Assembly (NCBI GenBank): GCA_030681595.1 | Contig: JAUXSB010000037.1 | Location: 64,319-128,318 of the forward strand | From: Candidatus Omnitrophota bacterium | Lineage (GTDB): Bacteria; Omnitrophota; Gorgyraeia; Ghiorseimicrobiales; Ghiorseimicrobiaceae | Reading direction: 5' to 3' | Length of the DNA: 64,000 bases | In this document: piece by piece, positions 1 to 64,000 of the stretch | How positions within the stretch are numbered: the stretch's first letter is position 1 | Layout of the letters: every line of letters begins with the position of its first letter | Notes under the pieces: generated by a model | Databases searched by the model: none | Told to the model about the DNA's origin: nothing | What the model saw: the letters and a program-made list of their open reading frames with translations, nothing else | Program-made: the position numbers and the translations under genes

Positions 1-793
1 AATATCGCGCGAGGCGCGCCTCATGGATGCTCTTTCTGAGCTTGATTCTGATTATGACTTTTGTTTTATAGATTGCCCTCCGAATTTAGGCCTTTTGACG
101 ATTAATGCCATCCGCGCGGCAAGTGAGGTAATTGTCCCGGTTGAGGCAAGCCGTTTCGCGGTTGAGGGCGTAAAGAAGATAATAGAAATTATTGATTTAA
201 TCAAGGAAAGGCTGGCGCACCCGGTAAAATATAAAGTTTTAGTGACTATGTTTGATTCGCGCTTGAGGCATTCTTTTGGGGTTTTGGATTCAATCAATGA
301 CGTTTTTAAGAATAAGCTTTTTGAAACTATGATTCATCTTAATGTAAAGCTTAAGGAGGCGCAATCAAAAGGCCTGCCTGTAATCAGCCATGATAAATAC
401 TCAAGGGGCGCAAAAGATTACCTCAATCTTGCCCGCGAAGTAACCAAAGATGACAAGCAAAAACCAACAGTTATTAAAGAAGGTGCATTAGAGGCAGTCA
501 TGAGAGCGGAACTGCCTAAATTTAAGGAGGTAGCTTTTGGCTTTTTAGCGCCTTACGCAAAAGATGTTTATATTGTCGGAGATTTTAATAGTTGGACAAA
601 GTCCAATGAGAGCCGGATGGATAGAGATAACAATGGAAGGGGTATGTGGTCTATAAACCTTCCTTTGCTGACCGGCTCATACCGTTATAAATTTATTGTG
701 GATGACGCCTGGGTTGAGGATCCAGCTAATCCGACAAAAGAAAAGAATCCCTTTGGCGGCATAGATTCCTTAATTAATGTAGAGATTGGGTAA
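1..793 (+). CDS. Partial CDS (5' end outside window). C-terminal two-thirds of a ParA/MinD-family ATPase fused to a C-terminal CBM48 / AMPK-beta glycogen-binding-like domain.
   Basis: Translation shows the ParA/Soj deviant-Walker region 'DFCFIDCPPNLGLLTINAIRAASEVIVPVEAS'. The C-terminus reads 'VYIVGDFNSWTKS...GMWSINLPLLTGSYRYKFIVDDAWVEDPANP', which matches the CBM48 / E-set glycogen-binding signature. The ParA N-terminal Walker A lies upstream of the window. Confidence 0.75.
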   Translation, partial: ISREARLMDALSELDSDYDFCFIDCPPNLGLLTINAIRAASEVIVPVEASRFAVEGVKKIIEIIDLIKERLAHPVKYKVLVTMFDSRLRHSFGVLDSINDVFKNKLFETMIHLNVKLKEAQSKGLPVISHDKYSRGAKDYLNLAREVTKDDKQKPTVIKEGALEAVMRAELPKFKEVAFGFLAPYAKDVYIVGDFNSWTKSNESRMDRDNNGRGMWSINLPLLTGSYRYKFIVDDAWVEDPANPTKEKNPFGGIDSLINVEIG

Positions 794-809
794 AAATTTG
801 TAAAAAACA

Positions 810-843
810 TTACCCCCATACCAGACGGCGTGGGGGTATTTCT
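810..843 (+). terminator. Rho-independent terminator candidate downstream of the ParA-like gene.
   Basis: Inverted repeat TACCCCCA-12 nt-TGGGGGTA followed by TTTCTTTAT. Confidence 0.5.
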
Positions 844-848
844 TTATA

Positions 849-1847
849 ATGAAAACCGCGCTTTTATTTGAAAAGGCAGGGGATTCCAAAGTGCGCTGTT
901 TCTTGTGCGCGCACAAGTGCCTGATATCTGATGGGCATTTTGGCATTTGTGGAGTACGCAAGAATATAGAAGGCACACTTTATACTTTTTCATACGGGCG
1001 TTTAATCGCAGCGAATATTGACCCGGTTGAAAAAAAGCCGCTATACCACTTCTTGCCCGGGACAAACTCATATTCCATAGCCACATTGGGTTGTAATTTC
1101 ATGTGCGGCTTTTGCCAAAATTGGCAGATATCGCAAGAGAAGGGGAAGGAAAACGAGGCCGCGAAATTTATTAAACCCTCAGAAATTGTCGCTTCCGCCA
1201 TAAAAAGTGATTGCCGCAGCATTTCCTATACCTATACTGAACCGACCATATTTTTTGAATACGCCTTAGATATCGCGAAAATTGCCAAAGAAAGCGGGCT
1301 GTGCAATATTTTTGTTACTAACGGTTATATGACTAAAGAAGCCCTGCTTATGCTTAAGCCTTATTTAGATGCCGCAAACATTGATTTAAAGTCATTTAGC
1401 GATGGTTTCTATACGAAGGTATGCGGAGGAAGGCTTTCCCCGGTTTTGGATTCCATAAGGCTTATGCATGATTTAGGCGTATGGGTTGAGATAACCACGC
1501 TTATTATCCCTCATCTAAATGATTCCAAAGAGGAACTGGAAGGGATTGCCGCCTTTATCGCTGGTATCGATAAGAATATCCCCTGGCACGTTTCGCGGTT
1601 TCACCCTGATTATGAAATGCTGGATAATATTCCTACGCCTATTGAAACTTTGAAACTCGCTAAAGCAATAGGGGAGGAGAAGGGGCTTTGTTATGTTTAT
1701 ATCGGAAATGTCGGCGAAGAAGAGAGCACCTATTGCCCGGCTTGCAAGAAGCCGGTAATTAAGAGGTTTATTTTTGATATTTTAGAAAATAATTTGTCTG
1801 TTAATCGATGTAAGTATTGCAATTTTCTGATAGGCGGGGTATATTGA
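849..1847 (+). CDS. Radical SAM enzyme, PFL-activase-like (AmmeMemoRadiSam-system / PflX-type architecture).
   Basis: N-terminal Cys cluster 'CFLCAHKC...GICG' followed by the CxxxCxxC motif 'GCNFMCGFCQNW'. Length is 332 aa. Confidence 0.6.
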   Translation: MKTALLFEKAGDSKVRCFLCAHKCLISDGHFGICGVRKNIEGTLYTFSYGRLIAANIDPVEKKPLYHFLPGTNSYSIATLGCNFMCGFCQNWQISQEKGKENEAAKFIKPSEIVASAIKSDCRSISYTYTEPTIFFEYALDIAKIAKESGLCNIFVTNGYMTKEALLMLKPYLDAANIDLKSFSDGFYTKVCGGRLSPVLDSIRLMHDLGVWVEITTLIIPHLNDSKEELEGIAAFIAGIDKNIPWHVSRFHPDYEMLDNIPTPIETLKLAKAIGEEKGLCYVYIGNVGEEESTYCPACKKPVIKRFIFDILENNLSVNRCKYCNFLIGGVY

Positions 1848-1855
1848 TGCCATTC

Positions 1856-1897
1856 CACACCCCCGCGGTGTGCATTTATGCACACCGCGGGGGTGTG
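1856..1897. repeat. Perfect 17-bp inverted repeat (CACACCCCCGCGGTGTG / CACACCGCGGGGGTGTG) with an 8-nt loop; GC-rich palindromic element.
   Basis: Read directly in the intergenic spacer between the radical SAM gene and uppP. There is no flanking T-tract. Confidence 0.7.
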
Positions 1898-1912
1898 AAG
1901 ACAGTAAGTTAA

Positions 1913-2731
1913 ATGTCTATATTTGAATCTATAATTTTAGGTATAGTGCAGGGGGTAGGGGAGTTTCTTCCTATAAGCAGCTCCGCTCATTTAATTATTG
2001 TCCCTTACCTGTTAAATTTAAAGCCGCACAGCCTAACTTTTGATGTGGCGCTGCACTTGGGTACACTCTGCGCCATAGGGGCCTATTTTTTTAAAGATTG
2101 GCTTAAGCTTTTTAAGGAAGGCTTCTTGAGCTTAAAATTACGTACCCTCCAAGGCGCGCCTGAACGCAGGCTTTTTTGGTTTATTTTTATAGCGACTATT
2201 CCCGGCGCTTTAGCCGGAAAGCTTCTTGAGGAAAAGGTGGAAACTGTTTTCAGAAATCCTCTTTTAGCGGCTTCGGTTTTGGGAGGCTTTGCTTTTATCT
2301 TATATTTGGCACAGAAACTAGGCAAAAATACAAGGTTTTTAGGCGATATGAAACTAAAGCAGGCTTTTTTAATCGGAGTAGTACAGAGTTTTGCTCTTTT
2401 ACCGGGAATTTCCCGCTCCGGAGCCACCATGGCCGCAGGCCTGGCCTTAAATTTTAAAAAGGAAGAGGCGGTGAAATTTTCCTTTTTACTTTCTTTCCCG
2501 ATTATTTTAGGGGCCGGGCTTTTAAAAATTAAAGATATTTTTTCTTGTTTTTTAAACGGCGAAGCAAAAGCCTTTCTCGCGGGTTTTATTGCTTCCGCGT
2601 TTTTCGGGCTATTATCGATACATTTTCTTTTAAAGTTTATCAGAAAGTATTCTTTTAATTTATTCATTTGGTACAGGATTATTGTGTGTGTGTTGGTGGC
2701 GGCGGTTGTTATGCTGCGTAGTAGAGGTTAG
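1913..2731 (+). CDS. uppP: Undecaprenyl-diphosphate phosphatase (UppP/BacA).
   Basis: 'GVGEFLPISSSAHLII' and 'LPGISRSGATMAAGL' are conserved BacA motifs. Polytopic membrane protein of 272 aa. Confidence 0.85.
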   Translation: MSIFESIILGIVQGVGEFLPISSSAHLIIVPYLLNLKPHSLTFDVALHLGTLCAIGAYFFKDWLKLFKEGFLSLKLRTLQGAPERRLFWFIFIATIPGALAGKLLEEKVETVFRNPLLAASVLGGFAFILYLAQKLGKNTRFLGDMKLKQAFLIGVVQSFALLPGISRSGATMAAGLALNFKKEEAVKFSFLLSFPIILGAGLLKIKDIFSCFLNGEAKAFLAGFIASAFFGLLSIHFLLKFIRKYSFNLFIWYRIIVCVLVAAVVMLRSRG

Positions 2732-2732
2732 G

Positions 2733-3080
2733 ATGAATTTTCGTGTACTTTTCATAGTGGCGGCTTTATTTTGTTGTGGTTGTTCTGATGCACGCCTCAT
2801 GGGTAAGGAAGGCAGGCTTTATTTGGGGATTCCGTTTGGCCAGAGTGCCTCCACGATGTCTGCGCGTAAAATGATCCCTTATAAATTCGGCTTGGTTAAG
2901 GTAGGTATGACTAAACAGGATGTCCTTGATAAATTCGGCGAGCCGGCATCTATGAGTATGTCTCGCGATAATTATTGGATATGGTATTATAAGTCAGTTT
3001 ATAGCGGGGATATCTCGCTAGGTACCGTAGAAGAAATATACATTTGGTTTGATGATTATAGGGTAATTAACCCGCCATAA
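2733..3080 (+). CDS. Small lipoprotein with a BamE/SmpA_OmlA-like domain.
   Basis: Internal Met start. Signal peptide plus lipobox 'AALFCCGCS'. Body reads 'VGMTKQDVLDKFGEP...SRDNYWIWYY', typical of BamE-like proteins. Confidence 0.55.
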   Translation: MNFRVLFIVAALFCCGCSDARLMGKEGRLYLGIPFGQSASTMSARKMIPYKFGLVKVGMTKQDVLDKFGEPASMSMSRDNYWIWYYKSVYSGDISLGTVEEIYIWFDDYRVINPP

Positions 3081-3302
3081 TGAAGGCGGAAATCAGAGCC
3101 GAATGGGGCCCGCCGCGATCATTATCCAAACTAAAGTAGAAGGCTTTAGAATTAAATACTTGTATAAGATAAATACCATGTTATAATGAGTATGTACCCA
3201 TAATAAATGGGGGGTTACTTTGAGTAAATACTCTAAATTTGCTTAAAATTTTATTGAAGATTGACAAATTTACCTTGAGCGAATGCGAAGGGGTAAAAAA
3301 CC

Positions 3303-3728
3303 ATGATTAAATCCCGAGGCAGGCCGATAAAACCCAGAAATATCCGCAGGCACCCCCAAATTCATCAATTTAGCCCGCGTGGAAGAGCCGGCAGGCCGGA
3401 CGAAATAGAGCTAAAATTAGAAGAATTTGAAGCCATAAAATTGACGGATTTTATCGGCTTAAATCAGAAAAAAGCATCAAAAATGATGGGTATATCCCAA
3501 CAGACTTTTAGCCGGATTATAAGGCATGCGCGTAAAAACATTGCCAATGGCTTGATTATGGGCAAAATTATTAAGATTCAGGGTGGGCATTATCGTATTT
3601 CGCACCACCCGGAAGTAGCACTTTCGGATAACGTAGATAGTCAAGGCCCAGCTGATTTTGGCAGCTTTCGCGCAGAATTAGACACAAGGCCGGGAAATGC
3701 CCAATCTAAACCATCTTATAAACCTTAA
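3303..3728 (+). CDS. DUF134 (UPF0251) family predicted DNA-binding protein.
   Basis: 'IELKLEEFEAIKLTDFIGLNQKKASKMMGISQQTFSRIIRHARKNIANGL' is a sigma-70 region-4-like HTH typical of DUF134. Confidence 0.55.
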   Translation: MIKSRGRPIKPRNIRRHPQIHQFSPRGRAGRPDEIELKLEEFEAIKLTDFIGLNQKKASKMMGISQQTFSRIIRHARKNIANGLIMGKIIKIQGGHYRISHHPEVALSDNVDSQGPADFGSFRAELDTRPGNAQSKPSYKP

Positions 3729-3937
3729 AAAGAAGGCTTTTTTATTTCATGTTTAACTTCCTATAATGTATCTTATGTTAAGTTGACGATATGAGCTATA
3801 TTGACGTAACCCATTGCATAACAGTTAGTTATTATAATTCGGGGATTTTCTGTGGATAAGCGGCTTTTGGATTACTTAGATTTACTTACTTTTTTATAGT
3901 TTTATGTTTGGCGGGTATTAGCTGTGGTTTTTGAGGG

Positions 3938-4312
3938 TTAAAGCATGGTTATGTTGAGGTTATGGTCTCTAAAGTAATTATAAATTTTATATACGGAAAA
4001 TGGATCTATCTCTATAAACCTGATACCGGCATCAAAGCATAAATTGGGGTGATTTTTGGTTTCGGATTCATAGACCCATGCGACTTCGCCTTTTGCCGGT
4101 AGGGATTCCTTTTCTCCTAATAATCTTATTTCTATGCTTAGCCTTGTGCCCACCTTTAGTTTTTCGGCTAAACACAGCCGTATGCCTCCGCCGCTGATAT
4201 TTTCTACCGAAAGAGCGTCTCTTTTGCCTATGCGCAGGCCACAGCGGTACCTTATACCGATCACATTACTTAGGTTAACTAATCTTTTATGCCTTCTTCT
4301 GTTGCTTGCCAT
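3938..4312 (-). CDS. Stand-alone PilZ-domain protein (c-di-GMP receptor candidate).
   Basis: 'RRRHKR' (RxxxR) and 'ENISGGGIRL' (DxSxxG-type) motifs. Confidence 0.7.
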   Translation of the reverse strand: MASNRRRHKRLVNLSNVIGIRYRCGLRIGKRDALSVENISGGGIRLCLAEKLKVGTRLSIEIRLLGEKESLPAKGEVAWVYESETKNHPNLCFDAGIRFIEIDPFSVYKIYNYFRDHNLNITML

Positions 4313-4329
4313 GTATTATATTAATTATA

Positions 4330-4908
4330 TTAGTAGTAGCCTTCTTGCCAGAGGCCTATTTTTTGAGTACGTGCTTTTTCCTGAAGCTGCCTAAACATAT
4401 CCGCATATTTTACGTTTGGCGGTATAGTCATAATCTTTGCGTATCCGGCTTCAATAATTTTAGCGTTAACAAATGTTCCGTCTTCAAGAAATATATAGGC
4501 TAATAATCGCTTGTATTTATCGCGTTTTTCTACATCAAATTCAAGGCGCGCTTTTTTATTCAAAAGTATTTCTTGGGTAAAGCTTTTGGCCAAAGCGCCC
4601 ATCTTTTTAATGCTTGCTATGTCTTTTTTGGCACGCCTTGCCTGGCGCAGGAGTTTTTCACTCTCATGGTATTCAGGTGTGTCTATCCCTATTAGCCTTA
4701 CCCAGGAGCCGTCTTTTAATTTTACTGTATCGCCGTCAGCTACATAGCTGACCAGTACAACATTATTATAAGCGTATTTTGGGCTAAAGGGAACAGAAAA
4801 TTTTGAAAAAGCGTATACTGCGGCTAAAATAAGAGCTAGGGAAACCGGCAGGATTTTCCAGAGCTTTTTGTGAAATATATTTATTTTACCCACTTTTTTA
4901 TTATACAT
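4330..4908 (-). CDS. Staphylococcal-nuclease (SNase/thermonuclease) homolog with an N-terminal membrane anchor.
   Basis: 'VSYVADGDTVKLKDGSWVRLIGIDTPE' is a classic SNase motif. Confidence 0.75.
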   Translation of the reverse strand: MYNKKVGKINIFHKKLWKILPVSLALILAAVYAFSKFSVPFSPKYAYNNVVLVSYVADGDTVKLKDGSWVRLIGIDTPEYHESEKLLRQARRAKKDIASIKKMGALAKSFTQEILLNKKARLEFDVEKRDKYKRLLAYIFLEDGTFVNAKIIEAGYAKIMTIPPNVKYADMFRQLQEKARTQKIGLWQEGYY

Positions 4909-5860
4909 TAGGTTTAATATTTAGTCCAGCAAATCTCGCAAGGCCTTGCGATTCCTGCACCCATCCGGAAGTTAACCCGAGTTTTTTCATTATGCCTGTG
5001 GCTATTTCGTATTCTTCGCAGGATATGCGCCGGTTAATTAGCGGAAATTCGCATGTCTTGTAGCAAGGAAAATATTGGCTCATTAGTGAGATATGGCATT
5101 GGCCGGATAATTCATTTTTTATAAAATACAAGATTTTCTCTGTACCGGCAATATTATTCGGAAGCACTAAATGCCTGATAATTATGCCTTTTTCTATGAC
5201 TCCATTAGGGTTTATTGCCGCGTTTCCTGCCTGTCTATACATTTCTTTTACCGCCTTTTGGTTAAATGAAGGATAGTCGTAAGCATTCGAGTATTTTTCC
5301 GCTATGAGGGCATCAGCATAGCGCATATCTGGAAGGTAGATATCTATTATGCCGTCAAGCAGCCTTAGAATAGGCACAAGTTCGTATCCGCCGGTATTGT
5401 ATACTAGAGGTATTTTTAGGCCTTTTTCTATGGCAACGCGGAGTGCTTCTAAGATTTGAGGCATAACATGCGTAGGAGTTACCAGATTAATATTATGTGC
5501 CCCTTGATGTTGTAGCTCCAGCATAAATTCGGCGAGTTCTTCTTTTTTTACCTCTCTGCCCTCTCCTTCTTGCGATAATTTATAGTTTTGACAGTATACG
5601 CATTTTAAATTGCAGTGCGTAAAAAAAATGGTGCCGGAACCGCTTGTTCCTGAAATTGGCGGTTCTTCTCCGTGATGGAGGAAATAACTGGTGACAATGG
5701 CGTTTCTACCGGTTTTGCAAACTCCCTTTTCGTCTTTTAGGCGGTTTATGCGGCATTTTCTTGGGCAGATAACGCAGGATTCCAGCAGTTTTTTGGCCGA
5801 TTCAACCCTTTTTATTAATTCTCCTGTTTTGTAGAGGTTAAGGTATGAAGGGTAAAGCAT
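4901..5860 (-). CDS. Radical SAM protein, PflX/COG1313-like (PFL-activase-like paralog).
   Basis: N-terminal 'CVICPRKCRIN...GVCKTG' plus 'THCNLKCVYCQNY'. Confidence 0.6.
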   Translation of the reverse strand: MLYPSYLNLYKTGELIKRVESAKKLLESCVICPRKCRINRLKDEKGVCKTGRNAIVTSYFLHHGEEPPISGTSGSGTIFFTHCNLKCVYCQNYKLSQEGEGREVKKEELAEFMLELQHQGAHNINLVTPTHVMPQILEALRVAIEKGLKIPLVYNTGGYELVPILRLLDGIIDIYLPDMRYADALIAEKYSNAYDYPSFNQKAVKEMYRQAGNAAINPNGVIEKGIIIRHLVLPNNIAGTEKILYFIKNELSGQCHISLMSQYFPCYKTCEFPLINRRISCEEYEIATGIMKKLGLTSGWVQESQGLARFAGLNIKPNV

Positions 5861-5864
5861 AGGG

Positions 5865-6779
5865 TTATTGTGTTAGATTTGCTCCGTCTTTAGTGCAGAA
5901 TTTATATTCGGGAGGGTAATTTTTGCCGCATTTCGGGCATCGTTTTAGTATCTTTGAAGGATTTTTTTCTTCTTTATTGGGCTGTATCTCTTGCCCGGCC
6001 TGGTTAATTTTTTGCAGATCGATCTCTTTTTTGGCATTATTAATCCTTTCATCTATAGCCGGATGGGATTCAAGAAATGCGATATGGTAATTTATCCCTT
6101 TTTTCTTTTCTTCTTCTTTAAGTTTTTCAAAAAACGTGATCATTCCTTCCGGCTTAAAGTCGGATTTTAACGCGTATTTAATCGCCAGCCTGTCGGAAAG
6201 CCGCTCGTCTTCCCGCGAGTAACCCAATGCGATAAGGTTAAATACGGTATTTACGGCGCGGTTTAATTCTACGGAAGTCGCGTTCCTAAGGGCAAGGCCC
6301 ATGATTAGCTGATAGCCTAAGCTGACCTGTAATTTCTTCGCGGCGTGGCGCGCAGCAATATGGCCTATTTCATGCCCTACCACACAGGCAAGTTCGTCAT
6401 CACTGGCTATGTCCATTAACCCGGAGTTAACATATACAAAGCCGCCCGGAAGCGAAAAAGCGTTTAGGCCTTCGTCTTTTACTACCTTAAAATAATATTT
6501 TAAGTCTTTGCGGTCTGAAATTTCCGCTATTTTTTCGCCGATTTTATCAAGCCGCGCAATAGCTCTAGCGTCTTTAGATAAAGGGTATTGCAGCTCAATT
6601 TGTTTTGAGATTACCTTTCCTAAAGAGGCTTCTGACGGGGTATCTATTAAGACGAGCTCTTTTTTTTCTGTCGCGGGATTATAGATTGTCGCGCATCCGC
6701 ACATAAAGAAAGCGCACACGACCCAAGCCGTCGCTTGGGTTCCCCGGCGCACAACGCAAAGCGATAATCGTTTAAACAT
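5865..6779 (-). CDS. M48-family Zn metalloprotease lipoprotein with a C-terminal zinc ribbon.
   Basis: HExxH 'VVGHEIGHIAARH', lipobox 'FFMCGCA', C-terminal 'CPKCGKNYPPEYKFCTKDG'. Confidence 0.75.
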   Translation of the reverse strand: MFKRLSLCVVRRGTQATAWVVCAFFMCGCATIYNPATEKKELVLIDTPSEASLGKVISKQIELQYPLSKDARAIARLDKIGEKIAEISDRKDLKYYFKVVKDEGLNAFSLPGGFVYVNSGLMDIASDDELACVVGHEIGHIAARHAAKKLQVSLGYQLIMGLALRNATSVELNRAVNTVFNLIALGYSREDERLSDRLAIKYALKSDFKPEGMITFFEKLKEEEKKKGINYHIAFLESHPAIDERINNAKKEIDLQKINQAGQEIQPNKEEKNPSKILKRCPKCGKNYPPEYKFCTKDGANLTQ

Positions 6780-7299
6780 TTTTTCTTTGCTGCATAAAGA
6801 TGCTGCGGATTTGGTTGAATATTTCGATGTATTCCTTGCTTTGATAGTCAGGGTATGTCCATGGGTATGGCTTAAAAGCCGTTTTACTAAACACCATGGT
6901 AGTTTCTGCGTATATCCCGTCTTTTAAGTAAATGCGGTGCGAATAATCCTTTATGGTAGCTAAGATTATCTTCGCGTCGTTTAAATAGCCGGGGTCTAAA
7001 TTTAGGCAACGCCTGCCGTCTTTAGAAAAATTTTTTTCTAATCTATTGGTGATAACTTTAATCGCGCTGATTTTATCGCCAGATATAAGATTTCTAAAGC
7101 TAAAGAATTTACGTTTAAGGTTTGCGCCTAATTCCTTTTCGTAGTAATTGGTATAATCAAATTCTAATATATGGCTTTCGAGGTCGATAATGCCGAACTT
7201 GGCGGTAAGGATTTTTTTTATTGCGGCAAGCAGGGGTAAGTCTTTAAAGATAACACCGATAAATAATTTTACTTTCTTAACTTTTACTGCTTTTCCCAT
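6772..7299 (-). CDS. Hypothetical protein, possibly DUF4416-like.
   Basis: ORF with an internal start at 'MGKAVKVKKVKLFIGVIF'. The DUF4416 assignment is from memory and weak. Confidence 0.4.
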   Translation of the reverse strand: MGKAVKVKKVKLFIGVIFKDLPLLAAIKKILTAKFGIIDLESHILEFDYTNYYEKELGANLKRKFFSFRNLISGDKISAIKVITNRLEKNFSKDGRRCLNLDPGYLNDAKIILATIKDYSHRIYLKDGIYAETTMVFSKTAFKPYPWTYPDYQSKEYIEIFNQIRSIFMQQRKNV

Positions 7300-7303
7300 T
7301 CCA

Positions 7304-7672
7304 TTAGGGTAAAGAAAGCAGGCTTTTAATGAATTTGTTAATTTTTTCTTTTTCGGATTCCGAGATATCGTTAAAAAATACGGCAAGATTATACTTATTT
7401 TCGTTTTGTTCAGTGCGTACTACCACGCCGCGGCATTTTACTTTTGTCCCCGTTACGTTTGAACCTTGCGCGTAGCCATGATTCAGGATTAAAGTAATGT
7501 CTAATTTGGTCATAGGAGCTACGTATTTATCTGTCTGGCAATAGGCACCCACAGAAGAAATGTTCCGCGTAGAGGTAACAATATCAAAATCAGGCGTTTT
7601 TAGCCTTAAAGGCAGGATACTTTCAACACGTATAGACCTGCGCCGTTCTTCGTGGCTATTATTTAGATTCAT
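7304..7672 (-). CDS. Stand-alone PilZ-domain protein.
   Basis: 'ERRRSIRV' and 'TRNISSVGAYC' motifs. Confidence 0.65.
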   Translation of the reverse strand: MNLNNSHEERRRSIRVESILPLRLKTPDFDIVTSTRNISSVGAYCQTDKYVAPMTKLDITLILNHGYAQGSNVTGTKVKCRGVVVRTEQNENKYNLAVFFNDISESEKEKINKFIKSLLSLP

Positions 7673-7832
7673 CTTTTTTTGCTTCCTTCGCTAATAGTGT
7701 TTTGTAGCATTTTTTGCTGCAATAGTATTTACCGTTGCGGTAGTATTTCTTTTTTTTCCTTATCGGTTTATTGCAAGTCAGGCAATTCGTTTGTTTTTCC
7801 TGTGTTGGTTGCTTTGTTTCTGTATCAGCCAT
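7659..7832 (-). CDS. Micro-ORF (57 aa), Cys4 zinc-ribbon-like, overlapping the PilZ gene start by 14 nt.
   Basis: Translated by hand as MADTETKQPTQEKQTNCLTCNKPIRKKKKYYRNGKYYCSKKCYKTLLAKEAKKDESK. Contains a CxxC...CxxxC pattern. It is below the ORF-track length cutoff. Confidence 0.35.
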   Translation of the reverse strand: MADTETKQPTQEKQTNCLTCNKPIRKKKKYYRNGKYYCSKKCYKTLLAKEAKKDESK

Positions 7833-8004
7833 CTAGTTGTCTCCTCAATGAATCCTGAAGCTTCGGGATGAATTGATGCCGAAAGCTGCAAGAAAATTTC
7901 TTTGCAATTTTTACAGCGTTTTGCTTTCGGTGTATCGTTATAGGCATAAAATAACCCTGCCGTTTTTTGTGTTTAGGCAGGCAGGGTAAAATTTGTTTCA
8001 AAAA

Positions 8005-8349
8005 CTACCGCCTCAGGGCATAGCTTACCAAATCTGTGATGTTTCCTTTACTTGTCTCGTTAAGCTCGGTAAATCTTATGCCGGAAAGGTATTCTTCGGA
8101 ATGATTTATTCTGCTTGACCAGACAACAGTAGCTGAAGTGTTCACTAAATCCAAATGAGGTAATTCAACTTCAATCTGTATTTCTGTGCCGCGGGGAATA
8201 AAATTATTAGTCAGCAGCTTTAATCCGCCAACGCTTATGTCCCGGGTAACTGTATAAGTAGGCGTATTTTGGTTATCTTGGCGATATTTTAGGGGGATGC
8301 TATAACCAAATCTGGGAAACCTGCGTTGTTCTGAATAATCAGCCTGCAT
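8005..8349 (-). CDS. Stand-alone PilZ-domain protein.
   Basis: 'QRRFPRF' and 'TRDISVGGLKL' motifs. Confidence 0.65.
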   Translation of the reverse strand: MQADYSEQRRFPRFGYSIPLKYRQDNQNTPTYTVTRDISVGGLKLLTNNFIPRGTEIQIEVELPHLDLVNTSATVVWSSRINHSEEYLSGIRFTELNETSKGNITDLVSYALRR

Positions 8350-8456
8350 CTTATTTCTTCCCTTTCCCGTGGCTACTTAAAAATATAACATATTTTTAAT
8401 CAAAAGTCAAGCGAATAGTCGGTATTTATGAAGGGAATTAAGGGTATTTAAGCGGG

Positions 8457-9842
8457 CTATCTCGGGGGGGATTTAATGTTATATTTTTTCATTTTATTGT
8501 AAAGCGTGCATCGGTTTATGCCAAGTACTTCTGCGGTTCTTTTCTTGTTCCATGCCGCGTTATTTAAAGCGGTTATAATTGTTTGTTTTTCCGGTTCGCT
8601 GATGATATCTTTAAGGGATTTTGCGCTTCCTTCAACGATGGTTTTTTCGCTGCGAAACAGGTGCGCCGGTATATGCGCGCGTGTAATTTTATCGGACTTT
8701 GCGATAATAACCGCGTGCTCAATAGTGTTTTCTAATTCGCGTATATTACCCGGCCAGTTATAATTAGAAAAGAGGTCTAGGATATCTTTTGATATGCCGG
8801 ATATGTGAGTATTATTTCTGAGGTTAAATTTATCTATAAAATAATTAGTTAAGGCGGGGATGTCTTCTTTTCTTTCCCTTAAAGGCGGGATATGGATAGG
8901 GATTACATTCAGGCGGTAGTATAAATCTTCCCTGAATTTACCGGTTTTTATTAGTGTTTCCAGGTTTTGGTTAGTCGCAGCAATTATTCTTGTGTCCGTT
9001 TTAATGGTTTTTGCGTCTCCCACATTTTCAAATTCGCCTTCTTGGAGCACCCGCAGGAGTTTGACTTGTAAAGGCGTGGTGAAAGTGTCTATTTCGTCCA
9101 GGAATATTGTACCCTTGTCAGCCAGTTCAAAGCGTCCTTTTCTGTCTTTTATCGCTCCGGTAAAAGAGCCTTTGATATGGCCGAACAACTCGCTTTCTAA
9201 AAGGTTTTCCGGTAGGGCTCCGCAGCTGATTTCCACAAAACGATTATTTTTTCTTATTGGGTCATTCTGGTGTACCGCTAAAGCTATCAGCCTTTTGCCT
9301 GTCCCGCTTTCCCCGGTTATTAGTACCGTGGCTTTGGTGCCGGCAATAGTCTCAATCATTGTATAAATTTTCTGCATGGGAAGGCTGCCACCTATCATGC
9401 TGCAATAGCTATTGCGTTTTATCCCCGCCAGCTCTTCCTTTAACAAGATATTTTCTTCGATAAGTTTTCTTTGCTCAGATATCTTCTGAATGATGATTTT
9501 TATTTCGTTGTCTACCAGCGGCTTAGTAACATAATCAAATGCGCCTAATTTCATTGCTTCTACCGCTGTTTCAATATTGCCATGGCCTGTTATCAGGATT
9601 ACTGAAACTTTTGGTTTATCTTTTTTTATTGCTTTAAGTAATTCTATGCCATCCATTCCCGGCATTTTCACATCGGTAATAACAATATTAACGTTATTTT
9701 CTTTTATCTTTTGTAATGCTTCCGTAGCAGAAGACGCGCTAATTACCTTATAGCCTTCCAGGCGCAATATTTCATGCAGAGATTTTCGTATGAGGGGTTC
9801 GTCGTCAACAACTAAGATATGTTCAGGGTTATTGGTGCTCAT
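8457..9842 (-). CDS. Sigma-54-dependent response regulator (NtrC family: REC + AAA+ + Fis-type HTH).
   Basis: 'LVVDDEPLIR' with 'DVKMPGMDG' (REC), 'GESGTGKRLIALAVH' (Walker A), 'GSFTGA' (GAFTGA variant), C-terminal 'KKRTAEVLGINRCTLYNKMKKY'. Confidence 0.9.
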   Translation of the reverse strand: MSTNNPEHILVVDDEPLIRKSLHEILRLEGYKVISASSATEALQKIKENNVNIVITDVKMPGMDGIELLKAIKKDKPKVSVILITGHGNIETAVEAMKLGAFDYVTKPLVDNEIKIIIQKISEQRKLIEENILLKEELAGIKRNSYCSMIGGSLPMQKIYTMIETIAGTKATVLITGESGTGKRLIALAVHQNDPIRKNNRFVEISCGALPENLLESELFGHIKGSFTGAIKDRKGRFELADKGTIFLDEIDTFTTPLQVKLLRVLQEGEFENVGDAKTIKTDTRIIAATNQNLETLIKTGKFREDLYYRLNVIPIHIPPLRERKEDIPALTNYFIDKFNLRNNTHISGISKDILDLFSNYNWPGNIRELENTIEHAVIIAKSDKITRAHIPAHLFRSEKTIVEGSAKSLKDIISEPEKQTIITALNNAAWNKKRTAEVLGINRCTLYNKMKKYNIKSPPR

Positions 9843-11142
9843 TCGGTATGTTTTCTGAGGGTATAGTGATAGTAAAAGTAGATCCTTTGCCTATTCCGCT
9901 TTCTAGGCTTATATTTCCGTGATATCTTTCAATAACATCGTAGCATATTGCAAGGCCTAGGCCAGCTCCTTTTTCTATTGATTTTGTGGTAAAGAATGGT
10001 TCAAATACCTGATTAATACTCTCTTGCGGTATGCCGCAACCCGTGTCACTTATTTTAATTTTGACAGAGGTAGCTTCTTTGTGGGTGGTTATTTTTAGCG
10101 TCCCCCCTTCTTCCATTGCCTCGCAGGCATTTTTTATGAGGTTTGTGAATACATGCTTAATGCCTTTATCGGTAATCTTGGGAAGGTTTTGGCCGTAATT
10201 TTTGATTACCACCGCATTATTTTTTATGGATAAGTTTTTATTCATGAGCGCTAATGATTCATCAAGTGTTTTATTGACATCTATAGGTGATTTTTTCATC
10301 GGGTCATGCCGCGAAAACTCCAGAAGTGAGCGTATGATATCGGCAATACGGTTAAGCCCCCCTTTGATTTCATGTAAATATTCAGCCGTTATATCCTCTT
10401 TAACGCGTTCAAGGCAGAGGTTGGTGTATCGTATTACGCCGTCTAAAGGATTATTTATTTCATGAGCGATGCCGGAAGATATTTTTCCTAAAGAAGCAAA
10501 TTTTTTTGCCAGGTTAAGCTGTTTATCCAATTCGTTTTTTTCAAAGCGCAGCCTTTCTATCTTACCTAATTGTGTATTAATCAGGGCATCTTGAGAGCTG
10601 ATGATTTCTTTTGTTTCATCCAGGAGTTTTATCCGCTCAAATACAATAGAAATAAAGGATGAGAGTATCAAAAGCTGGTTCATGTCTTCTGCCGAGAATG
10701 CTTTCTTTGAAGTTTTATCGGTAATATTTATAACGCCGATTAACGTCTCCCGCATAAACAAGGGGATACTTAAGAATGAATTAGTTTTATAGTGATTAAG
10801 GCGGTTATGGTTATTTTTAAACCGCCTGTCCCTGTTTACATTCCTGACTAAAAGCGGCTTTTTTTCCTGTGCTACCATGCCGGCAATCCCCTCGCCGATT
10901 TTTTGCCTGGTGTTGCCTAAACGGTTAAGGTTTTCTTCCTGCCCCCGGGCAATTTTTAAGGTTAATTCACGGCTTGTTAAGTCAAAAAGTAATATTGAGC
11001 CGCGCTCAGCACCAAGAAACTCCAGGGTTTTGTTTAATGAAGTATGGAATAATTCCTTAATGGTATTGCTTGCGGCAATAGCCTTTAAGGTATCGGTTAA
11101 TTCTTTATTTTTGTTCTTGTGGCTGAGCAGATTTACTAACAC
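9829..11142 (-). CDS. GAF-domain sensor histidine kinase (GAF + HisKA + HATPase_c); partner of the sigma-54 regulator.
   Basis: H-box 'GIAHEINNPL'. G-boxes 'DTGCGIP' and 'GAGLGLAICYDVI'. The N-terminal GAF-like region has no TM segments. Confidence 0.85.
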   Translation of the reverse strand: MLVNLLSHKNKNKELTDTLKAIAASNTIKELFHTSLNKTLEFLGAERGSILLFDLTSRELTLKIARGQEENLNRLGNTRQKIGEGIAGMVAQEKKPLLVRNVNRDRRFKNNHNRLNHYKTNSFLSIPLFMRETLIGVINITDKTSKKAFSAEDMNQLLILSSFISIVFERIKLLDETKEIISSQDALINTQLGKIERLRFEKNELDKQLNLAKKFASLGKISSGIAHEINNPLDGVIRYTNLCLERVKEDITAEYLHEIKGGLNRIADIIRSLLEFSRHDPMKKSPIDVNKTLDESLALMNKNLSIKNNAVVIKNYGQNLPKITDKGIKHVFTNLIKNACEAMEEGGTLKITTHKEATSVKIKISDTGCGIPQESINQVFEPFFTTKSIEKGAGLGLAICYDVIERYHGNISLESGIGKGSTFTITIPSENIPNEHQ

Positions 11143-12019
11143 CCTTAGTTCCCCCTTCTTTTTTATCCATCTGATTTTTTATCGTATTTATTTGTTTCTC
11201 AAGGAGTGTATTCAGCTTATGCTTAGGATGGCGGCTAATAAAATCTTTATATATGTCAACAGCCCGTTGCGGCTGTTTTAGTTTCAAGAAAGATATAATC
11301 CCAATCATTTTAAGGCCGTTGATTACGCTGGGCGTATTGGGGTAGTTATTAACCATTACCTGAAGCGCCTCCAGGGCTGCGTTCCAGTTTCCCATAAGCT
11401 CAAGGCAGGTTATCCGAGAGTTCATCGCTATGTACCCTAACTGGGTATTTGGATACTCTCCCGCTATCTTTTGATAATATTCTATAGCTTTTGAGAAATA
11501 GCTATTTTTATTGGTATCGTCTTTTTTCTGCGCGTAGCGGTTAGCGATATAAATAGGCATATTCATCGCCAGCGGAGTACCGATATAGTTATTCATTATG
11601 TTTTCATAAGTGGAAAGCGCTTGATTCCATTTATCTTCGCTCTCGTAAGAATTGCCGATTGCAAATAGTGCTTGCGCGCAATAATTTTTATCTTCAGGGT
11701 ATTGGTTTAATATTTTATTAAATTCCAGCCTTGCCGCATCAAATTCTTTTCTGGAAATATAAAACCTGCCCAAGAGAAGCCGGGCTCCTTTTGCGCTTAT
11801 TGTTTTTGGGTATTTCGAAATTATGTATTTATATTGTTTTGCGGTTTTTTCATATAGGGCCGACGGAACAGATTCCTGGTTCTTTAATATGTTAGATAGC
11901 GTTTTATTCGCAAAAAATAATTTTCGTTCAGCGAGGTATTCGCCTCTATAGTCAAGGAAAGAAAATATTAAAGCGCAGATAAACAATATTAATATTGAAT
12001 AAGTTATTCTTTTTGGCAT
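11105..12019 (-). CDS. TPR-repeat protein with an N-terminal membrane anchor.
   Basis: Repeated 'A...Y..G..Y....W..A' TPR-like units. N-terminus is hydrophobic. Confidence 0.6.
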   Translation of the reverse strand: MPKRITYSILILFICALIFSFLDYRGEYLAERKLFFANKTLSNILKNQESVPSALYEKTAKQYKYIISKYPKTISAKGARLLLGRFYISRKEFDAARLEFNKILNQYPEDKNYCAQALFAIGNSYESEDKWNQALSTYENIMNNYIGTPLAMNMPIYIANRYAQKKDDTNKNSYFSKAIEYYQKIAGEYPNTQLGYIAMNSRITCLELMGNWNAALEALQVMVNNYPNTPSVINGLKMIGIISFLKLKQPQRAVDIYKDFISRHPKHKLNTLLEKQINTIKNQMDKKEGGTKGVSKSAQPQEQK

Positions 12020-12876
12020 TTTTGCAGGTAATATAATGTGATTAAAGAGATCACGTATCCATTTATAAAGAGAGACAGGATTACCCCTAAGATAATCATC
12101 AGCGGGACGATCTCAGGGCAGATTTTATCCATTAGCGCGGAAGCATTATTGTTCAGATAGATTAAAGGCAGGGCTGAAAGCGACGGTACTAAAACAAATA
12201 AAAAAGTAGCAATAAAATTATTTTTTAGCGCCTTAAAATTATCCTTCAGCGCCGCAAGTATTTTTTTGTTTTTAATGATGATTAGCGGTATGCAATAGGC
12301 AAAAGCCGTATCGGTCAATATGCCTAATATAAAATTGACGTAGTTTGAGGAATGGATTAGCCATTTTTTTAGCGCTATGACAATATGGTTGGCAGCATAT
12401 ATCTGGCTGGAAATTATACTCTTAAGGGTGAAATCGTAACCTTTACGCAAGGTTAGCAGGCATACCGTAATAATCAAGGCAATGCAGAAAATATCTATAT
12501 ATTTTTTTGAGTTTTTGCGAAAAGCGGTTTTTAAATGCGGGGTTTTATCCGAGTTGGTATCATATACTAACGAACAGGTTACCGCGATCAGGAACCCTCC
12601 TATTCCTATATAGATGAGCACCTGCGCGTAGTAAATAAGCCTATACATCAGGATAAAATTAGCCGGGTAGTGTAAAAATTGCTCGCCCCATAAGGTGCGC
12701 ACAATAGGCGCAAAGAGAATGTTTAGCGGCCAGCGCGGTAAAAAATAGATTATTTCCAGGGCTATAAGTTCTAAAAAAGCGGTAATCGCCAATGGGAATA
12801 AGGCAACAGGATGTTTTTTGAGTAATTGAAAAGCGGTATACAAAAGGTGGATTACGATGTTTCGATTTTTCGGCAT
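12004..12876 (-). CDS. Polytopic membrane protein of unknown function.
   Basis: Multiple hydrophobic helices, no recognisable motif. Confidence 0.5.
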   Translation of the reverse strand: MPKNRNIVIHLLYTAFQLLKKHPVALFPLAITAFLELIALEIIYFLPRWPLNILFAPIVRTLWGEQFLHYPANFILMYRLIYYAQVLIYIGIGGFLIAVTCSLVYDTNSDKTPHLKTAFRKNSKKYIDIFCIALIITVCLLTLRKGYDFTLKSIISSQIYAANHIVIALKKWLIHSSNYVNFILGILTDTAFAYCIPLIIIKNKKILAALKDNFKALKNNFIATFLFVLVPSLSALPLIYLNNNASALMDKICPEIVPLMIILGVILSLFINGYVISLITLYYLQKCQKE

Positions 12877-12958
12877 ATTTTTTTACAAAAACAAATCTTC
12901 TTTTCTGACAAGGAGTTAAAGTGTAGCATATTTTCAACACCTTGTCAAGTAAAGACTT

Positions 12959-15661
12959 TTAAAAAGATTTATTTTCTTTGAGTTGAGCGACTTTTTTTCG
13001 CAGGTTACCGGCGATTATTTCGTAGCTCTCTTCTTTTTCCTTTGGGGTTCCCTCTTGAATTAGTTCACCAATTGTGATCATGGGCCCATATTTAATCTTA
13101 ATCCGGCTTAGTTTAGGGAAAGCGCGATAACGCGGCCAGGCGCGGAAGCTGCCTTCAATATAAGCGGGGATAACCGGTATATCCAGTTCTTTGATTAAGA
13201 TACCCACTCCTTTTTTAAAGTCCTTGATTTCGCCGTCAATAGAGCGCTGCCCCTCGGGAAAGTAGCAGACGATTTTTGAATTTCTTAAAACAAAAGCGCA
13301 GGCTTGTAATGCCTCAATTAAATTCAGGCTTAATTCCAGTGGAATAAGCCGGGCGGTTTTTATGAAGCCTCTCAGTAGAAAATGTTCAAAGATAGCGCTA
13401 TAGCCGACAAAGTATGTATTTATCGCGGTCTTAAAAGGCAGCGAGCTTAAAACAACCAACCCGTCAAAATAACTGGTGTGGTTAGGGCAAATTAAATAAG
13501 GGCCTTTTTCTTTTAAGTTTTGCCTGCCTTCTACGCGTAGTAAAAATAACACGCGAAAGATTAGTTTGAACATGCCGATAACCATCAGGCTGAAGAGTAT
13601 GTTAAAAATACCCGGTTTTAAATTTATTTTACTTAATGTGCCTGGAGAAGGATTTTCCCGGATTATTTTTTCCCAGATAAAGGCTTTTTCTTTTTTAGCT
13701 TGCGTTTCGGTATTTACTAAAATATTTTTTAGCTTCAGAAGTAGGTCTTTTACGGTAAGGCTCATGAAAAAACCCGTTGCTTCTTCGTCTGAAATTTCCA
13801 GGTTCAGGGCGCTCTGTAAGTTGAGCAGTAATTCAATCCTGCCTAGCGAATCTAGCCCTAAATCCAATTCTAAATGGTCATTGATGCCTACTTCCTTATC
13901 TAGGGTTTGTTTAAGTAAAGATAGGGCATTTCGCGAAGTTTCGGAATTGAGTATATCTAAGTCGTCTTCTTTAAGGGACTCTTCTTTGGGCTGGTACGAT
14001 TTTGATAATTCAGCGTAGATTTCCGGGATTTTATGGCGCATTATTTTTCCTAAGCGTGTACGCGGGAGAAGCTCTTTAGTGATGACAAGGCCGGTGATGC
14101 GCTTATAAGCCGGTAATTTTACCGAAAGGTTATCTAATTCCCATTTTAATTTGTCGCGGATATTGGTTTCATTTTTTGCTTTGAAGATTTCTTCGTCTAT
14201 TACGATAACCGCGCAGAGGCGCTCAATCCCTTTTAGATAATCAGCGTCTTTAACCGGCAAAACACAGATTTCTTTGATAAATTGGGTTTGGGTATAATGT
14301 TTTTCTATTTCTTCGGGGTTGATATTTTTACCGTTGCTTAAGACAATAATCTCTTTTTTTCTGCCCCTTAGGTAAAGATAGCCTTCATTATCTATATATC
14401 CCAAGTCGCCGCTAGCGAACCAGTCGTCTTTGATTGTTTCTTTAGTCTGCCGCGGAAGATTGTAATAGCCCGCCATTACATTATCGCCCTTTATTAATAC
14501 CTCTCCTATTCCTTCTTTGTTCGGCTCAACTATTTTTATTTCTACATCCGGGATGGCTTTGCCTACGGAGCCTATCTTGGGTTTTTCCGGGGGGTTAAAG
14601 GTTGCCGCCGGAGAAGTTTCGGTTAAGCCGTAACCTTCCAGTATAGTAAAGCCCCACTTAAAAAAATCTCTGGCTACTTCGCTATCGAGCGGCGCGCCTC
14701 CGGAAATCATAAAACGCAGAGTTTCGCCAAATGCCTTGTGTATCCGGGAAAAAATATATTTATTGAAATTGACGCCGCAAGCCATGCGAAAGGCGTAAGA
14801 AGTATCGCGCAAGAGCCCAATTACGGTTTGCTTGACGAATGGAAGATTTTTTATTTTTTCCTTTATTGAGTGGTGTATCAGGGAATATATCTGCGGCACT
14901 CCTACAAGAATCGTTGCTTTTGTTTCTTTGATACAGCTAAGCAGTTCCGCTGAAGAAAGCCCGGTAGGATAGCTTATAGTCGCGCCTGACAATAAGGGCA
15001 GTAGTAACGTAACCGTAAAGGGGTAAGTATGATGCAGCGGCAATATAGAGATAATAATATCTTCTTTGCGGATAATGTGTAATTGTTCTATGGAGTTTAC
15101 GTTGGAGATTAGGTTGCGCTGCGTAAGCATTACGGCCTTAGGCAGGTTGGTAGTACCTGAAGTATAAACTAAAACTGCCAGTTGAGTTTTATTTTGCCTG
15201 TTTTCAAAATTATCTTCTGGTTTGGAGTTTTCAAGTTCTTTATGGAATTGCTCCGAATCTATCAGGATTACCTTTAGGTCTTGCAGGCCGTTTTTCAAAT
15301 TAGAGTAAATTTTTTCCGTAGTGATAAGGATCTGGCATTCGGAGTGAAAAATGAATAGTTGTATCTCATGGGGAGGCAGCTGAATGTCCAGCGGGACAGA
15401 AACCGCGTTAGCATACATTATCGCGAAAAAAGCGATTGGGTATTCCGGGCGGTTATCCAGAAGGACGGCAATAGTATCGTCGGGTTTAATTTCCCTGTTT
15501 TTAAGCAGATTACCGAATTTTACTGATTTTTGATATATTTGATCATAGGTTAAACTGAGGTACGCATCATTTTTTTTAAAGATGGCGGCTGTTTTTTGCG
15601 GGTTAGTTTTGGCGGTTTCGGAAAAAACTTCAAAAATGTGGCTGTTATTAGTCTGAGGCAT
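12959..15661 (-). CDS. Tri-domain fusion: fatty-acyl AMP ligase / acyl-CoA synthetase + acyl-carrier (phosphopantetheine-attachment) domain + PlsC-type lysophospholipid O-acyltransferase.
   Basis: AMP-binding 'LVYTSGTTNLPKAVMLT' and 'GYGLTET'. Carrier-domain serine 'LGLDSLGRIEL'. PlsC motifs 'NHTSYFDG' and 'FPEGQRS'. Confidence 0.85.
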   Translation of the reverse strand: MPQTNNSHIFEVFSETAKTNPQKTAAIFKKNDAYLSLTYDQIYQKSVKFGNLLKNREIKPDDTIAVLLDNRPEYPIAFFAIMYANAVSVPLDIQLPPHEIQLFIFHSECQILITTEKIYSNLKNGLQDLKVILIDSEQFHKELENSKPEDNFENRQNKTQLAVLVYTSGTTNLPKAVMLTQRNLISNVNSIEQLHIIRKEDIIISILPLHHTYPFTVTLLLPLLSGATISYPTGLSSAELLSCIKETKATILVGVPQIYSLIHHSIKEKIKNLPFVKQTVIGLLRDTSYAFRMACGVNFNKYIFSRIHKAFGETLRFMISGGAPLDSEVARDFFKWGFTILEGYGLTETSPAATFNPPEKPKIGSVGKAIPDVEIKIVEPNKEGIGEVLIKGDNVMAGYYNLPRQTKETIKDDWFASGDLGYIDNEGYLYLRGRKKEIIVLSNGKNINPEEIEKHYTQTQFIKEICVLPVKDADYLKGIERLCAVIVIDEEIFKAKNETNIRDKLKWELDNLSVKLPAYKRITGLVITKELLPRTRLGKIMRHKIPEIYAELSKSYQPKEESLKEDDLDILNSETSRNALSLLKQTLDKEVGINDHLELDLGLDSLGRIELLLNLQSALNLEISDEEATGFFMSLTVKDLLLKLKNILVNTETQAKKEKAFIWEKIIRENPSPGTLSKINLKPGIFNILFSLMVIGMFKLIFRVLFLLRVEGRQNLKEKGPYLICPNHTSYFDGLVVLSSLPFKTAINTYFVGYSAIFEHFLLRGFIKTARLIPLELSLNLIEALQACAFVLRNSKIVCYFPEGQRSIDGEIKDFKKGVGILIKELDIPVIPAYIEGSFRAWPRYRAFPKLSRIKIKYGPMITIGELIQEGTPKEKEESYEIIAGNLRKKVAQLKENKSF

Positions 15662-15684
15662 ATTTTATCTGTAGCGTTTATATT

Positions 15685-16416
15685 TTAAGTGGCAGGCTTA
15701 AAGGTGAAATCGTGATAGGTTTCTTGTTTGTTACCGTCGCTAAAATAATCAAAAAATTTAGGGAAGCGGGTTTGTACTTCTTGTTCTATTTTTTTTATGT
15801 CGCCTAAATACGGCTTTACCGGGCCGTAGACGTCTATTTCTTCGCCTATTACGTCAAAAGTAAGGCCGTGAATACGCAATAACAGCCAGAGGCTCTTTTC
15901 CATCAGGGCATACCAGTGGGTAATTCCCCTCTTTTTGCTTTCACGGTAGAGTTCTCTGTAGAGCCCGAATGCCATAGGTTTAGCGCGGCGCAGGAAGGCG
16001 TTCCCTTCGCTGTCTGTGCCTTTTTTGTCTTCTGCCTGCGGGCCGTAGTATATACCGTCGTCCCAGCGCCTGCGTAGTTTCTTGCTTATGACAAGGCGGG
16101 AAATTTCAGCGAGGCTGTCCCGGGGAACCCCCTTTTTGGCTATTGTTAGATCTTTACAATGTTTTTCAAGCGGAAGCACTATCGAGTCGGCTAGGATCAT
16201 CCGTATTGTTCCGATGATTTCGCCGTCGGGGTCTATAGCGGCAAAGTGGATCGCGTTGTTGTCGTATTCATCGCTTTCAGTGCTTTTAGGGTAGTCTTCT
16301 TCTTTTATAAAGCCGCACTCTTTGCAATATACCTCAAAGCGCAGGCGGTGTATTTGCTCCATTAGTTGAGCCTCTTGCGGCTCAACTTTTTTAAAGATAA
16401 AGGTTTGCATAATCAT
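15685..16416 (-). CDS. GNAT-fold N-acyl amino acid synthase, PEP-CTERM/exosortase-associated family (TIGR03694-like).
   Basis: 'LRFEVYCKECGFI...DEYDNNAIHFAAID...GTIRMIL' and C-terminal 'ITHWYALMEKSLWLLL'. A paralog is at 21968-22651. Confidence 0.65.
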   Translation of the reverse strand: MIMQTFIFKKVEPQEAQLMEQIHRLRFEVYCKECGFIKEEDYPKSTESDEYDNNAIHFAAIDPDGEIIGTIRMILADSIVLPLEKHCKDLTIAKKGVPRDSLAEISRLVISKKLRRRWDDGIYYGPQAEDKKGTDSEGNAFLRRAKPMAFGLYRELYRESKKRGITHWYALMEKSLWLLLRIHGLTFDVIGEEIDVYGPVKPYLGDIKKIEQEVQTRFPKFFDYFSDGNKQETYHDFTFKPAT

Positions 16417-16505
16417 TAAAATTATGTTAACATAATTTTAACTTATTGTCAACTATGAAGATAAAGAGGGTAGTATACTCAATTGTGTGTAAATTAGCTT
16501 TTAAA

Positions 16506-16541
16506 CACCCCCGAGGTGGCCGAATGGACTCCTCGGGGGTG
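16506..16541. repeat. 11-bp inverted repeat CACCCCCGAGG/CCTCGGGGGTG whose loop contains the ATG of the LolA-like gene, followed by a second hairpin CGCCCGA/TCGGGCG.
   Basis: Read directly. This is a GC-rich island in AT-rich DNA. Confidence 0.65.
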
Positions 16542-17318
16542 GCCCGCCCGAACGACCACTGGTCGGGCGCGGCGAAGCTCGGTTTAATCCTTTTGTTTCT
16601 TCTGCCTGCCCTTGCTTTTTCCCAAGCCTCTTTATCCCCAACCGAGATTGTCAGGCGCGCGGACGACCTTCTGCGTGGTGACACTAATCGCGGCACCTAC
16701 ACCATGGAAGTAGTTACCCCTAATTGGCGCCGCACTTTAGAGCTCTATGTCTATAGTTTAGGCAGGGATAAGATTTTTATCCGTATCCTTTCCCCTGCTA
16801 AAGAAGCAGGCATTGGCACACTGCGCGTAAAAAACGAGATGTGGAATTACCTGCCGAATGTGGAAAAAACCATTAAAATCCCCCCTTCTATGATGGCGCA
16901 GAGCTGGATGGGCAGCGACTTTGCCAATGATGATTTAGTCAAAGAATCAAGCATTGTTAACGACTATACGCATACTATTGCTGCTGAAGAAGATACCGGA
17001 GATTTTTCCGCTTATAAAATAGAGCTTATTCCTAAGCCCGATGCGGCGGTAGTCTGGGGAAAAATTCTTTTCTGGGTGCGAAAAGGCGATTATGTGCCGT
17101 TAAAGGAAGAATATTATGATGAAAAAGGCAGGCTTATAAAAGTATTAGAATATTCGGATATCGGAGCGGTTTCCGATCATATCATCCCCCGCGTTTGGAA
17201 GATGTCTTCGGCGTTAAAGGATAACCACTATACTATTATTAAAGTTGTTGATGTAGAATATAATAAGCCGATAGATGGTAATGTGTTTACGTTGGAGAAT
17301 TTGAAGAAAATACAGTAA
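16524..17318 (+). CDS. LolA-like outer-membrane lipoprotein-sorting-family protein (secreted).
   Basis: Signal peptide 'KLGLILLFLLPALAFSQA'. Body reads 'TLELYVYSLGRDKIFIRILSPAKEAGIGTLRVKNEMWNYLP'. It sits directly upstream of a FtsX-permease/ABC-ATPase pair. The start was chosen at an internal Met (the track ORF begins at 16446). Confidence 0.6.
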   Translation: MDSSGVARPNDHWSGAAKLGLILLFLLPALAFSQASLSPTEIVRRADDLLRGDTNRGTYTMEVVTPNWRRTLELYVYSLGRDKIFIRILSPAKEAGIGTLRVKNEMWNYLPNVEKTIKIPPSMMAQSWMGSDFANDDLVKESSIVNDYTHTIAAEEDTGDFSAYKIELIPKPDAAVVWGKILFWVRKGDYVPLKEEYYDEKGRLIKVLEYSDIGAVSDHIIPRVWKMSSALKDNHYTIIKVVDVEYNKPIDGNVFTLENLKKIQ

Positions 17319-17353
17319 ATCTGTGTAATCTGTTTTTAAAAATTAGTGTAATC

Positions 17354-18577
17354 ATGATATTTGCTTTTCTAAAAATAGCTTTCCGCAATATCTTACGCGC
17401 TAAGCGCAGATCGCTGATTACGGTATCAGCTGTCGGCTTCGGCTTGGGTGCGTTAATTTTTATCTGGGCGTTTGTCGACGGCGCGCACCGTCAGATGGTT
17501 GAGAATTATACTTCTTTAATCGCCGGCCATATCCAGATTCACAAGCAGGGTTTTAGTCAAAAGGAGCAATTGGAGATGAATTTTTCTCGCCCTGAAGAAA
17601 TTATCGCTAAACTGACGCGATTGGCGCAAGTAAAAGCGGTAAGCCCACGTATTAAGGCATTTGGCTTAGTTAGTTCCGCGGAACATTCTTCTATCGTTTC
17701 GATTATGGGGATTGTGCCGCAAAAAGAATTGTCCGTAAGCCGCATGAGCGATAGGGTTAAAGAGGGAAAATTTTTAGAGGACAATAAAAGCATTGTTATC
17801 GGGGAGCGTCTCGCCAAAAACCTGAATGTTTCGTTAGGCGATAAGGTTGTTATTATGTCGCAGGCGCTGGACGGTAGTATTGCCTCGGCAGCCTATCATG
17901 TTAACGGCCTCTTGGATACCGGCGCCGATGAGATTGATAAAGGGGTAGCTCTCATTACTTACACGGCAGCGCAAGAGTTGTTTGTTATGGATAACAAAGC
18001 GTCTGAAATAGCCGTGCGTATTAATTCAGCCGAAGACGCCAGGATTGTATCAAGAATGATCGCGAATGATTTAAATTCGCCGGATTTGGAGGTATTGGCT
18101 TGGCAGGACATCTCCCCCATGCTCTATCAGTGGGTAGAGTTTGATAACGGTTTTATCTGGATTATCGTTTTGGTGGTGATGATTGTGGTGGCTATCGGTA
18201 TATTAAATACGGTGCTTATGGGGGTATTAGAGCGCACGCATGAATTCGGCATACTGCTTGCTTTAGGCACAAAACGCAGGCAGGTTATTTCGATGGTGGC
18301 TTTTGAATCTCTTATTTTGGGCATAGTCGGCAGTATCGCCGGTTTAGGGCTGGGGTGCGTTTCTTCTCTTTATTACGGTAAAGCGGGAATAAATCTCTCT
18401 GCCTTTACCCAAGCCCTGAATAATTTTTATATGGATGCTTTTATTTATCCCAGGCTTTCTTTCGGCCATGTGGCTACTTCTTTGGTTTTAGTATTAATAA
18501 TCAGCGTTGTTGTTTCGCTCTATCCGGCGTATCACGCGGCGAATTTAAAGCCTGTTGACGCCATAAGGAGCATATAG
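17354..18577 (+). CDS. ABC transporter permease, FtsX/MacB/LolE-like.
   Basis: N-terminal TM helix, a large periplasmic domain, and a C-terminal 3-TM FtsX module 'LNTVLMGVLERTHEFGILLALGTKRRQV'. Confidence 0.8.
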   Translation: MIFAFLKIAFRNILRAKRRSLITVSAVGFGLGALIFIWAFVDGAHRQMVENYTSLIAGHIQIHKQGFSQKEQLEMNFSRPEEIIAKLTRLAQVKAVSPRIKAFGLVSSAEHSSIVSIMGIVPQKELSVSRMSDRVKEGKFLEDNKSIVIGERLAKNLNVSLGDKVVIMSQALDGSIASAAYHVNGLLDTGADEIDKGVALITYTAAQELFVMDNKASEIAVRINSAEDARIVSRMIANDLNSPDLEVLAWQDISPMLYQWVEFDNGFIWIIVLVVMIVVAIGILNTVLMGVLERTHEFGILLALGTKRRQVISMVAFESLILGIVGSIAGLGLGCVSSLYYGKAGINLSAFTQALNNFYMDAFIYPRLSFGHVATSLVLVLIISVVVSLYPAYHAANLKPVDAIRSI

Positions 18578-18596
18578 TAATGTTAATGACCAATGA

Positions 18597-18660
18597 CCAA
18601 TTAAAATTGGTAATTGAATAATTGGAAATTTATTGGGATTTGGTTAATTGGCAATTGGGA
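18597..18660. repeat. Intergenic tract rich in CCAATT/AATTGG repeats, including the palindrome ACCAATTAAAATTGGT.
   Basis: Read directly between the permease and ATPase genes. Confidence 0.5.
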
Positions 18661-18682
18661 ATTATATAATAAAATATAAGTT

Positions 18683-19354
18683 ATGCTAATCAAAACAATC
18701 AATCTAACTAAAACCTACACTATCGACGGCGACATCCAGACCCCTGCTTTGCGAGGAGTTGATATCGTAATAGATAAAGGTGAGTTTGTGGCGATTGCCG
18801 GCCCTTCCGGCTCCGGCAAGACCTCCCTCTTAAATCTTCTTGGCGCCTTAGATACCCCTACTTCCGGCTCTATTTTTTACGAAGATATCGATATCACTAA
18901 GATAGCTTTAAACGCGCTTTCCGGTTTTCGGCTAACACAAATCGGGTTTGTATTTCAGGCGTATAATCTTATAAACACGCTGACGGCGTTAGAAAACGTG
19001 GAATACATTATGCTGCTTAAGGGCGTTAGCGCGGATATCCGCAGGAAAAAAGCCGTGGATATTTTGGCCCGTGTCGGCTTAGGCGATTATATTAACCGTT
19101 TTCCGCGCCATATGAGCGGCGGCCAGCAGCAACGGGTGGCAGTCGCGCGTTCAATCGCGGCAGAACCAAAGGTAGTTTTGGCGGATGAGCCGACGGCAAA
19201 TCTTGATTCCAAAACCGCTGAATCCTTAATTGAGCTGATGAAAGAGCTAAATGCCGAAAAAGGCATTACTTTTATTTTCTCCACCCACGATAAAATGGTA
19301 ATGGATAAGGCAAAGCGCCTGATTAATCTTCATGACGGAAAGGTTGTAAGTTGA
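18683..19354 (+). CDS. ABC transporter ATP-binding protein (LolD/MacB-type).
   Basis: Walker A 'GPSGSGKTS', signature 'LSGGQQQRVAVARS', Walker B 'VVLADEPT'. Confidence 0.9.
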   Translation: MLIKTINLTKTYTIDGDIQTPALRGVDIVIDKGEFVAIAGPSGSGKTSLLNLLGALDTPTSGSIFYEDIDITKIALNALSGFRLTQIGFVFQAYNLINTLTALENVEYIMLLKGVSADIRRKKAVDILARVGLGDYINRFPRHMSGGQQQRVAVARSIAAEPKVVLADEPTANLDSKTAESLIELMKELNAEKGITFIFSTHDKMVMDKAKRLINLHDGKVVS

Positions 19355-20490
19355 AAAGAATTTTATTCGCGGTGATTTTTCTTCTCTTCCCTGCTTTATC
19401 TTTTTCTCAAACCGAAAGCAGCCTTGATATCAGCGGTTACTATAAAAACATCCTTATCCTCACCAAATCGCTTTATAGTAAGGAAGATATTTTTGCCGAC
19501 ACCAGCCGACTGCGCCTTGAGTTTAAAAAAGAAATCAAACCTTGGCAATTTTATCTCACCATAGATAACGAAGCAATTGCCAATGATTTTTCCAATACAT
19601 CGGATTTTAAATTCATCCGTTCAAAGCAGCAGGATAATTTGACAGCGATAGATTTAGATAAAGTTTCTGTTGATAACGAACATCTTTATTTAAAACATTC
19701 CGTTTACCGCGCCTACCTCAAATATTACAGCCCTAAGTTTCAGGCGGTAATCGGCAAACAGTCTATTGATTGGGGAAGGATGCGGTTTTATAGCCCGGTG
19801 GATTTGTTTAATTCGCTTGCTGCTACTGAACTTGAACCGGATGAGCGCGTAGGCATAGATGCCTTAAACCTAAATTTTTCTTCGTCAGACTTTTCCGGGC
19901 TGAATGTAGTTTTAGCTCCGGCGAAAAATTCAGGCGAAGCGAGCTTTGGCGCGAAGCTGTCCCGTAAAATCTCAACTTACGACTGCGCGTTTATGTTCGC
20001 CGATATCCGTAAAAACAAAGTATTAGGGTTTTTATTTGACGGATATATCAAAGAAGCGGGTTTCCGCGGCGAGTTTACTTATACCTTGCAAGATGATAAA
20101 CGGAATTTCCCGCGTGTTTCCCTCGGCATTGATTACAATTTTTTCGGCAGGCTCTATTTGCTGATTGAGCAGTTTTTCAACGGTGGCGCGGATGATAACG
20201 ATACAACCGCCCTCTCTTCTTCTTATGGGGAATCACGCAAGATACTTTCTTTAAAAAAGCATTTATCCGGCATAAATATTAATTATGAGTTAACGCCGTT
20301 GGTAAAGTTGGATAGTTTCACTGTTTATGACTGGGAAGGAAAAAGTGTTTTCGTAAGCCCTCAAATTCGCTATAATATCTGCCAGGACTTTGACTTATCT
20401 ATAGGCGTCCAATTGTTCTTTGGGCGGACAAATTCCGAATTTGGTGATTATAACCACCTCTACTTTTTTGAAGCGAAGAAATACTTTTAG
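19351..20490 (+). CDS. Secreted protein, probable outer-membrane beta-barrel.
   Basis: Signal peptide 'AVIFLLFPALSFSQ'. Alternating amphipathic strands. Ends in '...EAKKYF' with an aromatic C-terminus. Start overlaps the ATPase stop (translational coupling). Confidence 0.5.
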   Translation: MKRILFAVIFLLFPALSFSQTESSLDISGYYKNILILTKSLYSKEDIFADTSRLRLEFKKEIKPWQFYLTIDNEAIANDFSNTSDFKFIRSKQQDNLTAIDLDKVSVDNEHLYLKHSVYRAYLKYYSPKFQAVIGKQSIDWGRMRFYSPVDLFNSLAATELEPDERVGIDALNLNFSSSDFSGLNVVLAPAKNSGEASFGAKLSRKISTYDCAFMFADIRKNKVLGFLFDGYIKEAGFRGEFTYTLQDDKRNFPRVSLGIDYNFFGRLYLLIEQFFNGGADDNDTTALSSSYGESRKILSLKKHLSGININYELTPLVKLDSFTVYDWEGKSVFVSPQIRYNICQDFDLSIGVQLFFGRTNSEFGDYNHLYFFEAKKYF

Positions 20491-20507
20491 CATTATCTTG
20501 CAAAGCT

Positions 20508-21878
20508 ATGGAAAAAAAATATTCTATTCTCGCGAAACAAACCGAACAGTTCAAGAAATACTTTAGAACCATTAACCCGGATAAGCTAAAGGCCCAATCC
20601 GAGTATAAAGCGGTTATGGCGTTTAGAGCCGCTGTCAAAAACTCCCCTGCTTATGCCGACTTTATCAAAAAATCAACCGGCATTGATCCTCGCCGCGTAA
20701 ATAAGATACAGCATTTTAAAGAATTTGTGCCGATATTAGATAAGGATAAAGTTTTCGGCGCCTATTCCGGAAAAATTGAAAGCTGGTGCAAAGGCACTAA
20801 TTTAGATAATGTCGGAGAAATCGTTTCCAGTTCCGGGCATTCCGGAAAATTTTCTTTCGGCATAAACAGCCGCAGCAGCCAAAAATATTCCCGCCAGTTA
20901 ACCGATATAATGCTGGATTATACCTTTGGTATTTCCCGCAAGAAGACGTTACTTATTAATACGCTGGCGATGGGGATTAGGATTTCATCTGATTATGTAA
21001 CTGTTGCCGATACCGGCCCGCGAACTGATACAGTTATCGCTTTACTTAAGGAGTTTGCGCCTAAGTTCGAGCAGGTTATTGTTGCCGCGGATAATAATTT
21101 TATCAAAAATACTTTAGAAGAAGCCAGGGAATCACATGTTGATACAAAAGACGTGAAAATTCATTTGATATTGGGTGAAGAAATCCTGGCGGAAAATCTG
21201 CGCAGTTATCTCGCTAGCCTCTTATACGAGGATTTGGATAACCCTGATGGCGCGTTTATCGGTTCTTCGTTTGGCATTGCCGAGCTGGGATTAAATCTTT
21301 TATTTGAAACAAGGCAGTCTATCCGCCTGCGCCGCGTGACGCAGAAGGATAATCAGTTTAGCGCTCCGCCTGCAATATTTCAGTATCTTCCTACGCGGGC
21401 ATACCTTGAAGAATATGAGTCTAAGGAGAGCGGAACAGAATTATTGATGACCAACTTAGACGATAGCGCCTTATTGCCTTTGGTGCGCTATAATACAAAA
21501 GAAAACGCGAAGCTTATCGCGTCCCCCAAAGGAGAGCTGCCGCTTAACCTGCCGTTTATTACGGTTTACGGGCGGGATAAGCTTATCGCTAAGGATGGTT
21601 TGGTTATAAGGCCTGAGTTAATTAAGGAAGCGCTCTTTTTGAATTGCGATGTCGCCTCTTCTGTTACGGGCTATTTTAGGATTAGCCAGACCGACGGCGT
21701 TTTAAACATAGATGTTCAGCTTAAAAAAGGAAAAGATAATCTCTCTCAAATAAGGGATAACATACAAAGTTCTTTCTCTTATTTTCTGAAATTCCCCCAC
21801 ATAGTCAATGTGCACCCCTACTATTCTTTCCCCTTTGGTTTAGAATTGGACTACGAGAGGAAATTCCGTTATATTTAA
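20508..21878 (+). CDS. Adenylate-forming enzyme, PaaK/F390-synthetase/LuxE acyl-protein-synthetase-like.
   Basis: 'VSSSGHSGKFSFG' resembles the SSGTTG phosphate-binding loop of this superfamily. 456 aa. Confidence 0.45.
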   Translation: MEKKYSILAKQTEQFKKYFRTINPDKLKAQSEYKAVMAFRAAVKNSPAYADFIKKSTGIDPRRVNKIQHFKEFVPILDKDKVFGAYSGKIESWCKGTNLDNVGEIVSSSGHSGKFSFGINSRSSQKYSRQLTDIMLDYTFGISRKKTLLINTLAMGIRISSDYVTVADTGPRTDTVIALLKEFAPKFEQVIVAADNNFIKNTLEEARESHVDTKDVKIHLILGEEILAENLRSYLASLLYEDLDNPDGAFIGSSFGIAELGLNLLFETRQSIRLRRVTQKDNQFSAPPAIFQYLPTRAYLEEYESKESGTELLMTNLDDSALLPLVRYNTKENAKLIASPKGELPLNLPFITVYGRDKLIAKDGLVIRPELIKEALFLNCDVASSVTGYFRISQTDGVLNIDVQLKKGKDNLSQIRDNIQSSFSYFLKFPHIVNVHPYYSFPFGLELDYERKFRYI

Positions 21879-21915
21879 TCGTTTCTCCCGCGCAAAATTA
21901 TGGTTAAAAATAAAA

Positions 21916-21940
21916 ATGCGGAAGAATTTTCCTTCCGCAT
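21916..21940. terminator. Bidirectional intrinsic terminator between convergent genes.
   Basis: ATGCGGAAG-7 nt-CTTCCGCAT, flanked by A-rich and T-rich runs on either side. Confidence 0.55.
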
Positions 21941-21967
21941 TAGTTTAACCTATCGTTTGATTTTTTG

Positions 21968-22651
21968 TTATGCTGTTGCCGGTTCCAATAGTTTCTGAAA
22001 GATATTTTGCGAATTAATTTTTAGGCCGCGCAGACTTTTTTCTATCTCTCTAAGCACGCTTAAATACGGCACTACTCTGCCGTAATATTCAATCGGCTCG
22101 CCTAAGGCATTGAAGACAAACCCGTGTGTATCAACTAAATTATATAAAGAATCTTCCATGGCGGCGCACCAGTGGGTAATATTCCGGCGTTTGCTTTCTT
22201 GATAGGCTACGCCATATAGGCCGAATAATATAGGGCTTATGGTGCACTTAGATTCTTTTATTGCGCCTTTGGTTTTTCCAATGATAACATGATAAGGGTC
22301 GTTCCACTGGCCGATACGGTATTCTTTTCTAATTACGAGGCGGGATATTTCAGCGATATTCTCACGGTTAGCCTCTTTATATTTAGCAAAAAGCGGGTAA
22401 TGGCAGTATTTTTCCATCGGGAAGCCGTATTCAGAGTCTAACACCAGCCTTACTGCTCCCGCTAAAACACCTTTTTTATCTATAGCGGCGATATGTATAG
22501 AGTAATCATCGAACTTGTCGCTTTCTTTGTTATCCTGGCAGTCTTCGCAAGAGATAAAATCATTTTCTTTTACATAAATCTGAAAGCGCAGGCGATAAAT
22601 TTCTTCCTGCAATTCTCGGGAACTAACTAATTTAAAGGTAAAATTAAGCAT
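21968..22651 (-). CDS. GNAT-fold N-acyl amino acid synthase, PEP-CTERM/exosortase-associated family (paralog of 15685-16416).
   Basis: 'LRFQIYVKENDFI...DDYSIHIAAID...GAVRLVL' and 'ITHWCAAMEDSLYNLV' align with the other paralog. Confidence 0.65.
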   Translation of the reverse strand: MLNFTFKLVSSRELQEEIYRLRFQIYVKENDFISCEDCQDNKESDKFDDYSIHIAAIDKKGVLAGAVRLVLDSEYGFPMEKYCHYPLFAKYKEANRENIAEISRLVIRKEYRIGQWNDPYHVIIGKTKGAIKESKCTISPILFGLYGVAYQESKRRNITHWCAAMEDSLYNLVDTHGFVFNALGEPIEYYGRVVPYLSVLREIEKSLRGLKINSQNIFQKLLEPATA

Positions 22652-22742
22652 TCTAAATAATTTAATATGTATATTAGACTAAAAGCAGGAGTTATTCGCT
22701 CCTGCTTTTATTGTATCACCTTTTATATGTTCCGTTAATCTT

Positions 22743-23645
22743 TTATATTTTTTTCTTCTTTCTAAAAAAGCCTAATCCCGCTAAGCCGCTTAGAAAAAGT
22801 GCTGTTGTTGCGGGTTCGGGTATTACGTTATCTCCCGGAGTAAATGTTCCGGAGAGGAAAACTTCTTCAAAGCCATTATCAATTTCGTCAAATCTTAGGT
22901 CAACAACGAATAAATAGTTTGAACTGTCATATGGCGCAAGGTCCATAGTAGGGGCGAATACCGCGTAATCAAGCCGGGCATTGCCGCTTCTATTATTATC
23001 GATCGTATAGGTTGCGCTTGAATCACCGGTTAAAATAAGCTCATTTGGTACTGTTGCCCAAGCACTGGGGTCAAATATACCGTCATTGACATTATCTAAA
23101 GACCATGATGCTACGACGGCGTTGCTGTTATTGGTATCGAGGATTCTTACTTGGCCGACAACGTTTAGAAACTCGCCTGCGCTGTTTGGCTCGTGAGAGT
23201 CAAAATTAAATACCGGAGTAGTAACTCCCGGGCCAAACTGTGCTTCAAGATAGTCAAGGACTTTATCCACACCTACCGGGCCGTTGGCTTGAATACCGTT
23301 TCCCCATATCCCAGAGAAAGTACTGGTACCGGCTCCCGGCGCATCAATCGCGCTTTCAAAGGTGAATGCGCCTGCTCCTACACCTACATTTGCGCTCCCC
23401 GGTCCATTATAAATAATTACATCAAGCCCTCCTGTTCCGGCGTTTACATCCCAATCCGAAGCAGGTAAACCAAATTCCAGCATCAGCGAAGCCGGAAATG
23501 TATAGAATTCATCAATTTGGCTTGCGTATTGTATGCCGTCAAATGTAGAGGTAGGATCAGGTAGTGTTACAACAGCCGATGCCCTTGCGGTAAGACAAAA
23601 GCTAAAAATTAGTATCGCCATTGCCGCTAATATCTTTTTTGTCAT
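22743..23645 (-). CDS. PEP-CTERM sorting-domain protein (exosortase substrate).
   Basis: N-terminal signal peptide. C-terminus is 'PEPATTALFLSGLAGLGFFRKKKKI', i.e. PEP + TM + basic tail. Confidence 0.85.
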   Translation of the reverse strand: MTKKILAAMAILIFSFCLTARASAVVTLPDPTSTFDGIQYASQIDEFYTFPASLMLEFGLPASDWDVNAGTGGLDVIIYNGPGSANVGVGAGAFTFESAIDAPGAGTSTFSGIWGNGIQANGPVGVDKVLDYLEAQFGPGVTTPVFNFDSHEPNSAGEFLNVVGQVRILDTNNSNAVVASWSLDNVNDGIFDPSAWATVPNELILTGDSSATYTIDNNRSGNARLDYAVFAPTMDLAPYDSSNYLFVVDLRFDEIDNGFEEVFLSGTFTPGDNVIPEPATTALFLSGLAGLGFFRKKKKI

Positions 23646-23827
23646 CTTTTCCTCACTTTTTTGGGGCTGGCTTAAATTAATTAGAGTTAAGTTTTTTCCT
23701 TAGAAAATATATTTTAAAGATTCAGAGTTTTTTATTTAATAAAAGAAAAATAATAAAAAATAAGGCCGAATTATACTTCTTATTTATTTTAAAAGGTTTT
23801 TAAAAATATTGCTAAATAAATTTAAAT

Positions 23828-23860
23828 AAGGCGCCTTAACTTTGTGAGCTAAGGCGCCTT
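23828..23860. terminator. Hairpin formed by two copies of the self-complementary decamer AAGGCGCCTT (13-nt spacer), with a third degenerate copy at 23890. Probable terminator of the upstream PEP-CTERM gene and/or operator.
   Basis: Read directly. T/A-rich flanks on both sides. Confidence 0.45.
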
Positions 23861-23922
23861 TTCGTCGACTAAGAGCTCTTAACCTAAAAAAGGCGCTTAA
23901 CTTTACACCTTACGGTATAAAT

Positions 23923-24771
23923 TTAAGCAATCTTTTTTCTTTTTTTCGTTACTGCTAAACCAGCCATGCCAATACCGAATAAAAGCATTGATGTTGGTTC
24001 AGGAATCACATTAGCTTCACCACCTGCATCGCCTCTGACTACCCAATTACCTACTGGAGTATTTGAATTGTCCCTGACAGTAAAGGTAAAAGATAGATCA
24101 GAACCATATAGCTGTGTATTGGTATCATAGACTGAATCCCACGCACCAAGGCCTGTTGTGGCTAAGTACATAGCACCATTACCCGAACTCGTTAAAAAAT
24201 CAAAACCAGAGGTTAAGGTATGGCCTGAGCCAGAGAGATCAACTGGCGCTAAATCAAGCACCAATAAGCCATCTGTAACTCCGCTATAAGCAGACACGCC
24301 GGTTCTACCACCTGTTCCTAAGGTACCGTTGAAATCGGGAGTTACATCTAGATAAGCAGAGATGTGGCCCAACTTTGAAAGAATCGTTGTGTCACCCACG
24401 AAATCCGGCGATGATAAAGCGTCGTCATCAAAACCGTAAAACATAAAGGTTAACTCTTGAGTGCCGCTCCTTTGAAATATAGGATTGCCTGTCAGAATCT
24501 CCTCTATGCGTGACACGGTTCCAATGCCCCACGTATCTTCCGCCCCGTCAACATTTCCAAAAGTGTTTTCGGGGATAGTGTATCCACCCGCTGGGTTTGT
24601 GCCGAAAGGTGCCGGATTAACGTTGGTAGGTGTATATACGCCTGCGCTATACGAATACAATCTCCCCCAATCATATAATTTGTCAACATCGAGCGTGACC
24701 GGTATAGCGTAAGCATTGCTTAAGCCGAGAACTAATAACAACGTTGCAACTAATAATAATAATTTCTTCAT
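23923..24771 (-). CDS. PEP-CTERM sorting-domain protein.
   Basis: Signal peptide 'MKKLLLLVATLLLVLGLSNAYA' (internal start; the track ORF extends to 24855). C-terminus 'VIPEPTSMLLFGIGMAGLAVTKKRKKIA'. Confidence 0.85.
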   Translation of the reverse strand: MKKLLLLVATLLLVLGLSNAYAIPVTLDVDKLYDWGRLYSYSAGVYTPTNVNPAPFGTNPAGGYTIPENTFGNVDGAEDTWGIGTVSRIEEILTGNPIFQRSGTQELTFMFYGFDDDALSSPDFVGDTTILSKLGHISAYLDVTPDFNGTLGTGGRTGVSAYSGVTDGLLVLDLAPVDLSGSGHTLTSGFDFLTSSGNGAMYLATTGLGAWDSVYDTNTQLYGSDLSFTFTVRDNSNTPVGNWVVRGDAGGEANVIPEPTSMLLFGIGMAGLAVTKKRKKIA

Positions 24772-24904
24772 TAATTTTTTCACCCCCCTTCTTTTATACG
24801 TTATATATTTTATCCTTAAGTCCGTGGCTCTTGCCCCGTTAGAAAACTTTAACAAAGTTAAAGGTGTTTTTCTAATGGGGTTTTACTTATGGATATCAAT
24901 ATTC

Positions 24905-25192
24905 TTATTTTTTATATCCTTTTTTACGCCTTGCTATTGCCATACCCAAAAGCCCGCTGCCGAAAAGTATCAATGTTGCCGGCTCTGGGTTATGGGTTGT
25001 CTTTCCGATATCGCCGCCCCCACCGTCTCCGGTATCACCGCTGCCGCCAGTACCTCCGCTGCCGCTGGAAGAATCAGATGCGGCAAATAAGCTGTCGGAG
25101 TCAACGGATGAGCTGGAGCCGCCACCGCCGAAACATCCGGAAAGCGATATTGTTAAAAGCATTACCATAAATATTACACTGACAATTTTCAT
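24905..25192 (-). CDS. Small (95 aa) lipoprotein-type PEP-CTERM protein with a Gly/Ser-rich linker.
   Basis: Lipobox 'LSGCF', a low-complexity G/S/D region, and C-terminal 'NPEPATLILFGSGLLGMAIARRKKGYKK'. Confidence 0.75.
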   Translation of the reverse strand: MKIVSVIFMVMLLTISLSGCFGGGGSSSSVDSDSLFAASDSSSGSGGTGGSGDTGDGGGGDIGKTTHNPEPATLILFGSGLLGMAIARRKKGYKK

Positions 25193-25206
25193 GTTACTCC
25201 TTTTTC

Positions 25207-26064
25207 TTATCGGGCGCCCTGCCCTGTTAAAACCACAAACATAGTTTTAAATAAAATCCGTATATCTACCATTAAACACATTTTGCGGATATACAGAAGG
25301 TCATATTTTATTTTTTTCTTGACATCTTCAATTGTTTCGTCATATTTATGCCAGACTTGGGCTAAGCCGGTAATGCCGGGATTAACCGCCAGGCGTTTTT
25401 CATAATCAGGAATAACCTCTTTTAGTTTGACAACAAATTCCGGCCTTTCCGGGCGGGGGCCGACAATGCTCATCTCGCCATGTAAGACATTTATTAACTG
25501 GGGAAGTTCGTCTATATGGCCTTTTCTGAATAATTTTCCGATAAAAGGTATAAGCCGCGGGTCATTTTCCTTTGCCCAGACAGCGCCGGTTGCTTTTTCG
25601 GCATCCGGCCTCATTGTGCGCAATTTAAATATATAAAAAATTGCGCCGTTTTTACCCACTCTTTCCTGACGGAAAAACACCGTGCCTTTCGGAGAAATAA
25701 TTTTTGTTAGGATTGCCGCTGATAAAATAAGCGGTGAAGTTATGATTAGCCCGATAACCGAAACGACAACATCAAAGCCGCGTTTAAACTCCTGAAATCT
25801 CCTGCGGGCAAAACGGATAAGGTAACCCATAATTCCTGTGCTAAAGAGTATAAAACTGCTTGCTTCTGGGGCGTGCGAGCGCGGATTTCGTGAGGTTTGG
25901 CTTGTATCTATTGATTCCGGCCTTGTTATGGTGGATTCCGATAGCGAAGATACCGAAGAGATCGGCGTGGCATAAACACGGCTATTTATAAGCAAAAATA
26001 TGCCTGCAGCAATCAGGCAGAGCATGCAGAAGTTAAATACGGATTTTTTAATTTTTTGTGCCAT
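25207..26064 (-). CDS. Bacterial sugar transferase (undecaprenyl-phosphate hexose-1-phosphate transferase, WbaP/EpsB-C-terminal type). Initiating enzyme of the exopolysaccharide pathway.
   Basis: 'GFDVVVSVIGLIITSPLIL...SPKGTVFFRQERVGKNGAIFYIFKLRTM...IDELPQLINVLHGEMSIVGPRPE' is the PF02397 signature. The N-terminal extension carries a PEP-CTERM-like segment. Confidence 0.85.
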   Translation of the reverse strand: MAQKIKKSVFNFCMLCLIAAGIFLLINSRVYATPISSVSSLSESTITRPESIDTSQTSRNPRSHAPEASSFILFSTGIMGYLIRFARRRFQEFKRGFDVVVSVIGLIITSPLILSAAILTKIISPKGTVFFRQERVGKNGAIFYIFKLRTMRPDAEKATGAVWAKENDPRLIPFIGKLFRKGHIDELPQLINVLHGEMSIVGPRPERPEFVVKLKEVIPDYEKRLAVNPGITGLAQVWHKYDETIEDVKKKIKYDLLYIRKMCLMVDIRILFKTMFVVLTGQGAR

Positions 26065-26410
26065 TACTTCTTATGGATTATACTTTCAAAAAGTTTTATG
26101 AAAGCGCTTTCATTTCGCTCTAGTATTATTATATAGAGCACTTTCCGTGCCAACTTTGTTAAACGAGAGAAAAATTTACTATTTTTTTTAACTCTTTTAT
26201 TTTCAATGAGTTAAAAATGAGCATTTGGACGGGAATAAGCCGTTATGTCTTAGACATAGTATGACATTAACGGAATTACTATAATCTTATGCTGTATATT
26301 TTTTAGACACTGTCAAAATTTTTGGACACTCTTAAGGGTAAGGTAAGATTTATGGGGTCATTTTAGGAAAGAAATCTCGAGGCTTATAGCTCGGGGAGGT
26401 TAATTTTTGT

Positions 26411-27028
26411 TTATGGTATGATTTTAACTATTGTGGGCATGATTTCGCGGATAAAGCCAGCTAATCTCTCTTCTGTTTCTTTTTCATCTTTAGTTATTGT
26501 TGTGGAAATTCTAATCATCGCCCCACCTGAAGATTTACCTTGCAGCTGATTAAGCATAATACGAAGTTGCTGGTTTAGATAATTAGGCGTGAATGTCTTA
26601 CCGCTTTTAAACCAATAAAACATTAGTTCGCGAGCCCCCCCTTTTTCTGCTATGAGATAGTTTGTTTTTAGCGGCGAACCAGTAAGGGTAATTTCTTCTG
26701 TTGTCTTTTTAATGATTGATACTCCGCTTCCGGTAAGGCAGACTTCCGGCGGATGTGATGCCTTGCGGTTCTTATCGGAATATATGATATATAAAACTAT
26801 CGCCGGCTCCCCGCTTTTTTTGTATTCCCTGAGTAATAAATTTCTTGTTTCTAATATTTCATAGACTTTTTCTTCCAAGACTATATCTTCCCCCTGCCAA
26901 TCTGCGATCTGTTTCGGGAAATTAGCTACGTTAAAGGCATCCTCCGGTTTTATCTGCTGGTAATATAAAAATAAGCTTAATGCCGCTGTCAGTGAAAATA
27001 TTATTATGATTAGAATATGACGCTTCAT
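26411..27028 (-). CDS. epsI: EpsI-family exosortase-associated protein.
   Basis: Single N-terminal TM. 'PKQIADWQGEDIVLEEKVYEILETRNLLLREY' and 'FYWFKSGKTFTPNYLNQ' are typical of EpsI (TIGR02914-like). Sits directly downstream of the exosortase. Confidence 0.7.
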   Translation of the reverse strand: MKRHILIIIIFSLTAALSLFLYYQQIKPEDAFNVANFPKQIADWQGEDIVLEEKVYEILETRNLLLREYKKSGEPAIVLYIIYSDKNRKASHPPEVCLTGSGVSIIKKTTEEITLTGSPLKTNYLIAEKGGARELMFYWFKSGKTFTPNYLNQQLRIMLNQLQGKSSGGAMIRISTTITKDEKETEERLAGFIREIMPTIVKIIP

Positions 27029-27042
27029 TTTATGGTCTCCTT

Positions 27043-27852
27043 TTACTCTAGTATCCTGCTCACTATCACCATCCCTATAAACGCCACTACAAATACCATC
27101 ATGCCTGCCGCGTCATGGATGAAGCCTTTAGCATATTGGGGGCCGTAAACCTCGCTCACAAAACATAAGAATACGATACGCGTGATATTGGAGGCAAGTG
27201 CCAGCGGTACCGAGGCAATGAGCATTATTCCCTTTTTTATTTTAGAGCCTTTTAGGTAATAGGCAAACAGGCTTCCCAGCGCTAAAAGCGCGATTAGCGA
27301 GCGCAGGCCTGAGCAGGGGTCTTCTACCATGAGGTTGGCATGGCGCATATGGATTAGGCTGCCTGTTCTTACCGCGGGAATCCCCATTTTATTCACTATG
27401 AATGTGGACATATGCGCGGCAAATATTTTCATTTTAAAACTGATGTTGGCGATAGCCACCAAAGGAAGCGGTACCATAAAAAGAAGAAACGATATGGGAA
27501 ACGCCAGTGGTTTTAACGTAGTTTTTCCGCCGAAATAGAGCGCAATACCGGCTAATGTGATAAGCATTGAGAGCCCTGAGCTAAAATAGACCCGCATCCA
27601 TGCGCTTAACAAGTGTATAACCAGTCCAACGCCGATTAATATCAATCCCAGATTAGACGGTTTATATTGCAATTTTAGTTTTTTTAGGCTTTGCCAGACG
27701 ATAAATCCCGATATCAGCGGCACAAGTATCCCGTGGCCATAATAAGAATCTTTCGCCTCCCATCTGTCCCACATCCAGATTAATGTCGGAAAATACGTGG
27801 CGATAAATAATACTGAAATTATTAATGGCTTAACTATTTTTTTATTGTCCAT
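27043..27852 (-). CDS. Exosortase (EpsH/Xrt family).
   Basis: Polytopic membrane protein with the catalytic-Cys motif 'DPCSGLRSL' and 'FIGMVIVSR'. Internal Met start at 'MDNKKIV'. Confidence 0.85.
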   Translation of the reverse strand: MDNKKIVKPLIISVLFIATYFPTLIWMWDRWEAKDSYYGHGILVPLISGFIVWQSLKKLKLQYKPSNLGLILIGVGLVIHLLSAWMRVYFSSGLSMLITLAGIALYFGGKTTLKPLAFPISFLLFMVPLPLVAIANISFKMKIFAAHMSTFIVNKMGIPAVRTGSLIHMRHANLMVEDPCSGLRSLIALLALGSLFAYYLKGSKIKKGIMLIASVPLALASNITRIVFLCFVSEVYGPQYAKGFIHDAAGMMVFVVAFIGMVIVSRILE

Positions 27853-27868
27853 AATAGAGTTCTCCTTC

Positions 27869-29053
27869 TTAATATTTTTGCAACAAATTTTCGATTTTAG
27901 ATATTGAATCTTCCCAGCGATAGTTATTTTCGATAAACCTCCTGGCATTTAGCGAAATCTCATTTCTTAATTGTCCGTCGTTAATTAAATCAATAATTCT
28001 TTCTGCGAATGCGCGAGGTTCATCGACAACTACAATCTCGCGGTCTTTTAAGGCGCCTATGCCGCTATAGCCGATGCTTGTGGTTACAACAGGTAGTCCC
28101 ATTGACATTGCTTCCAATATTTTATTTTGCGCGCCGGAACCGATCCTCAATGGGCATACAAACAACAGTGACTGATTTAAAAACGGCCTTGTATCTTTAA
28201 CATCACAGAATAATTCTACCGCATTATCTTCCCGGGCTATTTTTTTTAATTCTGCCGGGCAATTTGCTCCGATAATAGAAAATTTTATTTGCGGGACCCT
28301 TTCTTTTATCAACGGAAAGATTTCCCGATAAAAATAACGCACAGCGTCTAAATTATAGAATGCGCTTAAGTATCCTAAAAAAGCAACCCGCGGGATTTTA
28401 TGGTTATCTATAGGGCTTGGCTTGAAGTATTCGTAGTCAACGCCGTTGGGAACAATGTGTATATTTGATGGCCCAGATGTTCCTCCCAAAATTTCTTTTT
28501 TATCATTTTCTGAAATTAAAATAACCTCGTTAAACTTTTTTATGATTTTCCGCTCGTATCTTTTAATCCTGAAGTATTCCAGTAAATATACCGGCCATAA
28601 GATTCCTCTATTAAACTTTATCGTTCGTTTCATATGCAGCGATACCGCATCACATAAATCTAATATTCGGCTGACCCCTTGTATTTTTTCTGCAAACTGC
28701 GCCATACGGAATAAATGGATGTAGATACCATCAAACTTTTCGCTGGCGATTATCTTTTTTACTTTGTCCCGCATTTTTTTTGAATTATAGTAGGAAACCT
28801 GCAGCGGGCGGATTGAAAAAATATTCAGCAAGCAGTTTAAGTATGACTGCCAGCATGATAGCTTTACCACTTCTACCTTGTCACAATATTTTTTTAATTC
28901 TTCTACATAAGGAAGCTGTTTATCTGACTCTATAAACGACAGGAGAGTTACAGAATGCTTTTTACTAAGGCGCGATAAGAAATTAAACGACCTTAATTTA
29001 TCGCCTCTATTCATCGGATAAGGCAGCCGCGAGGTTAAAAATAATATTTTCAT
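27869..29053 (-). CDS. GT4 glycosyltransferase, PEP-CTERM/EpsH1-system-associated type.
   Basis: N-terminus 'MKILFLTSRLPYPMNRGDKLRSFNFL'. GT-B C-terminal 'EAMSMGLPVVTT'. Confidence 0.8.
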   Translation of the reverse strand: MKILFLTSRLPYPMNRGDKLRSFNFLSRLSKKHSVTLLSFIESDKQLPYVEELKKYCDKVEVVKLSCWQSYLNCLLNIFSIRPLQVSYYNSKKMRDKVKKIIASEKFDGIYIHLFRMAQFAEKIQGVSRILDLCDAVSLHMKRTIKFNRGILWPVYLLEYFRIKRYERKIIKKFNEVILISENDKKEILGGTSGPSNIHIVPNGVDYEYFKPSPIDNHKIPRVAFLGYLSAFYNLDAVRYFYREIFPLIKERVPQIKFSIIGANCPAELKKIAREDNAVELFCDVKDTRPFLNQSLLFVCPLRIGSGAQNKILEAMSMGLPVVTTSIGYSGIGALKDREIVVVDEPRAFAERIIDLINDGQLRNEISLNARRFIENNYRWEDSISKIENLLQKY

Positions 29054-32000
29054 TTTTTGTCTTCCGTCTCGGTTAAGATACTAAGCGCAAAGGGCGTCTT
29101 ATACAAAAACTCGTTTGGCCTTTGATAATATAGCTTTTCATAAATCATTCCGTCTTCTATTGGGTCAGCGCTTTTTCTTTGATGTTTAATTGTCTCGTTA
29201 AGCCTGCTTTTTGTTTCTTCAATGAAGCGCCTATCCCCTGTTAAATAATAAGAATAGGCAAGCGCATCAAAGAAAGCGGCATATTTTTCATTTTGAATTA
29301 GATAGTCAGTTCCTTTTACGATGCAATCAGCGATTGCCTTATTTTTTGTAAGTTTATGGTATTCTATCAATGCCGGAAGCGTATATCCTAACATATATGC
29401 GGCATGAGGCCTGCCTTCCCATTTCTTTAGGACTGGGTTATAGTTTTCGGTCCAGGCGCCGCTAGAGCTCTGCCCTTGATAGAAAAAATCCGCCCATTTA
29501 TCAGCTTTTTGTTTATATTTTTCCTTGCCTGTTAGTTCATATAAAAGCACGTCTCCCCATAAGACATTGGCAATGGAGCGTTGGGGAGCAATATCCGGAT
29601 GGCCTGTGTATGTAATAGGGTCTTTTAAGAAAAAGCTGCCGATCTCATTTACCACATCAAAGGCGCGCATATCGCCTGTCATGTAATAATAAAGCAAAAT
29701 GCCCAATGCGTTGGTATGCGCTGCTTCTTCGTTTCTGCCGCCCCAGTGGTCGCCGTTATGCCTATGCATCGAGCCGACTTGGCTGAATTCGTCCGAGATT
29801 TTACCTTTTAGCCTTTTATCTTCCGCAACGGTATTATAATGGCAGGTATCTATATCCATAATATGCCGGGCTAAATTTTCGCCAAAACTAAAGTATTTGG
29901 ATTTTCCTGTGCGTAAATATTGGATTAATGCGCCTGTGTGCGTACCGGCTGCCTCACAGTTAAACCATCCGTGCCTTCCTTCTGGATGCCATCCCCAATC
30001 GCCATATGATTTATCGTATGCCTCTTTTCTATACCAGCTTAATGTGTCTCCGAAATCTATCATTCCATACCAGCGGAATGCGTCTATTTGGCGTTGTGCC
30101 CAGTCGAATATTTTCTCAAGCATGTTTTCTACAGCGGCAAAGCGCTGCGGATCGTAAGGTTGTAATGCGCCGATGACCCTTGTGTCTGAAATCCAGCCGC
30201 TGGATGCCGTAAGCAACGGCGGCTTCCCAAAAAGTTCAGCAAGATCTTCAACTTGAGCTGTTTTATAAGCGCCATTATGAAAATAAAGTAGTAGCTCGTG
30301 TGTTTTAGCTAAGCCGAAAGCGCTGCCTCGCGCCGCAGCTTCCGGCCCTTCTGCTTTTTCTGTTGTGCGTAGGTTAAGCTCGCCCGCCTCTTGCGGCCAG
30401 AGATAGACGGCTAACAATCCTTTTTCGTCAACCTGAATTTTTTTTGGGTATTGTTGCCATAAATTTTTCACAATTACCGCTATGCCATTTTTGTCATTAG
30501 ATAAATCCAGCCAGCCGGACAGTTTTTCCCCTTGGCCGATAATCTTGTTTTCAGCATCTATCCGATAATGGTTGTAGTTATCCTGTAAAAGTTTTATTTG
30601 GCTTTCGGCCTTGCCGCTAAAAATTTTGTGGTTATCTGTGCCGAAAGTAAACATTTTGTTGTTTTCAGCTTCATACGGTATTTCGACGAAAATACTTTCA
30701 ATAGTTTCATTCTTCGGCAGGGATATTCCTTTATAAGCATAGTGGAATTTATTTTCGGGATAGCCCGTATAAATAAACGTGTGTTCAACTTTTACAATGC
30801 TTTGGTTAGCATATGCCTCTATCCTTACTACATATTTACAGAATTTTTGTTTTTTGTCATTCTCAAACCATCCTTCGGCTCTTATAATGCTGGATAATGG
30901 CCCTTTTTTTTCCACGCTAACCCGGCAGTCTTTATTATTTGAACTGCGGTAAATATCTCCCCTAAATTTAAGCGCAAGGTCCTGATTTTTGCTGATAAGC
31001 TCATCGTTGTCAAACTCGCCATTATTATCCGTATCCAGCCATACTGCGTCAAAAAGGCGGAAAGCTTTTTTATTAATGATGAATTTAAGCGGCCCTGTTA
31101 TTACGCAAATTTCATCATCGCTATCGTCAATTTTTAAATTATCCAGATTTTCGTTTGGAGAATTATTTTTAAAGAAATCAGCATAAGCCAAGAAATAATT
31201 CTGTATACCTTTTGCAGCGATGTCAGCCTTAAAGCTTAATAGCAGCCATTTAATGCTAGAGTCGTCCCACCGGCTTAAGACTTGAGCTTGATGGGGTATC
31301 TGGCGCCCTGTATTATCGATAAGCCTTAAATTCTCTATGGATTTTAGTTCTGACTTCGGAAAAGGAATGCCTCCTGATACAACCAAACCTTTAAAACTTG
31401 CGGAGGCCTCAATAGTTATATCTATCGGTATTTCTATGTAATTTTTTCCAGTATCCGAGTCAACCTTTAACCATTTATTTTTGAGATGCGCAAAATCAAA
31501 GTAGTCACCAGTTACATATGGGTGAGCATCCATAGCAAGATTGATAATTGATTCTAATTCTTTTTTGGCAAGAGGCTCCAAGCGCACATTATCAAGATAA
31601 AATATATTATTTTTTGCAGGTTCCCAGAGAAATATATTTAATTGGCCGATGTTTGATATGTCTAAACTGCGCCTTAATTCAGAGGTTTCAATCTCGATTT
31701 TTGAGCTCGACAGCGCATTTAGGGAAATATTTTTCTTAAAGCGTTTCCCGTTTTTGTCTTTGATTTGCAGGATTATTTTTGTTTTACGCTCTTGCGGGTT
31801 AAAAATATCCAAACTCAGGCTGTTGTAGGGCGTCCAGTTTGAAGCGAGGCGGTTATTTTGAAAATATTTTTCTACTTTTATTGCGGATGTTTTTCCCGGA
31901 AGGAAATCAATTTTTGCAGAGAAGCTATCGCTTGATGGATGCCGGTCTGATTGTATTAACGTTGCGTTTATTGTTTGCCATTTGTCAAAGTCGCCTTTAT

Positions 32001-32190
32001 CCTCAAAATCAGAAATAATAAGTTTCCCTTTGGCCTTTATCCGGTTATCGAACTTTCTTTCCTCTGTTCTCTCCCTTGCTTTTATTAAAGCATTTTTTAC
32101 CTTTTGCATAAAGGGTGTTTTAATGCAGGCAAAACCTACCGCTGCCATAAAGATCATTCCCGCCAAAAATATTAAGATATTTTTTTTCAT
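29050..32190 (-). CDS. Large (1046 aa) exported protein of unknown function; possibly a polysaccharide lyase/hydrolase (alpha/alpha-toroid, heparinase II/III-like?).
   Basis: N-terminal signal/anchor 'ILIFLAGMIFMAAVGFACI'. W/Y/H-rich C-terminal half ('WHPEGRHGWFNCEAAGTHTG'). No confident family assignment from sequence alone. Confidence 0.35.
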   Translation of the reverse strand: MKKNILIFLAGMIFMAAVGFACIKTPFMQKVKNALIKARERTEERKFDNRIKAKGKLIISDFEDKGDFDKWQTINATLIQSDRHPSSDSFSAKIDFLPGKTSAIKVEKYFQNNRLASNWTPYNSLSLDIFNPQERKTKIILQIKDKNGKRFKKNISLNALSSSKIEIETSELRRSLDISNIGQLNIFLWEPAKNNIFYLDNVRLEPLAKKELESIINLAMDAHPYVTGDYFDFAHLKNKWLKVDSDTGKNYIEIPIDITIEASASFKGLVVSGGIPFPKSELKSIENLRLIDNTGRQIPHQAQVLSRWDDSSIKWLLLSFKADIAAKGIQNYFLAYADFFKNNSPNENLDNLKIDDSDDEICVITGPLKFIINKKAFRLFDAVWLDTDNNGEFDNDELISKNQDLALKFRGDIYRSSNNKDCRVSVEKKGPLSSIIRAEGWFENDKKQKFCKYVVRIEAYANQSIVKVEHTFIYTGYPENKFHYAYKGISLPKNETIESIFVEIPYEAENNKMFTFGTDNHKIFSGKAESQIKLLQDNYNHYRIDAENKIIGQGEKLSGWLDLSNDKNGIAVIVKNLWQQYPKKIQVDEKGLLAVYLWPQEAGELNLRTTEKAEGPEAAARGSAFGLAKTHELLLYFHNGAYKTAQVEDLAELFGKPPLLTASSGWISDTRVIGALQPYDPQRFAAVENMLEKIFDWAQRQIDAFRWYGMIDFGDTLSWYRKEAYDKSYGDWGWHPEGRHGWFNCEAAGTHTGALIQYLRTGKSKYFSFGENLARHIMDIDTCHYNTVAEDKRLKGKISDEFSQVGSMHRHNGDHWGGRNEEAAHTNALGILLYYYMTGDMRAFDVVNEIGSFFLKDPITYTGHPDIAPQRSIANVLWGDVLLYELTGKEKYKQKADKWADFFYQGQSSSGAWTENYNPVLKKWEGRPHAAYMLGYTLPALIEYHKLTKNKAIADCIVKGTDYLIQNEKYAAFFDALAYSYYLTGDRRFIEETKSRLNETIKHQRKSADPIEDGMIYEKLYYQRPNEFLYKTPFALSILTETEDKK

Positions 32191-35100
32191 TTATTGAATA
32201 ATTCCGTATAAAGGCCTTCAGATGCTTTGAGCATCTGGCTGTTGCTGAAAGATTCTCTTATCCGCTTTCTGCCTGCATCGGCAAAAGAATTAGCTAATGC
32301 TCTATCTTCAATAAGTATTTTGATTTTTTCTGCTAATAGAGCGTCATCCTCAGGAGGGACAATATATCCGGTGACGCCATCTGTTATCACTTCTCTGTTC
32401 CCTCCGACATCCGTGGCGACTACAGGTATGCCGCAAGCCATGGCCTCAAGTGCGGCTATCGGCATCCCTTCTCTTAGCGAGGGCAATGCCAGAATATCAA
32501 CTATTGGCAATATCGTATCTACGTCTTTTCTTAATCCCATAAATAATACTTTTCCATTTAGCCCGAGGCTGGCGCTGTATTCTTTTAACTCCGCTTCCAA
32601 TTCTCCGCTGCCGATTATTAAACCTTTTACGTTAAGTCCGCAAGCAGTAAGTTTTTTTAGCGCGCGAAGAAAATATCTGTGCCCCTTTTGCGGGACCAGG
32701 CGGCCTATAATCGCAATAACCTTCTCATCATTGCTTATCCCGAGGCTTTCTCGTTTTTGCCCGCTATTAATATCCCTATTAAATCTGCCTATGTCTATGC
32801 CGTTATAGATAACCCTAATTTTGTTTTTAGCGATATGTGCTTTTTGGGCGTAAAATTCTCCTACTTTATTTGATACTACGATTATCTTGTCTGTGATAAA
32901 AGATAGCAGTTTATCAAGAAATAGATGTAAGCTTGTCTTCCAGACGTCAATATTGTGTTCAGTCGCAATAATAACTTTGACCCCGGATAGTTTTGCGGCA
33001 ATTCTGCCCCAGAAGTTAGCTCCCCAGAGGTGAGTATGGACTATGTCTATTTTGTATTGCTTGATTATATTGATTAAGCTTTTGATAACCGAGATATCGA
33101 ACTTATGTTTTTTAGCTAGCGGGATAACTTCTATTCCTTCTTTTTCTAATTCTTCGGCAAACACACCTTTATCATTCAGGCAGCAGACTATGGGGTTGAA
33201 TTTTTGCTTATCTAAATTTTTAGCTAAATTAATCACTACTTGTTCTGCCCCGCCTAAGCCGAGCGACCAGATGACATAGAGGATATTTATTCGGTTCTTA
33301 GTGCTTAGTGCTTGGTTCGCTTGTGGTGAGCGAAGCCGAACCATGGTTCTTAGTTGTGCTAATTTATGTAAAAGGTCATATGCGCCGGCAAGTTTCTTCC
33401 TAAAATCAAATATACTGTCAAAGCCGCTTATTTCCGTGCGTTTTAGTTCCATCAAATCTTGTCTTCCGGGAAAATTTGTTCCCGGTTTTATGCTGCAGGC
33501 GGCTTTAAAACCCGCCTCTCGGACTATGTCCTTGATTGTTTGGTTAAAGTCGCCTTTAGGATAGCAGAAAAAATTACATTTTAGGCTTTTGGCTTCTATG
33601 TTTTCCTTAGAGCCGATAATCTCGCCTTTAGCGCTATCCAAAGGGATTTTTGTTAATTCCGGATGGCTAACCGTATGCGCGCCAAAGGTAATGCTGCTTT
33701 GAGACATTTCTTTTATTTGTTCCCAGCTCAGAAAGCCCCTTTTATCTATTGAATTAACAGTCAAAAATATCGTTGCCGAAAAACCATACTCTTTTAAAAT
33801 CGGATAAGCATTTGTATAATTATCTTCAAACCCGTCATCAAAAGTTATCACTATTTTTGGCTTATCGGGTTTTGGGCATTGGTGACCAGCAGAAGGCAGT
33901 TGATTATAGGCATCAGCCAAGGCCATAACTTCATAACCGTTTTTGTGCAAGAATTCCATCTGTTTTCTAAATTCATTAGTTTTTACGCACAGGCGGTTGC
34001 TGGGATAATCGGCATTTACGCGGTGATACATTAGTATCCTTATGCCGTTATTCTCTGTTAGCTTGCTTAATATATAGCAAGGCAGGCTCAGTAGGTTGCG
34101 TATAGCCATGTTAGGCATCTTAACATATCTGCGTTGATTAATAGTGTTCAGCATAATTTTTTCATTTGTTTCAAGCCATCTATTTTTATCAAATAGATTC
34201 TTTATGCGCAGCCTATTTAATTGAGCCATCCCCTGGAGTTTATTTTTATCGCGTATCAAGCTAATGATGGCATCGGCTAATTTCTTTATGTCTTTTCGCG
34301 GCACTAAAACGCCGTTTGCTTCATCGGTAATGATTTCAGCCGCTCCTCCCACATTTGTTGCAATTACAGGTTTACCCATAGCCATTGCCTCGCGTAGAGA
34401 TTGGGAGAATGATTCTCTTATCGAGGGCAATACGAAAAGATCAACTAATCCTAAATATCTTTCAACATCCCGCTGTTCGCCTAAAAATTTAATATCATTA
34501 TTTAATCCTAATCGTTCTGACTGGTTCATTAACGTTTCTTTGAGCGGGCCATCCCCCACTATCATTAATTTGGCCTGAGGTGCCAATAGCTTTACTTGTT
34601 TCATCGCTTCAATTAAATATTTTTGCCCTTTTTCAGCAGAAAGCCTAGCCAGTGTTCCAATTATAAAATTGTCAGGATGAAGGCCTATTTTTTCGAGCAA
34701 AACGTTATCTTTAGGCTGCGGCTTAAACCTTTCTAAGTCGATCCCGCTATGGACGACAACGGTTTTGTGCCTATTTAATCCTGAACAAATAAGCCTTCTT
34801 TGTTCATATTCGGATTCAAAAATTATTAAGTCACTTGTGATGGTTAATATTACTCCAGATACAAATGCATAGAGCGATAATCCGACATTATGTATGGTAG
34901 TAATAATTGGTTTCTTATTTTTTCTGTTGGCTAAAAATGCCGCAATAGATGTGCGTATAGATTGAGGCGCGATAATATCAATTTTCTCATCATGAATAAT
35001 TTTGGATATATTTTTTACAGTATTTAATAGCGAAAGAAACGAGCGAAAATGACAATCAACGTTATGATATTTAGCGCCTAAATTAACTATATCTTTTTCT

Positions 35101-35231
35101 AATATGCCGCCGCCACGGCAGGCCACGACTATCTTATGGCCTTTTTTGGTAAATTCAGAGGCAAACGCCACTATATCTTTTTGTGCGCCGCCAATATTAA
35201 GGTCGGCAGTTATTAAATACAGTATATTCAT
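32187..35231 (-). CDS. Tri-domain fusion: GT4 glycosyltransferase + NodB-type polysaccharide deacetylase (CE4, PEP-CTERM-locus subfamily) + second GT4.
   Basis: GT4-1 'LREAMAMGKPVIATNVGG'. CE4 'ITFDDGFEDNYTNAYPILKEYGFSATIFL'. GT4-2 'EGMPIAALEAMACGIPVVATDVGG'. Confidence 0.85.
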   Translation of the reverse strand: MNILYLITADLNIGGAQKDIVAFASEFTKKGHKIVVACRGGGILEKDIVNLGAKYHNVDCHFRSFLSLLNTVKNISKIIHDEKIDIIAPQSIRTSIAAFLANRKNKKPIITTIHNVGLSLYAFVSGVILTITSDLIIFESEYEQRRLICSGLNRHKTVVVHSGIDLERFKPQPKDNVLLEKIGLHPDNFIIGTLARLSAEKGQKYLIEAMKQVKLLAPQAKLMIVGDGPLKETLMNQSERLGLNNDIKFLGEQRDVERYLGLVDLFVLPSIRESFSQSLREAMAMGKPVIATNVGGAAEIITDEANGVLVPRKDIKKLADAIISLIRDKNKLQGMAQLNRLRIKNLFDKNRWLETNEKIMLNTINQRRYVKMPNMAIRNLLSLPCYILSKLTENNGIRILMYHRVNADYPSNRLCVKTNEFRKQMEFLHKNGYEVMALADAYNQLPSAGHQCPKPDKPKIVITFDDGFEDNYTNAYPILKEYGFSATIFLTVNSIDKRGFLSWEQIKEMSQSSITFGAHTVSHPELTKIPLDSAKGEIIGSKENIEAKSLKCNFFCYPKGDFNQTIKDIVREAGFKAACSIKPGTNFPGRQDLMELKRTEISGFDSIFDFRKKLAGAYDLLHKLAQLRTMVRLRSPQANQALSTKNRINILYVIWSLGLGGAEQVVINLAKNLDKQKFNPIVCCLNDKGVFAEELEKEGIEVIPLAKKHKFDISVIKSLINIIKQYKIDIVHTHLWGANFWGRIAAKLSGVKVIIATEHNIDVWKTSLHLFLDKLLSFITDKIIVVSNKVGEFYAQKAHIAKNKIRVIYNGIDIGRFNRDINSGQKRESLGISNDEKVIAIIGRLVPQKGHRYFLRALKKLTACGLNVKGLIIGSGELEAELKEYSASLGLNGKVLFMGLRKDVDTILPIVDILALPSLREGMPIAALEAMACGIPVVATDVGGNREVITDGVTGYIVPPEDDALLAEKIKILIEDRALANSFADAGRKRIRESFSNSQMLKASEGLYTELFNK

Positions 35232-35246
35232 TTATAAATTTTCCCC

Positions 35247-36407
35247 TTAGATGCATGGTAGATGCGACCATAATTTGTTATTTAACTTACAGCACTTGGC
35301 ACAGGCAGGCAGTAATTTATATCTTTTTAAACGCATTCTGAAATTGGAGTATTTTTTGCCATTCCAGATTGATTTAAGCGAATTTACCCTTATGTTACCC
35401 ATCGGAATATCAATTGAGCAGGGATAGATGTTTCCGAAGGGGTCAAGCCGTGTTTCAAACCAGGGATAGAAACACCTCTGGCAATAAGCAAAATTCGGGT
35501 CAAAAAACCTCTTTTCTATTTCATCTCCTTTTAACGGCGGCCTAAAGTTTAAGGAGACGTTGTATTTTTTGGCCTTCTCTTCTGTTTTTCTAATAGATTC
35601 TTTAAGTATATTAATATCTATCTGTTTGATCTCATCATTAATATTTTGATTTTCAGGTTTAAGAGTTCCCATTTTGAGTATTTCTGATGTTTGGCTGAGG
35701 TTGCTTTCTGAGGTATAGAATAAATAGAGGAAGTTTATCATATTTATTTTTAAATCGTGCGCTACATCCACAATTTCATCTAAATTGTCTTGGTTGAGTG
35801 CGGAAATCGTAAAATTAAAGTTTACTTTAGGATTAGCTCTGCCGTTTTTAAATCTCTGTATGGTTTCAACTGTATTGTAAATTTTTGAAAATGAATCTCC
35901 TCTTCCGCGTATTCGGTTGTGGGTGTCTTTTGTCCCATCCAATGAGAAGCTAATTATTTCGTTGCCAATATTAACAAGGTCTTTGGCGGTATCGTTGTTA
36001 ATTAAGGTGCCGTTACTTATGATGCTGCAATAGATGCCCTTGTTTTTGATGTAGTCTAAAATCTCGAGCATGTCCTGCCTTAAAAAAGGCTCTCCGCCGG
36101 TAATCATTATCGCTCTTGTTTTTAGCGACTTCAGTTCATCAATAAAAGTTTTTATTTCGGCTGTATCCAGCTCCTTATTTATATCTGCGTCCGGAGCCTT
36201 TGTTTCTGTTTTCTCTTTTTTCCAGTTTGCTAAAGGGCACATTTGGCAGTATAAATTACACCTGTATGTAATTTCAAATACTACCCTAAGCGGCGTAAAT
36301 GCGTAGCCGTTTAAAAAATTATACGGAATAAGGTAGTATGGTATAAGTAAAGCATCCGTGCTTATACCCAATTTATTTGCCAGTTTTTTAATCAGAGTAA
36401 CGTCCAT
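35247..36407 (-). CDS. Radical SAM / SPASM-domain protein.
   Basis: 'YRCNLYCQMCP' (CxxxCxxC) and a C-terminal Cys-rich SPASM-like region 'CQRCFYPW...CSIDIPMG...CAKCCK'. Confidence 0.75.
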   Translation of the reverse strand: MDVTLIKKLANKLGISTDALLIPYYLIPYNFLNGYAFTPLRVVFEITYRCNLYCQMCPLANWKKEKTETKAPDADINKELDTAEIKTFIDELKSLKTRAIMITGGEPFLRQDMLEILDYIKNKGIYCSIISNGTLINNDTAKDLVNIGNEIISFSLDGTKDTHNRIRGRGDSFSKIYNTVETIQRFKNGRANPKVNFNFTISALNQDNLDEIVDVAHDLKINMINFLYLFYTSESNLSQTSEILKMGTLKPENQNINDEIKQIDINILKESIRKTEEKAKKYNVSLNFRPPLKGDEIEKRFFDPNFAYCQRCFYPWFETRLDPFGNIYPCSIDIPMGNIRVNSLKSIWNGKKYSNFRMRLKRYKLLPACAKCCKLNNKLWSHLPCI

Positions 36408-37539
36408 CGTATTTTTCTTTTAATAAATTGATGTATTCGCTTTCCATCTGGTAAATCATCCTGGATAAATTAAATTTTTCCTTAATTGTTTTTTGTGCAT
36501 TCTGCTTGATTTTATCTGCTATCTCTGGTTGTCTCAGTAAGAATATTATTTTTTCCTTCATAGACTGAATATCGCCCGCAGGCGTCAACAAACCAGTCGT
36601 ATTATTTATAATTATTTCTTTATTCCCGTCTACATCGGTGGCAATAACTGGTATGCCAGCTGCCATTGATTCCAGTATAGTGTTAGACATTCCTTCGGAA
36701 TAAGAGGCATTGACCGATATATCCATTATTTTTAAAAGTTCCGGGACATCCGGCCTTTTGCCTAAAAATAGAATATTTTCTCCTAAGCTTAGGTTATTGG
36801 TCAAGGTTTTTAGATTGTTTTTTAACGGGCCGTCGCCGATAATTAAGAACCTAACGTTCGGTATTTCCTCCAATATTAGTTTCGCCGCCTCCAAGAAATA
36901 CTTATGCCCCTTAACCCAGCTTAAATTTGCAATTATACCGACAATTCTATCTTCTGGATTTATTCCTAATTCTTTCTTTTTCCGGGCAATATCTACGGCG
37001 ATATCATAACAAGACACATCAATACCGTTGTAAATTGTAACTATTTTATCTAAGCTTACGCCTTCAAGTTTGCGCACGGTGTCGCGTACGGAATTACTTA
37101 CCGTAAAGACCTTGTCGGCAAGCCGATGAGCGAATTTATAGGCTTGGCGGTGCCGCCATTTTCCTTCGCGGTGTATCCCTGTGTCGCGCCTGCCGGATAT
37201 AATAACCGGAGCGCCGGCAAGTTTTGCCGCGAGATTACCAGCGATGTTTGCGCTAAATAAATATGTATGCACAATATCAAATTTTTCTTTTTTGATGTAT
37301 TGAGCTAAAGCAAGGGTATCCCTTATTCCGCTATAGCCGTAAATTCTCTTAATCCCAAAAACTTTCGGTATTATGCCTATCTTGTTAAGCTCTTCTTCTA
37401 ATTCTCCTATACGCACCAGACAGCATAAATGCGGCTCAAAAACATCCCTGTTAATCAGGCGTAAAACTTCTAGCAAGTGTTTTTGTGTCCCTGCCCTGTC
37501 CATCTTGTCTATAATATAGAGAATTTTTATTTTACTCAT
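36388..37539 (-). CDS. GT4 glycosyltransferase.
   Basis: 'EGMSNTILESMAAGIPVIATDVDGNKE' is the EX7E-type GT-B motif. Confidence 0.85.
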   Translation of the reverse strand: MSKIKILYIIDKMDRAGTQKHLLEVLRLINRDVFEPHLCCLVRIGELEEELNKIGIIPKVFGIKRIYGYSGIRDTLALAQYIKKEKFDIVHTYLFSANIAGNLAAKLAGAPVIISGRRDTGIHREGKWRHRQAYKFAHRLADKVFTVSNSVRDTVRKLEGVSLDKIVTIYNGIDVSCYDIAVDIARKKKELGINPEDRIVGIIANLSWVKGHKYFLEAAKLILEEIPNVRFLIIGDGPLKNNLKTLTNNLSLGENILFLGKRPDVPELLKIMDISVNASYSEGMSNTILESMAAGIPVIATDVDGNKEIIINNTTGLLTPAGDIQSMKEKIIFLLRQPEIADKIKQNAQKTIKEKFNLSRMIYQMESEYINLLKEKYDGRYSD

Positions 37540-37541
37540 AA

Positions 37542-38972
37542 TTAATCTAACTGGCCTTTTATTTTTAAATACCGCGCCTTAACCATAGCGGCGGTCAAAA
37601 TCCAGAATATGCCGCTTAAGGACTGCGTTTCAAATCGGGAACCGAATAAATTACATACCAGAAACCCGATAAATCCCCCTAAAAAGCCCAAGGCGACAGC
37701 TTTTACTGTTTTATCATTTACCCGCTTATATACCCAGAGGGTATTTCTAAAAATTATAAGCAGGATAACTAAAAATACCGCAAGCGTAATCAGCCCCATT
37801 TCCGCGGCAATGATGATATAAGCGTTATGCGCGTCCATCCTCCCGACTTCCGCGTAGGATGATATCATATGAGGGAATACGCCGTAACCTACGCCAAAAA
37901 GCGGGTAGGCCTTAATCATTTCCCAGGCGCCTTTCCAGATTTTTATTCTGGAACTTGCGCTGGTTTCCAGTGTAGTTTCTAGCGCGGGCTGATAAAGCTC
38001 TGTTGGCTCTATGAATGTTTCTTGGAACCTTTGCTTTACTGTTTCCGGCATTATCCCGGGGATAAATAAAGCGGCTAAAAAGGCAAAAATTAGCAGAACA
38101 AAAATCAGTTTATTTTTTATGAAAGCAACAAATAGCGAGCCGGCTATAAATGCCAACATTGCCCCGCGGGAATATGTATCGGTCAAGGCGCGAACAGCCA
38201 GTAAGAGAGGCGCGGAAAGAAGCCAGTATCGCAGCCGCTTAAGATTAAATAAGATAAACCCCATAAATAAAAATGAATAATACACAAAAAATGACCCGGC
38301 AATATTCGGCTGTTCAAAAATGCTTCCCGCGCGCATCTTGTCTATATCCGAAGAAAACCCTAAATTTATGGACTCCCTGATTGTAATCAGTCCGACTATG
38401 GTGATTACGCACATCGTTACTATCGCGATGTCTTTAATGTCGTTCTTATTTTTGATTAGCGGCAGAACAATAAAGAAAGTAAGTATCGGCGTAAGCCATT
38501 CTTTAAACGAGCTGATGAATCTTTCAAAATAAAAAGCCCCGAAATACAACGTTCCTTTAATAAAAGACGCCGCAATTAAGATAATAAATATAAAAAGCCA
38601 GAGAGAAAGGCTGGATCTCGGAAATAACTTTATATTGTATTTTGCTTTTTGGGAGAAGGCCCCCATAAGCATAGCCAGGATAAATACATTGGTCGCATTG
38701 ATTGCCCAGGTTTGTATGCCGAAACCCCCGGGGAAAACATAGCTAAAAGGCAGGTATGCTATAAAAAGTAAAAGTAGTTGAGTAGGGTTTAAGAACGCCA
38801 GGATAATAATGGTTATTGAGCTAAGTATCGCTATTGCCACTAAGGTAAAAGGCGAGACGGTTATCTTTTCAGTTGCCAAGAGAGTAAAAAATATGAGCGC
38901 AACGGCTAATATAGCGACAAAAAAGGGAGTTATGTTATTCTTTAATATTATATTATTAGTTGCGGTTTTCAT
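37542..38972 (-). CDS. Wzy-type polymerase / O-antigen-ligase-family membrane protein.
   Basis: About 12 TM helices and a periplasmic loop 'DTYSRGAMLAFIAGSLFV', typical of the O-antigen ligase/Wzy_C fold. Confidence 0.7.
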   Translation of the reverse strand: MKTATNNIILKNNITPFFVAILAVALIFFTLLATEKITVSPFTLVAIAILSSITIIILAFLNPTQLLLLFIAYLPFSYVFPGGFGIQTWAINATNVFILAMLMGAFSQKAKYNIKLFPRSSLSLWLFIFIILIAASFIKGTLYFGAFYFERFISSFKEWLTPILTFFIVLPLIKNKNDIKDIAIVTMCVITIVGLITIRESINLGFSSDIDKMRAGSIFEQPNIAGSFFVYYSFLFMGFILFNLKRLRYWLLSAPLLLAVRALTDTYSRGAMLAFIAGSLFVAFIKNKLIFVLLIFAFLAALFIPGIMPETVKQRFQETFIEPTELYQPALETTLETSASSRIKIWKGAWEMIKAYPLFGVGYGVFPHMISSYAEVGRMDAHNAYIIIAAEMGLITLAVFLVILLIIFRNTLWVYKRVNDKTVKAVALGFLGGFIGFLVCNLFGSRFETQSLSGIFWILTAAMVKARYLKIKGQLD

Positions 38973-38978
38973 AATGTA

Positions 38979-40139
38979 TTAACTATATAGCTTTTTCTCA
39001 ATATAATTACGCAGCCCTGCGGGAATAATATGTTTTAGTAATAGGATAAGCCCGTATTTTAATTTAAGAAGAGAAATATATAGATTGCCTCGGTAACTGC
39101 CCGACGATATTATAACTCTTATTTTCTTGCGCAGGCCATTTGCCCAGCGCATTTTATACCATTCTTCTCCTCTGAGCAGGTCGCATTCGGTTATCCCGTT
39201 TTCATGCGCTTCCTTTACGATATAACCAATTAAGTTCTGGCTTACATTAAGTTTTGCGTAGTTATTATCAGCGCCATTTTGATAAAAATAGAGCTTATCT
39301 TTATACCTAAAGCAGTATTGCGCGGCTACCATTACGTTATTAAGAGAAAGAAAACATAGGTAGAGCCACTTTTTCTCCGAAAGCGACTTCATTGTATTTT
39401 CCTGAAAATTTTTATAGCTTTCTGATATATATTTATTCTTTTCATTTTTTTGATTCCTTCTGTCAGCATAGAGGCGCTGGAAATGTTCAAAGGCTCCGTT
39501 AGCATTGCGGATATCATCGAATTTGGCAACTTCCACTTTAAAGCTTTGTTCTAATTTACGCACTGATGAGCGCAGGTTACGGCGCATGAATTTGGGTAGG
39601 CCTTGCACATACGCTTCCCAATTTGACGACGGCTTTATGGTTGGACAAAAGGGCCGTTCTTCTTTTATCAAGTAGCTAAACCCGTTTTTATTTATATAAC
39701 CCAAGATATGATTTTTAGATTGGGAATCTTCCAACATATCGGAAAGGAAAAGTATATGTGCCGTTGCCAACCCATTCGAAGATAGCTTTAATAAAGCGAT
39801 TAGCACGTCTTCTTCATTCCCCTTATAACAAATAAAATCCAAATATTCAGAAGTTGTTTCATTCCCGGTTCCGATAAATTTCAATTCATTATAAGGAATT
39901 AGATTAATAATTTTTTTTCGGGCAATATACAAAGGGGCAATGCCCATAAGTTCCCCGGTTTCATTACGTGCCAAAATGATATGTAATTTTTTTCCTCCGG
40001 AAAACGCCTTCCACCAGTTAAACTGCCATTCCCAAGTCAGGAATATGTTATCGGCGCTGCTGTTATCTAAGAGATTATCCCATTCTTCCCTTAAGTGGCT
40101 GAATTTTTCTAAACAATCTATTATTTCAAGTTTAAACAT
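38979..40139 (-). CDS. FemAB/BioF2-like (Acetyltransf_6, CelD-like) GNAT protein, PEP-CTERM-locus type.
   Basis: 'LREEWDNLLDNSSADNIFLTWEWQFNWWKAF' and the C-terminal GNAT fold. Confidence 0.65.
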   Translation of the reverse strand: MFKLEIIDCLEKFSHLREEWDNLLDNSSADNIFLTWEWQFNWWKAFSGGKKLHIILARNETGELMGIAPLYIARKKIINLIPYNELKFIGTGNETTSEYLDFICYKGNEEDVLIALLKLSSNGLATAHILFLSDMLEDSQSKNHILGYINKNGFSYLIKEERPFCPTIKPSSNWEAYVQGLPKFMRRNLRSSVRKLEQSFKVEVAKFDDIRNANGAFEHFQRLYADRRNQKNEKNKYISESYKNFQENTMKSLSEKKWLYLCFLSLNNVMVAAQYCFRYKDKLYFYQNGADNNYAKLNVSQNLIGYIVKEAHENGITECDLLRGEEWYKMRWANGLRKKIRVIISSGSYRGNLYISLLKLKYGLILLLKHIIPAGLRNYIEKKLYS

Positions 40140-41067
40140 TTTTTAATACTTCCTTTATAATTTTAAGGACGACTAAATGCGGTGGTCTTTCTCCCAATGA
40201 TATTCTTTTTAAGGCGAAGTTATTATCGTCTTTTTTTATCTTTCCTTCTATTGTCGTAACCGCGCAGGTAAAGCCATTTTCTCTTAAAATTTCTATGACT
40301 GCTTCATTAAAATCGCCTGCTTGTCCATTGGGGTAACAAAAAGCAGTAATTTTCCTGCTTAACTCTGTTTCTATTTTCTGTTTTGAATCAATTATCTCCT
40401 TTTCCGCCTCTTCCTTATTTACTTTTGTCAGGATAAGATGATTTACCGTATGCGCGCCAAATTCTATATTCGGCTCTTTGGCCATAATCTTTACTTCATC
40501 CCAAGAAAGCATTTTTTCTGCTTCAGGTATTGATTTGTAATCTATACCAGGACAGGATTCCCATTGCTTAATCCTATTTTCCTTGTCTGAATTAGGCACA
40601 TTTTTAAGCTCTGTTTTTAATTTTTCTAAAGATGCCGCGTCTGTTCTTTTAAGCATACTTAATTTATCCGTCCAGATAATATCATCGTTGTCAATTACCC
40701 CGGTAGTTAAAAAAACAGTTGCCGGAAGGTTATTCTTTTTAAGTATGGGAAAGGCGTTGGTAAAGGTATTTTTATATCCGTCGTCAAAGGTTATAACTGT
40801 CAGCGGTTTATCCGAGTTATTAATTAAGCCAACGAATTCAGATAATGTAACAAATTTAAAATACCGTTTAAGCGCCTTAATTTGTTTCTCAAGAATCCCG
40901 ATATCTAACCCGGAAAATATATTGTGATTGCCGTCATTTACCCTATGATACATAAATATAAAATGCGCCGGCTTAATTTTAAGCATTATCTTTAATGCGG
41001 CCCTTGACGCTCCGCTATAATAAAGGATGGTACTCAAAAATAATTTTAGCAGATGTAAAATATACAT
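40132..41067 (-). CDS. Polysaccharide deacetylase (CE4/NodB), PEP-CTERM-locus subfamily.
   Basis: 'ITFDDGYKNTFTNAFPILKKNNLPATVFLTTG'. Confidence 0.85.
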   Translation of the reverse strand: MYILHLLKLFLSTILYYSGASRAALKIMLKIKPAHFIFMYHRVNDGNHNIFSGLDIGILEKQIKALKRYFKFVTLSEFVGLINNSDKPLTVITFDDGYKNTFTNAFPILKKNNLPATVFLTTGVIDNDDIIWTDKLSMLKRTDAASLEKLKTELKNVPNSDKENRIKQWESCPGIDYKSIPEAEKMLSWDEVKIMAKEPNIEFGAHTVNHLILTKVNKEEAEKEIIDSKQKIETELSRKITAFCYPNGQAGDFNEAVIEILRENGFTCAVTTIEGKIKKDDNNFALKRISLGERPPHLVVLKIIKEVLKNV

Positions 41068-41068
41068 A

Positions 41069-42520
41069 TTATCGCTGCAATACAGCTTCTTTAAATTCTT
41101 TAAGAATTAGTTTATCTAACATAATCAAAGATAGCACGTAAGCGGAACCCGAGATAAATATAGTCATAATTAATGAGAATATATTAAATGCGCCGTTATG
41201 TGTTAATGCCGCCCCAAGCGTTATAATTATTAAAGACATAAGCAATGCGCTTAAAACCGCCGGTTTAAAAGAATCTAATAACTTTGGGAATGTATAATCC
41301 AATACTCTTCTGATGCGCCATAGGCTCACTATATAGGTAATTATGGCGGAAAGCATCACGGCATAGCCCGCGCCTAAGATTCTAAAATAACGCACGCCGG
41401 GAATAAGCAGGATAAGAAATAATGCCGCTTGCAGGGCATTTAAATAGAAATCTAATTTTGATTTTCCGCCGGCTAAAATTGCCGGGCCTACGGCTGAGTT
41501 CAGCGCTTTAAAGATTGCCGCTATGGCAAGAATTTTTAAGATGTCTATCGCCGCAAGCCACTTATCGCCATACATAACTTTTAAAAATACAGGCCCCAGT
41601 AAAAATAGGCCTACCCCGAAAGGGACAGCGATAATCGCGATATATTTTGAAACTCGCAGGAAAACTTCTCCGAAGTATTCTTTGTCATGCTGCATCTTGG
41701 AAAATGCCGGAAACAATACTCGCGAGAATTTACTGATTAAATAATCACTGCTAAAATTTGCTAAACTAAAAGCCATCGCGTAGAAACCAAGTTGAGCAAC
41801 CCCGAGTAATTTACCTACTATAAGGTTATCTAAGTTGCTGCGGATAAATCCGATTAGTGAGCCGGCAATAATATATTTTCCGTAATGGAGCATTTCCATG
41901 GCTATTTTTTTATCAAATTCAAATTTAGGCCGCCACTTTGCAAAATACCAGTAACTGCCGATTTGGATAAACACCTGAAGCACATAGCCGACAACTAAAC
42001 TCCATATGCCAAAGCCGAAAAATGCCAAAATAACTGCGCAGAGAGAATAGGTTAATCCGCCGATAATTTCAGCAATAGACTTTTCTCTAAACCGCATATT
42101 CCTGTTGAGAATAGCGTCAGGAACCCTACCGAAGCATCCGATAATAAAAATCAGGCCTAAGATTCTTACTACGGCTGTAAGAGAATTATTGCCGAGGAAC
42201 TTCGCTCCCCACGGAGCAATAATATATAAAATGAGAAAAAGAAATGTGCCGAAAATAGGGATAAGGATGAAAGCGGTATTAGCGGCCCTATCAAAGCCGG
42301 CATCTTCTTTTCTGCGGATTAGCGCGTAATCAACGCCTAAGCTTTTAAAAAGGCCTAATGCGTCTATCAAGACAAACGCTAAGGCAAATAATCCAAAATC
42401 CGCCGGCTGCAGGATTCTGGCTAAAATAATTGTAGTGCCAAAAGAGACCGCCTTTTGGGCAATATTTAACGCAAAAATCCATTTAATTCCTGAAAATGCC
42501 TGCTTTTTTAGAATTCCCAT
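41069..42520 (-). CDS. wzx: Wzx-type polysaccharide flippase (MOP superfamily).
   Basis: 14-TM profile. N-terminus 'IFALNIAQKAVSFGTTIILARIL' is typical of Polysacc_synt. Confidence 0.8.
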   Translation of the reverse strand: MGILKKQAFSGIKWIFALNIAQKAVSFGTTIILARILQPADFGLFALAFVLIDALGLFKSLGVDYALIRRKEDAGFDRAANTAFILIPIFGTFLFLILYIIAPWGAKFLGNNSLTAVVRILGLIFIIGCFGRVPDAILNRNMRFREKSIAEIIGGLTYSLCAVILAFFGFGIWSLVVGYVLQVFIQIGSYWYFAKWRPKFEFDKKIAMEMLHYGKYIIAGSLIGFIRSNLDNLIVGKLLGVAQLGFYAMAFSLANFSSDYLISKFSRVLFPAFSKMQHDKEYFGEVFLRVSKYIAIIAVPFGVGLFLLGPVFLKVMYGDKWLAAIDILKILAIAAIFKALNSAVGPAILAGGKSKLDFYLNALQAALFLILLIPGVRYFRILGAGYAVMLSAIITYIVSLWRIRRVLDYTFPKLLDSFKPAVLSALLMSLIIITLGAALTHNGAFNIFSLIMTIFISGSAYVLSLIMLDKLILKEFKEAVLQR

Positions 42521-42532
42521 TATTAGAACCGG

Positions 42533-43867
42533 TTATTTAACATTGCTGCGAAAATATCCTAATTTTCCGCTTGGGTCTTTAGGTATAGGAGAAATAAAAC
42601 TGTATTCAACGTTTGTATCATTGCCGATATATTCACTAAGCACGTTATCAAAATGATTTTTTAAATGCGGCTTGGCATTATCGCTTGCATCTATTAAAAT
42701 CTTAAAATCGGTTAATGTATTTTGTATTACCTTGAATGCCTTTACTTCATCATAATATGGCATTTTATGCGGTATGGAAAAAATATCAGGGTGAAAATTT
42801 ATATTATTTTCAATTTTAACCATATCAGCGTCTCTGCCTATTTTTATATCCATAATTGCCAAGTTTCTTCCGCAGGGGCAGGTAGTATTTTTAAAGCTTC
42901 CCCTGTCTCCTAACTTATAGCGTATTAGCGGCATCTCATAGTTAGTTAAGTCGGTAATTACGATATCGGCTATTTCTCCTTCGCCTGCAGGCAAACCGTT
43001 ATTTAAAAATTCTACTATTAAGTTTTCTTGCGCGATATGCATATTACCGTAGGTACATTCAAAAGCGATGAGGTGAAATTCTTTGCAGCCGTATTCATTT
43101 TTTACTTTTACTCCAAATACTTGTTCGATGAGATTTTTTTGGTGTTCCCATAGGACCTCCGAGGTACAGATGATTACTTTTGGCTGATGTTTAACCATGA
43201 GTTTGCCCTGCTTTATTAAATAAGCAAATTCATATATTGAGTGGGCATAGCCATAGATTAAATCAGGTTTAATGCGATGGTAGAGGCCTAAATATTTCTT
43301 TATTGTTTCTTTAGTTATCTCTTGAGCAACAAAAAAAGTTTTATTATCTACTAATCTATCCTCTATCGCATCAAGATAAGTTCTATCTTTATCTTCTCCG
43401 CATAATTGCAGGATTCTATCTCCGATATCGATTCCATTCCAGCGTCTCCCCCGCCATTTTGCCGCCATCTGCCACGCTAGAGCGTTTTCATCTTTATAAA
43501 CTGTTATCGGCATGCCGCTTGAGCCACTGCTTCTATAATAATTTTTTTTGCTAGCTTTTTTAGAGATTAACTTATTTAAATTGGCTCTTGCTATTTCTTT
43601 TGGCAAAATAGGTATGCGTTCTAAATCAGGCCAATCCTTGATACTTTCTATGTTAATAGAATCATTATCTAATAGATTATGGTAATATTCGGTATTTTCA
43701 TAAGCGTAAGTGATAAGTTTTTTAAATTTATTCCATTGCAGATTTTTTAATTCTTCCTGGCTTTGCCACTGGCTTTTCTCAAGTTCTCGCAGTGCTCTTA
43801 ATAAAGGGATCTTTCTCTGGCTGTAGTAAAGCGGAAAAGTAATATATTTGACAATATAATTAAACAT
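42533..43867 (-). CDS. CapK / coenzyme-F390-synthetase / phenylacetate-CoA-ligase-family adenylating enzyme.
   Basis: 'RSSGSSGMPITVY' P-loop. Internal Met start chosen to avoid overlap with the next gene. Confidence 0.7.
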   Translation of the reverse strand: MFNYIVKYITFPLYYSQRKIPLLRALRELEKSQWQSQEELKNLQWNKFKKLITYAYENTEYYHNLLDNDSINIESIKDWPDLERIPILPKEIARANLNKLISKKASKKNYYRSSGSSGMPITVYKDENALAWQMAAKWRGRRWNGIDIGDRILQLCGEDKDRTYLDAIEDRLVDNKTFFVAQEITKETIKKYLGLYHRIKPDLIYGYAHSIYEFAYLIKQGKLMVKHQPKVIICTSEVLWEHQKNLIEQVFGVKVKNEYGCKEFHLIAFECTYGNMHIAQENLIVEFLNNGLPAGEGEIADIVITDLTNYEMPLIRYKLGDRGSFKNTTCPCGRNLAIMDIKIGRDADMVKIENNINFHPDIFSIPHKMPYYDEVKAFKVIQNTLTDFKILIDASDNAKPHLKNHFDNVLSEYIGNDTNVEYSFISPIPKDPSGKLGYFRSNVK

Positions 43868-43872
43868 CGTTT

Positions 43873-44583
43873 TTATAAGGAAGACGTTTTTAAAAAGTAA
43901 CGCTTGCCAGCGCCGATTAATCTTAATAAGAGATAGGCGACATTGTAGATTAGGCATAGCATAAGTGCCAACATCAGTTTATTTGTCAGCCCGCCAAGAA
44001 TAATGATGAATCCATTTATATCGGTGCCTATAGTAAATTCGCGTAAAATTGTCTTTAATATGCCGATTTTATTCTGCGCAGTTCCCATATTTATTTTAGT
44101 ATCAGTATAATTCTTTTTAGATTTTATCGCCAATATCGCTTCTTTTGTCATAAGCGAAACAATAATGTGCTGCAACATAATTACAAAAAAACCCAATGTC
44201 CATACTGTCTCTGGGTTATAATTGCGAGCTAATCCCCAGCAGACCCCGAAATAAATCACCATTTCTAAAATTCTTCCTGATACGCTGTCCAGCCATTCCC
44301 CGCGCTCGGAAACCCTGTTGGTTATTCTTGCCAAGTCTCCATCGACAAAATCTAAAAACCACGCCAGCATATATAATATTGAGCCAAACACCGCTGTCGG
44401 GTATGCTCCGAAAGAATATGAAAATGCCGAGATCATTCCGATTAATAATCCGGCTAACACAATTTGCTCGGGCATAATTTTAGAATTTTTTAGCTTATAT
44501 GCTATAAACCCTGAACCAATACGGATAAATCTATTGATATTGTAATTTGTCTCTTTGAATATATATTTATCAAATCTACCCAT
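43873..44583 (-). CDS. CDP-alcohol phosphatidyltransferase-family membrane protein.
   Basis: 'DFVDGDLARITNRVSERGEWLDSVSG' matches DG-x2-AR-x8-G-x3-D. Confidence 0.7.
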   Translation of the reverse strand: MGRFDKYIFKETNYNINRFIRIGSGFIAYKLKNSKIMPEQIVLAGLLIGMISAFSYSFGAYPTAVFGSILYMLAWFLDFVDGDLARITNRVSERGEWLDSVSGRILEMVIYFGVCWGLARNYNPETVWTLGFFVIMLQHIIVSLMTKEAILAIKSKKNYTDTKINMGTAQNKIGILKTILREFTIGTDINGFIIILGGLTNKLMLALMLCLIYNVAYLLLRLIGAGKRYFLKTSSL

Positions 44584-45331
44584 TTTCTACCTCTAATAAA
44601 GTTACCTCTATCCTGAAAAAACTATCTATAAAGTAAGAGATTATGTTATGGCAATATAAGGACAATAGGCAGCAATACCTCGAAGGCCATGAAATTTTCG
44701 CTTCACCAAACCCTGCCTGTTTTAATAGCTTAATCCAAACTTTGGGCGGCTGGTGTTTACGCCAATTGATATTTGGGCAAAATGGCGAGCGTTTCTTGAA
44801 AATGCCGAAGAAATTCTTATTAGAGTTATCGAGGATGATAAATTTCCCTCTTGGTTTCATTGTGGATTTTACTTTATTAAAAATTCCTAAATACTTACGT
44901 TGTGCGTCTAAATTAGAGTTTAATTTTATACAGGCATTTTCATCAAAATGATTTATGGACATATTCGATAGGACAATATCGAATTTTATTCCGTTAGGGT
45001 TAAAATTTTCTATGGTTTGAGGCAGGCAGTCGATATTATCTAAGTTAAGATTATTGATTAATTCGGTAAATATTTTAGCACTACCAGAGGTACTGCCATC
45101 TACTTCCGGCTCAAGGCCTATTACTCTTTTTGCCCCATTTATTTTTGCCCAGATGCTATAAACTCCATCTCCACAGCCGAGTTCCAGCATTGATTTATCT
45201 TTTAGGTCAATATCTCCAAATACCTGCTTAGCCCGGAATAATAGCTTATTCTTGGATTTATACAGCATATTATCTACTGCTAAAGCCGTGAATTTATTTA
45301 TCAAATCATTATTATTTTCTATCATTTTCAA
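44576..45331 (-). CDS. Class I SAM-dependent methyltransferase.
   Basis: Motif I 'LELGCGDGVYS'. Confidence 0.75.
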   Translation of the reverse strand: MKMIENNNDLINKFTALAVDNMLYKSKNKLLFRAKQVFGDIDLKDKSMLELGCGDGVYSIWAKINGAKRVIGLEPEVDGSTSGSAKIFTELINNLNLDNIDCLPQTIENFNPNGIKFDIVLSNMSINHFDENACIKLNSNLDAQRKYLGIFNKVKSTMKPRGKFIILDNSNKNFFGIFKKRSPFCPNINWRKHQPPKVWIKLLKQAGFGEAKISWPSRYCCLLSLYCHNIISYFIDSFFRIEVTLLEVENG

Positions 45332-47045
45332 GATCCATATTCTTATTACCGTTTAAGTGGATAATCTTAAGCCCGGATATGCCGTTTAGTTGATATTTCT
45401 TGATGATTTCTTCTTCGTTAAGCACATTCTGTGAGTCAAGGTAAATATTACCGATTAAGCTGTTATTTTCAATTGAAATAAACGGATTATTCATAAGAAA
45501 ACGTTTGATGGGTTCTGTTAATTGAGAGATTCGAAAAGCGAAGACATTGCTGACTTTTTTATCAAGTTCTACTTTTGTTTTCCATTTCGCCTTATATCTA
45601 AGCACACCGTCATTCAATAATGCCCGGCTTAGGCCTAAATCTATAGTTTTAAATCCTTTTTCGCTGGCAAATTTAAAATAAAAATAGTATAGCGCGCTAA
45701 AGGCGTCTTTTTTTAACAAGTTGATATCGCCGTTTAATAAGCCAATAAACTTGGGACGGAAGGCGCTGTTGCTTAACTCTATTACCGACCCCGATAGATA
45801 CCTATTTCCATCTTTGGCGAGCAAGAGGCCGCCCTTTTTAAAGCTTCTTTTGACTAAATTAAACGGGCTGATAATTTCTTCGCCATTATAGCGTTTGCGT
45901 ATATACGGCAGGTACATATTTTCATAAAAGAAAACCAATAGTTTTTCATCATTTTTTATAAATTCATAGGTATAGTTGCGAATTTTGGCTGTTCTAATGT
46001 CTTCATAAGCGCTGCGGTCGCGTTTTTTTCTGAAGTCTTTAAGTGAAGCGGGCGTATTAGCCCTTTGTCTAATAAATACCGGCATAAATTTTATATTTTG
46101 CCAAACACCCAGGTTTTTATTAAGATAATCAAATTTTTCTTCGGCTACTGTTAAATCCGTATTTTTCGAGATTTTTTTAAACTCAAGGTTTAATTTCTGC
46201 CTGAGGAATGTTTTAACGCGCTTTGTCACGTAGCCGTCAGGGAAAAGTAAATTGAGCAGTATTCTATTCGGCTTATTTTTGCAGATAAAAGCGGCTTTTA
46301 GGGTGTCTTTGCTTGAAGAATTCTGAATAAGGTATAGCCGTAAAAAAAACCTATAGGCAAGATCTTCAATTTTATCTCTAAGAAGATTAAGGAGGTAAAA
46401 AGGCGTTTTTACCGCTACCATAAAAAGTCTAATTAACGCTCTAGCAATGAGATAAATAGCGTTCCCGATTTTATTGTTTAGGTTACAGGAGAATTTTAAA
46501 CCAAAAAATTTTATTAAAGCCAATTTTTTTATTGGTTCAAACCCTAATTCTTGCGCCATTTTATTGGGAATTAATTCTTGTGTGTCAACTAAGATATGGG
46601 CGTTGTTAAATCTACCTTTAAGTATTTTAAATGCTTCTTGATAAAGCATGTTAGCGATGCCGTTTCCCCTAAATTCCGGTTTTATATACACTCCGTGAAT
46701 ATACGATGAGCTTTCTCTTAGTTTATATTCATATTTAAAAGGCCGAAGCACCTTGGCTATTCCGTCTGGATTTAAGATTGCCCAGCCTATCGGTTCAGAA
46801 TTATTCATTGCAATTAAGGTTTCTGAAGTATCTGTAATCATCGGCATAATTTCTGGATTTAATCTCTCTATTAGATTTATGGGTATTTTTTGGTAATAAT
46901 TTATCTCTAAATTCGGTAAACTATTCTGAGTGATAGGATTTAGCTTGTCAGGGCCAATAGTTGTCAGGTCCTTTCTGTAATGCGCCAATTCTCTTAAGCT
47001 TATTTTGGAAGCGATGATATTTTTAATTATATTGGAAATTTTCAT
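45312..47045 (-). CDS. Two-domain acyltransferase: N-terminal GNAT + C-terminal FemAB-like (Acetyltransf_6).
   Basis: GNAT motif 'HGVYIKPEFRGNGIANMLYQEA'. C-terminal FemAB-like region. Confidence 0.55.
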   Translation of the reverse strand: MKISNIIKNIIASKISLRELAHYRKDLTTIGPDKLNPITQNSLPNLEINYYQKIPINLIERLNPEIMPMITDTSETLIAMNNSEPIGWAILNPDGIAKVLRPFKYEYKLRESSSYIHGVYIKPEFRGNGIANMLYQEAFKILKGRFNNAHILVDTQELIPNKMAQELGFEPIKKLALIKFFGLKFSCNLNNKIGNAIYLIARALIRLFMVAVKTPFYLLNLLRDKIEDLAYRFFLRLYLIQNSSSKDTLKAAFICKNKPNRILLNLLFPDGYVTKRVKTFLRQKLNLEFKKISKNTDLTVAEEKFDYLNKNLGVWQNIKFMPVFIRQRANTPASLKDFRKKRDRSAYEDIRTAKIRNYTYEFIKNDEKLLVFFYENMYLPYIRKRYNGEEIISPFNLVKRSFKKGGLLLAKDGNRYLSGSVIELSNSAFRPKFIGLLNGDINLLKKDAFSALYYFYFKFASEKGFKTIDLGLSRALLNDGVLRYKAKWKTKVELDKKVSNVFAFRISQLTEPIKRFLMNNPFISIENNSLIGNIYLDSQNVLNEEEIIKKYQLNGISGLKIIHLNGNKNMDLENDRK

Positions 47046-47966
47046 TTATTTGCCTTCCAACAATGCTTTAAGGCTATATACACATAATGCCGCGAAAGGA
47101 TTAAGCAGCTTTTTAACTTTCATGATAAATTTATCTTCTTTATAAATAAAATTATTAAATAAGAATATGTCGGCATTTAATGCCTGAAGTAATGAATGCA
47201 AGGCATCCTTATATTTACCTTTTTCATATTGTGCTCTTGCTAACAAATAATATTCAGAAGCTAATCGGTTTTTTATAAGCCGCTTATGCACTTTCATATC
47301 TTTGTCTTTACGTAATTTCTCAAAGGTTTTTACATGGCCGGTATATATTTTTTCGCAATCATTGCAAGTATTATCTGAATGAACCCTGTACTTTATCAAC
47401 GGATCATCAATAAATTTAATCTTGGCAATTTTGGCTATCCTAATCCATAAGTCTTTATCCTCTGAGCCGGATATGGTTTCATCAAACATCCCCGCTTTTT
47501 TTACCAGGTCTTTTTTTACCAAGACAGACATGCAGATATGATAGTTATTTAATAAATCATCAAGGTTTTTAGCCGGATAGCGCGGCCTGACATCACCGGT
47601 AAGCTTACCTTTTGCATCTATCATATATTTAGCAGTATGGATTAAGCCGATACTGTCTTCATTTATCGCCCCCATCTGTTTTTCTAACTTTTCCGGAAGC
47701 CACATATCATCCGAATCTAAAAAAGCCAGGTATTCGCCTTTAGATAAATTTATGCCCAAATTTCTTGCCGCCGATACACCACTGTTTGTTTTATAAACAT
47801 ACTGGATTTTTCCATTATATTTAGCCAAAAGCTCTTTGGTATTATCGGTCGAACCGTCGTCAACCACGATTATTTCGTAGTCTTTGTAGGTTTGCGCTAA
47901 TACGCTGTCTATTGTTTCGCAGATATACTGCGCGCGGTTATAAGTAGGAATAATTACGCTAATCAT
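47046..47966 (-). CDS. GT2 glycosyltransferase.
   Basis: 'ISVIIPTYNRAQYICETIDSVLAQTY...EIIVVDDGSTDNT'. Confidence 0.9.
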   Translation of the reverse strand: MISVIIPTYNRAQYICETIDSVLAQTYKDYEIIVVDDGSTDNTKELLAKYNGKIQYVYKTNSGVSAARNLGINLSKGEYLAFLDSDDMWLPEKLEKQMGAINEDSIGLIHTAKYMIDAKGKLTGDVRPRYPAKNLDDLLNNYHICMSVLVKKDLVKKAGMFDETISGSEDKDLWIRIAKIAKIKFIDDPLIKYRVHSDNTCNDCEKIYTGHVKTFEKLRKDKDMKVHKRLIKNRLASEYYLLARAQYEKGKYKDALHSLLQALNADIFLFNNFIYKEDKFIMKVKKLLNPFAALCVYSLKALLEGK

Positions 47967-47970
47967 TTTC

Positions 47971-49686
47971 TTAAATATACCCTAAGTTTGCAAGACGCTC
48001 CTCAATTTTTTTTGTATCGGTTTTAAAATTAGGGTCACTTTCGCGGTTAAACCTTTCGTTTTCTTCGGTTTTTCCATATTGAATAGTATTTTCTCTAAGA
48101 TAATTATCCGCAATCCCATCCTTTAGGACCTTTCCGTCTAAATTTTTTGGGATAGGTATACCTAAGAGATAAAGGATAGTGGGTACGAGATCGGTTATTT
48201 GCGCGTTTTGTATGGTTTGTGCCTTTTTCAGGTTATTGCCGTAACCGATAACGATGCCGTATTTAGTGTGGGTGCCGGATAATTTTAAGGGTTTCTCAAA
48301 AAATTCCTCTTCATCCTCAATGCTGAAAAACTTATAACTGCCGTCTTCAATTTCAAAAAATAGCTCAGGGGCGCTGTCAATATATGGGCCTGAGTAAATC
48401 TCCTCTTTTTTGTATGTATTTACTTTTAATGGCTGTTTAGTTTCGGGGTCTTTGAGGTTCTTAATTATAGCAATAATCTTATTGGATACTTCAGAGCGTT
48501 TTTCTTCGGTTTTTATAATCCCTTCGGGATTTCTTCCTGCTAAATTAAGGTATACGCTATTATCCGAGATTCCCTTGCTTGCCAGTGTTTTCTTCCAGTT
48601 TATCTTTTGCCAATATCCGTCAGCTATGTTGCTAAGGCGTTTTTCCACTCTTTTTTTTGAAATAATCTTTTTAAGAAGTCTTTTTTGGAATTTCTCCCGC
48701 CCAATTTTTATTAACGACTTTAATTTTCTGTATAAAAATAAATTTTGGTTTAAAAATCCTCTTATTAGATGTAAGGTCTTAGTGGTGCTTCTTTTCAAAG
48801 ACGAGTTATTAGGAACCAAAAGTTTATTACGTTTTAAGATGTTGTCTATGGCAACTTTTTTTTCTAAGTTTCCAAACCCGTGGTCAGACATTATGAATAT
48901 CGAAGTTTGCTCATCAATTTTGTTGATGAATTCCCCTACAATGGAATCAAGTTTTTTATAATAATCAATTATAAACGGGCGTATCTTTTCTGCTTTCTGG
49001 GGGTTGTATCTTGAGTGCGTTTTATCAATATGGTGCCAGTAAAAATGATGAAGCCGGTCTGTGCCCCCAAAAACAATAGTGAGAAAATCCCAGTCAACAT
49101 ATTCCATCAGCTTAAGGCCCACTTCCTTCTTTTGCTCTGTTTCTTTTGTGAGGTCCCTAAAGAAGCCCTCATATTTATCTTCCGCGTAATACCGGGCTTC
49201 AATGTTAAGTATATAGTCGGATTTTTTTATCCCGATTTTATCAAGCAGGTCATTAGGATAGGTAAAATCAAAGTCCGTACTCGGAGTGGTAAGACCGCAA
49301 CCGACCATAACGCCATTTATTTTAAAAGGCGGATAAGTCATGGGAAGATTGACCGAGACGCATATTTTTCCGTATTCAGAAAGTATCTCCATAACAGTTT
49401 TTGCTTTAATATCTGTTGAGGTAACAAGCTCTTTGCCGAACCTTTTATCGTGGTAGGCCTTAAAGAACGCGAAAATCCCATGTTTTCCCGGGTTGACCCC
49501 TGTCATAAACGAGGTCCAGGCAGGAGACGAAAGGCGCGGGATCGTCGATTCAAGCTCACCTGATGCGCCGTTCTCAACAAGGAACTTTAGGTTAGGCAGA
49601 AGCCCTTCTTCCATCCACGGGGTTAAATTTTTAAATGTTGCCCCGTCTAATCCCATTACCATTACTCTCGGTTTGTTTTTAGTCAT
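47971..49686 (-). CDS. Alkaline-phosphatase-superfamily protein, type I phosphodiesterase / nucleotide pyrophosphatase (PF01663)-like; paralog A (571 aa).
   Basis: 'MGLDGATFKNL', 'TIPRLSSPAWTSFMTGVNPGKHGIF' and 'IMSDHGFG' are metal-site motifs. Ends in '...KIEERLANLGYI'. Confidence 0.7.
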   Translation of the reverse strand: MTKNKPRVMVMGLDGATFKNLTPWMEEGLLPNLKFLVENGASGELESTIPRLSSPAWTSFMTGVNPGKHGIFAFFKAYHDKRFGKELVTSTDIKAKTVMEILSEYGKICVSVNLPMTYPPFKINGVMVGCGLTTPSTDFDFTYPNDLLDKIGIKKSDYILNIEARYYAEDKYEGFFRDLTKETEQKKEVGLKLMEYVDWDFLTIVFGGTDRLHHFYWHHIDKTHSRYNPQKAEKIRPFIIDYYKKLDSIVGEFINKIDEQTSIFIMSDHGFGNLEKKVAIDNILKRNKLLVPNNSSLKRSTTKTLHLIRGFLNQNLFLYRKLKSLIKIGREKFQKRLLKKIISKKRVEKRLSNIADGYWQKINWKKTLASKGISDNSVYLNLAGRNPEGIIKTEEKRSEVSNKIIAIIKNLKDPETKQPLKVNTYKKEEIYSGPYIDSAPELFFEIEDGSYKFFSIEDEEEFFEKPLKLSGTHTKYGIVIGYGNNLKKAQTIQNAQITDLVPTILYLLGIPIPKNLDGKVLKDGIADNYLRENTIQYGKTEENERFNRESDPNFKTDTKKIEERLANLGYI

Positions 49687-50923
49687 TTGGCTTAAATTTT
49701 TCTATTGTCTCAATAAGATTATTTTCCAATCTTTCCGTGGCTTTTCCCCATGTCCAGTTTTTATTTATTTCATCCAAGCCTCCTTGGCGTAAAGTCTCAG
49801 CTAATTTTTTATCGGTTAGTAATAATTCAATTGCATTTGCGAGTTCCTTTTTATCCCTATCAACCAGTATACCTGTCTGACCATCTTTTACGCTTTCGCG
49901 AACTCCGGCTTCTCTGACTCCAATAACCGGGGTACCACAGGCCATTGCTTCCAAGGGTATAAAGCCAAATGGCTCCATCAGCGGAACAAATACAACTAGC
50001 GATGCTTGGTTATATAAGCTTACCAATTCTTCATCGCCAACGGACTCTTTAACTTCTAAGTTGACTTTTTTCTTATCCGCGAGTTTTTTTAAATATTCTT
50101 TATTGGTATTGTTAGCGCGCAAACCCGTTAAAATTAGCTTTGGCCTTTTTTCCTTTGTAATAAGCGCTAGCGAATCAATTATAAAATCAAATTGTTTTAT
50201 GTATTGCACGCCGCCTACGGATAAAATAAAATTATCCTTTTGGATGCCTAAATCTCTAAACTTTTCATTATCTACTCCCAGATAGTTAACTTTTGAGTCA
50301 ATACCATAGGCTTTATAGATATATTCGCGCGTATAGTAAGAATTAGTTAATATTCTCATTGCGCTTTTGGCATTTATCCTGTCCATCCTTCCTGTTAACT
50401 TTTTGTCCAATAGATTGATCGTGTCCGATATAAAAACGAATGGATTAAACTTTCGTTTTTTTCCTTCCCCCGTCTTTTTTAGAAACTCTTCTAATGGTTC
50501 ATTGGCGTTTCTTAGGGGCGCATGGCAAAAATAAACATTGGGAATTTTTATATACCTTAAAACATATGGCGCATGTGTAAACCTGCATTGGTCAATAAAG
50601 GCAACATCATAATTTCCGCTGTTTATCTTCTGCGCTAGCTTTTTTGAAACCGCCCGTAACTTATAAAAAAATATTATTTTCTTTAAAAAATTATGAATGC
50701 TTGATAAGACATGATATTTTATCTGAGAGAATTCAAAATTCCTAATTTCAAAAATATGTTTTTTCGCGATGAATCTATCTACGGGCAGGTATCCGTTATC
50801 CCATCCGGAGAATGCGAATAGGTCAAGTTGATGGCCTTTTTTCGACAGCATCCGAGCGAATTCGTAAAATTCCCTTGCTACCCCGCCCTTGCCGGCACAA
50901 TTATTAAAAAGTGCTATCTTCAT
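49679..50923 (-). CDS. GT4 glycosyltransferase.
   Basis: 'MEPFGFIPLEAMACGTPVIG'. Confidence 0.85.
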   Translation of the reverse strand: MKIALFNNCAGKGGVAREFYEFARMLSKKGHQLDLFAFSGWDNGYLPVDRFIAKKHIFEIRNFEFSQIKYHVLSSIHNFLKKIIFFYKLRAVSKKLAQKINSGNYDVAFIDQCRFTHAPYVLRYIKIPNVYFCHAPLRNANEPLEEFLKKTGEGKKRKFNPFVFISDTINLLDKKLTGRMDRINAKSAMRILTNSYYTREYIYKAYGIDSKVNYLGVDNEKFRDLGIQKDNFILSVGGVQYIKQFDFIIDSLALITKEKRPKLILTGLRANNTNKEYLKKLADKKKVNLEVKESVGDEELVSLYNQASLVVFVPLMEPFGFIPLEAMACGTPVIGVREAGVRESVKDGQTGILVDRDKKELANAIELLLTDKKLAETLRQGGLDEINKNWTWGKATERLENNLIETIEKFKPND

Positions 50924-50935
50924 TTATTAGTCCAG

Positions 50936-52621
50936 TTAATCAATATAGCCTAAATCTGCCAGATGTTCCTTAATCTTAACCATTTCTTCCTGGGAATAAA
51001 TTTCATTTATGGGATTATCCTCGCTTTTTGCGGCAGATTCTTTAAAAATAATGGGGTTTTTATTTAAAAAAGATTCCTCGATGCCTTTTTTAAGGACTTT
51101 TCCATCCATATCATTGGGAATTGTCATCCCTAAGAGGCATAGAATGGTAGGGGTAATATCCATGATTGAGGCGTTATTTATCACTATCCCCTTTTTTATG
51201 TTAGGACCTTGCATCATTAAAATTCCTTCGCGGTAATGAAAGTTTGATATTTGTTTTGGTTCATCTATTAAAACTCCGCTATCAGGATCGGTAGAAAATT
51301 TATAACCTGAATTAGGATCTAAAACTAAATCTGGAGCGATATCAAAATAAGGGCCGTGGTATATATCTTGTTTTCTGTATATCTTGAAATTGAGAAGGGT
51401 TTGTGTTTTAGGATCAGATATTCCCTTTAGGGCGTCTATAACTTTATTATAAACATCATCAGCGTTATTTTTAGATTGGTTTATAAATATGGTAGATCCT
51501 GTATCTCCAACAAAGTAAGCTTTAGTTTTTTTCCAATCCACCAAAGAGATAAAATTCATTTGCGAATGGACTCGCTCATCTTTTCCTAAATACTGCGGAT
51601 TTTCATTTCTTTTATTAAGACGGCTTATGTTCTTAATATAATTTTTAAAATTTCGATATAAAGGCGATTTTTGTTGTAGCATGCCTCTTAATTTATCCTG
51701 TAGGCCGATAAGTAGCTTTTTGATTCCGGTTTTTTTTAATTTTAGGAGGTGTAATTTTTTCAGGAGAGTGTTTATATATATATGAGACCTGAATTGCCCA
51801 AAGCCATGATCCGAGATAATAAAAAGATGAGTATCCTTGCCAGCTTTTTCAATAAAATCGCCAACGAACCCGTCTAATTTTGAGAAATAGCCGTTTACGG
51901 CCGATTTTAAGCTATCGTTATAGAGAGGATGACTACGATCGATGTAGTGTAGCATCTTATGTTGGAGCCAGTCAGTTTCGGTAAAGACAACGGTAAATAA
52001 ATCCCAGGTGATTTTTTCCATTAAGCTCAAGGAAAATTTTGCGCGGCTTTCGGTAGATTTTTCCATATCTTTTAAAAACTCTATTTCCATACCCGGTGCA
52101 TAACAACCTAGTCTTTTTACGCTTAATATATAATCTTTTTTATCGAAGCCAAACTTTTGAAATAAATCTGGTGGATAGGTAAACGAACAATCTTTGTTGG
52201 GAGTTAATTGGCAATCGCTGACCATCGCGCCATTAATGGCAAACGGCGGATAAGTGACCGGAATGTTTATGGAAACAACGGTTTTATTTACCGCGCTTAA
52301 TATATGAAATATCGTATCGGATTTTATATCCCTCGAGCTGTTTACCGTAAGCTTTAACTTGCCGCTAAACCCCAGCTTTATAAATCCAAAAATTCCGTGT
52401 TTACCGGGATTTTTACCTGTCATAAACGATGTCCACGCAGGACCGGAATGCGCAGGCAAAGTAGAAAGCAGATCACCGCTTACTCCAGTATCCACCAATT
52501 TTTTTAAGTTTGGCATAATGCCTTCATCTATAAGCGGTTTTAAGACTTTCCATGTGCCACCATCCAAACCGATAACTAAAACTTTCGGTTTATTTTTATT
52601 AATTTTTTCGTTAGTCTGCAT
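50936..52621 (-). CDS. Alkaline-phosphatase-superfamily phosphodiesterase/nucleotide-pyrophosphatase-like protein; paralog B (561 aa).
   Basis: 'IGLDGGTWKVL', 'TLPAHSGPAWTSFMTGKNPGKHGIF', 'IISDHGFG'. Ends in '...IKEHLADLGYID'. Confidence 0.7.
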   Translation of the reverse strand: MQTNEKINKNKPKVLVIGLDGGTWKVLKPLIDEGIMPNLKKLVDTGVSGDLLSTLPAHSGPAWTSFMTGKNPGKHGIFGFIKLGFSGKLKLTVNSSRDIKSDTIFHILSAVNKTVVSINIPVTYPPFAINGAMVSDCQLTPNKDCSFTYPPDLFQKFGFDKKDYILSVKRLGCYAPGMEIEFLKDMEKSTESRAKFSLSLMEKITWDLFTVVFTETDWLQHKMLHYIDRSHPLYNDSLKSAVNGYFSKLDGFVGDFIEKAGKDTHLFIISDHGFGQFRSHIYINTLLKKLHLLKLKKTGIKKLLIGLQDKLRGMLQQKSPLYRNFKNYIKNISRLNKRNENPQYLGKDERVHSQMNFISLVDWKKTKAYFVGDTGSTIFINQSKNNADDVYNKVIDALKGISDPKTQTLLNFKIYRKQDIYHGPYFDIAPDLVLDPNSGYKFSTDPDSGVLIDEPKQISNFHYREGILMMQGPNIKKGIVINNASIMDITPTILCLLGMTIPNDMDGKVLKKGIEESFLNKNPIIFKESAAKSEDNPINEIYSQEEMVKIKEHLADLGYID

Positions 52622-52919
52622 AACCGAGTTCCTTGAGTTTATTGCGTATAGTAGTTAAATCCTGCTGAGTTAATTTAGTTTTGAGCGGTATTTCTGATAA
52701 TGGATGCTTGACGCGGCCCCATGATACTTTTTCCCAGATTCTTTCATGTAGATAAAAAAGTATGATTTTGACAGCTGCCTCTGCAAGCCCCACGCCTATA
52801 GAAAGGGCTATTTTTCTGGTAAAGATAAATACAATAATGGTCGTTGCTACCATTCCGAAAGCCCGCCAGCTGGTTGCCTTTAAGATACTGCGTTTATGTG
52901 TTTCACCCAAGTTTTTCAT
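52611..52919 (-). CDS. DUF2061-like small membrane protein.
   Basis: Two TM helices, 'WRAFGMVATTIIVFIFT' with 'AVKIILFYLHERIW'. Ends in '...IRNKLKELGYAD'. Overlaps both neighbouring genes. Confidence 0.55.
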   Translation of the reverse strand: MKNLGETHKRSILKATSWRAFGMVATTIIVFIFTRKIALSIGVGLAEAAVKIILFYLHERIWEKVSWGRVKHPLSEIPLKTKLTQQDLTTIRNKLKELGYAD

Positions 52920-52920
52920 T

Positions 52921-54198
52921 TTAATTAGTTAAAATCGCCTTTTTGACATCCATTATGCTTTTGATTTTGCTTATATCGCAGTTCTTCGCATATATAAAAG
53001 CATCATCATATGTATGCATACCGTTAAGGTGCGATTTTTCAAAAATATCCGTTTTTTCGGTCCTGCCTTTTAGGTCGTATCCTCGTTTAGGGTGCGCAAT
53101 GATATCAGCGGCGTTATCTAAATACGGCCCCGAATATATCTCTTCCCGGAAGAAAACCCTATCTATTATATTTTCATTCGTTGCAGGATCAGTAAAATTA
53201 AGCAGGCGGTTTTTAATATCTTTTCTTATATTTTGATATTCGCTTTTTTTTACCGTTCCTTTTTCTTCCCTGCCTTCTAAATTTATAAATATCCTTCCCG
53301 GAAGAAGCGAGTAGCAGACTGTGTCTTTATGATATTCGGGTAATTTTGTGCTGCCATTTGTGAATTTTAAGAGTCCTTGTTGTTTAAGCCAGGCATTAAG
53401 TTGAACCTCATAATTTATGCCGCAGAAGCCGTGGTCTGAAAGCATAATAAAGCGGTCTTCGTCGTTGAGTTTGTTTTGAAGCTCATCTATATGCGTATCT
53501 AATTTTGCAAGGAACTTTATGATATCAGGGTAGTATTCGCCTTGCATTTCCAAGTCATTCCAGAAGAAGTGGAATAATCTGTCGGTTTCCATAATATGCA
53601 ACTGGAAATAGTCCCATTCTTTGTTCTTAAACAATTCAAGCGCAATCTCAAAGCGCTTGTCCGTAGCTAGGAAAAGCTCATCCATTAATTTTCTTTTGTT
53701 TTCTTTGGCTAAGCCCGCGTCTACATCAATAATATAGTTTTTTTCTTTAAGGTATCCGGAAAAATCTGCCGGATAGGTAGATTTATTAATATCGGTGCAG
53801 AGAAAACAGGATGTAAGAATTCCGTTAACTTGTTCGGGTGGATAAGTCAATGGCACATTAATTACGATTACTTTTTTACCTTGCGCGGAAAATTCCTGCC
53901 AGATGGTTTTTGCGCGTCTTTCGCGCGCAGTAGGAATAGTTATTTGAAATGGGTTAGGGGTTCTATCCACAAAACCGAAGATATTGTGCTCTGCGGGGTT
54001 TTGCCCTGTGGCAAAGCTTGTCCAGGCAACAGATGAAACAACAGGATAAACCGAATCCATTCTTTTAGTTAAATTTTGTTTGGTGAAACTTGACAATTTA
54101 GGCATATTTTCCTGAATGAACCTATCCTGTAAAAAAGAATATGGAAAGCCGTCTATGCCTAATACAAATGTTCGTTTTTTATTTTTTCCAAATAACAT
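52921..54198 (-). CDS. Alkaline-phosphatase-superfamily phosphodiesterase/nucleotide-pyrophosphatase-like protein; paralog C (425 aa, short form).
   Basis: 'LGIDGFPYSFL', 'VYPVVSSVAWTSFATGQNPAEHNIF', 'MLSDHGFCG'. Confidence 0.7.
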   Translation of the reverse strand: MLFGKNKKRTFVLGIDGFPYSFLQDRFIQENMPKLSSFTKQNLTKRMDSVYPVVSSVAWTSFATGQNPAEHNIFGFVDRTPNPFQITIPTARERRAKTIWQEFSAQGKKVIVINVPLTYPPEQVNGILTSCFLCTDINKSTYPADFSGYLKEKNYIIDVDAGLAKENKRKLMDELFLATDKRFEIALELFKNKEWDYFQLHIMETDRLFHFFWNDLEMQGEYYPDIIKFLAKLDTHIDELQNKLNDEDRFIMLSDHGFCGINYEVQLNAWLKQQGLLKFTNGSTKLPEYHKDTVCYSLLPGRIFINLEGREEKGTVKKSEYQNIRKDIKNRLLNFTDPATNENIIDRVFFREEIYSGPYLDNAADIIAHPKRGYDLKGRTEKTDIFEKSHLNGMHTYDDAFIYAKNCDISKIKSIMDVKKAILTN

Positions 54199-54205
54199 CT
54201 TATTC

Positions 54206-55441
54206 TCACTCTGTATTGGTTATTATGCCGCCGGCGGAGATATTCTCGTTTTTCACTAATACAAAGCGCCCTATTTCGCGGATGTTTTTAAAAGTGTCAA
54301 TTACTATCGGTTTTTTGGTCTTAATGGTTACTTCGCCTATTTCTAAGTTTTCTAAACCTTGCGCGTCCGTTTCTAACAACTCTAAGCTTGAAGAGTTAAT
54401 CCGTTTATGTATCGCTTCAATTTTGCAGCTTACTTCCTGCGTTGCGCAGCGCAAGATAACCTTTTCGTCTTTACTATAGCCCTGTTTAGACATCCAGAAG
54501 ACGCTGGCGTGGAATCTATCGGAAACCTTAGGCGCTTTATCTTTTTCGCACAAGATATTGCCTCTATCTAAAAATACCGCATCCTCTGTGGTTATGCCTG
54601 TGCTTTCTTGCGCAGATGCGCGTTTAGGGCTCTCTAAATATTTTTCAATGGTTTTTACTTTGGTGGTTTGCCCTTCAGGCAATATCTTAACTTCCTGGCC
54701 TTCTCTTATCTCTCCTGTTTCAACTCTGCCTACAATAATGCGCTTATCATCTACTTTGTATATATCTTGAACGGGAAAGATAAGCGGCTGGTTTTCTTCT
54801 GCCACCTTGTTTTTAAGAAGATCAAGGCTTTCTAACATTGTAGGGCCTTTATACCAAGGCATATTAGTTGATTTATTGGCGATATTATCGCCTTTTAAGG
54901 CAGAAATGGGTATATAGAGTTTTGGCGTTATGTTTAAGGTAGTTAAGAATTTTTCTAGCTTAGTTCTTAGTTCTGTGTATTTTTCCTCGCTAAAATCTAT
55001 TAAATCAGCTTTATTTATTAATACTATCACCTGCTCTATTCCCAGCATAGAAAGTATAGTAGCGTGGCGCTTAGTCTGTTCCTGTATGCCTTCTTTTGCA
55101 TCTATTATTAAGATAGCTGCTTCGGCTTGAGAGGCGCCGGTAATCATATTTTTTACGAACTCCACATGCCCCGGCGCATCAATGATTACATATTCTCTTT
55201 TATCGGTTTTAAAGAAAACTTGCGTTGTATCAATAGTAATTCCCTGCCTGCGTTCTTCTTCTAAGTGGTCAAGAAGATAGGCGAATTCTGTATCTCTGCC
55301 TAAATCTTTGGAAGTATTTCTTATTTCTTCCATTTTATCCGGAGGCAAAGAATTAGTGTCGTAAAGCAGGCGGCCGATTAAGGTTGACTTTCCGTGGTCT
55401 ACGTGGCCGACGATGACGAATTTGAGTGTTTGATTATCCAT
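54206..55441 (-). CDS. cysN: Sulfate adenylyltransferase subunit 1 (GTPase CysN). No fused APS-kinase domain.
   Basis: '[15 protein letters not shown]', 'DAPGH', 'NKAD' G-motifs. 411 aa. Confidence 0.85.
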
Positions 55442-55442
55442 A

Positions 55443-56243
55443 TTACATATACCCCAATGATCTCAATTTCTGCATCATATAGGCGGATTCTTTGTCTTGG
55501 GCGCGTCCGCTTCTCTCTGACACTGTAGAAGTTTTTAGCTCTTCTATTATTTTGTCTATCGTGTCTGCATCGGAATCCACAGGGTTACAGCAGGTTTCGC
55601 AGCCGATACTTCTGTAACGTTTGCCGTTTTTTGCAAAATATAGCGATGTAATCGGGATATTTTCCCGCCTGACATATTCCCAGATGTCTATTTCCCGCCA
55701 GCTAAGCAAAGGATGGATTCTTAAGTGTTCTTCGTCTTTCGCCTTTGATTTATACTGATCCCATAATTCAGGCGGCTGGTCTTTATAATTCCACTCAAAG
55801 TCTTCATCGCGGGGTGAGAAAAACCTTTCTTTTGCCCGTATTCCGTGTTCATCACGCCTGATGCCTAAATACAGGGCTTTAAAGCCGTATTTTGCTATTG
55901 CGTCTTTTAAGGCGTTTGTTTTAAGCTCGGTACAGCAGGTTAATTTTTGCTTATCCGGCCCTACGCCATGCCGCATAGCTTCTTCGTTTTTGTGCACAAG
56001 GAGATTAAGGTTCCATTTTTTGGCATATTCATCGCGGAATTGGTAAATTTCCTTAAATTTATATCCTGTATCTATATGAAGCACAGGAAAAGGTAATTTT
56101 CCGTAAAATGCTTTGCGCACCATCCACAAAAGAGCAGTGGAATCCTTGCCGATAGACCAGAGCATGGCGACTTTTTTAAATTGATAATATGCTTCGCGGA
56201 TGATAAAAATACTTTCATTCTCTAATTTTGTAAGGTTATCCAT
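55443..56243 (-). CDS. cysD: Sulfate adenylyltransferase subunit 2 (CysD, PAPS-reductase fold).
   Basis: '[15 protein letters not shown]' PP-loop. C-terminus '...QKLRSLGYM' is like E. coli CysD '...LKKRQGYF'. Confidence 0.85.
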
Positions 56244-56952
56244 TTACGGCCCCTATTTTAATTTGTTTTTTTATCCTATTTTTCAAAACTTGCTCTACAG
56301 CAGGCAAATTTTCGTATGTTGTTATCTTTATATTTTCATATATTGACGGGACTAATGCCACTTTAGAGCCAATTCGCTTCACTAAATCCACGATCGGCCG
56401 ATTGGTTAGCGTGTTTTCTTTGGCGTATTCCAGCGCTTTAACGATTATTTCAAATTTATATGCTTGAGGAGCGCAGGTATAGGCAAGAGAGTCGCGCTCT
56501 AATACAGTTTCAATTTCATTATTAATCATACTCACTACTGTATGCCGCGCCGCAAGATAAGCTGTGCAGGCGCCATATTTTTTAGCGGCATTGATGCAAT
56601 TTTTTATCAATTCAGGGGGCGTGGTAGGGCTGGCCCCGTCTTGTATTACTACTATATCTGCTTTATCTATTGCCATTACCCCGTTTTCTACTGAATCTTG
56701 GCGGGTTAAACCGCCCGGCACAAGTTTTCTTAATTTCTTAAAACTATACCTCTCTAATATCTCGTTATATTTTTGCGCATAATTTTGATTTATTACTAAA
56801 TATATATCGTCTATTTCCTCTATGTTTTCGTAGATTTCTATTGTATGGATAAAAACTGCTTTCCCCAGTAACTCATAGAATTGCTTGGGCGATTCTAATT
56901 CCTTTATTCTACTGCCGCTTCCGCCGGTTAATATTATGGCTGAACAGCTCAT
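56236..56952 (-). CDS. IspD/TarI-family cytidylyltransferase (CDP-alcohol synthase candidate).
   Basis: 'AIILTGGSGSRIKELESPKQF' resembles the nucleotide-binding loop of IspD / TarI. Confidence 0.65.
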   Translation of the reverse strand: MSCSAIILTGGSGSRIKELESPKQFYELLGKAVFIHTIEIYENIEEIDDIYLVINQNYAQKYNEILERYSFKKLRKLVPGGLTRQDSVENGVMAIDKADIVVIQDGASPTTPPELIKNCINAAKKYGACTAYLAARHTVVSMINNEIETVLERDSLAYTCAPQAYKFEIIVKALEYAKENTLTNRPIVDLVKRIGSKVALVPSIYENIKITTYENLPAVEQVLKNRIKKQIKIGAVNG

Positions 56953-56953
56953 T

Positions 56954-57661
56954 TTAACTTTGCCCCCGGTGAATTTTAGAAAAAGCCGCCATTGCTTTTA
57001 TGCTTTCGTAAAAATAGTAAAGCCATACGTATATGCTAGATAGAATAAGCGTATAATATAATTTATTTAAAATACTTCCGATGATGATTAAATAACAAAT
57101 TCCCATATAAACATCGGTTATTTCCCTGATGATTGTCCTTAAAATGCCTATCTTATCCGTCTGCATCTGGTTAGGATTTGGTTTATTCGCTTGAGGGTTA
57201 TTTTTTAGTTCCAAGAGCTGGCGCTTAAATATAAGCGACTGAAAACCAAAAAACCCTGCCATAATAATAAAACCCAAAAGCCAAATAAATCCCACATTAT
57301 ATAGTTTTGCCTGTCCTAAACATATGCCCAGATATGCTAAAATAAAGGCAAGCTTTCCTGCTATGCTGTCAAATAACTCACCGGTAACGGTTTCACGTCC
57401 AAGGCATCGCGCAAGGTCGCCGTCAAGATGATCAAGCACCATAAATAGAATAAAAAATAGCAACGCAAAGAGATTAAAGATATTGGAGGCAAAAGAATAA
57501 AACAACGCTGAAAGAATGCAGCAAGCCAGCGATAGTGTGGTAATCTGATTAGGAGTAAATTTTATTTTTAATGCCGGCTTTAGCAGGAAGCGCTGCGAAA
57601 TAAACCGCGCCGCCTTTCCTAATAGATATTTGCTTTTTCTGGGGGGTTTTTTTACATTCAT
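56954..57661 (-). CDS. CDP-alcohol phosphatidyltransferase-family membrane protein (second copy).
   Basis: 'DHLDGDLARCLGRETVTGELFDSIAG'. Confidence 0.7.
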   Translation of the reverse strand: MNVKKPPRKSKYLLGKAARFISQRFLLKPALKIKFTPNQITTLSLACCILSALFYSFASNIFNLFALLFFILFMVLDHLDGDLARCLGRETVTGELFDSIAGKLAFILAYLGICLGQAKLYNVGFIWLLGFIIMAGFFGFQSLIFKRQLLELKNNPQANKPNPNQMQTDKIGILRTIIREITDVYMGICYLIIIGSILNKLYYTLILSSIYVWLYYFYESIKAMAAFSKIHRGQS

Positions 57662-57663
57662 AA

Positions 57664-58626
57664 TTATTCTGCCATAGCGCTTGCTATTTTGGCAGGCGAT
57701 AGTTGTTGTGTACCCATATACCAGTCAATAGTTTTTGCGAGGCCGTCATAAAGATTAACTTCAGATTTATAATTTAAAATATTATATGCTTTTGAGGTGT
57801 CGCAAAGTGTCTTAGAAATAGTATCTTCAAATAGCGGCAAGAACTTGGGCGCCTGGTTCTTGCCGCATATTTTGTTTACGTAACTAACCATATTATAAAT
57901 AGTGCAATTTGTTCCTGTGCCGGTGTTAAATACATCAAATTTTACTTTTTTAAGCTGCGTGGCTAAGATATTTGCTTCCACCGCATCATCAATATAAGTA
58001 AAATCGCGCAGAAAATGCGGTTGGGTATAGAGTAAAGGTTCTTTGTTGTTTGCGATGCTTTCGATAGCCATGCCGATAAAGCCATCCTTTAAGGACTGCC
58101 GCGGCCCATAGACAGAAAAATGCCTTAGCGATATCGTTTCAATGCCGTATCTATCGCTGAAAAACTTACAGTAGTTTTCCGCGACAAATTTACTTAAGGC
58201 ATAAGGCGTCAGCAGATTTGGTGAATGCGTCTCTGACTGGGGGAAAATCTTAGAGCTTCCATAGATTTTAGCCGAGGATGAAAAAATAAAGCGCCTGACG
58301 CTATTAGTGACAGCGGCTTGCAGCATATTTAGTGTTCCATTGGCATTGATTTGGATTGTTTTAACAGGGTTTTCTACCGATGACCTTATTGAAGCAATGG
58401 CCGCATTATGAAATATTACGTCAATATCCTGGCAAGCCTGCGCGCATATATCCGTATCCAGTATATCGCCGTTGATTATTTCAAGTTGCGAGCTATCAAA
58501 AGACTTAAAATCCGATATTTTGCTGGTAGATAAATTATCCAGTATCCTTACAAAATTACCTTCCTTAAGAAGCCTTTCAGTAATATGCGAACCGATAAAT
58601 CCAAGTCCGCCAGTTACTAGGCAACG
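57664..58626 (-). CDS. NAD-dependent epimerase/dehydratase (extended SDR).
   Basis: 'MRCLVTGGLGFIGSHI' Rossmann motif and YxxxK 'YALSK'. Confidence 0.8.
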   Translation of the reverse strand, partial: RCLVTGGLGFIGSHITERLLKEGNFVRILDNLSTSKISDFKSFDSSQLEIINGDILDTDICAQACQDIDVIFHNAAIASIRSSVENPVKTIQINANGTLNMLQAAVTNSVRRFIFSSSAKIYGSSKIFPQSETHSPNLLTPYALSKFVAENYCKFFSDRYGIETISLRHFSVYGPRQSLKDGFIGMAIESIANNKEPLLYTQPHFLRDFTYIDDAVEANILATQLKKVKFDVFNTGTGTNCTIYNMVSYVNKICGKNQAPKFLPLFEDTISKTLCDTSKAYNILNYKSEVNLYDGLAKTIDWYMGTQQLSPAKIASAMAE

Positions 58627-58643
58627 CATAAAATTAACCTCCT

Positions 58644-59531
58644 TCAAATTCCTGGCCAAACAGGCTGCTGCTCCATCCAGTCAAACAGTTGCTCATAGAC
58701 ATCTTTATGTATCCTGGCCCACTTGATAATTTTTTCGAGCTGCTTCCTGCTTTTTGCAATTGGAATATTCACTCCTGCCCATTTAAATAGGCCTTCTAAT
58801 TTATGAGTATTGACTCTAAATATTGCAAAGGGTATGCGTGCTTTAGACGCCGCATATACGCCGTGGTGTTGGCCTGTAATATAGATATTGGCATTGCGCA
58901 GGCTGCTGACAATGTAGGACCAGTCAGCGATACTGTCTAAACGCTCTGCTTCTCCTCCAAAATTTAATCTGGGCATGCCCGTAAACATAGGGTGCGTATG
59001 GTCAAATGCGTCAAATCTATGCATATTTCTAGGATAAAAGGTACCCACGACATCCTTTCCTGAAAATTGACCTGATTCCTTAGATTCATCAACCTTATAT
59101 GAATAGCTTAAGTCAAGGTACATCTGCGGCTTAACGCCTTGTGTTTTCTCCATTTCTTTTTGACTGCAAATTTCTCTTACCCATAAACCGTCTAATGATT
59201 TTAATACATTTCTCCATCCGGGATTCATTTTCTGCCATACGCAGTTTATTAAATATGCCTTTTTACCTAGTTGCTTGGCTAATTTTAACCCTTCAAGAAG
59301 GCTGCTCGCGCGTCCCTTGTGCCAGCTGGTTCTCTCGTTATTTAACGCCCCTTCGCCATTTACTATAATAGCATCGCATTCGTGGATTGCTTTTAGGTCG
59401 GGTCCGTGTGGCCTGAGCGTAGAACAAGTAATATCATGGCCTTTAGCAATAAGCTTCTCTCTAAGTGAAGCCATTGCAGCCCAGCTGCCAGCGTGATATC
59501 TAGATGTATCATTAGCGATATATACTTTCAT
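58644..59531 (-). CDS. Hypothetical protein (polysaccharide-modification candidate; weak resemblance to pyruvyl-transferase-like proteins).
   Basis: ORF only. No confident motif. Confidence 0.35.
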   Translation of the reverse strand: MKVYIANDTSRYHAGSWAAMASLREKLIAKGHDITCSTLRPHGPDLKAIHECDAIIVNGEGALNNERTSWHKGRASSLLEGLKLAKQLGKKAYLINCVWQKMNPGWRNVLKSLDGLWVREICSQKEMEKTQGVKPQMYLDLSYSYKVDESKESGQFSGKDVVGTFYPRNMHRFDAFDHTHPMFTGMPRLNFGGEAERLDSIADWSYIVSSLRNANIYITGQHHGVYAASKARIPFAIFRVNTHKLEGLFKWAGVNIPIAKSRKQLEKIIKWARIHKDVYEQLFDWMEQQPVWPGI

Positions 59532-59547
59532 CTTTTTATTTAACGGT

Positions 59548-59606
59548 TACCGTGGAAATCATCATCCAGCCGTTCAATATCATCTTCTTCCAAATAGCTT
59601 CCGCTT
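59548..59606. repeat. 59-bp direct repeat (58/59 identical) duplicating the last ~19 codons of manC; copy 1.
   Basis: Identical to 61885-61943 apart from one A/G. The reverse complement translates to 'EVQSGSYLEEDDIERLDDDFHGNR*'. Confidence 0.9.
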
Positions 59607-59612
59607 TGGACT

Positions 59613-60395
59613 TCACTTTGTAATGTCGTGCCCGCTTCCGCTGTTTCTACCCGTTGCGCACCCCCCGGGGTGCGTATGGTTGTATTGTCCAAAGGTATAT
59701 TCCAAGTTTTTGAGGTCGTTTATCATCTGGTTGTGAAATTCAGGTAGATATTCTAATATGATATTGCCGTTCCAGCCGCTTTCTTTCAAATAGCCCACTA
59801 TGTCTTTACAAAAATCGTCAATAGGCAGGTGATGTTTTTCGCTCCCCTTAGAAGAAAGATGGACATTTACAATATTTTCTTTGTAGTTTTTAACTAAATG
59901 CCAGATTTTTTCATTATCTTCTATGTGGGCAGCATCCAGCGTCATTGGTAAGTTAAATTTGACTATTTCATCGGGGTCAAAAACTCTTCTTTTTCCAGTA
60001 AAAGTTTCGATGCTAAAAATAATTTTTCCTTTATATAATTGGTTAAAATACCTTAAATTTTGAAGCGCTTTCTTTTGATTGATTTGGTTTTTGTTTGTAT
60101 TATTTGGATGCAGCGTTATGATCCCCACATTTAGCAGTATTGCGAAGTCGGCTATTTCTTTCCCCCATATCTTAAATTCTTCATTTGTAAGAGGCGCTTG
60201 TACCGCGTGGATAGACAAAATTTCCGTGGAAAAACTTTTTATTTTTTCAGCGATTACTTTTAAATGCGGCCTAATTGGATTATAAATATCCCGATAATAG
60301 GGTAATGCTAATTCAATAGGCGTATTTAAGCCGGATAGCCTTTCTTCTATTTGTTCGATGTTTTCAAATGATTGTCTAATCCCAAATTTTAACAT
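59613..60395 (-). CDS. Hypothetical protein, possibly a xylose-isomerase-like TIM-barrel sugar-phosphate isomerase/epimerase.
   Basis: ORF only. The assignment is weak. Confidence 0.3.
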   Translation of the reverse strand: MLKFGIRQSFENIEQIEERLSGLNTPIELALPYYRDIYNPIRPHLKVIAEKIKSFSTEILSIHAVQAPLTNEEFKIWGKEIADFAILLNVGIITLHPNNTNKNQINQKKALQNLRYFNQLYKGKIIFSIETFTGKRRVFDPDEIVKFNLPMTLDAAHIEDNEKIWHLVKNYKENIVNVHLSSKGSEKHHLPIDDFCKDIVGYLKESGWNGNIILEYLPEFHNQMINDLKNLEYTFGQYNHTHPGGCATGRNSGSGHDITK

Positions 60396-60505
60396 ATGTA
60401 ATTTAAAATTACTTTAATTTTCCTGTCGCGTTTTATTATGCTATGTAGTTTAGTTTTAACTAAATTTCAAGACATAATTGAATTTTTTTTAAAATAACCA
60501 TACTT

Positions 60506-60546
60506 TACCACCTCCGAGGAGACCTTTGGCCACCTCGGAGGTGGTA
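60506..60546. repeat. 14-bp inverted repeat TACCACCTCCGAGG/CCTCGGAGGTGGTA; GC-rich palindromic element related to the one at 16506.
   Basis: Read directly in the spacer between 59613-60395 and 60555-61220. Confidence 0.7.
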
Positions 60547-60554
60547 TTTCGTCT

Positions 60555-61220
60555 TCAAATTATTTTTTGCGCCAGGCGATGAAGTTCTGGATTGGCTAAA
60601 GCTGCTACCTTCTTTTTGACTGTCCGGGAATAATATTCTCTTTCTGTCTTGCTTAGCTTTTCACCTTTGAGTTTTTTAAAAAACAGCTCTTTCTGTTTAG
60701 GAGAAAAAACCTGTGAAAGAGCGTATTCAAGATCAAATCCCTCTTTCATGGTGACAAAATCTTTTAGTTTTGCCTCTTCCTTATGAAAATAGTTACTGAA
60801 TGTGTTTTTTAGCCTCTGCGGCGATAAGCGCATGCCGCAAACTGTAAGTTCATCCTTATTCTTAAATTTACCAAGGTATGAGTTAAAAGCTTTTTGATAT
60901 TGTGCGAGATTTTTAGAAACATCATTAACCCAGAAAAAAACTAAATCAAGGGTTTTATATAAAGCAAGCGACATTATTAGCAATTGATCTAAACATTTTT
61001 TTTCAGCCTGTTTTTTAAGCTGAACTTTTACTTTTTCATATTCAAATAAGCCATCTTTGGCGGCATTTGCCAATAAAAGAGGAAAGCCTTCCCATAGCCG
61101 CAGGTTATGACTTGTAACAGCTTGAGCCAGGGTAGCATTAGCGTCAACGTCTTCGTCTTTTTCTAAAAGAGGATAACCCATTATTCCGACTTTTTTTAAG
61201 AGCGCTTCATTTTTCATTGT
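60555..61220 (-). CDS. Hypothetical protein, putative partner of the upstream nucleotidyltransferase.
   Basis: ORF with an internal Met start at 'MKNEALLKK'. Overlaps the upstream gene by 14 nt. Confidence 0.35.
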   Translation of the reverse strand, partial: TMKNEALLKKVGIMGYPLLEKDEDVDANATLAQAVTSHNLRLWEGFPLLLANAAKDGLFEYEKVKVQLKKQAEKKCLDQLLIMSLALYKTLDLVFFWVNDVSKNLAQYQKAFNSYLGKFKNKDELTVCGMRLSPQRLKNTFSNYFHKEEAKLKDFVTMKEGFDLEYALSQVFSPKQKELFFKKLKGEKLSKTEREYYSRTVKKKVAALANPELHRLAQKII

Positions 61221-61797
61221 ATAATCCTTCTTTATGAAGAATTTTAACAAAATACGATAAATTCTTATTAATTTTTTCTTCCGAAACGTCATATGAGGCA
61301 GTTTCATTAAAACGTTTCAAGAGTATTTTTAAGTCAATTTCGTGTTTTTTGGCTTTTACCAAAAGCAGGCAATCATCTATATCAACACTGCTTGCCCTAA
61401 AAAGCTTACTGATGATAAGATCGTAATGATTAAGTACTCCTAGATAAACAGATTTAAATTCTTTAATCAGTGTGTGATTTCCTTCTTTAAGCGGTGATTC
61501 CAGCAATTCTGTCGTATGGATCCGTTTTCCCCTGAATAAGTCAAAAATAAATCCCCCGTCTTTTGTCCATCCGGAACCGCTAGCGTGCTTGTAGCCTAAA
61601 TCTTGTAAAATACGCAAAAGATAATCATATTCTGTTTCGTTGGGCACTAATAGGTCGATATCCTTAGTGGATTCTTTTATGCCTAAAAGTGTCATAGCTG
61701 TGCCGCCGCAGGCGATCAAATGTACCTCTCGCTTAAGATAGCTGTTCCATGCAGAAAGCGTATCTAGTAAACTGTTTTTATTTATCCTATGTTCCAT
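61207..61797 (-). CDS. Pol-beta-superfamily nucleotidyltransferase-domain protein.
   Basis: 'HLIACGGTAMTLLGIKESTKDIDLLV' fits the hG[GS]-x(9-13)-DhD signature. Confidence 0.5.
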   Translation of the reverse strand: MEHRINKNSLLDTLSAWNSYLKREVHLIACGGTAMTLLGIKESTKDIDLLVPNETEYDYLLRILQDLGYKHASGSGWTKDGGFIFDLFRGKRIHTTELLESPLKEGNHTLIKEFKSVYLGVLNHYDLIISKLFRASSVDIDDCLLLVKAKKHEIDLKILLKRFNETASYDVSEEKINKNLSYFVKILHKEGLYNEK

Positions 61798-61874
61798 ACA
61801 ATTATTTGTATAAATTCATACAACTTCTTGTATATAATTATACAAGATATTTGATGTTTTGTCAAGGGCCTTCA

Positions 61875-63341
61875 TTATCTCTTAAAATCATCATCCAGCC
61901 GTTCAATATCATCTTCTTCCAAGTAGCTTCCGCTTTGGACTTCTACGATTTTAAGCGGTTTGTTTGCCGGGTTTTCCAAACGGTGCAGTTGTTCCGGAGC
62001 GACAAAGATACTTTCGTTGCTATGTACAAGATTTTCTTTACCTTGGCAGGTAACCTTTGCTGTGCCTTCTACTACTACCCAGTGCTCGCTTCTGAATTTA
62101 TGCCGTTGCAAACTTAGGCGTTTGCCTGCCAAAAGCTCAATTACCTTAACTTTATAGCCATTCCCTTTATTTATTACTGTATATGTTCCCCATGGACGTT
62201 TTACGGTATTTGATGAAAAATGTTCGTAGCCGCCGGCTTGTTTTACTTTTTCTACCATCTTCTTTACGTCTTCTGCCTTTTCTTTGTGGCAGATAAGAAG
62301 CGCGTCTTCCGTATCAGCGATAATTAAATCTTTAAGCCCGATAGTTGAGATAAGGCGGTTTTGACCGAGTATTATTACGTTTCGGCTGTCTATGTCTATG
62401 GAATTTGCCTGAACAATATTTTCGTTTTTATCCTTAGAAAGAAGCGTATCCAAGGCGCAAAGAGTGCCCAAATCGCTCCAACCAAGGTTAAATACTGGGA
62501 TAACAACGCTATTTTTTGACTTTTCAAGCACTCCGTAGTCAATGGATATGGAATTAAGATTTTTATATATTTTTTGGATATCTTCGCCATTTGCGATTTT
62601 TGTCAGCTCCTTATGCAATTTGGGCAGGTATTTTTTTGTTTCGTTTAATATAACTTTTGCCTTGACAATAAACATTCCGCTGTTCCAGAAGTAATTTTTA
62701 TCCTTGATGTACTTTTTTGCTTTTTTAAGATCCGGCTTTTCTACGAATTTTTGCACTTTATGCCATTTTGCATTTTTAATTTTTAATTTTTCATTTACCT
62801 TGATATAGCCATATCCGGTCGCGGGGTTTGTGGGTTTGATACCCAAAGTTACGATATGATTATCTTTGGCGACAGTTACAGCCGTTTTAAGCGTAGAGAT
62901 GAATTTCTTGTTATCGGCGATATGATGATCCGCGGGTAGTATGATTAGGGTTGGATCGCTATCTTTCTTAATGATGTTGACAGCGGCAAGTCCTATAGCA
63001 GGGGCTGTGTTTTTGCCTTCCGGCTCAATTATTATATTGCTTTCGGGTATGCCGAATATTGATGCCTGCTGTGTAAGTTCAAATTTATGCAGGTTGTTAG
63101 TTATAATATAAATTAGCGCAGGCGTTACTAACGGGATAATCCGCTTTATGGTTTGCTGAAGCAGTGATTCATCGCCGTAGAATTTCAGTAAATGTTTTGG
63201 CTCTATTTGGCGGCTTAGGGGCCAAAATCTGGTTCCAGAGCCTCCGGCAAGGATAACCGCGTATGTATTGTCTTTCGTTGTGGATATTGAGTTGTGAGTA
63301 TCGCGTTTCATTTTTTGATAAATGGGATAAATATGATACAC
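61875..63341 (-). CDS. manC: Mannose-1-phosphate guanylyltransferase / mannose-6-phosphate isomerase (bifunctional ManC type, cupin C-terminus).
   Basis: 'AVILAGGSGTRFWPLSR', 'GYGYIK' and a C-terminal cupin 'HRSEHWVVVEGTAKV'. Confidence 0.9.
   Translation of the reverse strand: MYHIYPIYQKMKRDTHNSISTTKDNTYAVILAGGSGTRFWPLSRQIEPKHLLKFYGDESLLQQTIKRIIPLVTPALIYIITNNLHKFELTQQASIFGIPESNIIIEPEGKNTAPAIGLAAVNIIKKDSDPTLIILPADHHIADNKKFISTLKTAVTVAKDNHIVTLGIKPTNPATGYGYIKVNEKLKIKNAKWHKVQKFVEKPDLKKAKKYIKDKNYFWNSGMFIVKAKVILNETKKYLPKLHKELTKIANGEDIQKIYKNLNSISIDYGVLEKSKNSVVIPVFNLGWSDLGTLCALDTLLSKDKNENIVQANSIDIDSRNVIILGQNRLISTIGLKDLIIADTEDALLICHKEKAEDVKKMVEKVKQAGGYEHFSSNTVKRPWGTYTVINKGNGYKVKVIELLAGKRLSLQRHKFRSEHWVVVEGTAKVTCQGKENLVHSNESIFVAPEQLHRLENPANKPLKIVEVQSGSYLEEDDIERLDDDFKR
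61885..61943. repeat. 59-bp direct repeat, copy 2 (the authentic 3' end of manC).
   Basis: See copy 1 at 59548-59606. Confidence 0.9.
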
Positions 63342-63667
63342 CCGGTAACTATTGCATTTAGTACGGCAATCAAGACTCCCCCCGCGGCGATATCTTTAAG
63401 CATTTTTACCGTATTGTGGTATCTTTTGCCGTTAGCGTAGTCAAGAAGCAGTTCAAAAGCTGTATTAACTGTTTCAGCAACAAGCACAATGGTTATCGCA
63501 AGGCTTAGGAATAGCCACTCAATACGCGCAATATGTAAATATGCCCCAAATGCTATAGCCAAAACCGCGGCTAAGCAATGTGTGCGCATATTATGTTCGC
63601 TTTTTATGACAAAAGTAAGCCCGGTAATCGCAAACTTAAAACTTTGTAATAAGTTGCGCTTAAACAT
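63308..63667 (-). CDS. dgkA: Diacylglycerol kinase (DgkA family, small prokaryotic type).
   Basis: 119 aa, three TM helices, 'ETVNTAFELLLDY' with 'GKRYHNTVKMLKDIAAGGVL'. Confidence 0.75.
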   Translation of the reverse strand: MFKRNLLQSFKFAITGLTFVIKSEHNMRTHCLAAVLAIAFGAYLHIARIEWLFLSLAITIVLVAETVNTAFELLLDYANGKRYHNTVKMLKDIAAGGVLIAVLNAIVTGCIIFIPFIKK

Positions 63668-64000
63668 TATAGATACCTATAGATATATTCCGGGATGTGG
63701 TAGCGGATACCTGTGAGTATGAAGCCTAATATTTTTGCCTCTGCCTGCAAAAGCAGGCTTTGGGCGTGTGCTAGTGCACCGCGCTGGGTCCTGCCTGCCT
63801 GTACTACCAAAAATACGCCGTCCGACTGTGCGCCTAAGACTTGCGGGTCGGTAAGAGGTATGACCGGCGGCGCGTCAAATAAGATATAGTCGTATTTGGT
63901 TCGAAATGCAGCAATAAGGTTTTTCATCTTGTTAGATGCTAAAAGCTCTGCCGGATTATGCGGTATTTTACCCGCGGCGATAACGTCTAAATTGCTTACA
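63667..64000 (-). CDS. Partial CDS (N-terminus outside window): C-terminal catalytic end of a BY-kinase (Wzc/EpsB-type tyrosine autokinase) with a Tyr-rich tail.
   Basis: 'YDYILFDAPPV' (Walker B-like), 'GFILT', and C-terminal 'RYHIPEYIYRYL'. Confidence 0.75.
   Translation of the reverse strand, partial: VSNLDVIAAGKIPHNPAELLASNKMKNLIAAFRTKYDYILFDAPPVIPLTDPQVLGAQSDGVFLVVQAGRTQRGALAHAQSLLLQAEAKILGFILTGIRYHIPEYIYRYL

Follow-up and report, generated by a model that had tools for sequence, protein, structure and literature searches.

Among enzymes of the CDP-alcohol phosphotransferase family (CDP-AP; PF01066) whose structures are solved, the closest to the proteins described here are AF2299 and IPCT-DIPPS, both from Archaeoglobus fulgidus. 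They are class I enzymes of compatible-solute synthesis that carry a fused cytidylyltransferase(-like) domain. They take soluble CDP-alcohol donors, and their donor pocket is small and hydrophilic (PMC4634129). The PIP synthases RsPIPS and PgsA1 of M. tuberculosis instead use the lipid donor CDP-diacylglycerol, and the fourth aspartate of the family signature (D4) is essential to them. D4 has been described as absolutely conserved, a Mg-2 ligand and the presumed catalytic base, and its conservative replacement by Asn (D93N) nearly abolishes the activity of MtPIPS while leaving substrate binding unaffected (PMC4634129, PMC6506517).

Pairs of genes encoding PF01128 and PF01370 proteins make capsule CDP-alditols, as in C. 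jejuni (HS5.18/HS5.17) and S. pneumoniae (Mnp1/Mnp2) (PMC10918830). A similar logic, in which polyol phosphate passes from a CDP-polyol made by an IspD-family enzyme onto a glycan, is followed by TarI/TarJ with TarK/TarL, by Bcs1, and by ISPD with FKTN/FKRP. To our knowledge, all glycan-acting polyol-phosphate transferases are TagF-like or LicD/fukutin-like. A literature search found no CDP-AP-family (PF01066) enzyme that acts on a glycan.

The locus compared here lies in 64,000 nucleotides of DNA (the window) from the MAG of an uncultured Candidatus Omnitrophota bacterium, with the following features.

22743-24855: PEP-CTERM proteins
25207-26064, minus strand: Bac_transf priming phosphoglycosyltransferase (PF02397, 209.7 bits)
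26411-27028: EpsI
27043-27948: exosortase EpsH
37542-38972, minus strand: Wzy-type polymerase (Wzy_C, 77.5 bits)
41069-42520, minus strand: Wzx flippase (Polysacc_synt_3, 262 bits)
42533-43867, minus strand: CapK-like (PaaK/F390-synthetase-type) adenylate-forming ligase (NCBIfam matches, none reaching its cut-off: DVU_1553 family, FlxY, PaaK)
43873-44583, minus strand: CDP-AP-family membrane protein without D4 (CDP-AP2; PF01066, 236 aa), paralogue of CDP-AP1
44576-45331, minus strand: class I SAM methyltransferase adjoining CDP-AP2 (Methyltransf_23/31/25/11 matches; syntenic in L020)
45312-47045, minus strand: 577-aa protein with an N-terminal GNAT acetyltransferase domain (Acetyltransf_1, residues 71-156; syntenic in L020)
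56236-56952, minus strand: cytidylyltransferase of the IspD family, from a small and divergent clade (PF01128, 238 aa)
56954-57661, minus strand: CDP-AP-family membrane protein with six TM helices, without D4 (CDP-AP1; PF01066, 235 aa)
57664-58629, minus strand: GalE/WbpP-like extended SDR carrying a motif of NAD+ type (PF01370, 181 bits)

The cytidylyltransferase and CDP-AP genes, all on the minus strand, lie where a preliminary description had placed them, and its assignment of the region to a Wzx/Wzy exosortase locus was borne out by the matches to Wzx, Wzy, Bac_transf, EpsH, EpsI and PEP-CTERM proteins. Glycosyltransferases are encoded in the locus as well. The family and neighbour matches are far beyond chance. 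We lean, with some reserve, towards reading these genes as a module for the activation and transfer of a head group, X, within a Wzx/Wzy-dependent exopolysaccharide (EPS) pathway.

Gene order and conservation

A single nucleotide separates the stop codon of CDP-AP1 from the ATG of the cytidylyltransferase gene, an operon-like spacing, and the two genes are adjacent in every relative recovered. Three arrangements were seen: SDR, CDP-AP, IspD (the window, L002 and L022); CDP-AP, IspD, SDR (L001); and SDR, Wzx, CDP-AP, IspD, GT2 (L003, L021 and L023), where Wzx is immediately upstream of the pair. Outside the window too, the SDR is at most one gene from the pair. Besides its Wzx, L003 holds genes for Wzz/GNVR, a tyrosine-kinase-type ATPase and GT2/GT4 proteins. 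All of these are Omnitrophota loci, and the argument from synteny is inflated because the contexts come from one phylum and share ancestry. In MAGs of Syntrophorhabdus, Syntrophobacterales and Troglogloeales, GT2 and GT4 genes flank CDP-APs that belong to this clade but are more distant. All four genes tested are under purifying selection (dN/dS 0.12-0.19), with values of 0.19 for CDP-AP1 against its L002 ortholog and 0.12 for CDP-AP2.

Among the 150 nearest CDP-AP representatives there were ten multidomain proteins, five of which carry an N-terminal NTP_transf_3/NTP_transferase domain. The nucleotidyltransferase is thus fused in these five, as it is in AF2299 and IPCT-DIPPS, whereas in the window it is a separate IspD-family protein. 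The adjacency in three loci and these fusions support the view that cytidylyltransferase and CDP-AP form a functional unit inside a glycan-assembly locus; their coupling is further suggested by the soluble CDP-alcohols used by the closest structures.

CDP-AP2 lies between the methyltransferase and the CapK-like ligase, the neighbours originally reported for it. The block of GT2, GNAT fusion, methyltransferase, CDP-AP and CapK recurs in L020, where the ligase carries PF27533 CapK_C. The ligase ORF spans 42533-43957; its start is more likely at 43867, as an ATG and the L020 ortholog indicate. The C-terminal ~390 aa of the GNAT fusion gave no Pfam or PDB match.

The membrane proteins and their missing aspartate

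Both membrane proteins match PF01066 CDP-OH_P_transf, CDP-AP1 with 52.9 bits (E=7.2e-14; cut-off 22) and CDP-AP2 with 40.6 bits (E=4.3e-10). They are paralogues, with 37% identity over 180 aa (BLASTP, E=2e-30). An AF2 model of CDP-AP1 (pLDDT 81) has a juxtamembrane helix and six TM helices, and among PDB folds AF2299, PIPS, PgsA1 and DIPPS match it best; this ranking agrees with the sequence comparison, where the solved structures that come closest are IPCT-DIPPS and AF2299 (73 bits by profile). Shared with these two are the juxtamembrane helix and 6-TM core, the D1xxD2GxxAR...GxxxD3 motif, and an acidic residue that follows DG, which gives DGD in the window proteins and DGE in AF2299 and IPCT-DIPPS. 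With RsPIPS and PgsA1, the window proteins have in common the fold and the signature up to D3.

The signatures read DHLDGDLAR-x8-G-ELF-D-SIA-G in CDP-AP1 and DFVDGDLAR-x8-G-EWL-D-SVS-G in CDP-AP2, the latter with a TM1 motif PEQIV. Unlike AF2299, IPCT-DIPPS and the PIP synthases, both have Gly at D4. In place of the IPCT-type domain fused in AF2299 and IPCT-DIPPS stands the separate IspD-family protein, and no sign of inositol-phosphate synthesis was seen in the window. Gly also occupies the D4 position in the six homologues nearest to CDP-AP1 (P0002-P0006, P0010) and, with few exceptions, in the roughly 16 best representative matches. Across the nearest 131 representatives the position is D in 84, G in 32, H in 6, N in 5, S in 2, and C and T in one each, a variation wide enough to suggest that this CDP-AP clade does not depend on D4. 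The other seven of the eight signature residues (D1, D2, G1, A, R, G2 and D3) are nearly invariant, with or without D4. The name CDP-alcohol phosphotransferase, used at first for both proteins, thus holds at the level of the family, but they cannot be classed as canonical members because D4 is missing from both. It follows that the acceptor must be deprotonated by another route; candidates for this are D3, a metal-bound water, Glu180 (specific to the clade and placed where TM5 ends on the cytoplasmic side) or the substrate.

It is conceivable, though rather unlikely, that the CDP-APs act on lipids instead. Like choline/ethanolamine phosphotransferases, they might pass phospho-X from CDP-X to diacylglycerol or to some other lipid of the membrane, or they might take CDP-diacylglycerol and attach a phosphatidyl anchor to an acceptor, soluble or glycan. 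The outcome would then be a lipid with a special head group, or one that anchors or primes EPS, and not a decorated repeat unit. The characterised PF01066 enzymes all make membrane lipids, except those of DIPPS type (PMC4634129). Among NCBIfam models, those for archaetidylinositol-phosphate and PIP synthases match the window proteins best, but far below cut-off, with scores of 34-38 bits against 170 in the comparison with PIP synthases. Also, the basic residue kept just past the D4 position (GK/GR) corresponds to R94 of PgsA1, the anion site for the acceptor phosphate, as in enzymes using inositol phosphate. However, the nearest structures take soluble donors, the scores against PgsA and PssA models (22-28 bits; cut-offs 107-109) and the cardiolipin synthase model are very weak, one EPS operon holds two paralogues, and linkage to Wzx and glycosyltransferases is tight across unrelated arrangements. 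Because a Bac_transf priming transferase is present, the CDP-APs are not needed to start a lipid-linked repeat unit.

Less probable still, the CDP-APs may be impaired or repurposed proteins that carry out no phosphotransfer and serve as CDP/CMP-binding scaffolds, regulators or substrate-presenting partners in an assembly complex. The effect of the D4-to-Asn exchange in MtPIPS, together with Gly at D4 in both paralogues and their close relatives, would fit such a role. Against it stand the wide variation of D4 among the nearest 131 representatives, the purifying selection, and the near-invariance of the other signature residues in the Gly class, as expected for a working metal and CDP site. Moreover, the paired cytidylyltransferase would be left without a consumer: the Pfam scan of the window, which covered the 102-aa DUF2061 ORF and all but a few (15685-16416 among the exceptions) of the ORFs of at least 120-150 aa, turned up no transferase of the TagF or LicD/fukutin kind. 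In the module that we favour, the consumer would be an integral-membrane protein of PF01066 fold, which differs from the TagF-like and LicD/fukutin-like folds, and the "teichoic-acid-like" chemistry first suggested for the locus is best taken as an analogy.

The cytidylyltransferase and the SDR

The cytidylyltransferase matches PF01128 (126 bits, E=2.1e-36; cut-off 27). It falls short of the NCBIfam cut-offs for IspD (154 bits against 181-253; best model TIGR00453, 153.5 bits) and TarI (117 bits against 166), and its best PDB match is B. subtilis IspD (107.6 bits). Read against the CTP contacts of BsIspD (PMC5099578), the CTP-site residues R15, K23, GG at 80-81, S87, D105 and K209 are intact. 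QDGASPTT stands in place of the HDxxRP region, with loss of the Arg, and TNRPIV replaces the TDD motif. The HDxxRP Arg and the TDD motif are absent from all seven members of the clade, while the Arg is kept by each of the 44 IspD/TarI/HS5.18-type relatives compared outside it. In 286 of 300 bootstrap replicates the clade came out as monophyletic, and it does not nest within IspD; in a midpoint-rooted NJ tree it adjoins the HS5.18 clade, a sister grouping with a bootstrap of 24%. By these sequence criteria the protein belongs to a small clade separate from MEP-type IspD, and, like both CDP-APs, it lacks residues held essential in its textbook relatives.

These observations, with the constant adjacency to CDP-AP and EPS genes, the low PgsA/PssA scores of the CDP-APs and the absence of ispE, ispF or any other MEP gene among the window ORFs scanned, make it very improbable that we are looking at housekeeping genes that merely happen to lie in the locus (a MEP-pathway IspD and ordinary PgsA/PssA-like phospholipid synthases), even if the top NCBIfam and PDB matches are to IspD. 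As a substrate, MEP is unlikely and ribitol-5-P is not indicated. The preliminary description had proposed a CDP-polyol of the ribitol or glycerol kind. Its coupling of cytidylyltransferase to CDP-AP is supported, but ribitol or glycerol as head group is unsupported because the enzyme is non-canonical in its motifs, scores and clade.

The SDR ORF spans 57664-58659, with a likely start at the ATG at 58629, which is preceded by a GGAGG ribosome-binding site. Its cofactor motif, ILDNLSTS, has the NAD+-type Asp, and its best PDB match is the T. maritima UDP-glucose 4-epimerase 4zrm (184 bits). It looks like a GalE-type NAD+ epimerase and not the polyol-phosphate dehydrogenase once suggested; unlike the TarI/TarJ and Bcs1 systems, the window has no reductase of TarJ or Bcs1 type. 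The pairing known from HS5.18/HS5.17 and Mnp1/Mnp2, a cytidylyltransferase (PF01128) and an extended SDR (PF01370) side by side in a polysaccharide locus, is seen here too. The identities to the C. jejuni proteins are 28% (79 bits) for HS5.18 and 29% for HS5.17, the CDP-6-glucitol synthase, at only 62 bits. The window differs from those systems in that its clade lacks the HDxxRP Arg kept by HS5.18, its SDR is GalE-like with the NAD+-type Asp motif, and its downstream transferase is a CDP-AP-family protein. The SDR may be either a CDP-X reductase or epimerase, or an unrelated nucleotide-sugar 4-epimerase; by analogy with HS5.17, a role as CDP-ketose reductase is possible, even though the SDR is much nearer to UDP-hexose 4-epimerases than to that enzyme.

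A proposed route from CTP to decorated polymer

We infer the chemical steps, the nature of X, the acceptor and the part played by the SDR as follows. The soluble IspD-family enzyme would convert CTP and X-P to CDP-X and pyrophosphate, X probably being the phosphate of an open-chain sugar, a ketose or a polyol, or some other phosphate that bears hydroxyl or amino groups. The SDR might then reduce or epimerise CDP-X, a less certain step that recalls the pathways from CDP-ketose to CDP-alditol. At the cytoplasmic face of the membrane, CDP-AP1 would hold CDP-X and Mg2+ through D1, D2, D3 and the DGxxAR helix and pass phospho-X to a hydroxyl group on the repeat unit, itself linked to undecaprenyl diphosphate, with release of CMP. 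CDP-AP2, set in its sub-block of methyltransferase, GNAT fusion and CapK-like ligase, would act likewise, either at another position or on an acceptor that has been tailored in a different way. The decorated unit would be flipped by Wzx, polymerised by Wzy and exported by the exosortase-associated machinery. On this reading, the cytidylyltransferase and its two membrane transferases probably furnish the sugar polymer with a CDP-activated phospho-group.

Organization of the locus and conservation of the gene pair

Every gene between ~26.4 kb and 63.3 kb of the window lies on the minus strand, and the region is a large Wzx/Wzy, PEP-CTERM/exosortase exopolysaccharide (EPS) locus. It includes ManC, a weak TIM-barrel protein, a weak pyruvyl-transferase-like protein, an extended SDR, a CDP-alcohol phosphotransferase homologue (CDP-AP 1), and an IspD-like cytidylyltransferase; CysD, CysN, three PF01663 proteins, a DUF2061 protein, GT4, and GT2; a GNAT fusion, a methyltransferase, a second CDP-alcohol phosphotransferase homologue (CDP-AP 2), and a CapK-like ligase; Wzx, a deacetylase, a FemAB-type GNAT, Wzy, more glycosyltransferases, a radical SAM/SPASM enzyme, and a PcRGLX-like protein; and the exosortase EpsH, EpsI, a Bac_transf priming transferase, and PEP-CTERM proteins.

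Selected genes of the EPS locus (window positions, strand, product)
61207-61797 (-), DUF6036 nucleotidyltransferase
59613-60395 (-), TIM-barrel protein with a weak AP_endonuc_2 match
58644-59531 (-), weak pyruvyl-transferase-like protein, adjoining the TIM-barrel gene
57664-58629 (-), extended SDR
56954-57661 (-), CDP-AP 1
56236-56952 (-), IspD-like cytidylyltransferase
55443-56243 (-), CysD
54206-55441 (-), GTPase-only CysN
52921-54198, 50936-52621, and 47971-49686 (-), three paralogous PF01663 "Phosphodiest" proteins of the alkaline-phosphatase (AP) superfamily
52611-52919 (-), small DUF2061 membrane protein
43873-44583 (-), CDP-AP 2
35247-36407 (-), radical SAM/SPASM enzyme, unusual for an EPS locus
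32187-35231 (-), 1014-aa GT4/polysaccharide-deacetylase/GT4 fusion, unusual for an EPS locus
29050-32190 (-), 1046-aa PcRGLX-like (rhamnogalacturonan-lyase-like) protein with a hydrophobic N terminus, unusual for an EPS locus

Two start codons probably differ from those of the longest open reading frames. The SDR most likely begins at ATG 58629 behind a GGAGG rather than at TTG 58659 (longest ORF 57664-58659), and the CapK-like ligase most likely begins at 43867 (longest ORF 42533-43957), 5 nt past the CDP-AP 2 stop, as in the related locus L020. The PcRGLX-like gene is just upstream of the last GT4 gene (27869-29053) and the exosortase gene. Further upstream, 8457-15661 (-) and 21968-24855 (-) hold standard exosortase accessories, namely a two-component pair (PrsK/PrsR-like histidine kinase and sigma-54 response regulator), a TPR protein, a FeeM-like N-acyl amino acid synthase, a 900-aa AMP-ligase/ACP/acyltransferase fusion, and two PEP-CTERM proteins. 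Between the ManC and TIM-barrel genes, the operon is broken at 60555-61797 (-) by the DUF6036 gene and an overlapping 250-aa ORF, which had no family match. The related locus L003 is likewise broken, at its positions 12329-17331, by AbiEii-toxin and AAA_14/DUF4143 genes, and toxin-antitoxin or defence-like insertions seem to recur in these EPS loci. For the TIM-barrel protein, the 250-aa ORF, and the last 390 aa of the GNAT fusion, neither PDB nor Pfam searches returned anything usable.

CDP-AP 1 and the IspD-like gene appear to belong together. Only 1 nt separates the CDP-AP 1 stop from the IspD-like ATG, an operon-like spacing, and the two genes were adjacent in every relative that we recovered, in three arrangements: SDR, CDP-AP, IspD (the window, L002, and L022); CDP-AP, IspD, SDR (L001; 43% and 53% identity); and SDR, Wzx, CDP-AP, IspD, GT2 (L003, L021, and L023, from Omnitrophica WOR_2). 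Across these arrangements the SDR is at most one gene away from the pair. Genome-contig scanning with the CDP-AP as query gave 17 loci, the window's own MAG not among them, and metagenome scanning gave 3; because the close family shows only three independent arrangements, co-occurrence statistics are thin. Protein k-mer searches with the three proteins yielded very small families of 7, 48, and 7 matches, with close relatives in Omnitrophota only; an NCBI protein assigned to a Candidatus Omnitrophota MAG matched CDP-AP 1 at 100% identity.

Several of these neighborhoods are concerned with glycans. L003 additionally carries Wzz/GNVR, a tyrosine-kinase-type ATPase, more GT2/GT4 genes, and a methyltransferase, and L020 repeats the block of GT2, GNAT fusion, methyltransferase, CDP-AP 2, and CapK, its CDP-AP being 66% identical to CDP-AP 2. 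In MAGs of Syntrophorhabdus, Syntrophobacterales, and Troglogloeales, remoter CDP-APs from this clade, in which the fourth signature aspartate is retained, are flanked by GT2 and GT4 genes. The TIM-barrel and pyruvyl-transferase-like genes, directly upstream of SDR/CDP-AP/IspD, have conserved counterparts in L002 alone, a close relative, and their products could supply or tailor the head group; in NCBIfam, the TIM-barrel protein came nearest to CbiR, a cobamide-remodelling phosphodiesterase, with a score of 31 bits that lies under the cut-off.

CDP-alcohol phosphotransferase homologues lacking the fourth signature aspartate

The preliminary description had placed the products of 56954-57661 and 43873-44583 in the CDP-alcohol phosphotransferase family, and both exceed the PF01066 cut-off of 22 bits in Pfam (52.9 bits for CDP-AP 1 and 40.6 bits for CDP-AP 2). 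The label therefore stands as far as PF01066 membership goes, but not for the full eight-residue signature. The two proteins are paralogues, with 37% identity (E=2e-30). An AlphaFold2 model of CDP-AP 1 (pLDDT 81) contains a juxtamembrane helix and six TM helices (helices at 12-31, 36-54, 59-86, 91-117, 122-153, 165-196, and 200-232), and its top PDB fold matches were Archaeoglobus fulgidus AF2299, Renibacterium PIPS, M. tuberculosis PgsA1, and A. fulgidus IPCT-DIPPS, with query-normalised TM-scores of 0.5-0.64. A profile-to-PDB search agreed with this ranking (AF2299, 73 bits; IPCT-DIPPS, 42 bits). The NCBIfam families nearest to both proteins are inositol-phosphate-type synthases, and the scores fall far under those cut-offs. 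With such relatives, the two proteins might instead make a lipid or a lipid anchor, which we regard as unlikely; the CDP-AP/IspD-like pair recurs among Wzx and glycosyltransferase genes. A functional link between CDP-AP and cytidylyltransferase is further supported by 5 of 10 multidomain proteins among the 150 nearest CDP-AP representatives, which carry an N-terminal NTP_transf_3/NTP_transferase domain, the same nucleotidyltransferase-CDP-AP pattern as in IPCT-DIPPS, an enzyme using a soluble donor.

The CDP-AP signature, D1xxD2G1xxAR...G2xxxD3xxxD4, comprises eight residues termed absolutely conserved, of which D1 to D3 bind metal while D4 is a Mg-2 ligand and the presumed catalytic base; in M. 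tuberculosis PIP synthase, the D93N substitution almost eliminates activity and leaves substrate binding unaffected (PMC4634129, PMC6506517). CDP-AP 1 (DHLDGDLAR-CLGRETVT-G-ELF-D-SIA-G) and CDP-AP 2 (DFVDGDLAR-ITNRVSER-G-EWL-D-SVS-G) each keep seven of the eight, with D4 replaced by Gly (DSIAG and DSVSG), and on the same helix of CDP-AP 1 there is no acidic residue downstream of the D4 position. Judged by these residues, both are CDP-AP-fold homologues with an apparently intact CDP/metal site that fail one family-defining feature. The cytosine-binding motif P(D/N)xx(T/S) at the start of TM1 in CDP-APs (PMC4634129) is matched by PNQIT in CDP-AP 1 and not by PEQIV in CDP-AP 2.

The replacement is not confined to the window. 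D4 is Gly in the five closest homologues of CDP-AP 1 (P0002-P0006) and in nearly all of the ~16 best representative matches of a profile search, which covered 1.84 billion representatives and returned 14 proteins at E<=1e-30 and 3,319 at E<=1e-10. The 131 nearest single-domain representatives divide at this position into 84 with D, 32 with G, 6 with H, 5 with N, 2 with S, and one each with C and T, so that about a third of the nearest CDP-AP representatives lack D4; the other seven signature residues are near-invariant in the Asp and Gly classes alike. In each of the eight aligned family members, the residue that follows the D4 position is basic (GK or GR); it corresponds to R94 of PgsA1, which forms the acceptor phosphate/anion site (PMC6506517).

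At the cytoplasmic end of predicted TM5, CDP-AP 1 has Glu180; half of the Gly-class proteins (16 of 32) have E at this position, whereas Asp-class proteins mostly have Y, H, N, or F there. Because E at this position goes with the Gly class and not the Asp class, Glu180 is a candidate substitute carboxylate, although its co-variation could equally reflect shared ancestry. Lys146 and Lys153 also co-vary with the Gly class among the 131 nearest representatives. It is conceivable, though very unlikely, that proteins without D4 are catalytically impaired, as the near-inactive D93N enzyme might suggest; dN/dS values against orthologs of 0.19 (CDP-AP 1) and 0.12 (CDP-AP 2) indicate that both genes are under purifying selection.

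The IspD-like cytidylyltransferase and the adjacent SDR

The gene at 56236-56952 had been described as an IspD/TarI-like cytidylyltransferase, and its product matches PF01128 (IspD) at 126 bits in Pfam. At a finer level it fits neither named type. It misses the NCBIfam IspD equivalog cut-offs (TIGR00453, 153.5 versus 181.3; NF001186, 154.4 versus 253) and that of TarI (NF001183, 117.3 versus 166). In the PDB, B. subtilis IspD (BsIspD) was the best match at 107.6 bits, with TarI and human ISPD chains at 63-75 bits. A collection of 5.8 billion proteins contained six relatives at 57-100% identity, followed by proteins at <=40%, and those of the six with a named source were all from Omnitrophota. 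The phylogenetic comparison with IspD and TarI that the preliminary description had proposed puts the protein in a separate small clade, whose monophyly is recovered in 286 of 300 NJ bootstrap replicates, with the HS5.18 clade as sister group in 73/300 and the Bcs1-like clade in 0/300; an approximate E. coli IspD sequence served in this tree as a landmark only.

The residues with which BsIspD contacts CTP are the P-loop Gly, Arg15, Lys22, Gly80, Ser86, Asp104, and Lys209 (PMC5099578). In our alignment all are kept in invariant columns (the GxGxR P-loop, the Lys22/Lys209 equivalents, GG, Ser86, and Asp104). Changes are found at two other motifs. HDxxRP is replaced by QDGASPTT in the window protein and by QDG(A/S)(S/N/D)PTT in six of the seven clade members, and the L001 member keeps the His (HDGANPTT), so that the Arg is lost in all seven; it is retained in 44 of 44 other IspD, TarI/Bcs1-like, and HS5.18-like sequences compared. 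TD(D/E)(A/C)(S/G) becomes T(N/D)(R/K/Q)(P/S)(I/T)V in the clade, with a two-residue insertion (TNRPIV in the window protein). In A. thaliana IspD, Arg-157 and Asp-261/262 lie at the edge of the CTP-ribose site and of the MEP pocket (PMC11770629), and we infer that the clade's changed residues are their equivalents. Most likely, the protein is active as a cytidylyltransferase and uses a substrate other than MEP and ribitol-5-P. A housekeeping IspD accompanied by phospholipid synthases would account for the family matches, but with the cut-offs missed and the Arg lost it is highly improbable.

The SDR, which the preliminary description had named as a candidate polyol-phosphate dehydrogenase, turned out to be a GalE-like extended SDR (PF01370). 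Its best PDB matches were UDP-hexose/UDP-HexNAc 4-epimerases (4zrm, 184 bits), and it has GGLGFIG, an NAD+-type "ILDNLSTS," a catalytic Ser together with YxxxK, and two further motifs, LRHFSVYGPRQ and RDFTYIDD, which we take to be typical of GalE/WbpP-like enzymes. On these motifs and matches, it does not appear to be a polyol-phosphate dehydrogenase of the TarJ or Bcs1 type. We somewhat favor the view that it is a common nucleotide-sugar epimerase inherited along with the module; action on CDP-X, the CDP-activated form of a putative head group X, is possible and the less probable of the two.

C. jejuni HS5.18/HS5.17 and S. pneumoniae Mnp1/Mnp2 are PF01128 and PF01370 pairs that make CDP-alditols via CDP-ketoses (PMC10918830). 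The window resembles HS5.18/HS5.17, the C. jejuni CDP-6-D-glucitol enzymes, in that a cytidylyltransferase (PF01128) and an extended SDR (PF01370) are neighbors within a polysaccharide locus. Sequence similarity to these enzymes is low: the IspD-like protein scores 79 bits (28% identity) to HS5.18, and the SDR scores 62 bits to HS5.17 (sequence from the PMC10918830 supplement) versus 184 bits to GalE. This relationship is weak, and the SDR may or may not be a CDP-ketose reductase. Unlike in TarI/Bcs1/ISPD systems, the cytidylyltransferase is under the TarI cut-off and the only reductase-like protein is the GalE-like SDR; no ADH_zinc or adh_short-type reductase (TarJ MDR, Bcs1 SDR) was detected among the Pfam-scanned window ORFs.

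A putative route for decorating lipid-linked repeat units

The scanned ORFs of the window likewise contained no TagF-like (Glyphos_transf) or LicD transferase, which leaves the CDP-APs as the sole candidate consumers of a CDP-head group. For these proteins we infer the reaction CDP-alcohol + acceptor hydroxyl -> phosphodiester + CMP. In the route that we propose, the IspD-like enzyme, with its CTP site intact, would convert CTP and X-P to CDP-X, and the SDR might, in an uncertain step, tailor CDP-X. At the cytoplasmic face, the CDP-AP membrane proteins would transfer phospho-X, with release of CMP, to a hydroxyl of an Und-PP-linked repeat unit started by the Bac_transf enzyme and lengthened by glycosyltransferases; the decorated unit would then be flipped by Wzx and polymerised by Wzy, and CDP-AP 2 could serve a second site or a tailored acceptor. 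As D4 is missing, the nucleophile would be activated in an altered way, for which D3 or a metal-bound water, Glu180, substrate assistance, or an already-anionic nucleophile are candidates.

Two other arrangements were considered and set aside. A role of the CDP-APs as priming enzymes of the lipid-linked unit is conceivable but unneeded, because a Bac_transf priming transferase is present in the locus. A relay in which the PF01663 proteins pass on phospho-X from a CDP-AP-made lipid, in the manner of LtaS, OpgB, or EptA-like enzymes, was dropped as the main model because none of the three has a predicted TM segment or signal-like hydrophobic N terminus. As for the sulfate-activation genes, a motif scan of the window found no APS-kinase-like P-loop, and the scanned ORFs gave no sulfotransferase family match; the EPS may be sulfated by an unconventional route, e.g., with APS used directly by AP-superfamily enzymes.

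The preliminary description had spoken of teichoic-acid-like chemistry. The logic is indeed similar, resembling that of teichoic acids, dystroglycan ribitol-phosphate, and CDP-alditol capsule pathways; the transferase is of a different fold family, and the TagF-like and LicD-like enzymes are missing from the scanned ORFs. To our knowledge, this fold family differs from that of every glycan polyol-phosphate transferase. The literature available without subscription yielded no PF01066-type enzyme that acts on a glycan or uses CDP-ribitol; a recent preprint applies "CDP-AP" in a functional sense to C. difficile FtaD, a TagF-like protein, and points out that it lacks the classical motif.

Taken together, we observe a module that is real, rare, and mechanistically intriguing, whose CDP-APs and IspD-like protein both deviate, to judge from their sequences, at family-defining residues. 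A more far-reaching reading, which we hold to be rather doubtful as a whole, is that the CDP-APs are a third, D4-less class of glycan phospho-head-group enzymes, using an undescribed head group from an IspD relative with a rebuilt pocket. They could sit alongside the TagF-like and LicD/fukutin-like transferases as integral-membrane phospholipid-synthase relatives whose acceptors are lipid-linked sugar units. Glu180, specific to the clade, or the substrate might then act as base; alternatively, the nucleophile might require none, as with a phosphomonoester, which would yield a diphosphodiester linkage.

If the module operates by the proposed route, membrane enzymes of the phospholipid-synthase type would have been recruited to decorate polysaccharides, and a new enzyme family would become available for predicting charged capsule, O-antigen, and EPS substituents from sequence. 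D4, taken to be the catalytic base in all CDP-AP mechanisms, would be dispensable in a natural clade, which would bear on the mechanism of drug targets such as M. tuberculosis PgsA1. It would also point to a heavily modified, anionic EPS in uncultured Omnitrophota, made by a locus that carries sulfate activation and pyruvyl-/acetyl-transferase-like genes as well.

Follow-up and report, generated by a model that had tools for sequence, protein, structure and literature searches.

What do three alkaline phosphatase (AlkP) superfamily enzymes do next to an ATP sulfurylase in an exosortase exopolysaccharide (EPS) locus? The locus comes from a Candidatus Omnitrophota metagenome-assembled genome and was analysed within a 64-kb stretch of DNA, here called the window. 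The region is best explained as an example of a gene module, widespread and so far undescribed, that couples AlkP-superfamily enzymes to sulfate-activating enzymes. More tentatively, with a probability of about 0.45, the locus would be a membrane-tethered sulfation module, in which PF01663 enzymes consume APS or PAPS and a common C-terminal tail acts as a docking peptide.

Gene content of the locus

Seven genes followed each other on the minus strand: cysD, cysN, PDE-C, DUF2061, PDE-B, GT4 and PDE-A. From the ORF coordinates, they were separated by gaps of 1, 1, 7 and 12 nt or overlapped by 8 and 11 nt. The ORF list confirmed the coordinates, strand and tight spacing reported in the first-pass annotation. 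The cysD gene (55443..56243) encoded a short-type catalytic subunit of ATP sulfurylase, of 266 aa (PF01507, PAPS_reduct, 2.5e-44). Its product scored 356 bits against NCBIfam NF003587 (cut-off 195 bits) and aligned with 1ZUN chain A as far as the C-terminal GY. The GTPase subunit, encoded by cysN (54206..55441, 411 aa, GTP_EFTU 1.7e-50), was above the cut-off of NCBIfam TIGR02034 (378 vs 336 bits). Pfam and NCBIfam profile searches found no APS-kinase domain on this CysN, as had been read from the sequence before.

The three PF01663/COG3379 enzymes were of two types. PDE-A (47971..49686, 571 aa) and PDE-B (50936..52621, 561 aa) were long and carried an LGY tail, and PDE-C (52921..54198, 425 aa) was short and tail-less. 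Their assignment to PF01663 held, with Pfam E values of 6e-36, 1.4e-40 and 5e-40, respectively, the last over the full-length profile. The profiles did not place them among iPGMs, the best NCBIfam match to which had an E value of 0.007 over 30 residues. Between PDE-A and PDE-B there was a GT4 glycosyltransferase (49679..50923; Glycos_transf_1 3e-31, Glyco_transf_4 2e-10). The small membrane protein DUF2061 (52611..52919, 102 aa) matched PF09834 over residues 12-63 (7e-17) and had a C-terminal LGY extension. The same minus-strand run encoded an IspD-like cytidylyltransferase (56236-56952) and two CDP-alcohol phosphatidyltransferases (56954-57661 and 43873-44583). An exosortase was encoded at 27043-27948.

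No APS_kinase or Sulfotransfer family was among the Pfam matches of the window, which for ORFs in 1-27000 are the best 25 families (most frequent or strongest), so that a weak match is possible there. The 5'-PSB sulfotransferase motif was in no window ORF. Both searches bear out the earlier remark that no classical sulfotransferase is visible in the window. Beyond the window, the rest of the 300-kb contig or of the genome may contain a cysC gene or another cysDN pair.

A C-terminal tail shared by unrelated families

Four window proteins, PDE-A, PDE-B, DUF2061 and CysD, shared the ending L-[RK]-x-L-G-Y-hydrophobic. The endings were KIEERLANLGYI in PDE-A, IKEHLADLGYID in PDE-B and IRNKLKELGYAD in DUF2061. 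All four tails lay on the minus strand. The PDE-A tail (47974..48009) fitted the family consensus vYS.EEeeeIeeRLRgLGYL. In PDE-B the tail, KIKEHLADLGYID (50939..50977), was predicted as a helix at residues 544-556, with a pLDDT of about 80-86. The DUF2061 tail, TIRNKLKELGYAD (52614..52652), had L95, L98, G99 and Y100 invariant in a 25-sequence alignment. The CysD tail consisted of 11 residues (55446..55478), with the consensus ...MEkLR.lGYM. PDE-C ended in ...KKAILTN. The common tail pointed out by the first-pass annotation is hardly due to chance: LGY endings were found in 4 of 53 window proteins, against nine internal occurrences of the tripeptide among 19,663 residues (binomial P ~1e-6), and in none of the remaining window ORFs of at least 60 aa.

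The tail was also retained in orthologs, in 113/120 of the best COG3379/PF01663 homologs and in 115/120 homologs of the DUF2061 subfamily (pattern KHPLS...KLKELGY). It was absent from generic DUF2061 proteins, of about 75 aa. APS kinases adjoining PF01663 genes carried it in 27 of 28 cases, as did 115/120 of their closest homologs. Nine of ten cytosolic sulfatase-fold proteins had it too; the LGY-tailed members inspected were missing the CxPxR motif and had a Thr at or beside the nucleophile position. All 73 sampled CysD sequences reaching the C-terminus ended in xGY[FMLW], 31 of them in LGY, and close short-type relatives mostly ended in ...LR[SA]LGYM. This ending is universal in CysD, including assimilatory ones (e.g., E. 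coli), so its presence here is by itself no evidence of a special complex.

The shared peptide began with acidic residues, followed by hydrophobic-x-x-[RK]-L-[RK]-x-L-G-Y-hydrophobic, and the number of residues after GY varied from one to four. The tails of APS kinases and COG3379 proteins had about 19 residues in common (YS.EEEE.I..RLR.LGY) and a near-identical consensus. None of 39 other ORF clusters listed from the sampled loci had the tail; 38 of these clusters were present in at least four loci, and many were antisense shadow ORFs of real genes. The LGY tail is a real cross-family motif, found in five unrelated families, tied to sulfate activation and reaching well past this locus.

Fold and active site

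Seven positions, D20, S/T59, D217, H221, D271, H272 and H462, were invariant across all PF01663 subtypes, whose active site has two metals and a Ser/Thr nucleophile. PDE-A, PDE-B and PDE-C retained the metal ligands of NPP together with the nucleophilic Ser. The catalytic set was intact in PDE-A, and in PDE-C as D/S/D/H/D/H/H. PDE-A and PDE-B were 41% identical, and the long type had a basic helical insertion of ~80 residues in addition to the tail. The AF2 model of PDE-B (pLDDT 91.3) had ENPP1, Xac NPP and PhnA as closest solved folds, with 12-15% identity and a TM-score of about 0.5 (query length). An invariant Trp was found four residues past the nucleophile (S-x-x-A-W). When aligned by hand with the nucleophile motif of NPP, it falls at the position of the NPP His, and a small residue takes the place of the base-stacking Phe. 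The PF01663 proteins look cytosolic, because their N-terminal sequences show no apparent signal peptide. In the AF2 model of DUF2061, residues 4-34 paired with residues 37-64 in a helical hairpin, and residues 85-98 formed a helix in the tail.

Coupling to sulfate activation in other genomes

In many phyla, both gene order and fusions link PF01663 enzymes to ATP sulfurylase and to APS kinase. The PDE-C orthogroup is the most tightly linked of the PF01663 types: in 28 of 59 loci, Sat, an APS kinase or CysDN lay at most 1.5 kb away, and about half of the PDE-C-type loci had no activation gene and no tailed neighbour up to 3 kb away. The usual order of the PDE-C module was Sat, PF01663, APS kinase-LGY, PDE-C. 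Sat and APS kinase-LGY were flanked by PF01663 genes in five independently sampled loci. In such Sat-type modules all three PF01663 proteins were tail-less, and the tail was borne by the APS kinase. No cysN was detected in their sampled stretches, so the tail receptor there is not a locally encoded CysN and may be a protein other than the ATP sulfurylase suggested in the first-pass annotation. A GT1-family gene (Pfam Glycos_transf_1) also accompanied Sat-type PF01663 modules. Some modules (L165) lay outside polysaccharide loci.

The arrangement seen in the window recurred as well. The order cysD-cysN-PDE-C-DUF2061 was found in relatives L085 and L167, and the cysDN-PDE-C-DUF2061 block, whose co-occurrence had been suggested for comparative checking, was syntenic in L085, L167 and L172. 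The cysD-cysN-PDE-C order was kept at 44-65% PDE-C identity, despite selfish-gene insertions. L167 also had a PDE-A ortholog (590 bits). Natural fusions joined PUA_2, ATP-sulfurylase and PF01663 domains (L005), DUF2061 and APS kinase (L033, L040, L041), and CysN and DUF2061 (L062). Because DUF2061 was found fused to APS kinase or CysN, the tail may be a non-covalent stand-in for fusion. Of 80 DUF2061 loci, about 35 had cysD, cysN, cysC or cysH next to the DUF2061 gene; generic DUF2061 proteins lay beside, or were fused to, cysC, cysN or cysD. LGY-tailed COG3379 genes occurred as two to five paralogs inside Wzx/Wzy polysaccharide clusters; in three sampled clusters there were no cys genes within 10 kb of them.

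Proposed function and alternative explanations

In the proposed sulfation module, CysDN in the exosortase EPS locus would produce APS, and the three PF01663 paralogs would most likely transfer activated sulfate to the growing polysaccharide. PDE-C, as the activation-linked enzyme, would form the core, and PDE-A and PDE-B would represent the type found in polysaccharide clusters. The likely chemistry would involve a covalent sulfo-Ser intermediate, judging from other superfamily members that transfer groups. The tail could be a docking helix, uniting the donor makers (CysD here, APS kinase elsewhere) and the consumers with DUF2061, a putative two-helix anchor at the membrane, so that a labile, thermodynamically costly intermediate would be passed on directly. 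We infer the sulfuryl transfer, the donor (APS or PAPS), the polysaccharide acceptor and the binding partner of the tail. Second copies of sulfate-activation genes in polysaccharide clusters are a hallmark of sulfated polysaccharides (PMC11641403). The gene association, which recurs across many phyla, may represent an undescribed route of polysaccharide sulfation. We know of no AlkP-fold sulfotransferase using PAPS or APS, and our literature searches found neither such an enzyme nor a shared-tail sulfate-activation module.

An NPP-type site would more naturally attack APS or PAPS at the phosphorus; this is hydrolysis and counts against sulfuryl transfer. The sulfation module is also weakened by the half of PDE-C-type loci with no activation genes or tailed neighbours close by, by the three polysaccharide clusters free of cys genes over 10 kb, and by the tail-less PF01663 proteins of Sat-type modules. 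The paralogs could instead hydrolyse by-products and so draw sulfate activation forward, with the true sulfotransferase or reductase encoded elsewhere. One would act as a pyrophosphatase by, or fused to, ATP sulfurylase, and another, by APS kinase, as a phosphatase of PAP (3'-phosphoadenosine 5'-phosphate) or an APS/PAPS-editing pyrophosphatase. The NPP-like fold and metal site, typical of phosphoryl-transfer hydrolases, agree with this, as do the modules outside polysaccharide loci and the fixed Sat-PF01663 and APS kinase-PDE-C adjacency. The Sat-PF01663 adjacency and fusion resemble the ATP sulfurylase-pyrophosphatase fusions of eukaryotic algae. We nevertheless consider hydrolysis of by-products unlikely. 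Over stretches of up to 64 kb, the window and its relatives have CysDN and lack an APS kinase, so no PAP would be made locally, and PDE-C is kept nonetheless. The CysDN reaction is already driven by GTP hydrolysis. No PAPS consumer adjoined the modules recurrently: the 94 ORFs surveyed around some 30 module loci included no recurrent classical sulfotransferase or CysH, in a survey counting families with at least two neighbours matched, which sporadic sulfotransferases would escape. Two to five LGY-tailed paralogs in polysaccharide clusters without activation genes are hard to explain by housekeeping hydrolases, and acceptor-specific transferases fit better.

The docking role of the tail can also be questioned. 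The tails could belong to the structure of each family, for instance as a C-capped amphipathic helix that packs in cis or mediates homo-oligomers. Their likeness would then stem from convergence or from local shuffling of domains, and they would have no common receptor. The cysDN pair would then be the assimilatory copy, in the EPS locus by happenstance. The universal CysD tail is older than any COG3379 link, tailed neighbours are missing from half of the PDE-C loci, and the confidence of the PDE-B tail helix in a single-chain model is compatible with cis packing. The variable number of residues after GY leaves the free carboxylate not precisely placed, which points the same way. This reading is rather improbable, however, given a motif of 10 to 19 residues borne by APS kinases, the DUF2061 subfamily and sulfatase-fold proteins specifically beside PF01663 genes, and lacking in generic DUF2061 proteins. 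The near-identical APS-kinase and COG3379 consensus, and a cysD-cysN-PDE-C order outlasting selfish-gene insertions, also speak against it. The first-pass annotation had alternatively proposed that the PF01663 enzymes decorate the polysaccharide with phospho-alcohol groups, taken from the CDP-alcohol of the adjacent IspD-like cytidylyltransferase. PF01663-domain proteins include the phosphoethanolamine transferases of GPI biosynthesis, and the IspD-like and both CDP-alcohol phosphatidyltransferase genes share the minus-strand run. This proposal was not borne out and is very improbable: IspD and CDP-OH_P_transf homologs were near PDE-C in 0/80 loci and, by tblastn, in 0/80 DUF2061 loci, the conserved partners being Sat, APS kinase and CysDN instead. 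Moreover, the CDP-alcohol transferases already provide the transfer step, so an AlkP-type enzyme is unneeded.

Comparison with known systems

Sulfated capsular polysaccharide (CPS) and EPS clusters are the closest in layout. Vibrio sp. KMM 8419 has a CPS cluster with its own cysDNC copies and PAPS-dependent sulfotransferases (PMC11641403), and Synechocystis has the synechan xss cluster for a sulfated EPS (PMC8205485). Like these, the window has sulfate-activation genes amid glycosyltransferases, Wzx/Wzy or ABC export and sugar-nucleotide genes. Unlike them, it is without an APS kinase, a classical sulfotransferase domain or a 5'-PSB motif, and has three AlkP-fold enzymes, a DUF2061 anchor and a common tail instead.

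With Xac NPP, ENPP1-7 and PhnA, the window enzymes share a PF01663 match above threshold, an alpha/beta core, six metal ligands and a Ser/Thr nucleophile. They differ by their 12-15% identity, no apparent signal peptide, the S-x-x-A-W Trp and sulfate-activating operon partners, and the long type also by the ~80-residue basic helical insertion and LGY tail.

Group transfer is known in the AlkP superfamily from EptA/MCR-1, LtaS and the GPI ethanolamine-phosphate transferases PIG-N/O, which have a Thr nucleophile and decorate glycans or glycolipids through a covalent Ser/Thr enzyme intermediate. The LGY-tailed sulfatase-fold proteins inspected resemble them in lacking CxPxR and in the position of the Thr. 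EptA/MCR-1, LtaS and PIG-N/O are embedded in the membrane, expose their catalytic domains to the periplasm or lumen and use phospholipid donors, whereas the proteins here appear, from their sequences, to be soluble and cytoplasmic, and have a link to APS/PAPS synthesis.

Bifunctional PAPS synthases are covalent fusions of successive sulfate-activation steps. In Mycobacterium, a CysN-CysC fusion channels activated sulfate (PMC4373884). The Sat-PF01663, DUF2061-APS kinase and CysN-DUF2061 fusions similarly bring successive steps together. A membrane anchor and AlkP-fold enzymes are in no described sulfate-activating complex; the linkage proposed for the window would differ in being non-covalent, through a short common tail, and in reaching to both.

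The gene block and its polysaccharide locus

Seven minus-strand genes were tightly packed in the window, with neighbours either overlapping by 8 or 11 nt or spaced by 1 to 12 nt. The ORF coordinates and the strand agreed exactly with the first-pass annotation. Three of the genes encoded PF01663 (COG3379) paralogs: PDE-A (47971-49686; 571 aa; Pfam PF01663 6e-36, 125 bits), PDE-B (50936-52621; 561 aa; 1.4e-40, 140 bits) and PDE-C (52921-54198; 425 aa; 5e-40, 138 bits), each against a 23-bit cut-off. A GT4 glycosyltransferase ORF (49679-50923) lay between PDE-A and PDE-B, and a DUF2061 protein (52611-52919; 102 aa; PF09834 7e-17, 62 bits vs a 23.1-bit cut-off) between PDE-B and PDE-C. The block further encoded CysN (54206-55441; 411 aa; Pfam GTP_EFTU; TIGR02034, 378 vs 336 bits) and CysD (55443-56243; 266 aa; Pfam PAPS_reduct; NF003587, 356 vs 195 bits). 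The cysD and cysN genes were 1 nt apart and each matched curated NCBIfam models, as expected for a GTP-coupled CysDN ATP sulfurylase. CysD fell below the stricter TIGR02039 cut-off (280 vs 397 bits), and in the alignment it was a short variant, with ~35 residues fewer than 1ZUN. By NCBIfam, CysN had no APS-kinase domain, as had been proposed. The block proteins were 100% identical to database entries from a 300-kb contig of a Candidatus Omnitrophota MAG, which carried nothing more than the annotations “alkaline phosphatase family protein”, “DUF2061 domain-containing protein”, “GTP-binding protein” and “CysD”.

The surrounding exosortase-type polysaccharide (EPS) locus encoded EpsH, Wzx, Wzy, several GT4 and GT2 glycosyltransferases, deacetylases, acetyltransferases and ManC. 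Directly upstream of the exosortase gene (27043-27948) were a 1014-aa fusion of GT4, polysaccharide deacetylase and GT4 (32187-35231, minus strand) and, after it, a PcRGLX-like (lyase-type) protein of 1046 aa whose N-terminus is CBM-like (29050-32190, minus strand). Pfam family counts for positions 1-27000, upstream of the exosortase, included two PEP-CTERM proteins, two FeeM/autoinducer-synthase-like GNATs of the N-acyl amino acid synthase type, a sigma-54 activator with a histidine kinase and a response regulator, a LolA-like protein, a DUF3485 (EpsI-like) protein and a MacB-type ABC system. A decoration route of its own for phospho-alcohol (polyol-phosphate), unconnected with the PF01663 module, is suggested by an IspD-like cytidylyltransferase and two CDP-alcohol phosphatidyltransferase paralogs (56236-57661 and 43873-44583, minus strand). 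Two products of the same operon run suggest that the polymer is decorated with acyl or amino-acyl groups: a 474-aa PaaK/F390-synthetase-like adenylate-forming enzyme (42533-43957, minus strand; no Pfam match, NCBIfam 1e-25 to 6e-32) and a GNAT-containing protein of 577 aa whose long C-terminal part matched no family (45312-47045, minus strand).

Fold and catalytic site of the PF01663 proteins

The first-pass assignment of the three paralogs to PF01663 was borne out, with scores above the Pfam gathering threshold, an intact two-metal site and a predicted AlkP/NPP alpha/beta fold. The six metal ligands (D, D, H, D, H, H) and the Ser/Thr nucleophile of the family were all present. This catalytic set (D20, S/T59, D217, H221, D271, H272 and H462 in PDE-B numbering) was conserved in 44 of 44 aligned sequences and in all subtypes, the three window paralogs included. 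The nucleophile was Ser in 27 sequences and Thr in 17, and an invariant Trp followed four residues later in all sampled subtypes. The AF2 model of PDE-B had a pLDDT of 91.3. Its nearest solved folds in Foldseek were ENPP1, Xac NPP, ENPP5/6/7 and PhnA, at only 12-15% identity; for ENPP1, Xac NPP and PhnA the E-values were 1e-13 to 6e-16 and the TM-score ~0.7 on the target. We found no solved structure for any COG3379 member. The long type, to which the tailed PDE-A and PDE-B belong, had an extra basic helical insertion at ~283-360. The orthogroup of PDE-C included the ~442-aa gene (318-330 bits) of modules combining an ATP sulfurylase (Sat), an APS kinase and PF01663 genes.

Canonical NPPs are extracytoplasmic and have an aromatic nucleotide-binding sandwich beside the nucleophile. 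The PF01663 proteins studied here differ from these secreted enzymes. Their nucleophile is followed by G, A or S instead of Phe, and then by the invariant Trp. By inspection of the N-termini they begin straight at the first catalytic strand, with no apparent signal peptide. Membership in the iPGM family (PF01676), which the first-pass annotation had raised as a competing placement, can be set aside: the sole match had an E-value of 0.0073 over 30 residues, against an 862-bit cut-off, and PF01676 was not among the Pfam matches. The window paralogs matched the formylglycine sulfatase family PF00884, which is marked by a C/S-x-P-x-R maturation motif at the nucleophile, only at E ~0.006-0.01, below the cut-off, and NCBIfam likewise gave them no meaningful place among the sulfatases. 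Classical PAPS-dependent sulfotransferases have the sulfotransferase fold and a 5'-PSB (PKxGTT-like) motif, a fold different from that of the PF01663 proteins. Score, fold and catalytic residues make the latter members of PF01663 and the AlkP superfamily. They are neither secreted NPPs of the canonical kind nor iPGMs, and they belong neither to the formylglycine sulfatases nor to the classical sulfotransferases.

A radical SAM/SPASM protein was encoded inside the EPS locus (35247-36407, minus strand), and radical SAM genes also adjoined PF01663 genes with the C-terminal LGY tail described below in four other loci (L081, L082, L170 and L172). We rejected it as a formylglycine maturase for the PF01663 enzymes, because their nucleophile column is Ser or Thr, Thr is not convertible, and the best NCBIfam matches of the protein were NirJ/AhbD-like, far below the cut-off.

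A shared C-terminal LGY tail

Four window proteins (PDE-A, PDE-B, the DUF2061 protein and CysD) finished in LGY plus one or two residues; PDE-C did not, and no further window ORF of at least 60 aa had an LGY-type C-terminus. LGY occurred internally 9 times in 19,663 residues, and against this background the chance of four terminal LGY among the 53 window proteins was ~1e-6 (binomial). The tail, first noticed in the window sequence, was present in orthologs and, judging by homolog counts, conserved across several unrelated families. Of >4,800 matches to PDE-B, from many phyla, the best 120 included 113 with a C-terminal LGY and 116 in which the terminal GY was preceded by a hydrophobic residue. 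The COG3379 consensus was vYS.EEeeeIeeRLRgLGYL, and these sequences point to the LGY tail as a hallmark of the entire family (“predicted AlkP superfamily phosphohydrolase/phosphomutase”).

APS kinases adjoining PDE-C-type genes carried the tail in 27 of 28 cases. So did 115 of the 120 closest homologs of one such kinase (consensus YSeEEEEKIKeRLrgLGYi) and nine of ten cytosolic PF00884 (sulfatase-fold) proteins at the sampled loci. Where the nucleophile region of these LGY-tailed PF00884 proteins was inspected (L167 and cytosolic cluster members), no CxPxR motif was found, and in an alignment by eye a Thr fell on the nucleophile position or next to it. Every sampled CysD reaching the C-terminus (73 of 73) ended in xGY[FMLW]. 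The short-type CysDs nearest to that of the window, which itself ends in LGYM, mostly ended in ...MQKLR[SA]LGYM, and those of the E. coli/Pseudomonas type in ...KKREGYF. Two papers that cite the 1ZUN study make no mention of the CysD C-terminus. In its common core, the tail passed from an acidic stretch into the pattern hydrophobic-x-x-[RK]-L-[RK]-x-L-G-Y-hydrophobic; AF2 modelled it as a terminal helix (residues 544-556 in PDE-B, 85-98 in the DUF2061 protein). Clustering of the ORFs of the sampled loci, run without an ORF filter, listed 45 clusters, many of them flagged as antisense shadow ORFs; the tail occurred only on the COG3379, DUF2061, APS kinase, sulfatase-fold and CysD families.

A PEP-CTERM-type sorting signal was rejected as an explanation: the tail has no hydrophobic transmembrane segment, inspection of the N-termini gave no signal peptides, and the bona fide PEP-CTERM proteins of the window look different. 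The idea of CysN as universal tail receptor was weakened by the Sat-type modules, where the APS kinase bears the tail and the stretches examined gave no sign of a cysN gene. In each module type the tail sat on the enzyme making the final donor, namely the APS kinase in Sat plus APS kinase modules and CysD in CysDN-only modules, a placement that is suggestive but weakened by the universality of the CysD tail. One locus had a 73-aa ORF consisting almost purely of an LGY tail (L010:11165-11386, minus strand), directly after a tail-less 680-aa PF01663 gene (L010:11367-13409, minus strand), with a 20-nt overlap between the two. Most probably one tailed gene has been split here by a frameshift or a misassembly, a free-standing tail peptide being the less probable alternative.

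DUF2061 as a predicted membrane anchor

The AF2 model of the DUF2061 protein was a two-helix hairpin (4-34 and 37-64), as expected for a membrane hairpin, followed by a linker and the tail helix; as a single-chain model, it is compatible with binding of the tail in cis as well as in trans. Generic DUF2061 proteins (~75 aa) had no LGY extension. In the tailed subfamily (~100-107 aa), the pattern KHPLSxLPV...EDMxxIKxKLKELGY[ILM] was kept in 115 of 120 sequences, with L95, L98, G99 and Y100 invariant.

DUF2061 genes lay beside a cysD, cysN, cysC or cysH-like gene in ~35 of 80 genome loci. We also found fusions, located by tblastn and ORF span: DUF2061 was N-terminal to APS kinase in three loci (L033:9995-10840, L040:9992-10699 and L041:9992-10774) and at the C-terminus of CysN in another (L062:8612-10198). 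Some database sources name even stand-alone DUF2061 proteins “adenylylsulfate kinase”. The fusions imply that sulfate activation may be membrane-anchored in several phyla. On a Rosetta-stone argument, the LGY extension may stand in, non-covalently, for such a fusion. LGY-tailed DUF2061 genes of Aminicenantes were in LPS or O-antigen-type loci, with no nearby cys genes.

Coupling to sulfate activation across relatives

A metagenome scan with the PDE-C alignment returned 80 loci. Where the sequence extended 700 nt or more upstream of the PDE-C homolog, 28 of 59 loci had a sulfate-activation gene within 1.5 kb; where it extended 3 kb or more, 17 of 33 did. Loci entered the sample as best matches, so the proportions given here and for the tails hold for the nearest relatives of the queries and not for whole families. 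The recurrent order was Sat, a PF01663 gene of ~460 aa, an LGY-tailed APS kinase and PDE-C (e.g., L096, L102, L124 and L153). When we started from the tailed APS kinase, Sat and PF01663 genes adjoined it in all five loci looked up. In a Cytophagia locus, Sat and PF01663 were joined in a single 878-aa protein (PUA_2, ATP-sulfurylase and Phosphodiest).

Four loci (L166 and L169-L171; e.g., L169:1490-9941) shared a cluster of seven genes: GT1, a dTMP-kinase-like P-loop protein (~225 aa), PF01663 (~480 aa), Sat, PF01663 (~463 aa), LGY-tailed APS kinase and PF01663 (~442 aa, on the opposite strand). The cluster was kept across MAGs, two of which had phylum-level labels (Bacillota/Firmicutes and Eisenbacteria). 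NCBIfam gave generic matches only for its GT1 and dTMP-kinase-like genes. It looks like a pathway to a sulfated glycoconjugate. Near the cluster in L169 there was a Na/sulfate symporter gene.

Close relatives of the window kept cysD (ending in LGYM), cysN, an optional TauE gene and PDE-C (L085-L087, L022, L167 and L172). A tailed DUF2061 gene came next in L085 and L167. Also following were long LGY-tailed PF01663 genes (L086, L167 and L172), and sulfatase-fold and glycosyltransferase genes (L167 and L172). The order of the block survived the insertion of selfish genes: L167 (1239-1613) and L172 (5429-5803 and 7251-8605) had selfish or accessory inserts. The gene for a 23S rRNA intervening-sequence protein separated cysD from cysN, and a toxin-antitoxin pair of the AbiEii type separated cysN from PDE-C. 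The TauE/SafE (TSUP) anion permease gene lay between cysD/cysN and PDE-C (L022:1088-1912, L086:2235-2996, L087:9224-9985 and L089:773-1534). No other non-core neighbour recurred as often (5 of 94 ORFs). The permease gene was absent from the window block and could serve sulfate import.

The long tailed type was present in 2 to 5 paralogs per Wzx/Wzy polysaccharide cluster in Thermodesulfobacteriota and Poribacteria, and as a single copy in a third sampled cluster, on an unclassified marine metagenome contig. No cys genes were found within 10 kb of the long tailed PF01663 genes in these three clusters.

A candidate sulfation module and its alternatives

The AlkP-fold enzymes have intact catalytic residues and are linked to APS/PAPS synthesis by operons and fusions. 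One tail is found on the donor-making enzymes, on the proposed consumers and on the predicted membrane anchor. From this we infer that the PF01663 enzymes may be consumers of activated sulfate, which would pass the sulfuryl group, by way of a sulfo-Ser/Thr, to the polysaccharide that the surrounding locus makes. Through the tail, the partners would be docked to one another and, via DUF2061, to the membrane. In its full form, this reading makes COG3379/PF01663 and the LGY-tailed sulfatase-fold proteins (those inspected being without the formylglycine motif) a widespread class of AlkP-fold sulfotransferases, acting from APS/PAPS through Ser/Thr onto glycans. The acidic-helix-LGY tail would serve as a docking code that can be carried from protein to protein, bringing CysD or APS kinase, transferases and the DUF2061 anchor together in a sulfation metabolon at the cytoplasmic membrane. 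We give this reading a probability of roughly one in three.

The same fold and gene adjacency are consistent with hydrolases that remove by-products (PPi, PAP or APS/PAPS) and so pull sulfate activation forward. We consider this improbable, though a serious competitor, as it accounts poorly for the retention of PDE-C in CysDN-only loci, for the 2 to 5 paralogs per polysaccharide cluster and for the absence of a nearby PAPS consumer. The tails could also be intrinsic to each family, with no common receptor, which would fit the universal CysD tail and the half of the PDE-C loci without tailed neighbours; it gives no account of how APS kinase, DUF2061 and sulfatase-fold proteins came to acquire the tail in just this setting, and appears unlikely. 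The first-pass annotation had offered a further option, in which the PF01663 enzymes transfer phospho-alcohol from CDP-alcohols. This found no support, IspD and CDP-alcohol transferase homologs being present in none of the 80 PDE-C loci, and we regard it as very unlikely.

The evidence places COG3379 and DUF2061, both uncharacterised, in a functional context for the first time. Bacteria and archaea have thousands of COG3379 proteins, all annotated just as “alkaline phosphatase family protein”. Literature searches brought up no paper dealing with COG3379, with a role of DUF2061 in sulfur metabolism or with the LGY tail, and nothing relevant linking PF01663 with sulfate or the AlkP superfamily with PAPS sulfotransferases. 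The tail defines a short transferable peptide that is directly testable as an interaction tag, and the question of who sulfates these polymers becomes one for simple assays. Should the enzymes turn out to be hydrolases, a docking tail common to ATP sulfurylase, APS kinase and a membrane anchor, and linking them, would still be new to sulfate activation.

Comparison with known sulfation clusters

Bacterial polysaccharide sulfotransferases are still poorly characterised (PMC11641403, PMC7356697). Sulfated polysaccharides of bacteria matter both to ecology and to biotechnology, and the module, which is very common, is a concrete candidate for filling part of the sulfotransferase gap. The first-pass observation that the window lacks a classical sulfotransferase held: no ORF of at least 60 aa had the 5'-PSB motif, and no Sulfotransfer family was among the Pfam matches listed. 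Likewise, neither a classical sulfotransferase nor a PAPS reductase was recurrent among the 94 neighbouring ORFs of ~30 modules; for these neighbours and for window positions 1-27000 the families considered were the most frequent or strongest, so that sporadic sulfotransferases could escape.

Extra cysDNC copies and sulfotransferases inside a polysaccharide locus are a hallmark of a sulfated polymer (PMC11641403). Measured against that cluster definition, the window has cysD and cysN, and is thus like known sulfated-polysaccharide clusters in having its own sulfate-activation genes within the locus. It differs from them in that neither cysC nor a recognisable sulfotransferase was found within the 64 kb; cysC, cysH or a second cysDN may lie elsewhere in the genome. 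This empty sulfotransferase slot makes the AlkP-fold enzymes the obvious candidates. The locus may be a polysaccharide sulfation cassette, tentatively with a categorically new sulfotransferase class and docking code, that is set apart from the described ones by its AlkP-fold trio, its DUF2061 protein and the shared tail.

Follow-up and report, generated by a model that had tools for sequence, protein, structure and literature searches.

Why does the tail of manC occur twice in a polysaccharide locus of a Candidatus Omnitrophota bacterium, once at the end of the gene and once behind a small group of minus-strand genes? We analysed a 64-kb stretch of this genome (assembly GCA_030681595.1, contig JAUXSB010000037.1), hereafter the window, together with related loci; the features discussed are collected in Table 1. 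We put at slightly better than even the chance that the 59-bp repeats delimit an inserted selfish cassette, which may loop out and re-enter through the repeat. With its tail duplicated, manC itself remains undamaged, and the duplication may aid the passage of the cassette from one genome to another.

Table 1 Features of the duplicated manC tail and the DNA around it (window coordinates).
Feature	Position	Strand	Description
Polysaccharide pyruvyl-transferase-like gene	58644..59531	-	Pfam PS_pyruv_trans, E = 2.1e-6
T-down (downstream repeat copy)	59556..59614	-	manC 3'-end remnant within 50-aa ORF 59540-59692
TIM-barrel gene, 260 aa	59613..60395	-	Weak xylose-isomerase-like and CbiR-like matches
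Stem-loop directly after partner stop	60509..60545	-	DNA fold -18.8 kcal/mol, z = -8.4
Partner protein, 220 aa	60555..61217	-	All-helical; overlaps NTase gene by 11 nt
DUF6036 Pol-beta-fold nucleotidyltransferase (NTase), 196 aa	61207..61797	-	Pfam PF19502, E = 3.8e-9
Putative operators, TTGTAT-N6-ATACAA palindromes	61796..61845	-	Invariant columns; coordinates read from sequence
Cassette promoter, TTGACA, 17-nt spacer, TATAAT	61837..61865	-	12/12 match to sigma-70 consensus
T-up (upstream repeat copy)	61885..61943	-	Last 59 nt of manC CDS, stopping before the final KR codons
manC, mannose-1-phosphate guanylyltransferase / mannose-6-phosphate isomerase	61875..63311	-	Pfam; NCBI 478 aa (P0241)

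The two copies of the repeat agree at 58 of 59 positions, are spaced by 2329 nt and enclose 2.27 kb of DNA; their sole mismatch is A at 59594 against G at 61923. Even with three mismatches allowed, these are the only two copies in the window (shuffles, zero expected), so the repeat is not a dispersed family there, and the window holds no other long direct repeat of this kind. An earlier, sequence-only reading of this DNA had reported the 59-bp duplication of the manC 3' end; the repeat and its right copy stand, while the left copy had been placed 8 nt too low, at 59548-59606. The right copy covers the last 19-20 codons of an intact manC (as an open reading frame, 61875-63341), which matches NTP_transferase (1.2e-48), MannoseP_isomer (4.6e-43) and the ManC beta-helix (1.4e-20) in Pfam and ends in DDDFKR and a stop, a C-terminus typical of the clade as seen in 22 homologues. 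The left copy does, as proposed, still encode the ManC end before reaching a new stop. Its 50-aa frame reads ...EVQSGSYLEEDDIERLDDDFHGNR and then terminates, carries a non-native HGNR tail and ends 8 nt before the start codon of the pyruvyl-transferase-like gene, a host gene that lies downstream of the insertion and outside the islet. HGN occurred in the last 12 residues of none of the 120 best ManC homologues.

The repeat-bracketed arrangement is not an assembly artefact, because independent Logan contigs and a second metagenome-assembled genome (MAG) agree on it. Logan contigs assembled independently from SRR13727519 match the window at 100% identity, and their only breaks fall within the repeat, where k=31 would lead one to expect them; the graph at this k is compatible with the integrated form and with a circle plus empty site alike. 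Neither an excised circle nor an empty-site read was observed. The independent MAG, L003, shows the same architecture on a single 83-kb contig.

Relatives establish that the intervening DNA was inserted, as had been claimed from the sequence. In the closest manC relative found (L151; 84% amino acid identity to the window protein, same upstream synteny), manC is followed after 11 nt by a methyltransferase gene; just one repeat copy is present and the cassette is absent. The earlier reading had asked whether manC in relatives directly abuts gene 58644-59531; in L151 it does abut the next gene, but that gene is the methyltransferase. The gene after the insertion site varies, being pyruvyl-transferase-like in the window and Wzm/Wzt in L003. 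L003, a more distant relative than L151, has the order manC, NTase (87% amino acid identity), partner (80%), manC-tail repeat, Wzm, with just 58 nt from the partner stop to the repeat. The L003 repeat is 65 nt long, with 91% identity between its copies. The two remnants are orthologous, with likeness extending past the repeat (window 59623-59556 against L003 12827-12894, 88%); they have in common an inner boundary and a few bases past it, and their outer flanks differ. The same repeats thus recur in a relative, as they might around a conserved core region, yet they enclose the same cassette and not unrelated core genes, which makes this comparison a mixed one.

All three minus-strand genes predicted between the repeats, a TIM barrel, a 220-aa partner and a Pol-beta-type nucleotidyltransferase, were confirmed. 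Across 10 cassette loci, conservation runs from the -35 box to the partner stop codon, and neither terminal inverted repeats nor a common 3' flank were found among the loci compared. The cassette promoter is the only perfect match in a promoter scan. Two palindromes (61845-61828 and 61823-61806) and a third TTGTAT half-site overlapping the NTase start codon (61801-61796) accompany it, and the alignment shows no variation at the TTGTAT and ATACA(A) columns in any of 10 loci. The stem-loop behind the partner gene is possibly a terminator or the 3' boundary of the cassette; when the 3' flanks of the loci were compared, it was absent from L003. The TIM-barrel gene, whose matches to AP_endonuc_2 (Pfam, E = 1.6e-4) and CbiR (NCBIfam, E = 1.9e-7) both fall below cut-off, had no tblastn match in the other fetched loci. 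Present solely here among the loci compared, it is extra cargo added behind the gene pair in the window genome. The description of the islet as decayed does not hold for its core, an intact and strongly conserved cassette with 1,653 homologues of the NTase and 2,121, all unnamed, of the partner. The cassette family is large and occupies many genomic contexts.

What might this gene pair do? The NTase scores 37 bits against PF19502 (cut-off 23.6) and keeps the catalytic GG...DxD motif (G31 G32 ... D46 I47 D48). Its AF2 model (pLDDT 90.9) best matches the MenT1 toxin in the PDB (8an5_A, E = 3.7e-5), followed by ANT(2'')-Ia and TM1012, with moderate structural agreement only (TM about 0.5). The NTase is probably a toxin of MenT/AbiEii type. 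The partner is a novel protein in no described family: it has no match in Pfam, NCBIfam, PADLOC or PHROGs, and a PDB fold search with its AF2 model (pLDDT 75.7) returned no significant match. Its strongly conserved C-terminal part looks helix-turn-helix-like by eye and contains a block, KQKELF...KTE.EY.SR, that is invariant in the alignment; it is probably an antitoxin and autorepressor. On haloarchaeal plasmids, DUF6036 genes come after a MarR/AbiEi-like regulator with a 4-nt overlap. In other genomes the cassette neighbours AbiE, MNT/HEPN and defence-type ATPases or other defence genes. The toxin-antitoxin likeness noted in the sequence-only reading is thus borne out by the MenT1 fold match, the gene overlap, the consensus promoter with its palindromes and these neighbours. 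In family searches the NTase fell in DUF6036 and gave weak, marginal AbiEii matches in PADLOC, and the partner fell in none.

Cassettes at other loci are bracketed differently. The L087 cassette lies between two copies of a 36-nt stretch from the 5' start of manC, one directly adjoining the -35 box and the other beginning 1 nt past the partner stop. At L089 the flanking repeat is 74 nt long and 99% identical. Four of nine independent contexts (L082, L083, L084/86 and L148) have no flanking repeat. The repeats around the L090 and L147 cassettes are members of a GC-rich hairpin family that is shared between genomes, and may not be target duplications at all. L089 and L090 contain several compact modules in a row, spaced by copies of a similar hairpin-containing repeat. 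Unrelated cargo can be flanked in the same way: a DUF4143 ATPase lies between 48-nt copies of the manC start (L034), and a zeta-toxin-like ORF between 36-nt copies of the 3' end of its upstream gene (L051).

We compared divergence across the window and L003. Along manC, identity ranges from 53 to 83%; it stands at 63% immediately ahead of the repeat and jumps to 90% precisely where the manC-proximal edge of the repeat is crossed, a step measured over a 59-nt segment that codes an invariant protein motif and that also exceeds the rest of manC in the comparison with L151 (86% against 79.5%). Through the cassette, identity is 70-95%, mostly 85-95%. Among codons for identical amino acids, 20-22% differ in the cassette, 30-34% in CysD/CysN and 53% in manC, a contrast based on five genes. 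A manual count gave 15 nucleotide differences between coding repeat copies (window, L003, L087 and L034); 13 leave the amino acid unchanged in the frame of the host gene, suggesting repeated crossovers with functional alleles; decay in place predicts otherwise. The cassette and repeat are less diverged than the host genes and appear to behave as a unit. This low divergence, together with copy differences that are almost solely synonymous, points to spread of the cassette by recombination through the repeat.

We infer that the cassette, which begins with a consensus promoter and operator palindromes of its own, continues through the NTase and ends at the partner stop codon, acts as a toxin-antitoxin or abortive-infection-type addiction module. 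The NTase would be the likely toxin, and the partner would neutralise it and repress the promoter through the palindromes. [quoted passage not shown] Homologous recombination between the flanking repeats could loop the cassette out as a circle with one repeat copy, which could re-enter any genome with a similar manC tail by Campbell-type integration. Cassette and repeat would then move as one unit among Omnitrophota lineages.

Much of this could also arise without mobility. The cassette may have entered the manC 3' end once, with target duplication, in the ancestor of the window and L003 genomes and descended vertically, its repeat copies kept alike by intragenomic gene conversion; L151 would have lost it precisely through repeat recombination, and the manC allele and downstream cluster would have been swapped later by ordinary polysaccharide-locus recombination. 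Such a history accounts for most of the data. It fits the remnant boundary, identical in the window and L003 with common bases past it, and the variants common to both copies within a genome (CGG CTG in the window, CGT TTG in L003). Furthermore, no two of the three genomes have the same polysaccharide genes after manC, and their manC alleles have diverged strongly, so allele and cluster replacement does occur at this locus. However, the allele swap would need an endpoint lying precisely on the repeat edge, and the downstream swap a starting point precisely where the remnant ends. The cassette also lies below CysD/CysN in synonymous-position divergence, and a remnant neutral since the split should hold many non-synonymous-type changes, which it does not. 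We regard a single static insertion as rather unlikely.

Site-specific integration, with the repeats as attL and attR, had been offered for this islet, and a recombinase encoded elsewhere could act in trans on a core in the manC tail. Duplication of a gene 3' end is a classic mark of integrative elements, two species carry the insertion at this same site, and the L083 cassette copy adjoins a tyrosine integrase gene. However, the reported lack of an integrase inside the islet was confirmed, and none lies nearby in the DNA the window covers (about 11 kb downstream, 2 kb upstream). The cassette has no conserved terminal sequence beyond its promoter and coding region, DNA folding found no attC-like hairpin or imperfect palindrome in the 59-nt repeat, and elsewhere the same cassette sits between duplications unrelated in sequence and length, or between none, while unrelated cargo bears such duplications too. 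We consider an integrase improbable; the pattern matches insertion with long target duplication and not integrase att sites. Less probable again, to the point of being barely credible, is that the left copy is the last piece of a second, tandem or foreign manC-like gene whose remainder was deleted, the three intervening genes being normal members of the locus. Upstream of the remnants there is a faint likeness to a ManC C-terminus (RVE...LQSEVQSG against RLEN...KIVEVQSG), and that stretch is higher in G+C than its surroundings, but likeness ends sharply at the repeat edge in both the window and L003, manC is able to adjoin the next gene directly, as the empty site of L151 demonstrates, and a 3' paralogue cannot account for duplicated manC 5' starts around the same cassette.

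Among known systems, integron cassettes and CALIN arrays, among them toxin-antitoxin cassettes that each carry a promoter, are likewise compact recombinase-less modules of one or two genes, and the module rows at L089 and L090, with their similar hairpin-containing spacers, recall them. Unlike integrons, the window repeat is manC coding sequence without an attC-like imperfect palindrome, neither an IntI gene nor an attI site was observed, and the cassette has no conserved 3' recombination site. Integrative islands that enter a protein or tRNA gene at its 3' or 5' end and rebuild that end, such as those of tRNA- or dusA-targeting integrases, share the gene-end direct repeat on both sides of foreign DNA and the rebuilding of the interrupted gene by the repeat copy adjoining the insert. 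The cassette differs in that it lacks an integrase and a conserved att core at its ends, and its duplicated sequence changes from site to site.

The gene pair itself resembles AbiE and MenAT (AbiEii, MenT1-4; DUF1814/PF08843) in its two-domain Pol-beta-fold NTase with intact GG...DxD and MenT1 as best match, its overlapping two-gene operon with a putative DNA-binding partner and autoregulated-looking promoter, and its occurrence among AbiE and MNT/HEPN modules. It differs in that its sequence family is DUF6036 and not AbiEii (the PADLOC matches being marginal), the transferase gene comes first, and the partner resembles neither AbiEi/COG5340 nor MenA and lacks a fold relative.

For the mode of entry, the closest parallel is the insertion of restriction-modification units with long target duplication (Nobusato et al. 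2000, Gene 259:99; Furuta, Abe and Kobayashi 2010, NAR, PMC2853133). These units show variable target duplications of >30 bp and carry no mobility genes, and it has been proposed that they insert, amplify and are released through the repeats in a cycle (PMC2853133). Our cargo is instead a toxin-antitoxin-like nucleotidyltransferase pair in an Omnitrophota host, so the proposed link to restriction-induced DNA breaks is not obviously applicable. In both cases a small selfish unit is inserted without transposase or integrase, direct repeats of >30 bp match a single copy at a relative's empty site, and the repeats, which frequently extend over the 3' terminus of an adjacent gene, differ in length and sequence by site. 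Joint movement of cassette and repeat, only hypothesised for restriction-modification units, is suggested here by the divergence pattern.

The end of manC occurs twice in the window, and the two copies enclose a block of three genes. The direct repeat is 59 nt long, identical at 58 of 59 positions, with its copies spaced 2329 nt apart. Allowing up to three mismatches, we recovered only these two copies in the 64-kb window and none in shuffled sequence, and no second direct repeat of comparable kind occurs elsewhere in the window. The right copy belongs to manC itself and forms its 3′ terminus (Pfam NTP_transferase, ManC beta-helix and MannoseP_isomer), and the left copy, a remnant, lies inside a 50-aa open reading frame (ORF) that ends ...EVQSGSYLEEDDIERLDDDFHGNR and stops. 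An earlier sequence-only reading had recognized this duplication, the manC tail, the left-copy ORF and the three minus-strand genes in between; its right copy was placed exactly, but its left copy, at 59548-59606, sat 8 nt too low. Between the copies lie 2,270 nt of unique sequence encoding a DUF6036 nucleotidyltransferase, an overlapping partner and a TIM-barrel-like protein. We found no known RNA families across 59000-62300. The surrounding locus is of polysaccharide type, with genes for a pyruvyl transferase, an epimerase, a CDP-alcohol phosphatidyltransferase, an IspD-like protein, CysD, CysN and glycosyltransferases, and a tyrosine-kinase-like ATPase and a DAGK gene upstream. The best manC relatives all belong to Candidatus Omnitrophota, and the window's proteins are recorded under a MAG assigned to that phylum.

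Coordinates of the repeat copies, genes and accessory features in the window and in comparison loci (L-numbers) fetched from other genomes
Locus	Feature	Coordinates	Strand	Detail
Window	Left repeat copy (remnant)	59556-59614		
Window	Right repeat copy	61885-61943		
Window	TIM-barrel gene, weak match		minus	260 aa
Window	Partner protein without family		minus	220 aa
Window	DUF6036 nucleotidyltransferase		minus	196 aa; 11-nt overlap with 220-aa gene
Window	Promoter	61865-61837		TTGACA-17-TATAAT, perfect
Window	GC-rich hairpin	59657-59676		
Window	C4G6 run	59664-59673		
Window	manC allele	61875-63311		
L003	manC allele	10001-11437		
L151	manC allele	10001-11443		
L034	48-nt repeat copies	4114-4161, 5596-5643		
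L034	ATPase gene	4248-5459		
L051	36-nt repeat copies	5962-5997, 6813-6848		
L051	Zeta-toxin-like P-loop ORF	6051-6653		
L083	DUF6036 pair to integrase-like ORF	3858-5335		
L089	GC-rich hairpin repeats	2839-2900, 4801-4840, 6281-6320		
L090	GC-rich hairpin repeats	2898-2969, 4697-4768, 6247-6318		
L147	GC-rich hairpin repeats	1718-1800, 83-114/2193-2224		
L152	Distant DUF6036 transferases	1500-3226		NZ_CP089595.1

Comparison with two relatives points to both states of the site. L151, a closer relative, has the manC most similar to the window's (84% aa), and its upstream genes, DAGK among them, are also those of the window. Its single repeat copy is 86% identical to that of the window, with only the manC side of the junction alignable and the next gene not a pyruvyl transferase. 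Since manC there adjoins a methyltransferase gene directly (11 nt away), with the repeat sequence present once and the cassette absent, the L151 junction is probably an empty site. L003, an independent MAG with a more distant manC (71% aa), is occupied: manC is followed by the nucleotidyltransferase (87% aa), the partner (80% aa), a second manC-tail copy of 65 nt with 91% identity, which lies immediately in front of the start codon of Wzm. The remnants of the window and L003 start at the same position and share a few bases past the repeat (TTACAA.G.), whereas their outer flanks and downstream genes differ. No two of the three genomes have the same gene cluster downstream of manC. Across these genomes, the alleles of manC have also diverged much further than the conserved genes around it; third-codon-position identity between the window and L003 is 45% for manC versus 66-67% for CysD/CysN. 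On this comparison, the manC locus appears to be a hotspot where alleles and clusters are replaced. The TIM-barrel gene was not detected by tblastn in any other fetched locus, L003 included, and by that measure it is an add-on found only in the window among the loci compared. A GC-rich hairpin with a C4G6 run occupies the last codons of its ORF, where a one-base frame change would join the TIM-barrel protein to the manC-tail remnant (...GAQRVETAEAGTTLQSEVQSGSYLEEDDIERLDDDFHGNR, then stop).

Several other origins of the repeat could be set aside. An assembly artefact is ruled out by identical, independent Logan contigs and by the same architecture within a single contig of the unrelated L003 MAG; the Logan contigs of SRR13727519 match the window exactly and terminate within the repeat, as a k=31 graph must, such a short-k graph being unable to separate the integrated form from a circle plus an empty site. 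With two copies in 64 kb, a dispersed repeat family is ruled out for the window. The remnant might also preserve the original manC end, but none of the best 120 ManC matches ends in HGNR or has HGN within its final 12 residues (the closest homologues end in KR, NR or QR, among others), and the tail of the remnant is therefore a junction product.

Alignment of ten loci delimited the unit that is conserved. Conservation begins at the −35 box of a promoter, takes in two TTGTAT-N6-ATACAA palindromes plus a third half-site that overlaps the start codon, and stops at the partner stop codon; the cassettes share neither a 3′ flank nor terminal inverted repeats. Database searches revealed about 1,650 transferase and about 2,100 partner homologues, nearly all unnamed and mostly on Omnitrophota contigs, with transferase and partner always found together. 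The cassette recurs in other polysaccharide or exosortase loci (L082, L084/86, L087, L148), among clustered AbiE, MNT/HEPN and similar pairs (L087, L089), adjacent to genes of helicase-nuclease and AAA ATPase type (L090) and beside a tyrosine integrase (L083). It is best described as widespread, intact and, by prediction, self-regulated. Behind the L083 pair comes a stretch similar to the 5′ portion of a tRNA (GCGCCCGTAGCTCAGTGGATAGAGCG...), not called as a gene by ARAGORN, and then the tyrosine-integrase-like ORF on the opposite strand; this pair may sit on the border of an integrated element. For roughly a quarter of the best 120 transferase homologues, the longest contig is ~1.3-1.75 kb, near cassette length. 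Frequent assembly breaks at the two cassette edges, through flanking repeats or presence/absence polymorphism, would produce contigs of this size; in collections whose contigs are generally short, they offer just a hint to that effect. Carriage by phages or plasmids found no support in the collections scanned: an operator-motif scan of viral contigs gave 56 matches, 0 of which encode the pair, a phage collection yielded no match to the pair, and plasmids provided only ~30%-identical DUF6036 genes, on haloarchaeal replicons.

In nine independent contexts, we then compared the upstream flank of the pair with its downstream flank, using shuffled controls. Direct repeats exceeded the shuffle range in the window, L003, L087, L089, L090 and L147, and were absent from L082, L083, L084/86 and L148. 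In the window and L003 the repeat is the manC 3′ end (59-65 nt). In L087 it is a 36-nt segment that corresponds to manC codons 1-11; one copy directly adjoins the −35 box and the other begins 1 nt past the partner stop. In L089 it is a 74-nt intergenic sequence (99% identity) within a longer imperfect duplication. The repeats of L090 and L147 belong to a GC-rich hairpin family found in more than one genome and were excluded from the count of target duplications. Other cargo is bracketed in the same manner. L034, another comparison locus, holds a gene for a 403-aa DUF4143/AAA_14-type ATPase between 48-nt copies of the junction between the upstream gene's end and the manC start codon. In L051, just ahead of a GDP-mannose dehydratase gene, the upstream oxidoreductase-subunit gene has its 3′ end duplicated as 36-nt copies (94% identical), which enclose a zeta-toxin-like P-loop ORF followed by a 92-aa ORF. 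A DUF6788/NTP_transf_8 pair in L089 is likewise bracketed. That unrelated cargo is equally bracketed indicates that the phenomenon is cargo-independent and that the duplicated sequence comes from the local target. Separately, GC-rich hairpin repeats (for example GGCGGGGCGCGG...CCGCGCCCCGCC) lie between small accessory modules in AT-rich Omnitrophota genomes, one of them common to two different genomes, and the module arrays resemble cassette arrays. These repeats may be REP-like elements, terminators or recombination sites.

The occupied sites also bear on whether the cassette travels with its repeat. Over manC, window-L003 identity ranges from 53 to 83%, with 63% in the last 60 nt ahead of the repeat. 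It steps up to 90% in the repeat, remains at 70-95% (85-95% for the most part) across the cassette and falls away sharply past the partner stop. Part of this step may be intrinsic to the repeat segment, whose encoded motif is invariant and which exceeds the remainder of manC in conservation against L151 as well (86% vs 79.5%). Among codons for identical amino acids, 53% differ in manC, 30-34% in CysD/CysN and 20-22% in the cassette genes, a contrast that covers five genes. By our own count, 13 of the 15 differences between coding repeat copies (window, L003, L087, L034) are synonymous in the frame of the host gene. In L034, all six that fall within the manC frame are synonymous, and the 'dead' copy there resembles part of another functional allele. 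Drift in place should give a remnant mostly non-synonymous-type changes; the copies instead look like pieces of functional alleles.

The identity step and the synonymous pattern fit a cycle in which the cassette would loop out by recombination between its repeats and re-enter a similar manC tail in another genome, each crossover refreshing the repeat; they hint that cassette and repeat move together. Both observations also fit a single ancient insertion followed by gene conversion, precise loss from L151, and allele and cluster replacements. That history is the less economical one, as it needs the replacements to end by chance at the edges of the repeat. Extending the loop-out and re-entry cycle, we tentatively propose, as a possibility we consider rather unlikely in its full form, that recombinase-free mobile cassettes, among them toxin-antitoxin-like pairs, orphan ATPases and further selfish genes, form a population in Omnitrophota. 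Each would carry a short copy of a conserved host-gene end as a portable homology arm and cycle between genomes by host-RecA excision and Campbell-type re-integration, with repeated crossovers keeping the 'remnant' like live coding sequence.

Domain and structure searches point to what the gene pair may do. The transferase scores 37.0 bits against Pfam DUF6036 (PF19502; gathering cut-off 23.6, E = 3.8e-9, residues 24-181) and retains a GG...DxD motif. Its AlphaFold model (pLDDT 90.9) best matches the MenT1 toxin of the MenAT1 system (E = 3.7e-5, TM 0.50), followed by ANT(2'')-Ia, TM1012 and LnuA. The partner is modelled as all-helical (pLDDT 75.7), with an invariant C-terminal block that is helix-turn-helix-like by eye; searches of structures and families returned no significant relative. 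We infer a putative toxin-antitoxin or abortive-infection-type module, in which the partner putatively neutralizes the transferase and represses the promoter. Our literature search found no paper mentioning DUF6036 by name. Distant DUF6036 transferases (about 30% identity) on haloarchaeal plasmids such as that of Halobacterium zhouii (L152) have a MarR/AbiEi-like (MarR-family) regulator gene directly before them, with a 4-nt overlap, and orc/cdc6 replication genes nearby; this arrangement is AbiE-like, with a gene order opposite to that of the Omnitrophota pair.

Little is understood of how toxin-antitoxin and small defence modules move between genomes when they lack transposases and integrases, and the manC site provides a clean example. 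It is occupied in two species and apparently empty in a third genome, and the insert comes with a long target duplication that spares both genes next to it. The gene pair, a DUF6036 transferase with a family-less partner and a predicted operator, is very widespread in Omnitrophota and uncharacterized. For annotators, short 'pseudo-gene tails' beside polysaccharide genes in these MAGs can be insertion scars, and such duplicated tails can also break assemblies. If true, recombinase-free cycling would explain how toxin-antitoxin modules move without transposition machinery and would be the first sequence-level support for a virus-like life cycle proposed, and never shown, for restriction-modification units.

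Taken together, the islet is best described as a DUF6036 transferase/partner cassette plus a window-only TIM-barrel gene, inserted with a long manC-tail target duplication, a known but little-studied mode of gene mobility in a new variant. Its earlier interpretation as foreign DNA with toxin-antitoxin-like cargo gains support from these comparisons; that of a decayed islet between site-specific att sites does not, given an intact, widespread cassette, no recombinase and different duplications at other sites. No site-specific recombinase of the genomic-island kind is encoded in the islet or the flanking genes covered by the window; one encoded elsewhere may act on the site. Independent insertions lack a common attachment sequence (36 nt of manC 5′ start, 74 intergenic nt, or nothing). 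The arrangement does not match integrase att sites: a recombinase and conserved element ends are missing, and the duplicated sequence differs from site to site. Integron attC sites do not fit either, the repeat being coding sequence with weak folding (z about −1.8 to −2.0, a local hairpin only) and no conserved cassette 3′ flank; we saw no integron integrase (IntI) gene. Compared with AbiE and MenAT, the transferase resembles MenT1 in fold but falls outside the AbiEii/DUF1814 family (no Pfam PF08843 match; marginal PADLOC AbiEii hits, E = 0.002 and 0.02). Those systems have an upstream antitoxin (the winged-helix AbiEi, COG5340, or MenA), whereas the partner here is downstream and without relatives in family or fold. 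The closest parallel is the long-target-duplication class defined for restriction-modification units (Furuta et al. 2010, PMC2853133), in which mobility genes are lacking and the repeats, of >30 bp and variable length, align to one copy where the site is empty and often overlap a gene 3′ end; its authors hypothesized a cycle of insertion, amplification and release via the repeats. The window's flanking repeat likewise exceeds 30 bp and is unique in its genome region (two copies in 64 kb), and its insert, under 20 kb, has no transposase, integrase or phage gene among its three genes in family scans. The cargo differs: in place of a restriction-modification unit, the window has the DUF6036 nucleotidyltransferase, its novel partner and the TIM-barrel gene, and the likeness to that class therefore lies in the mode of insertion.
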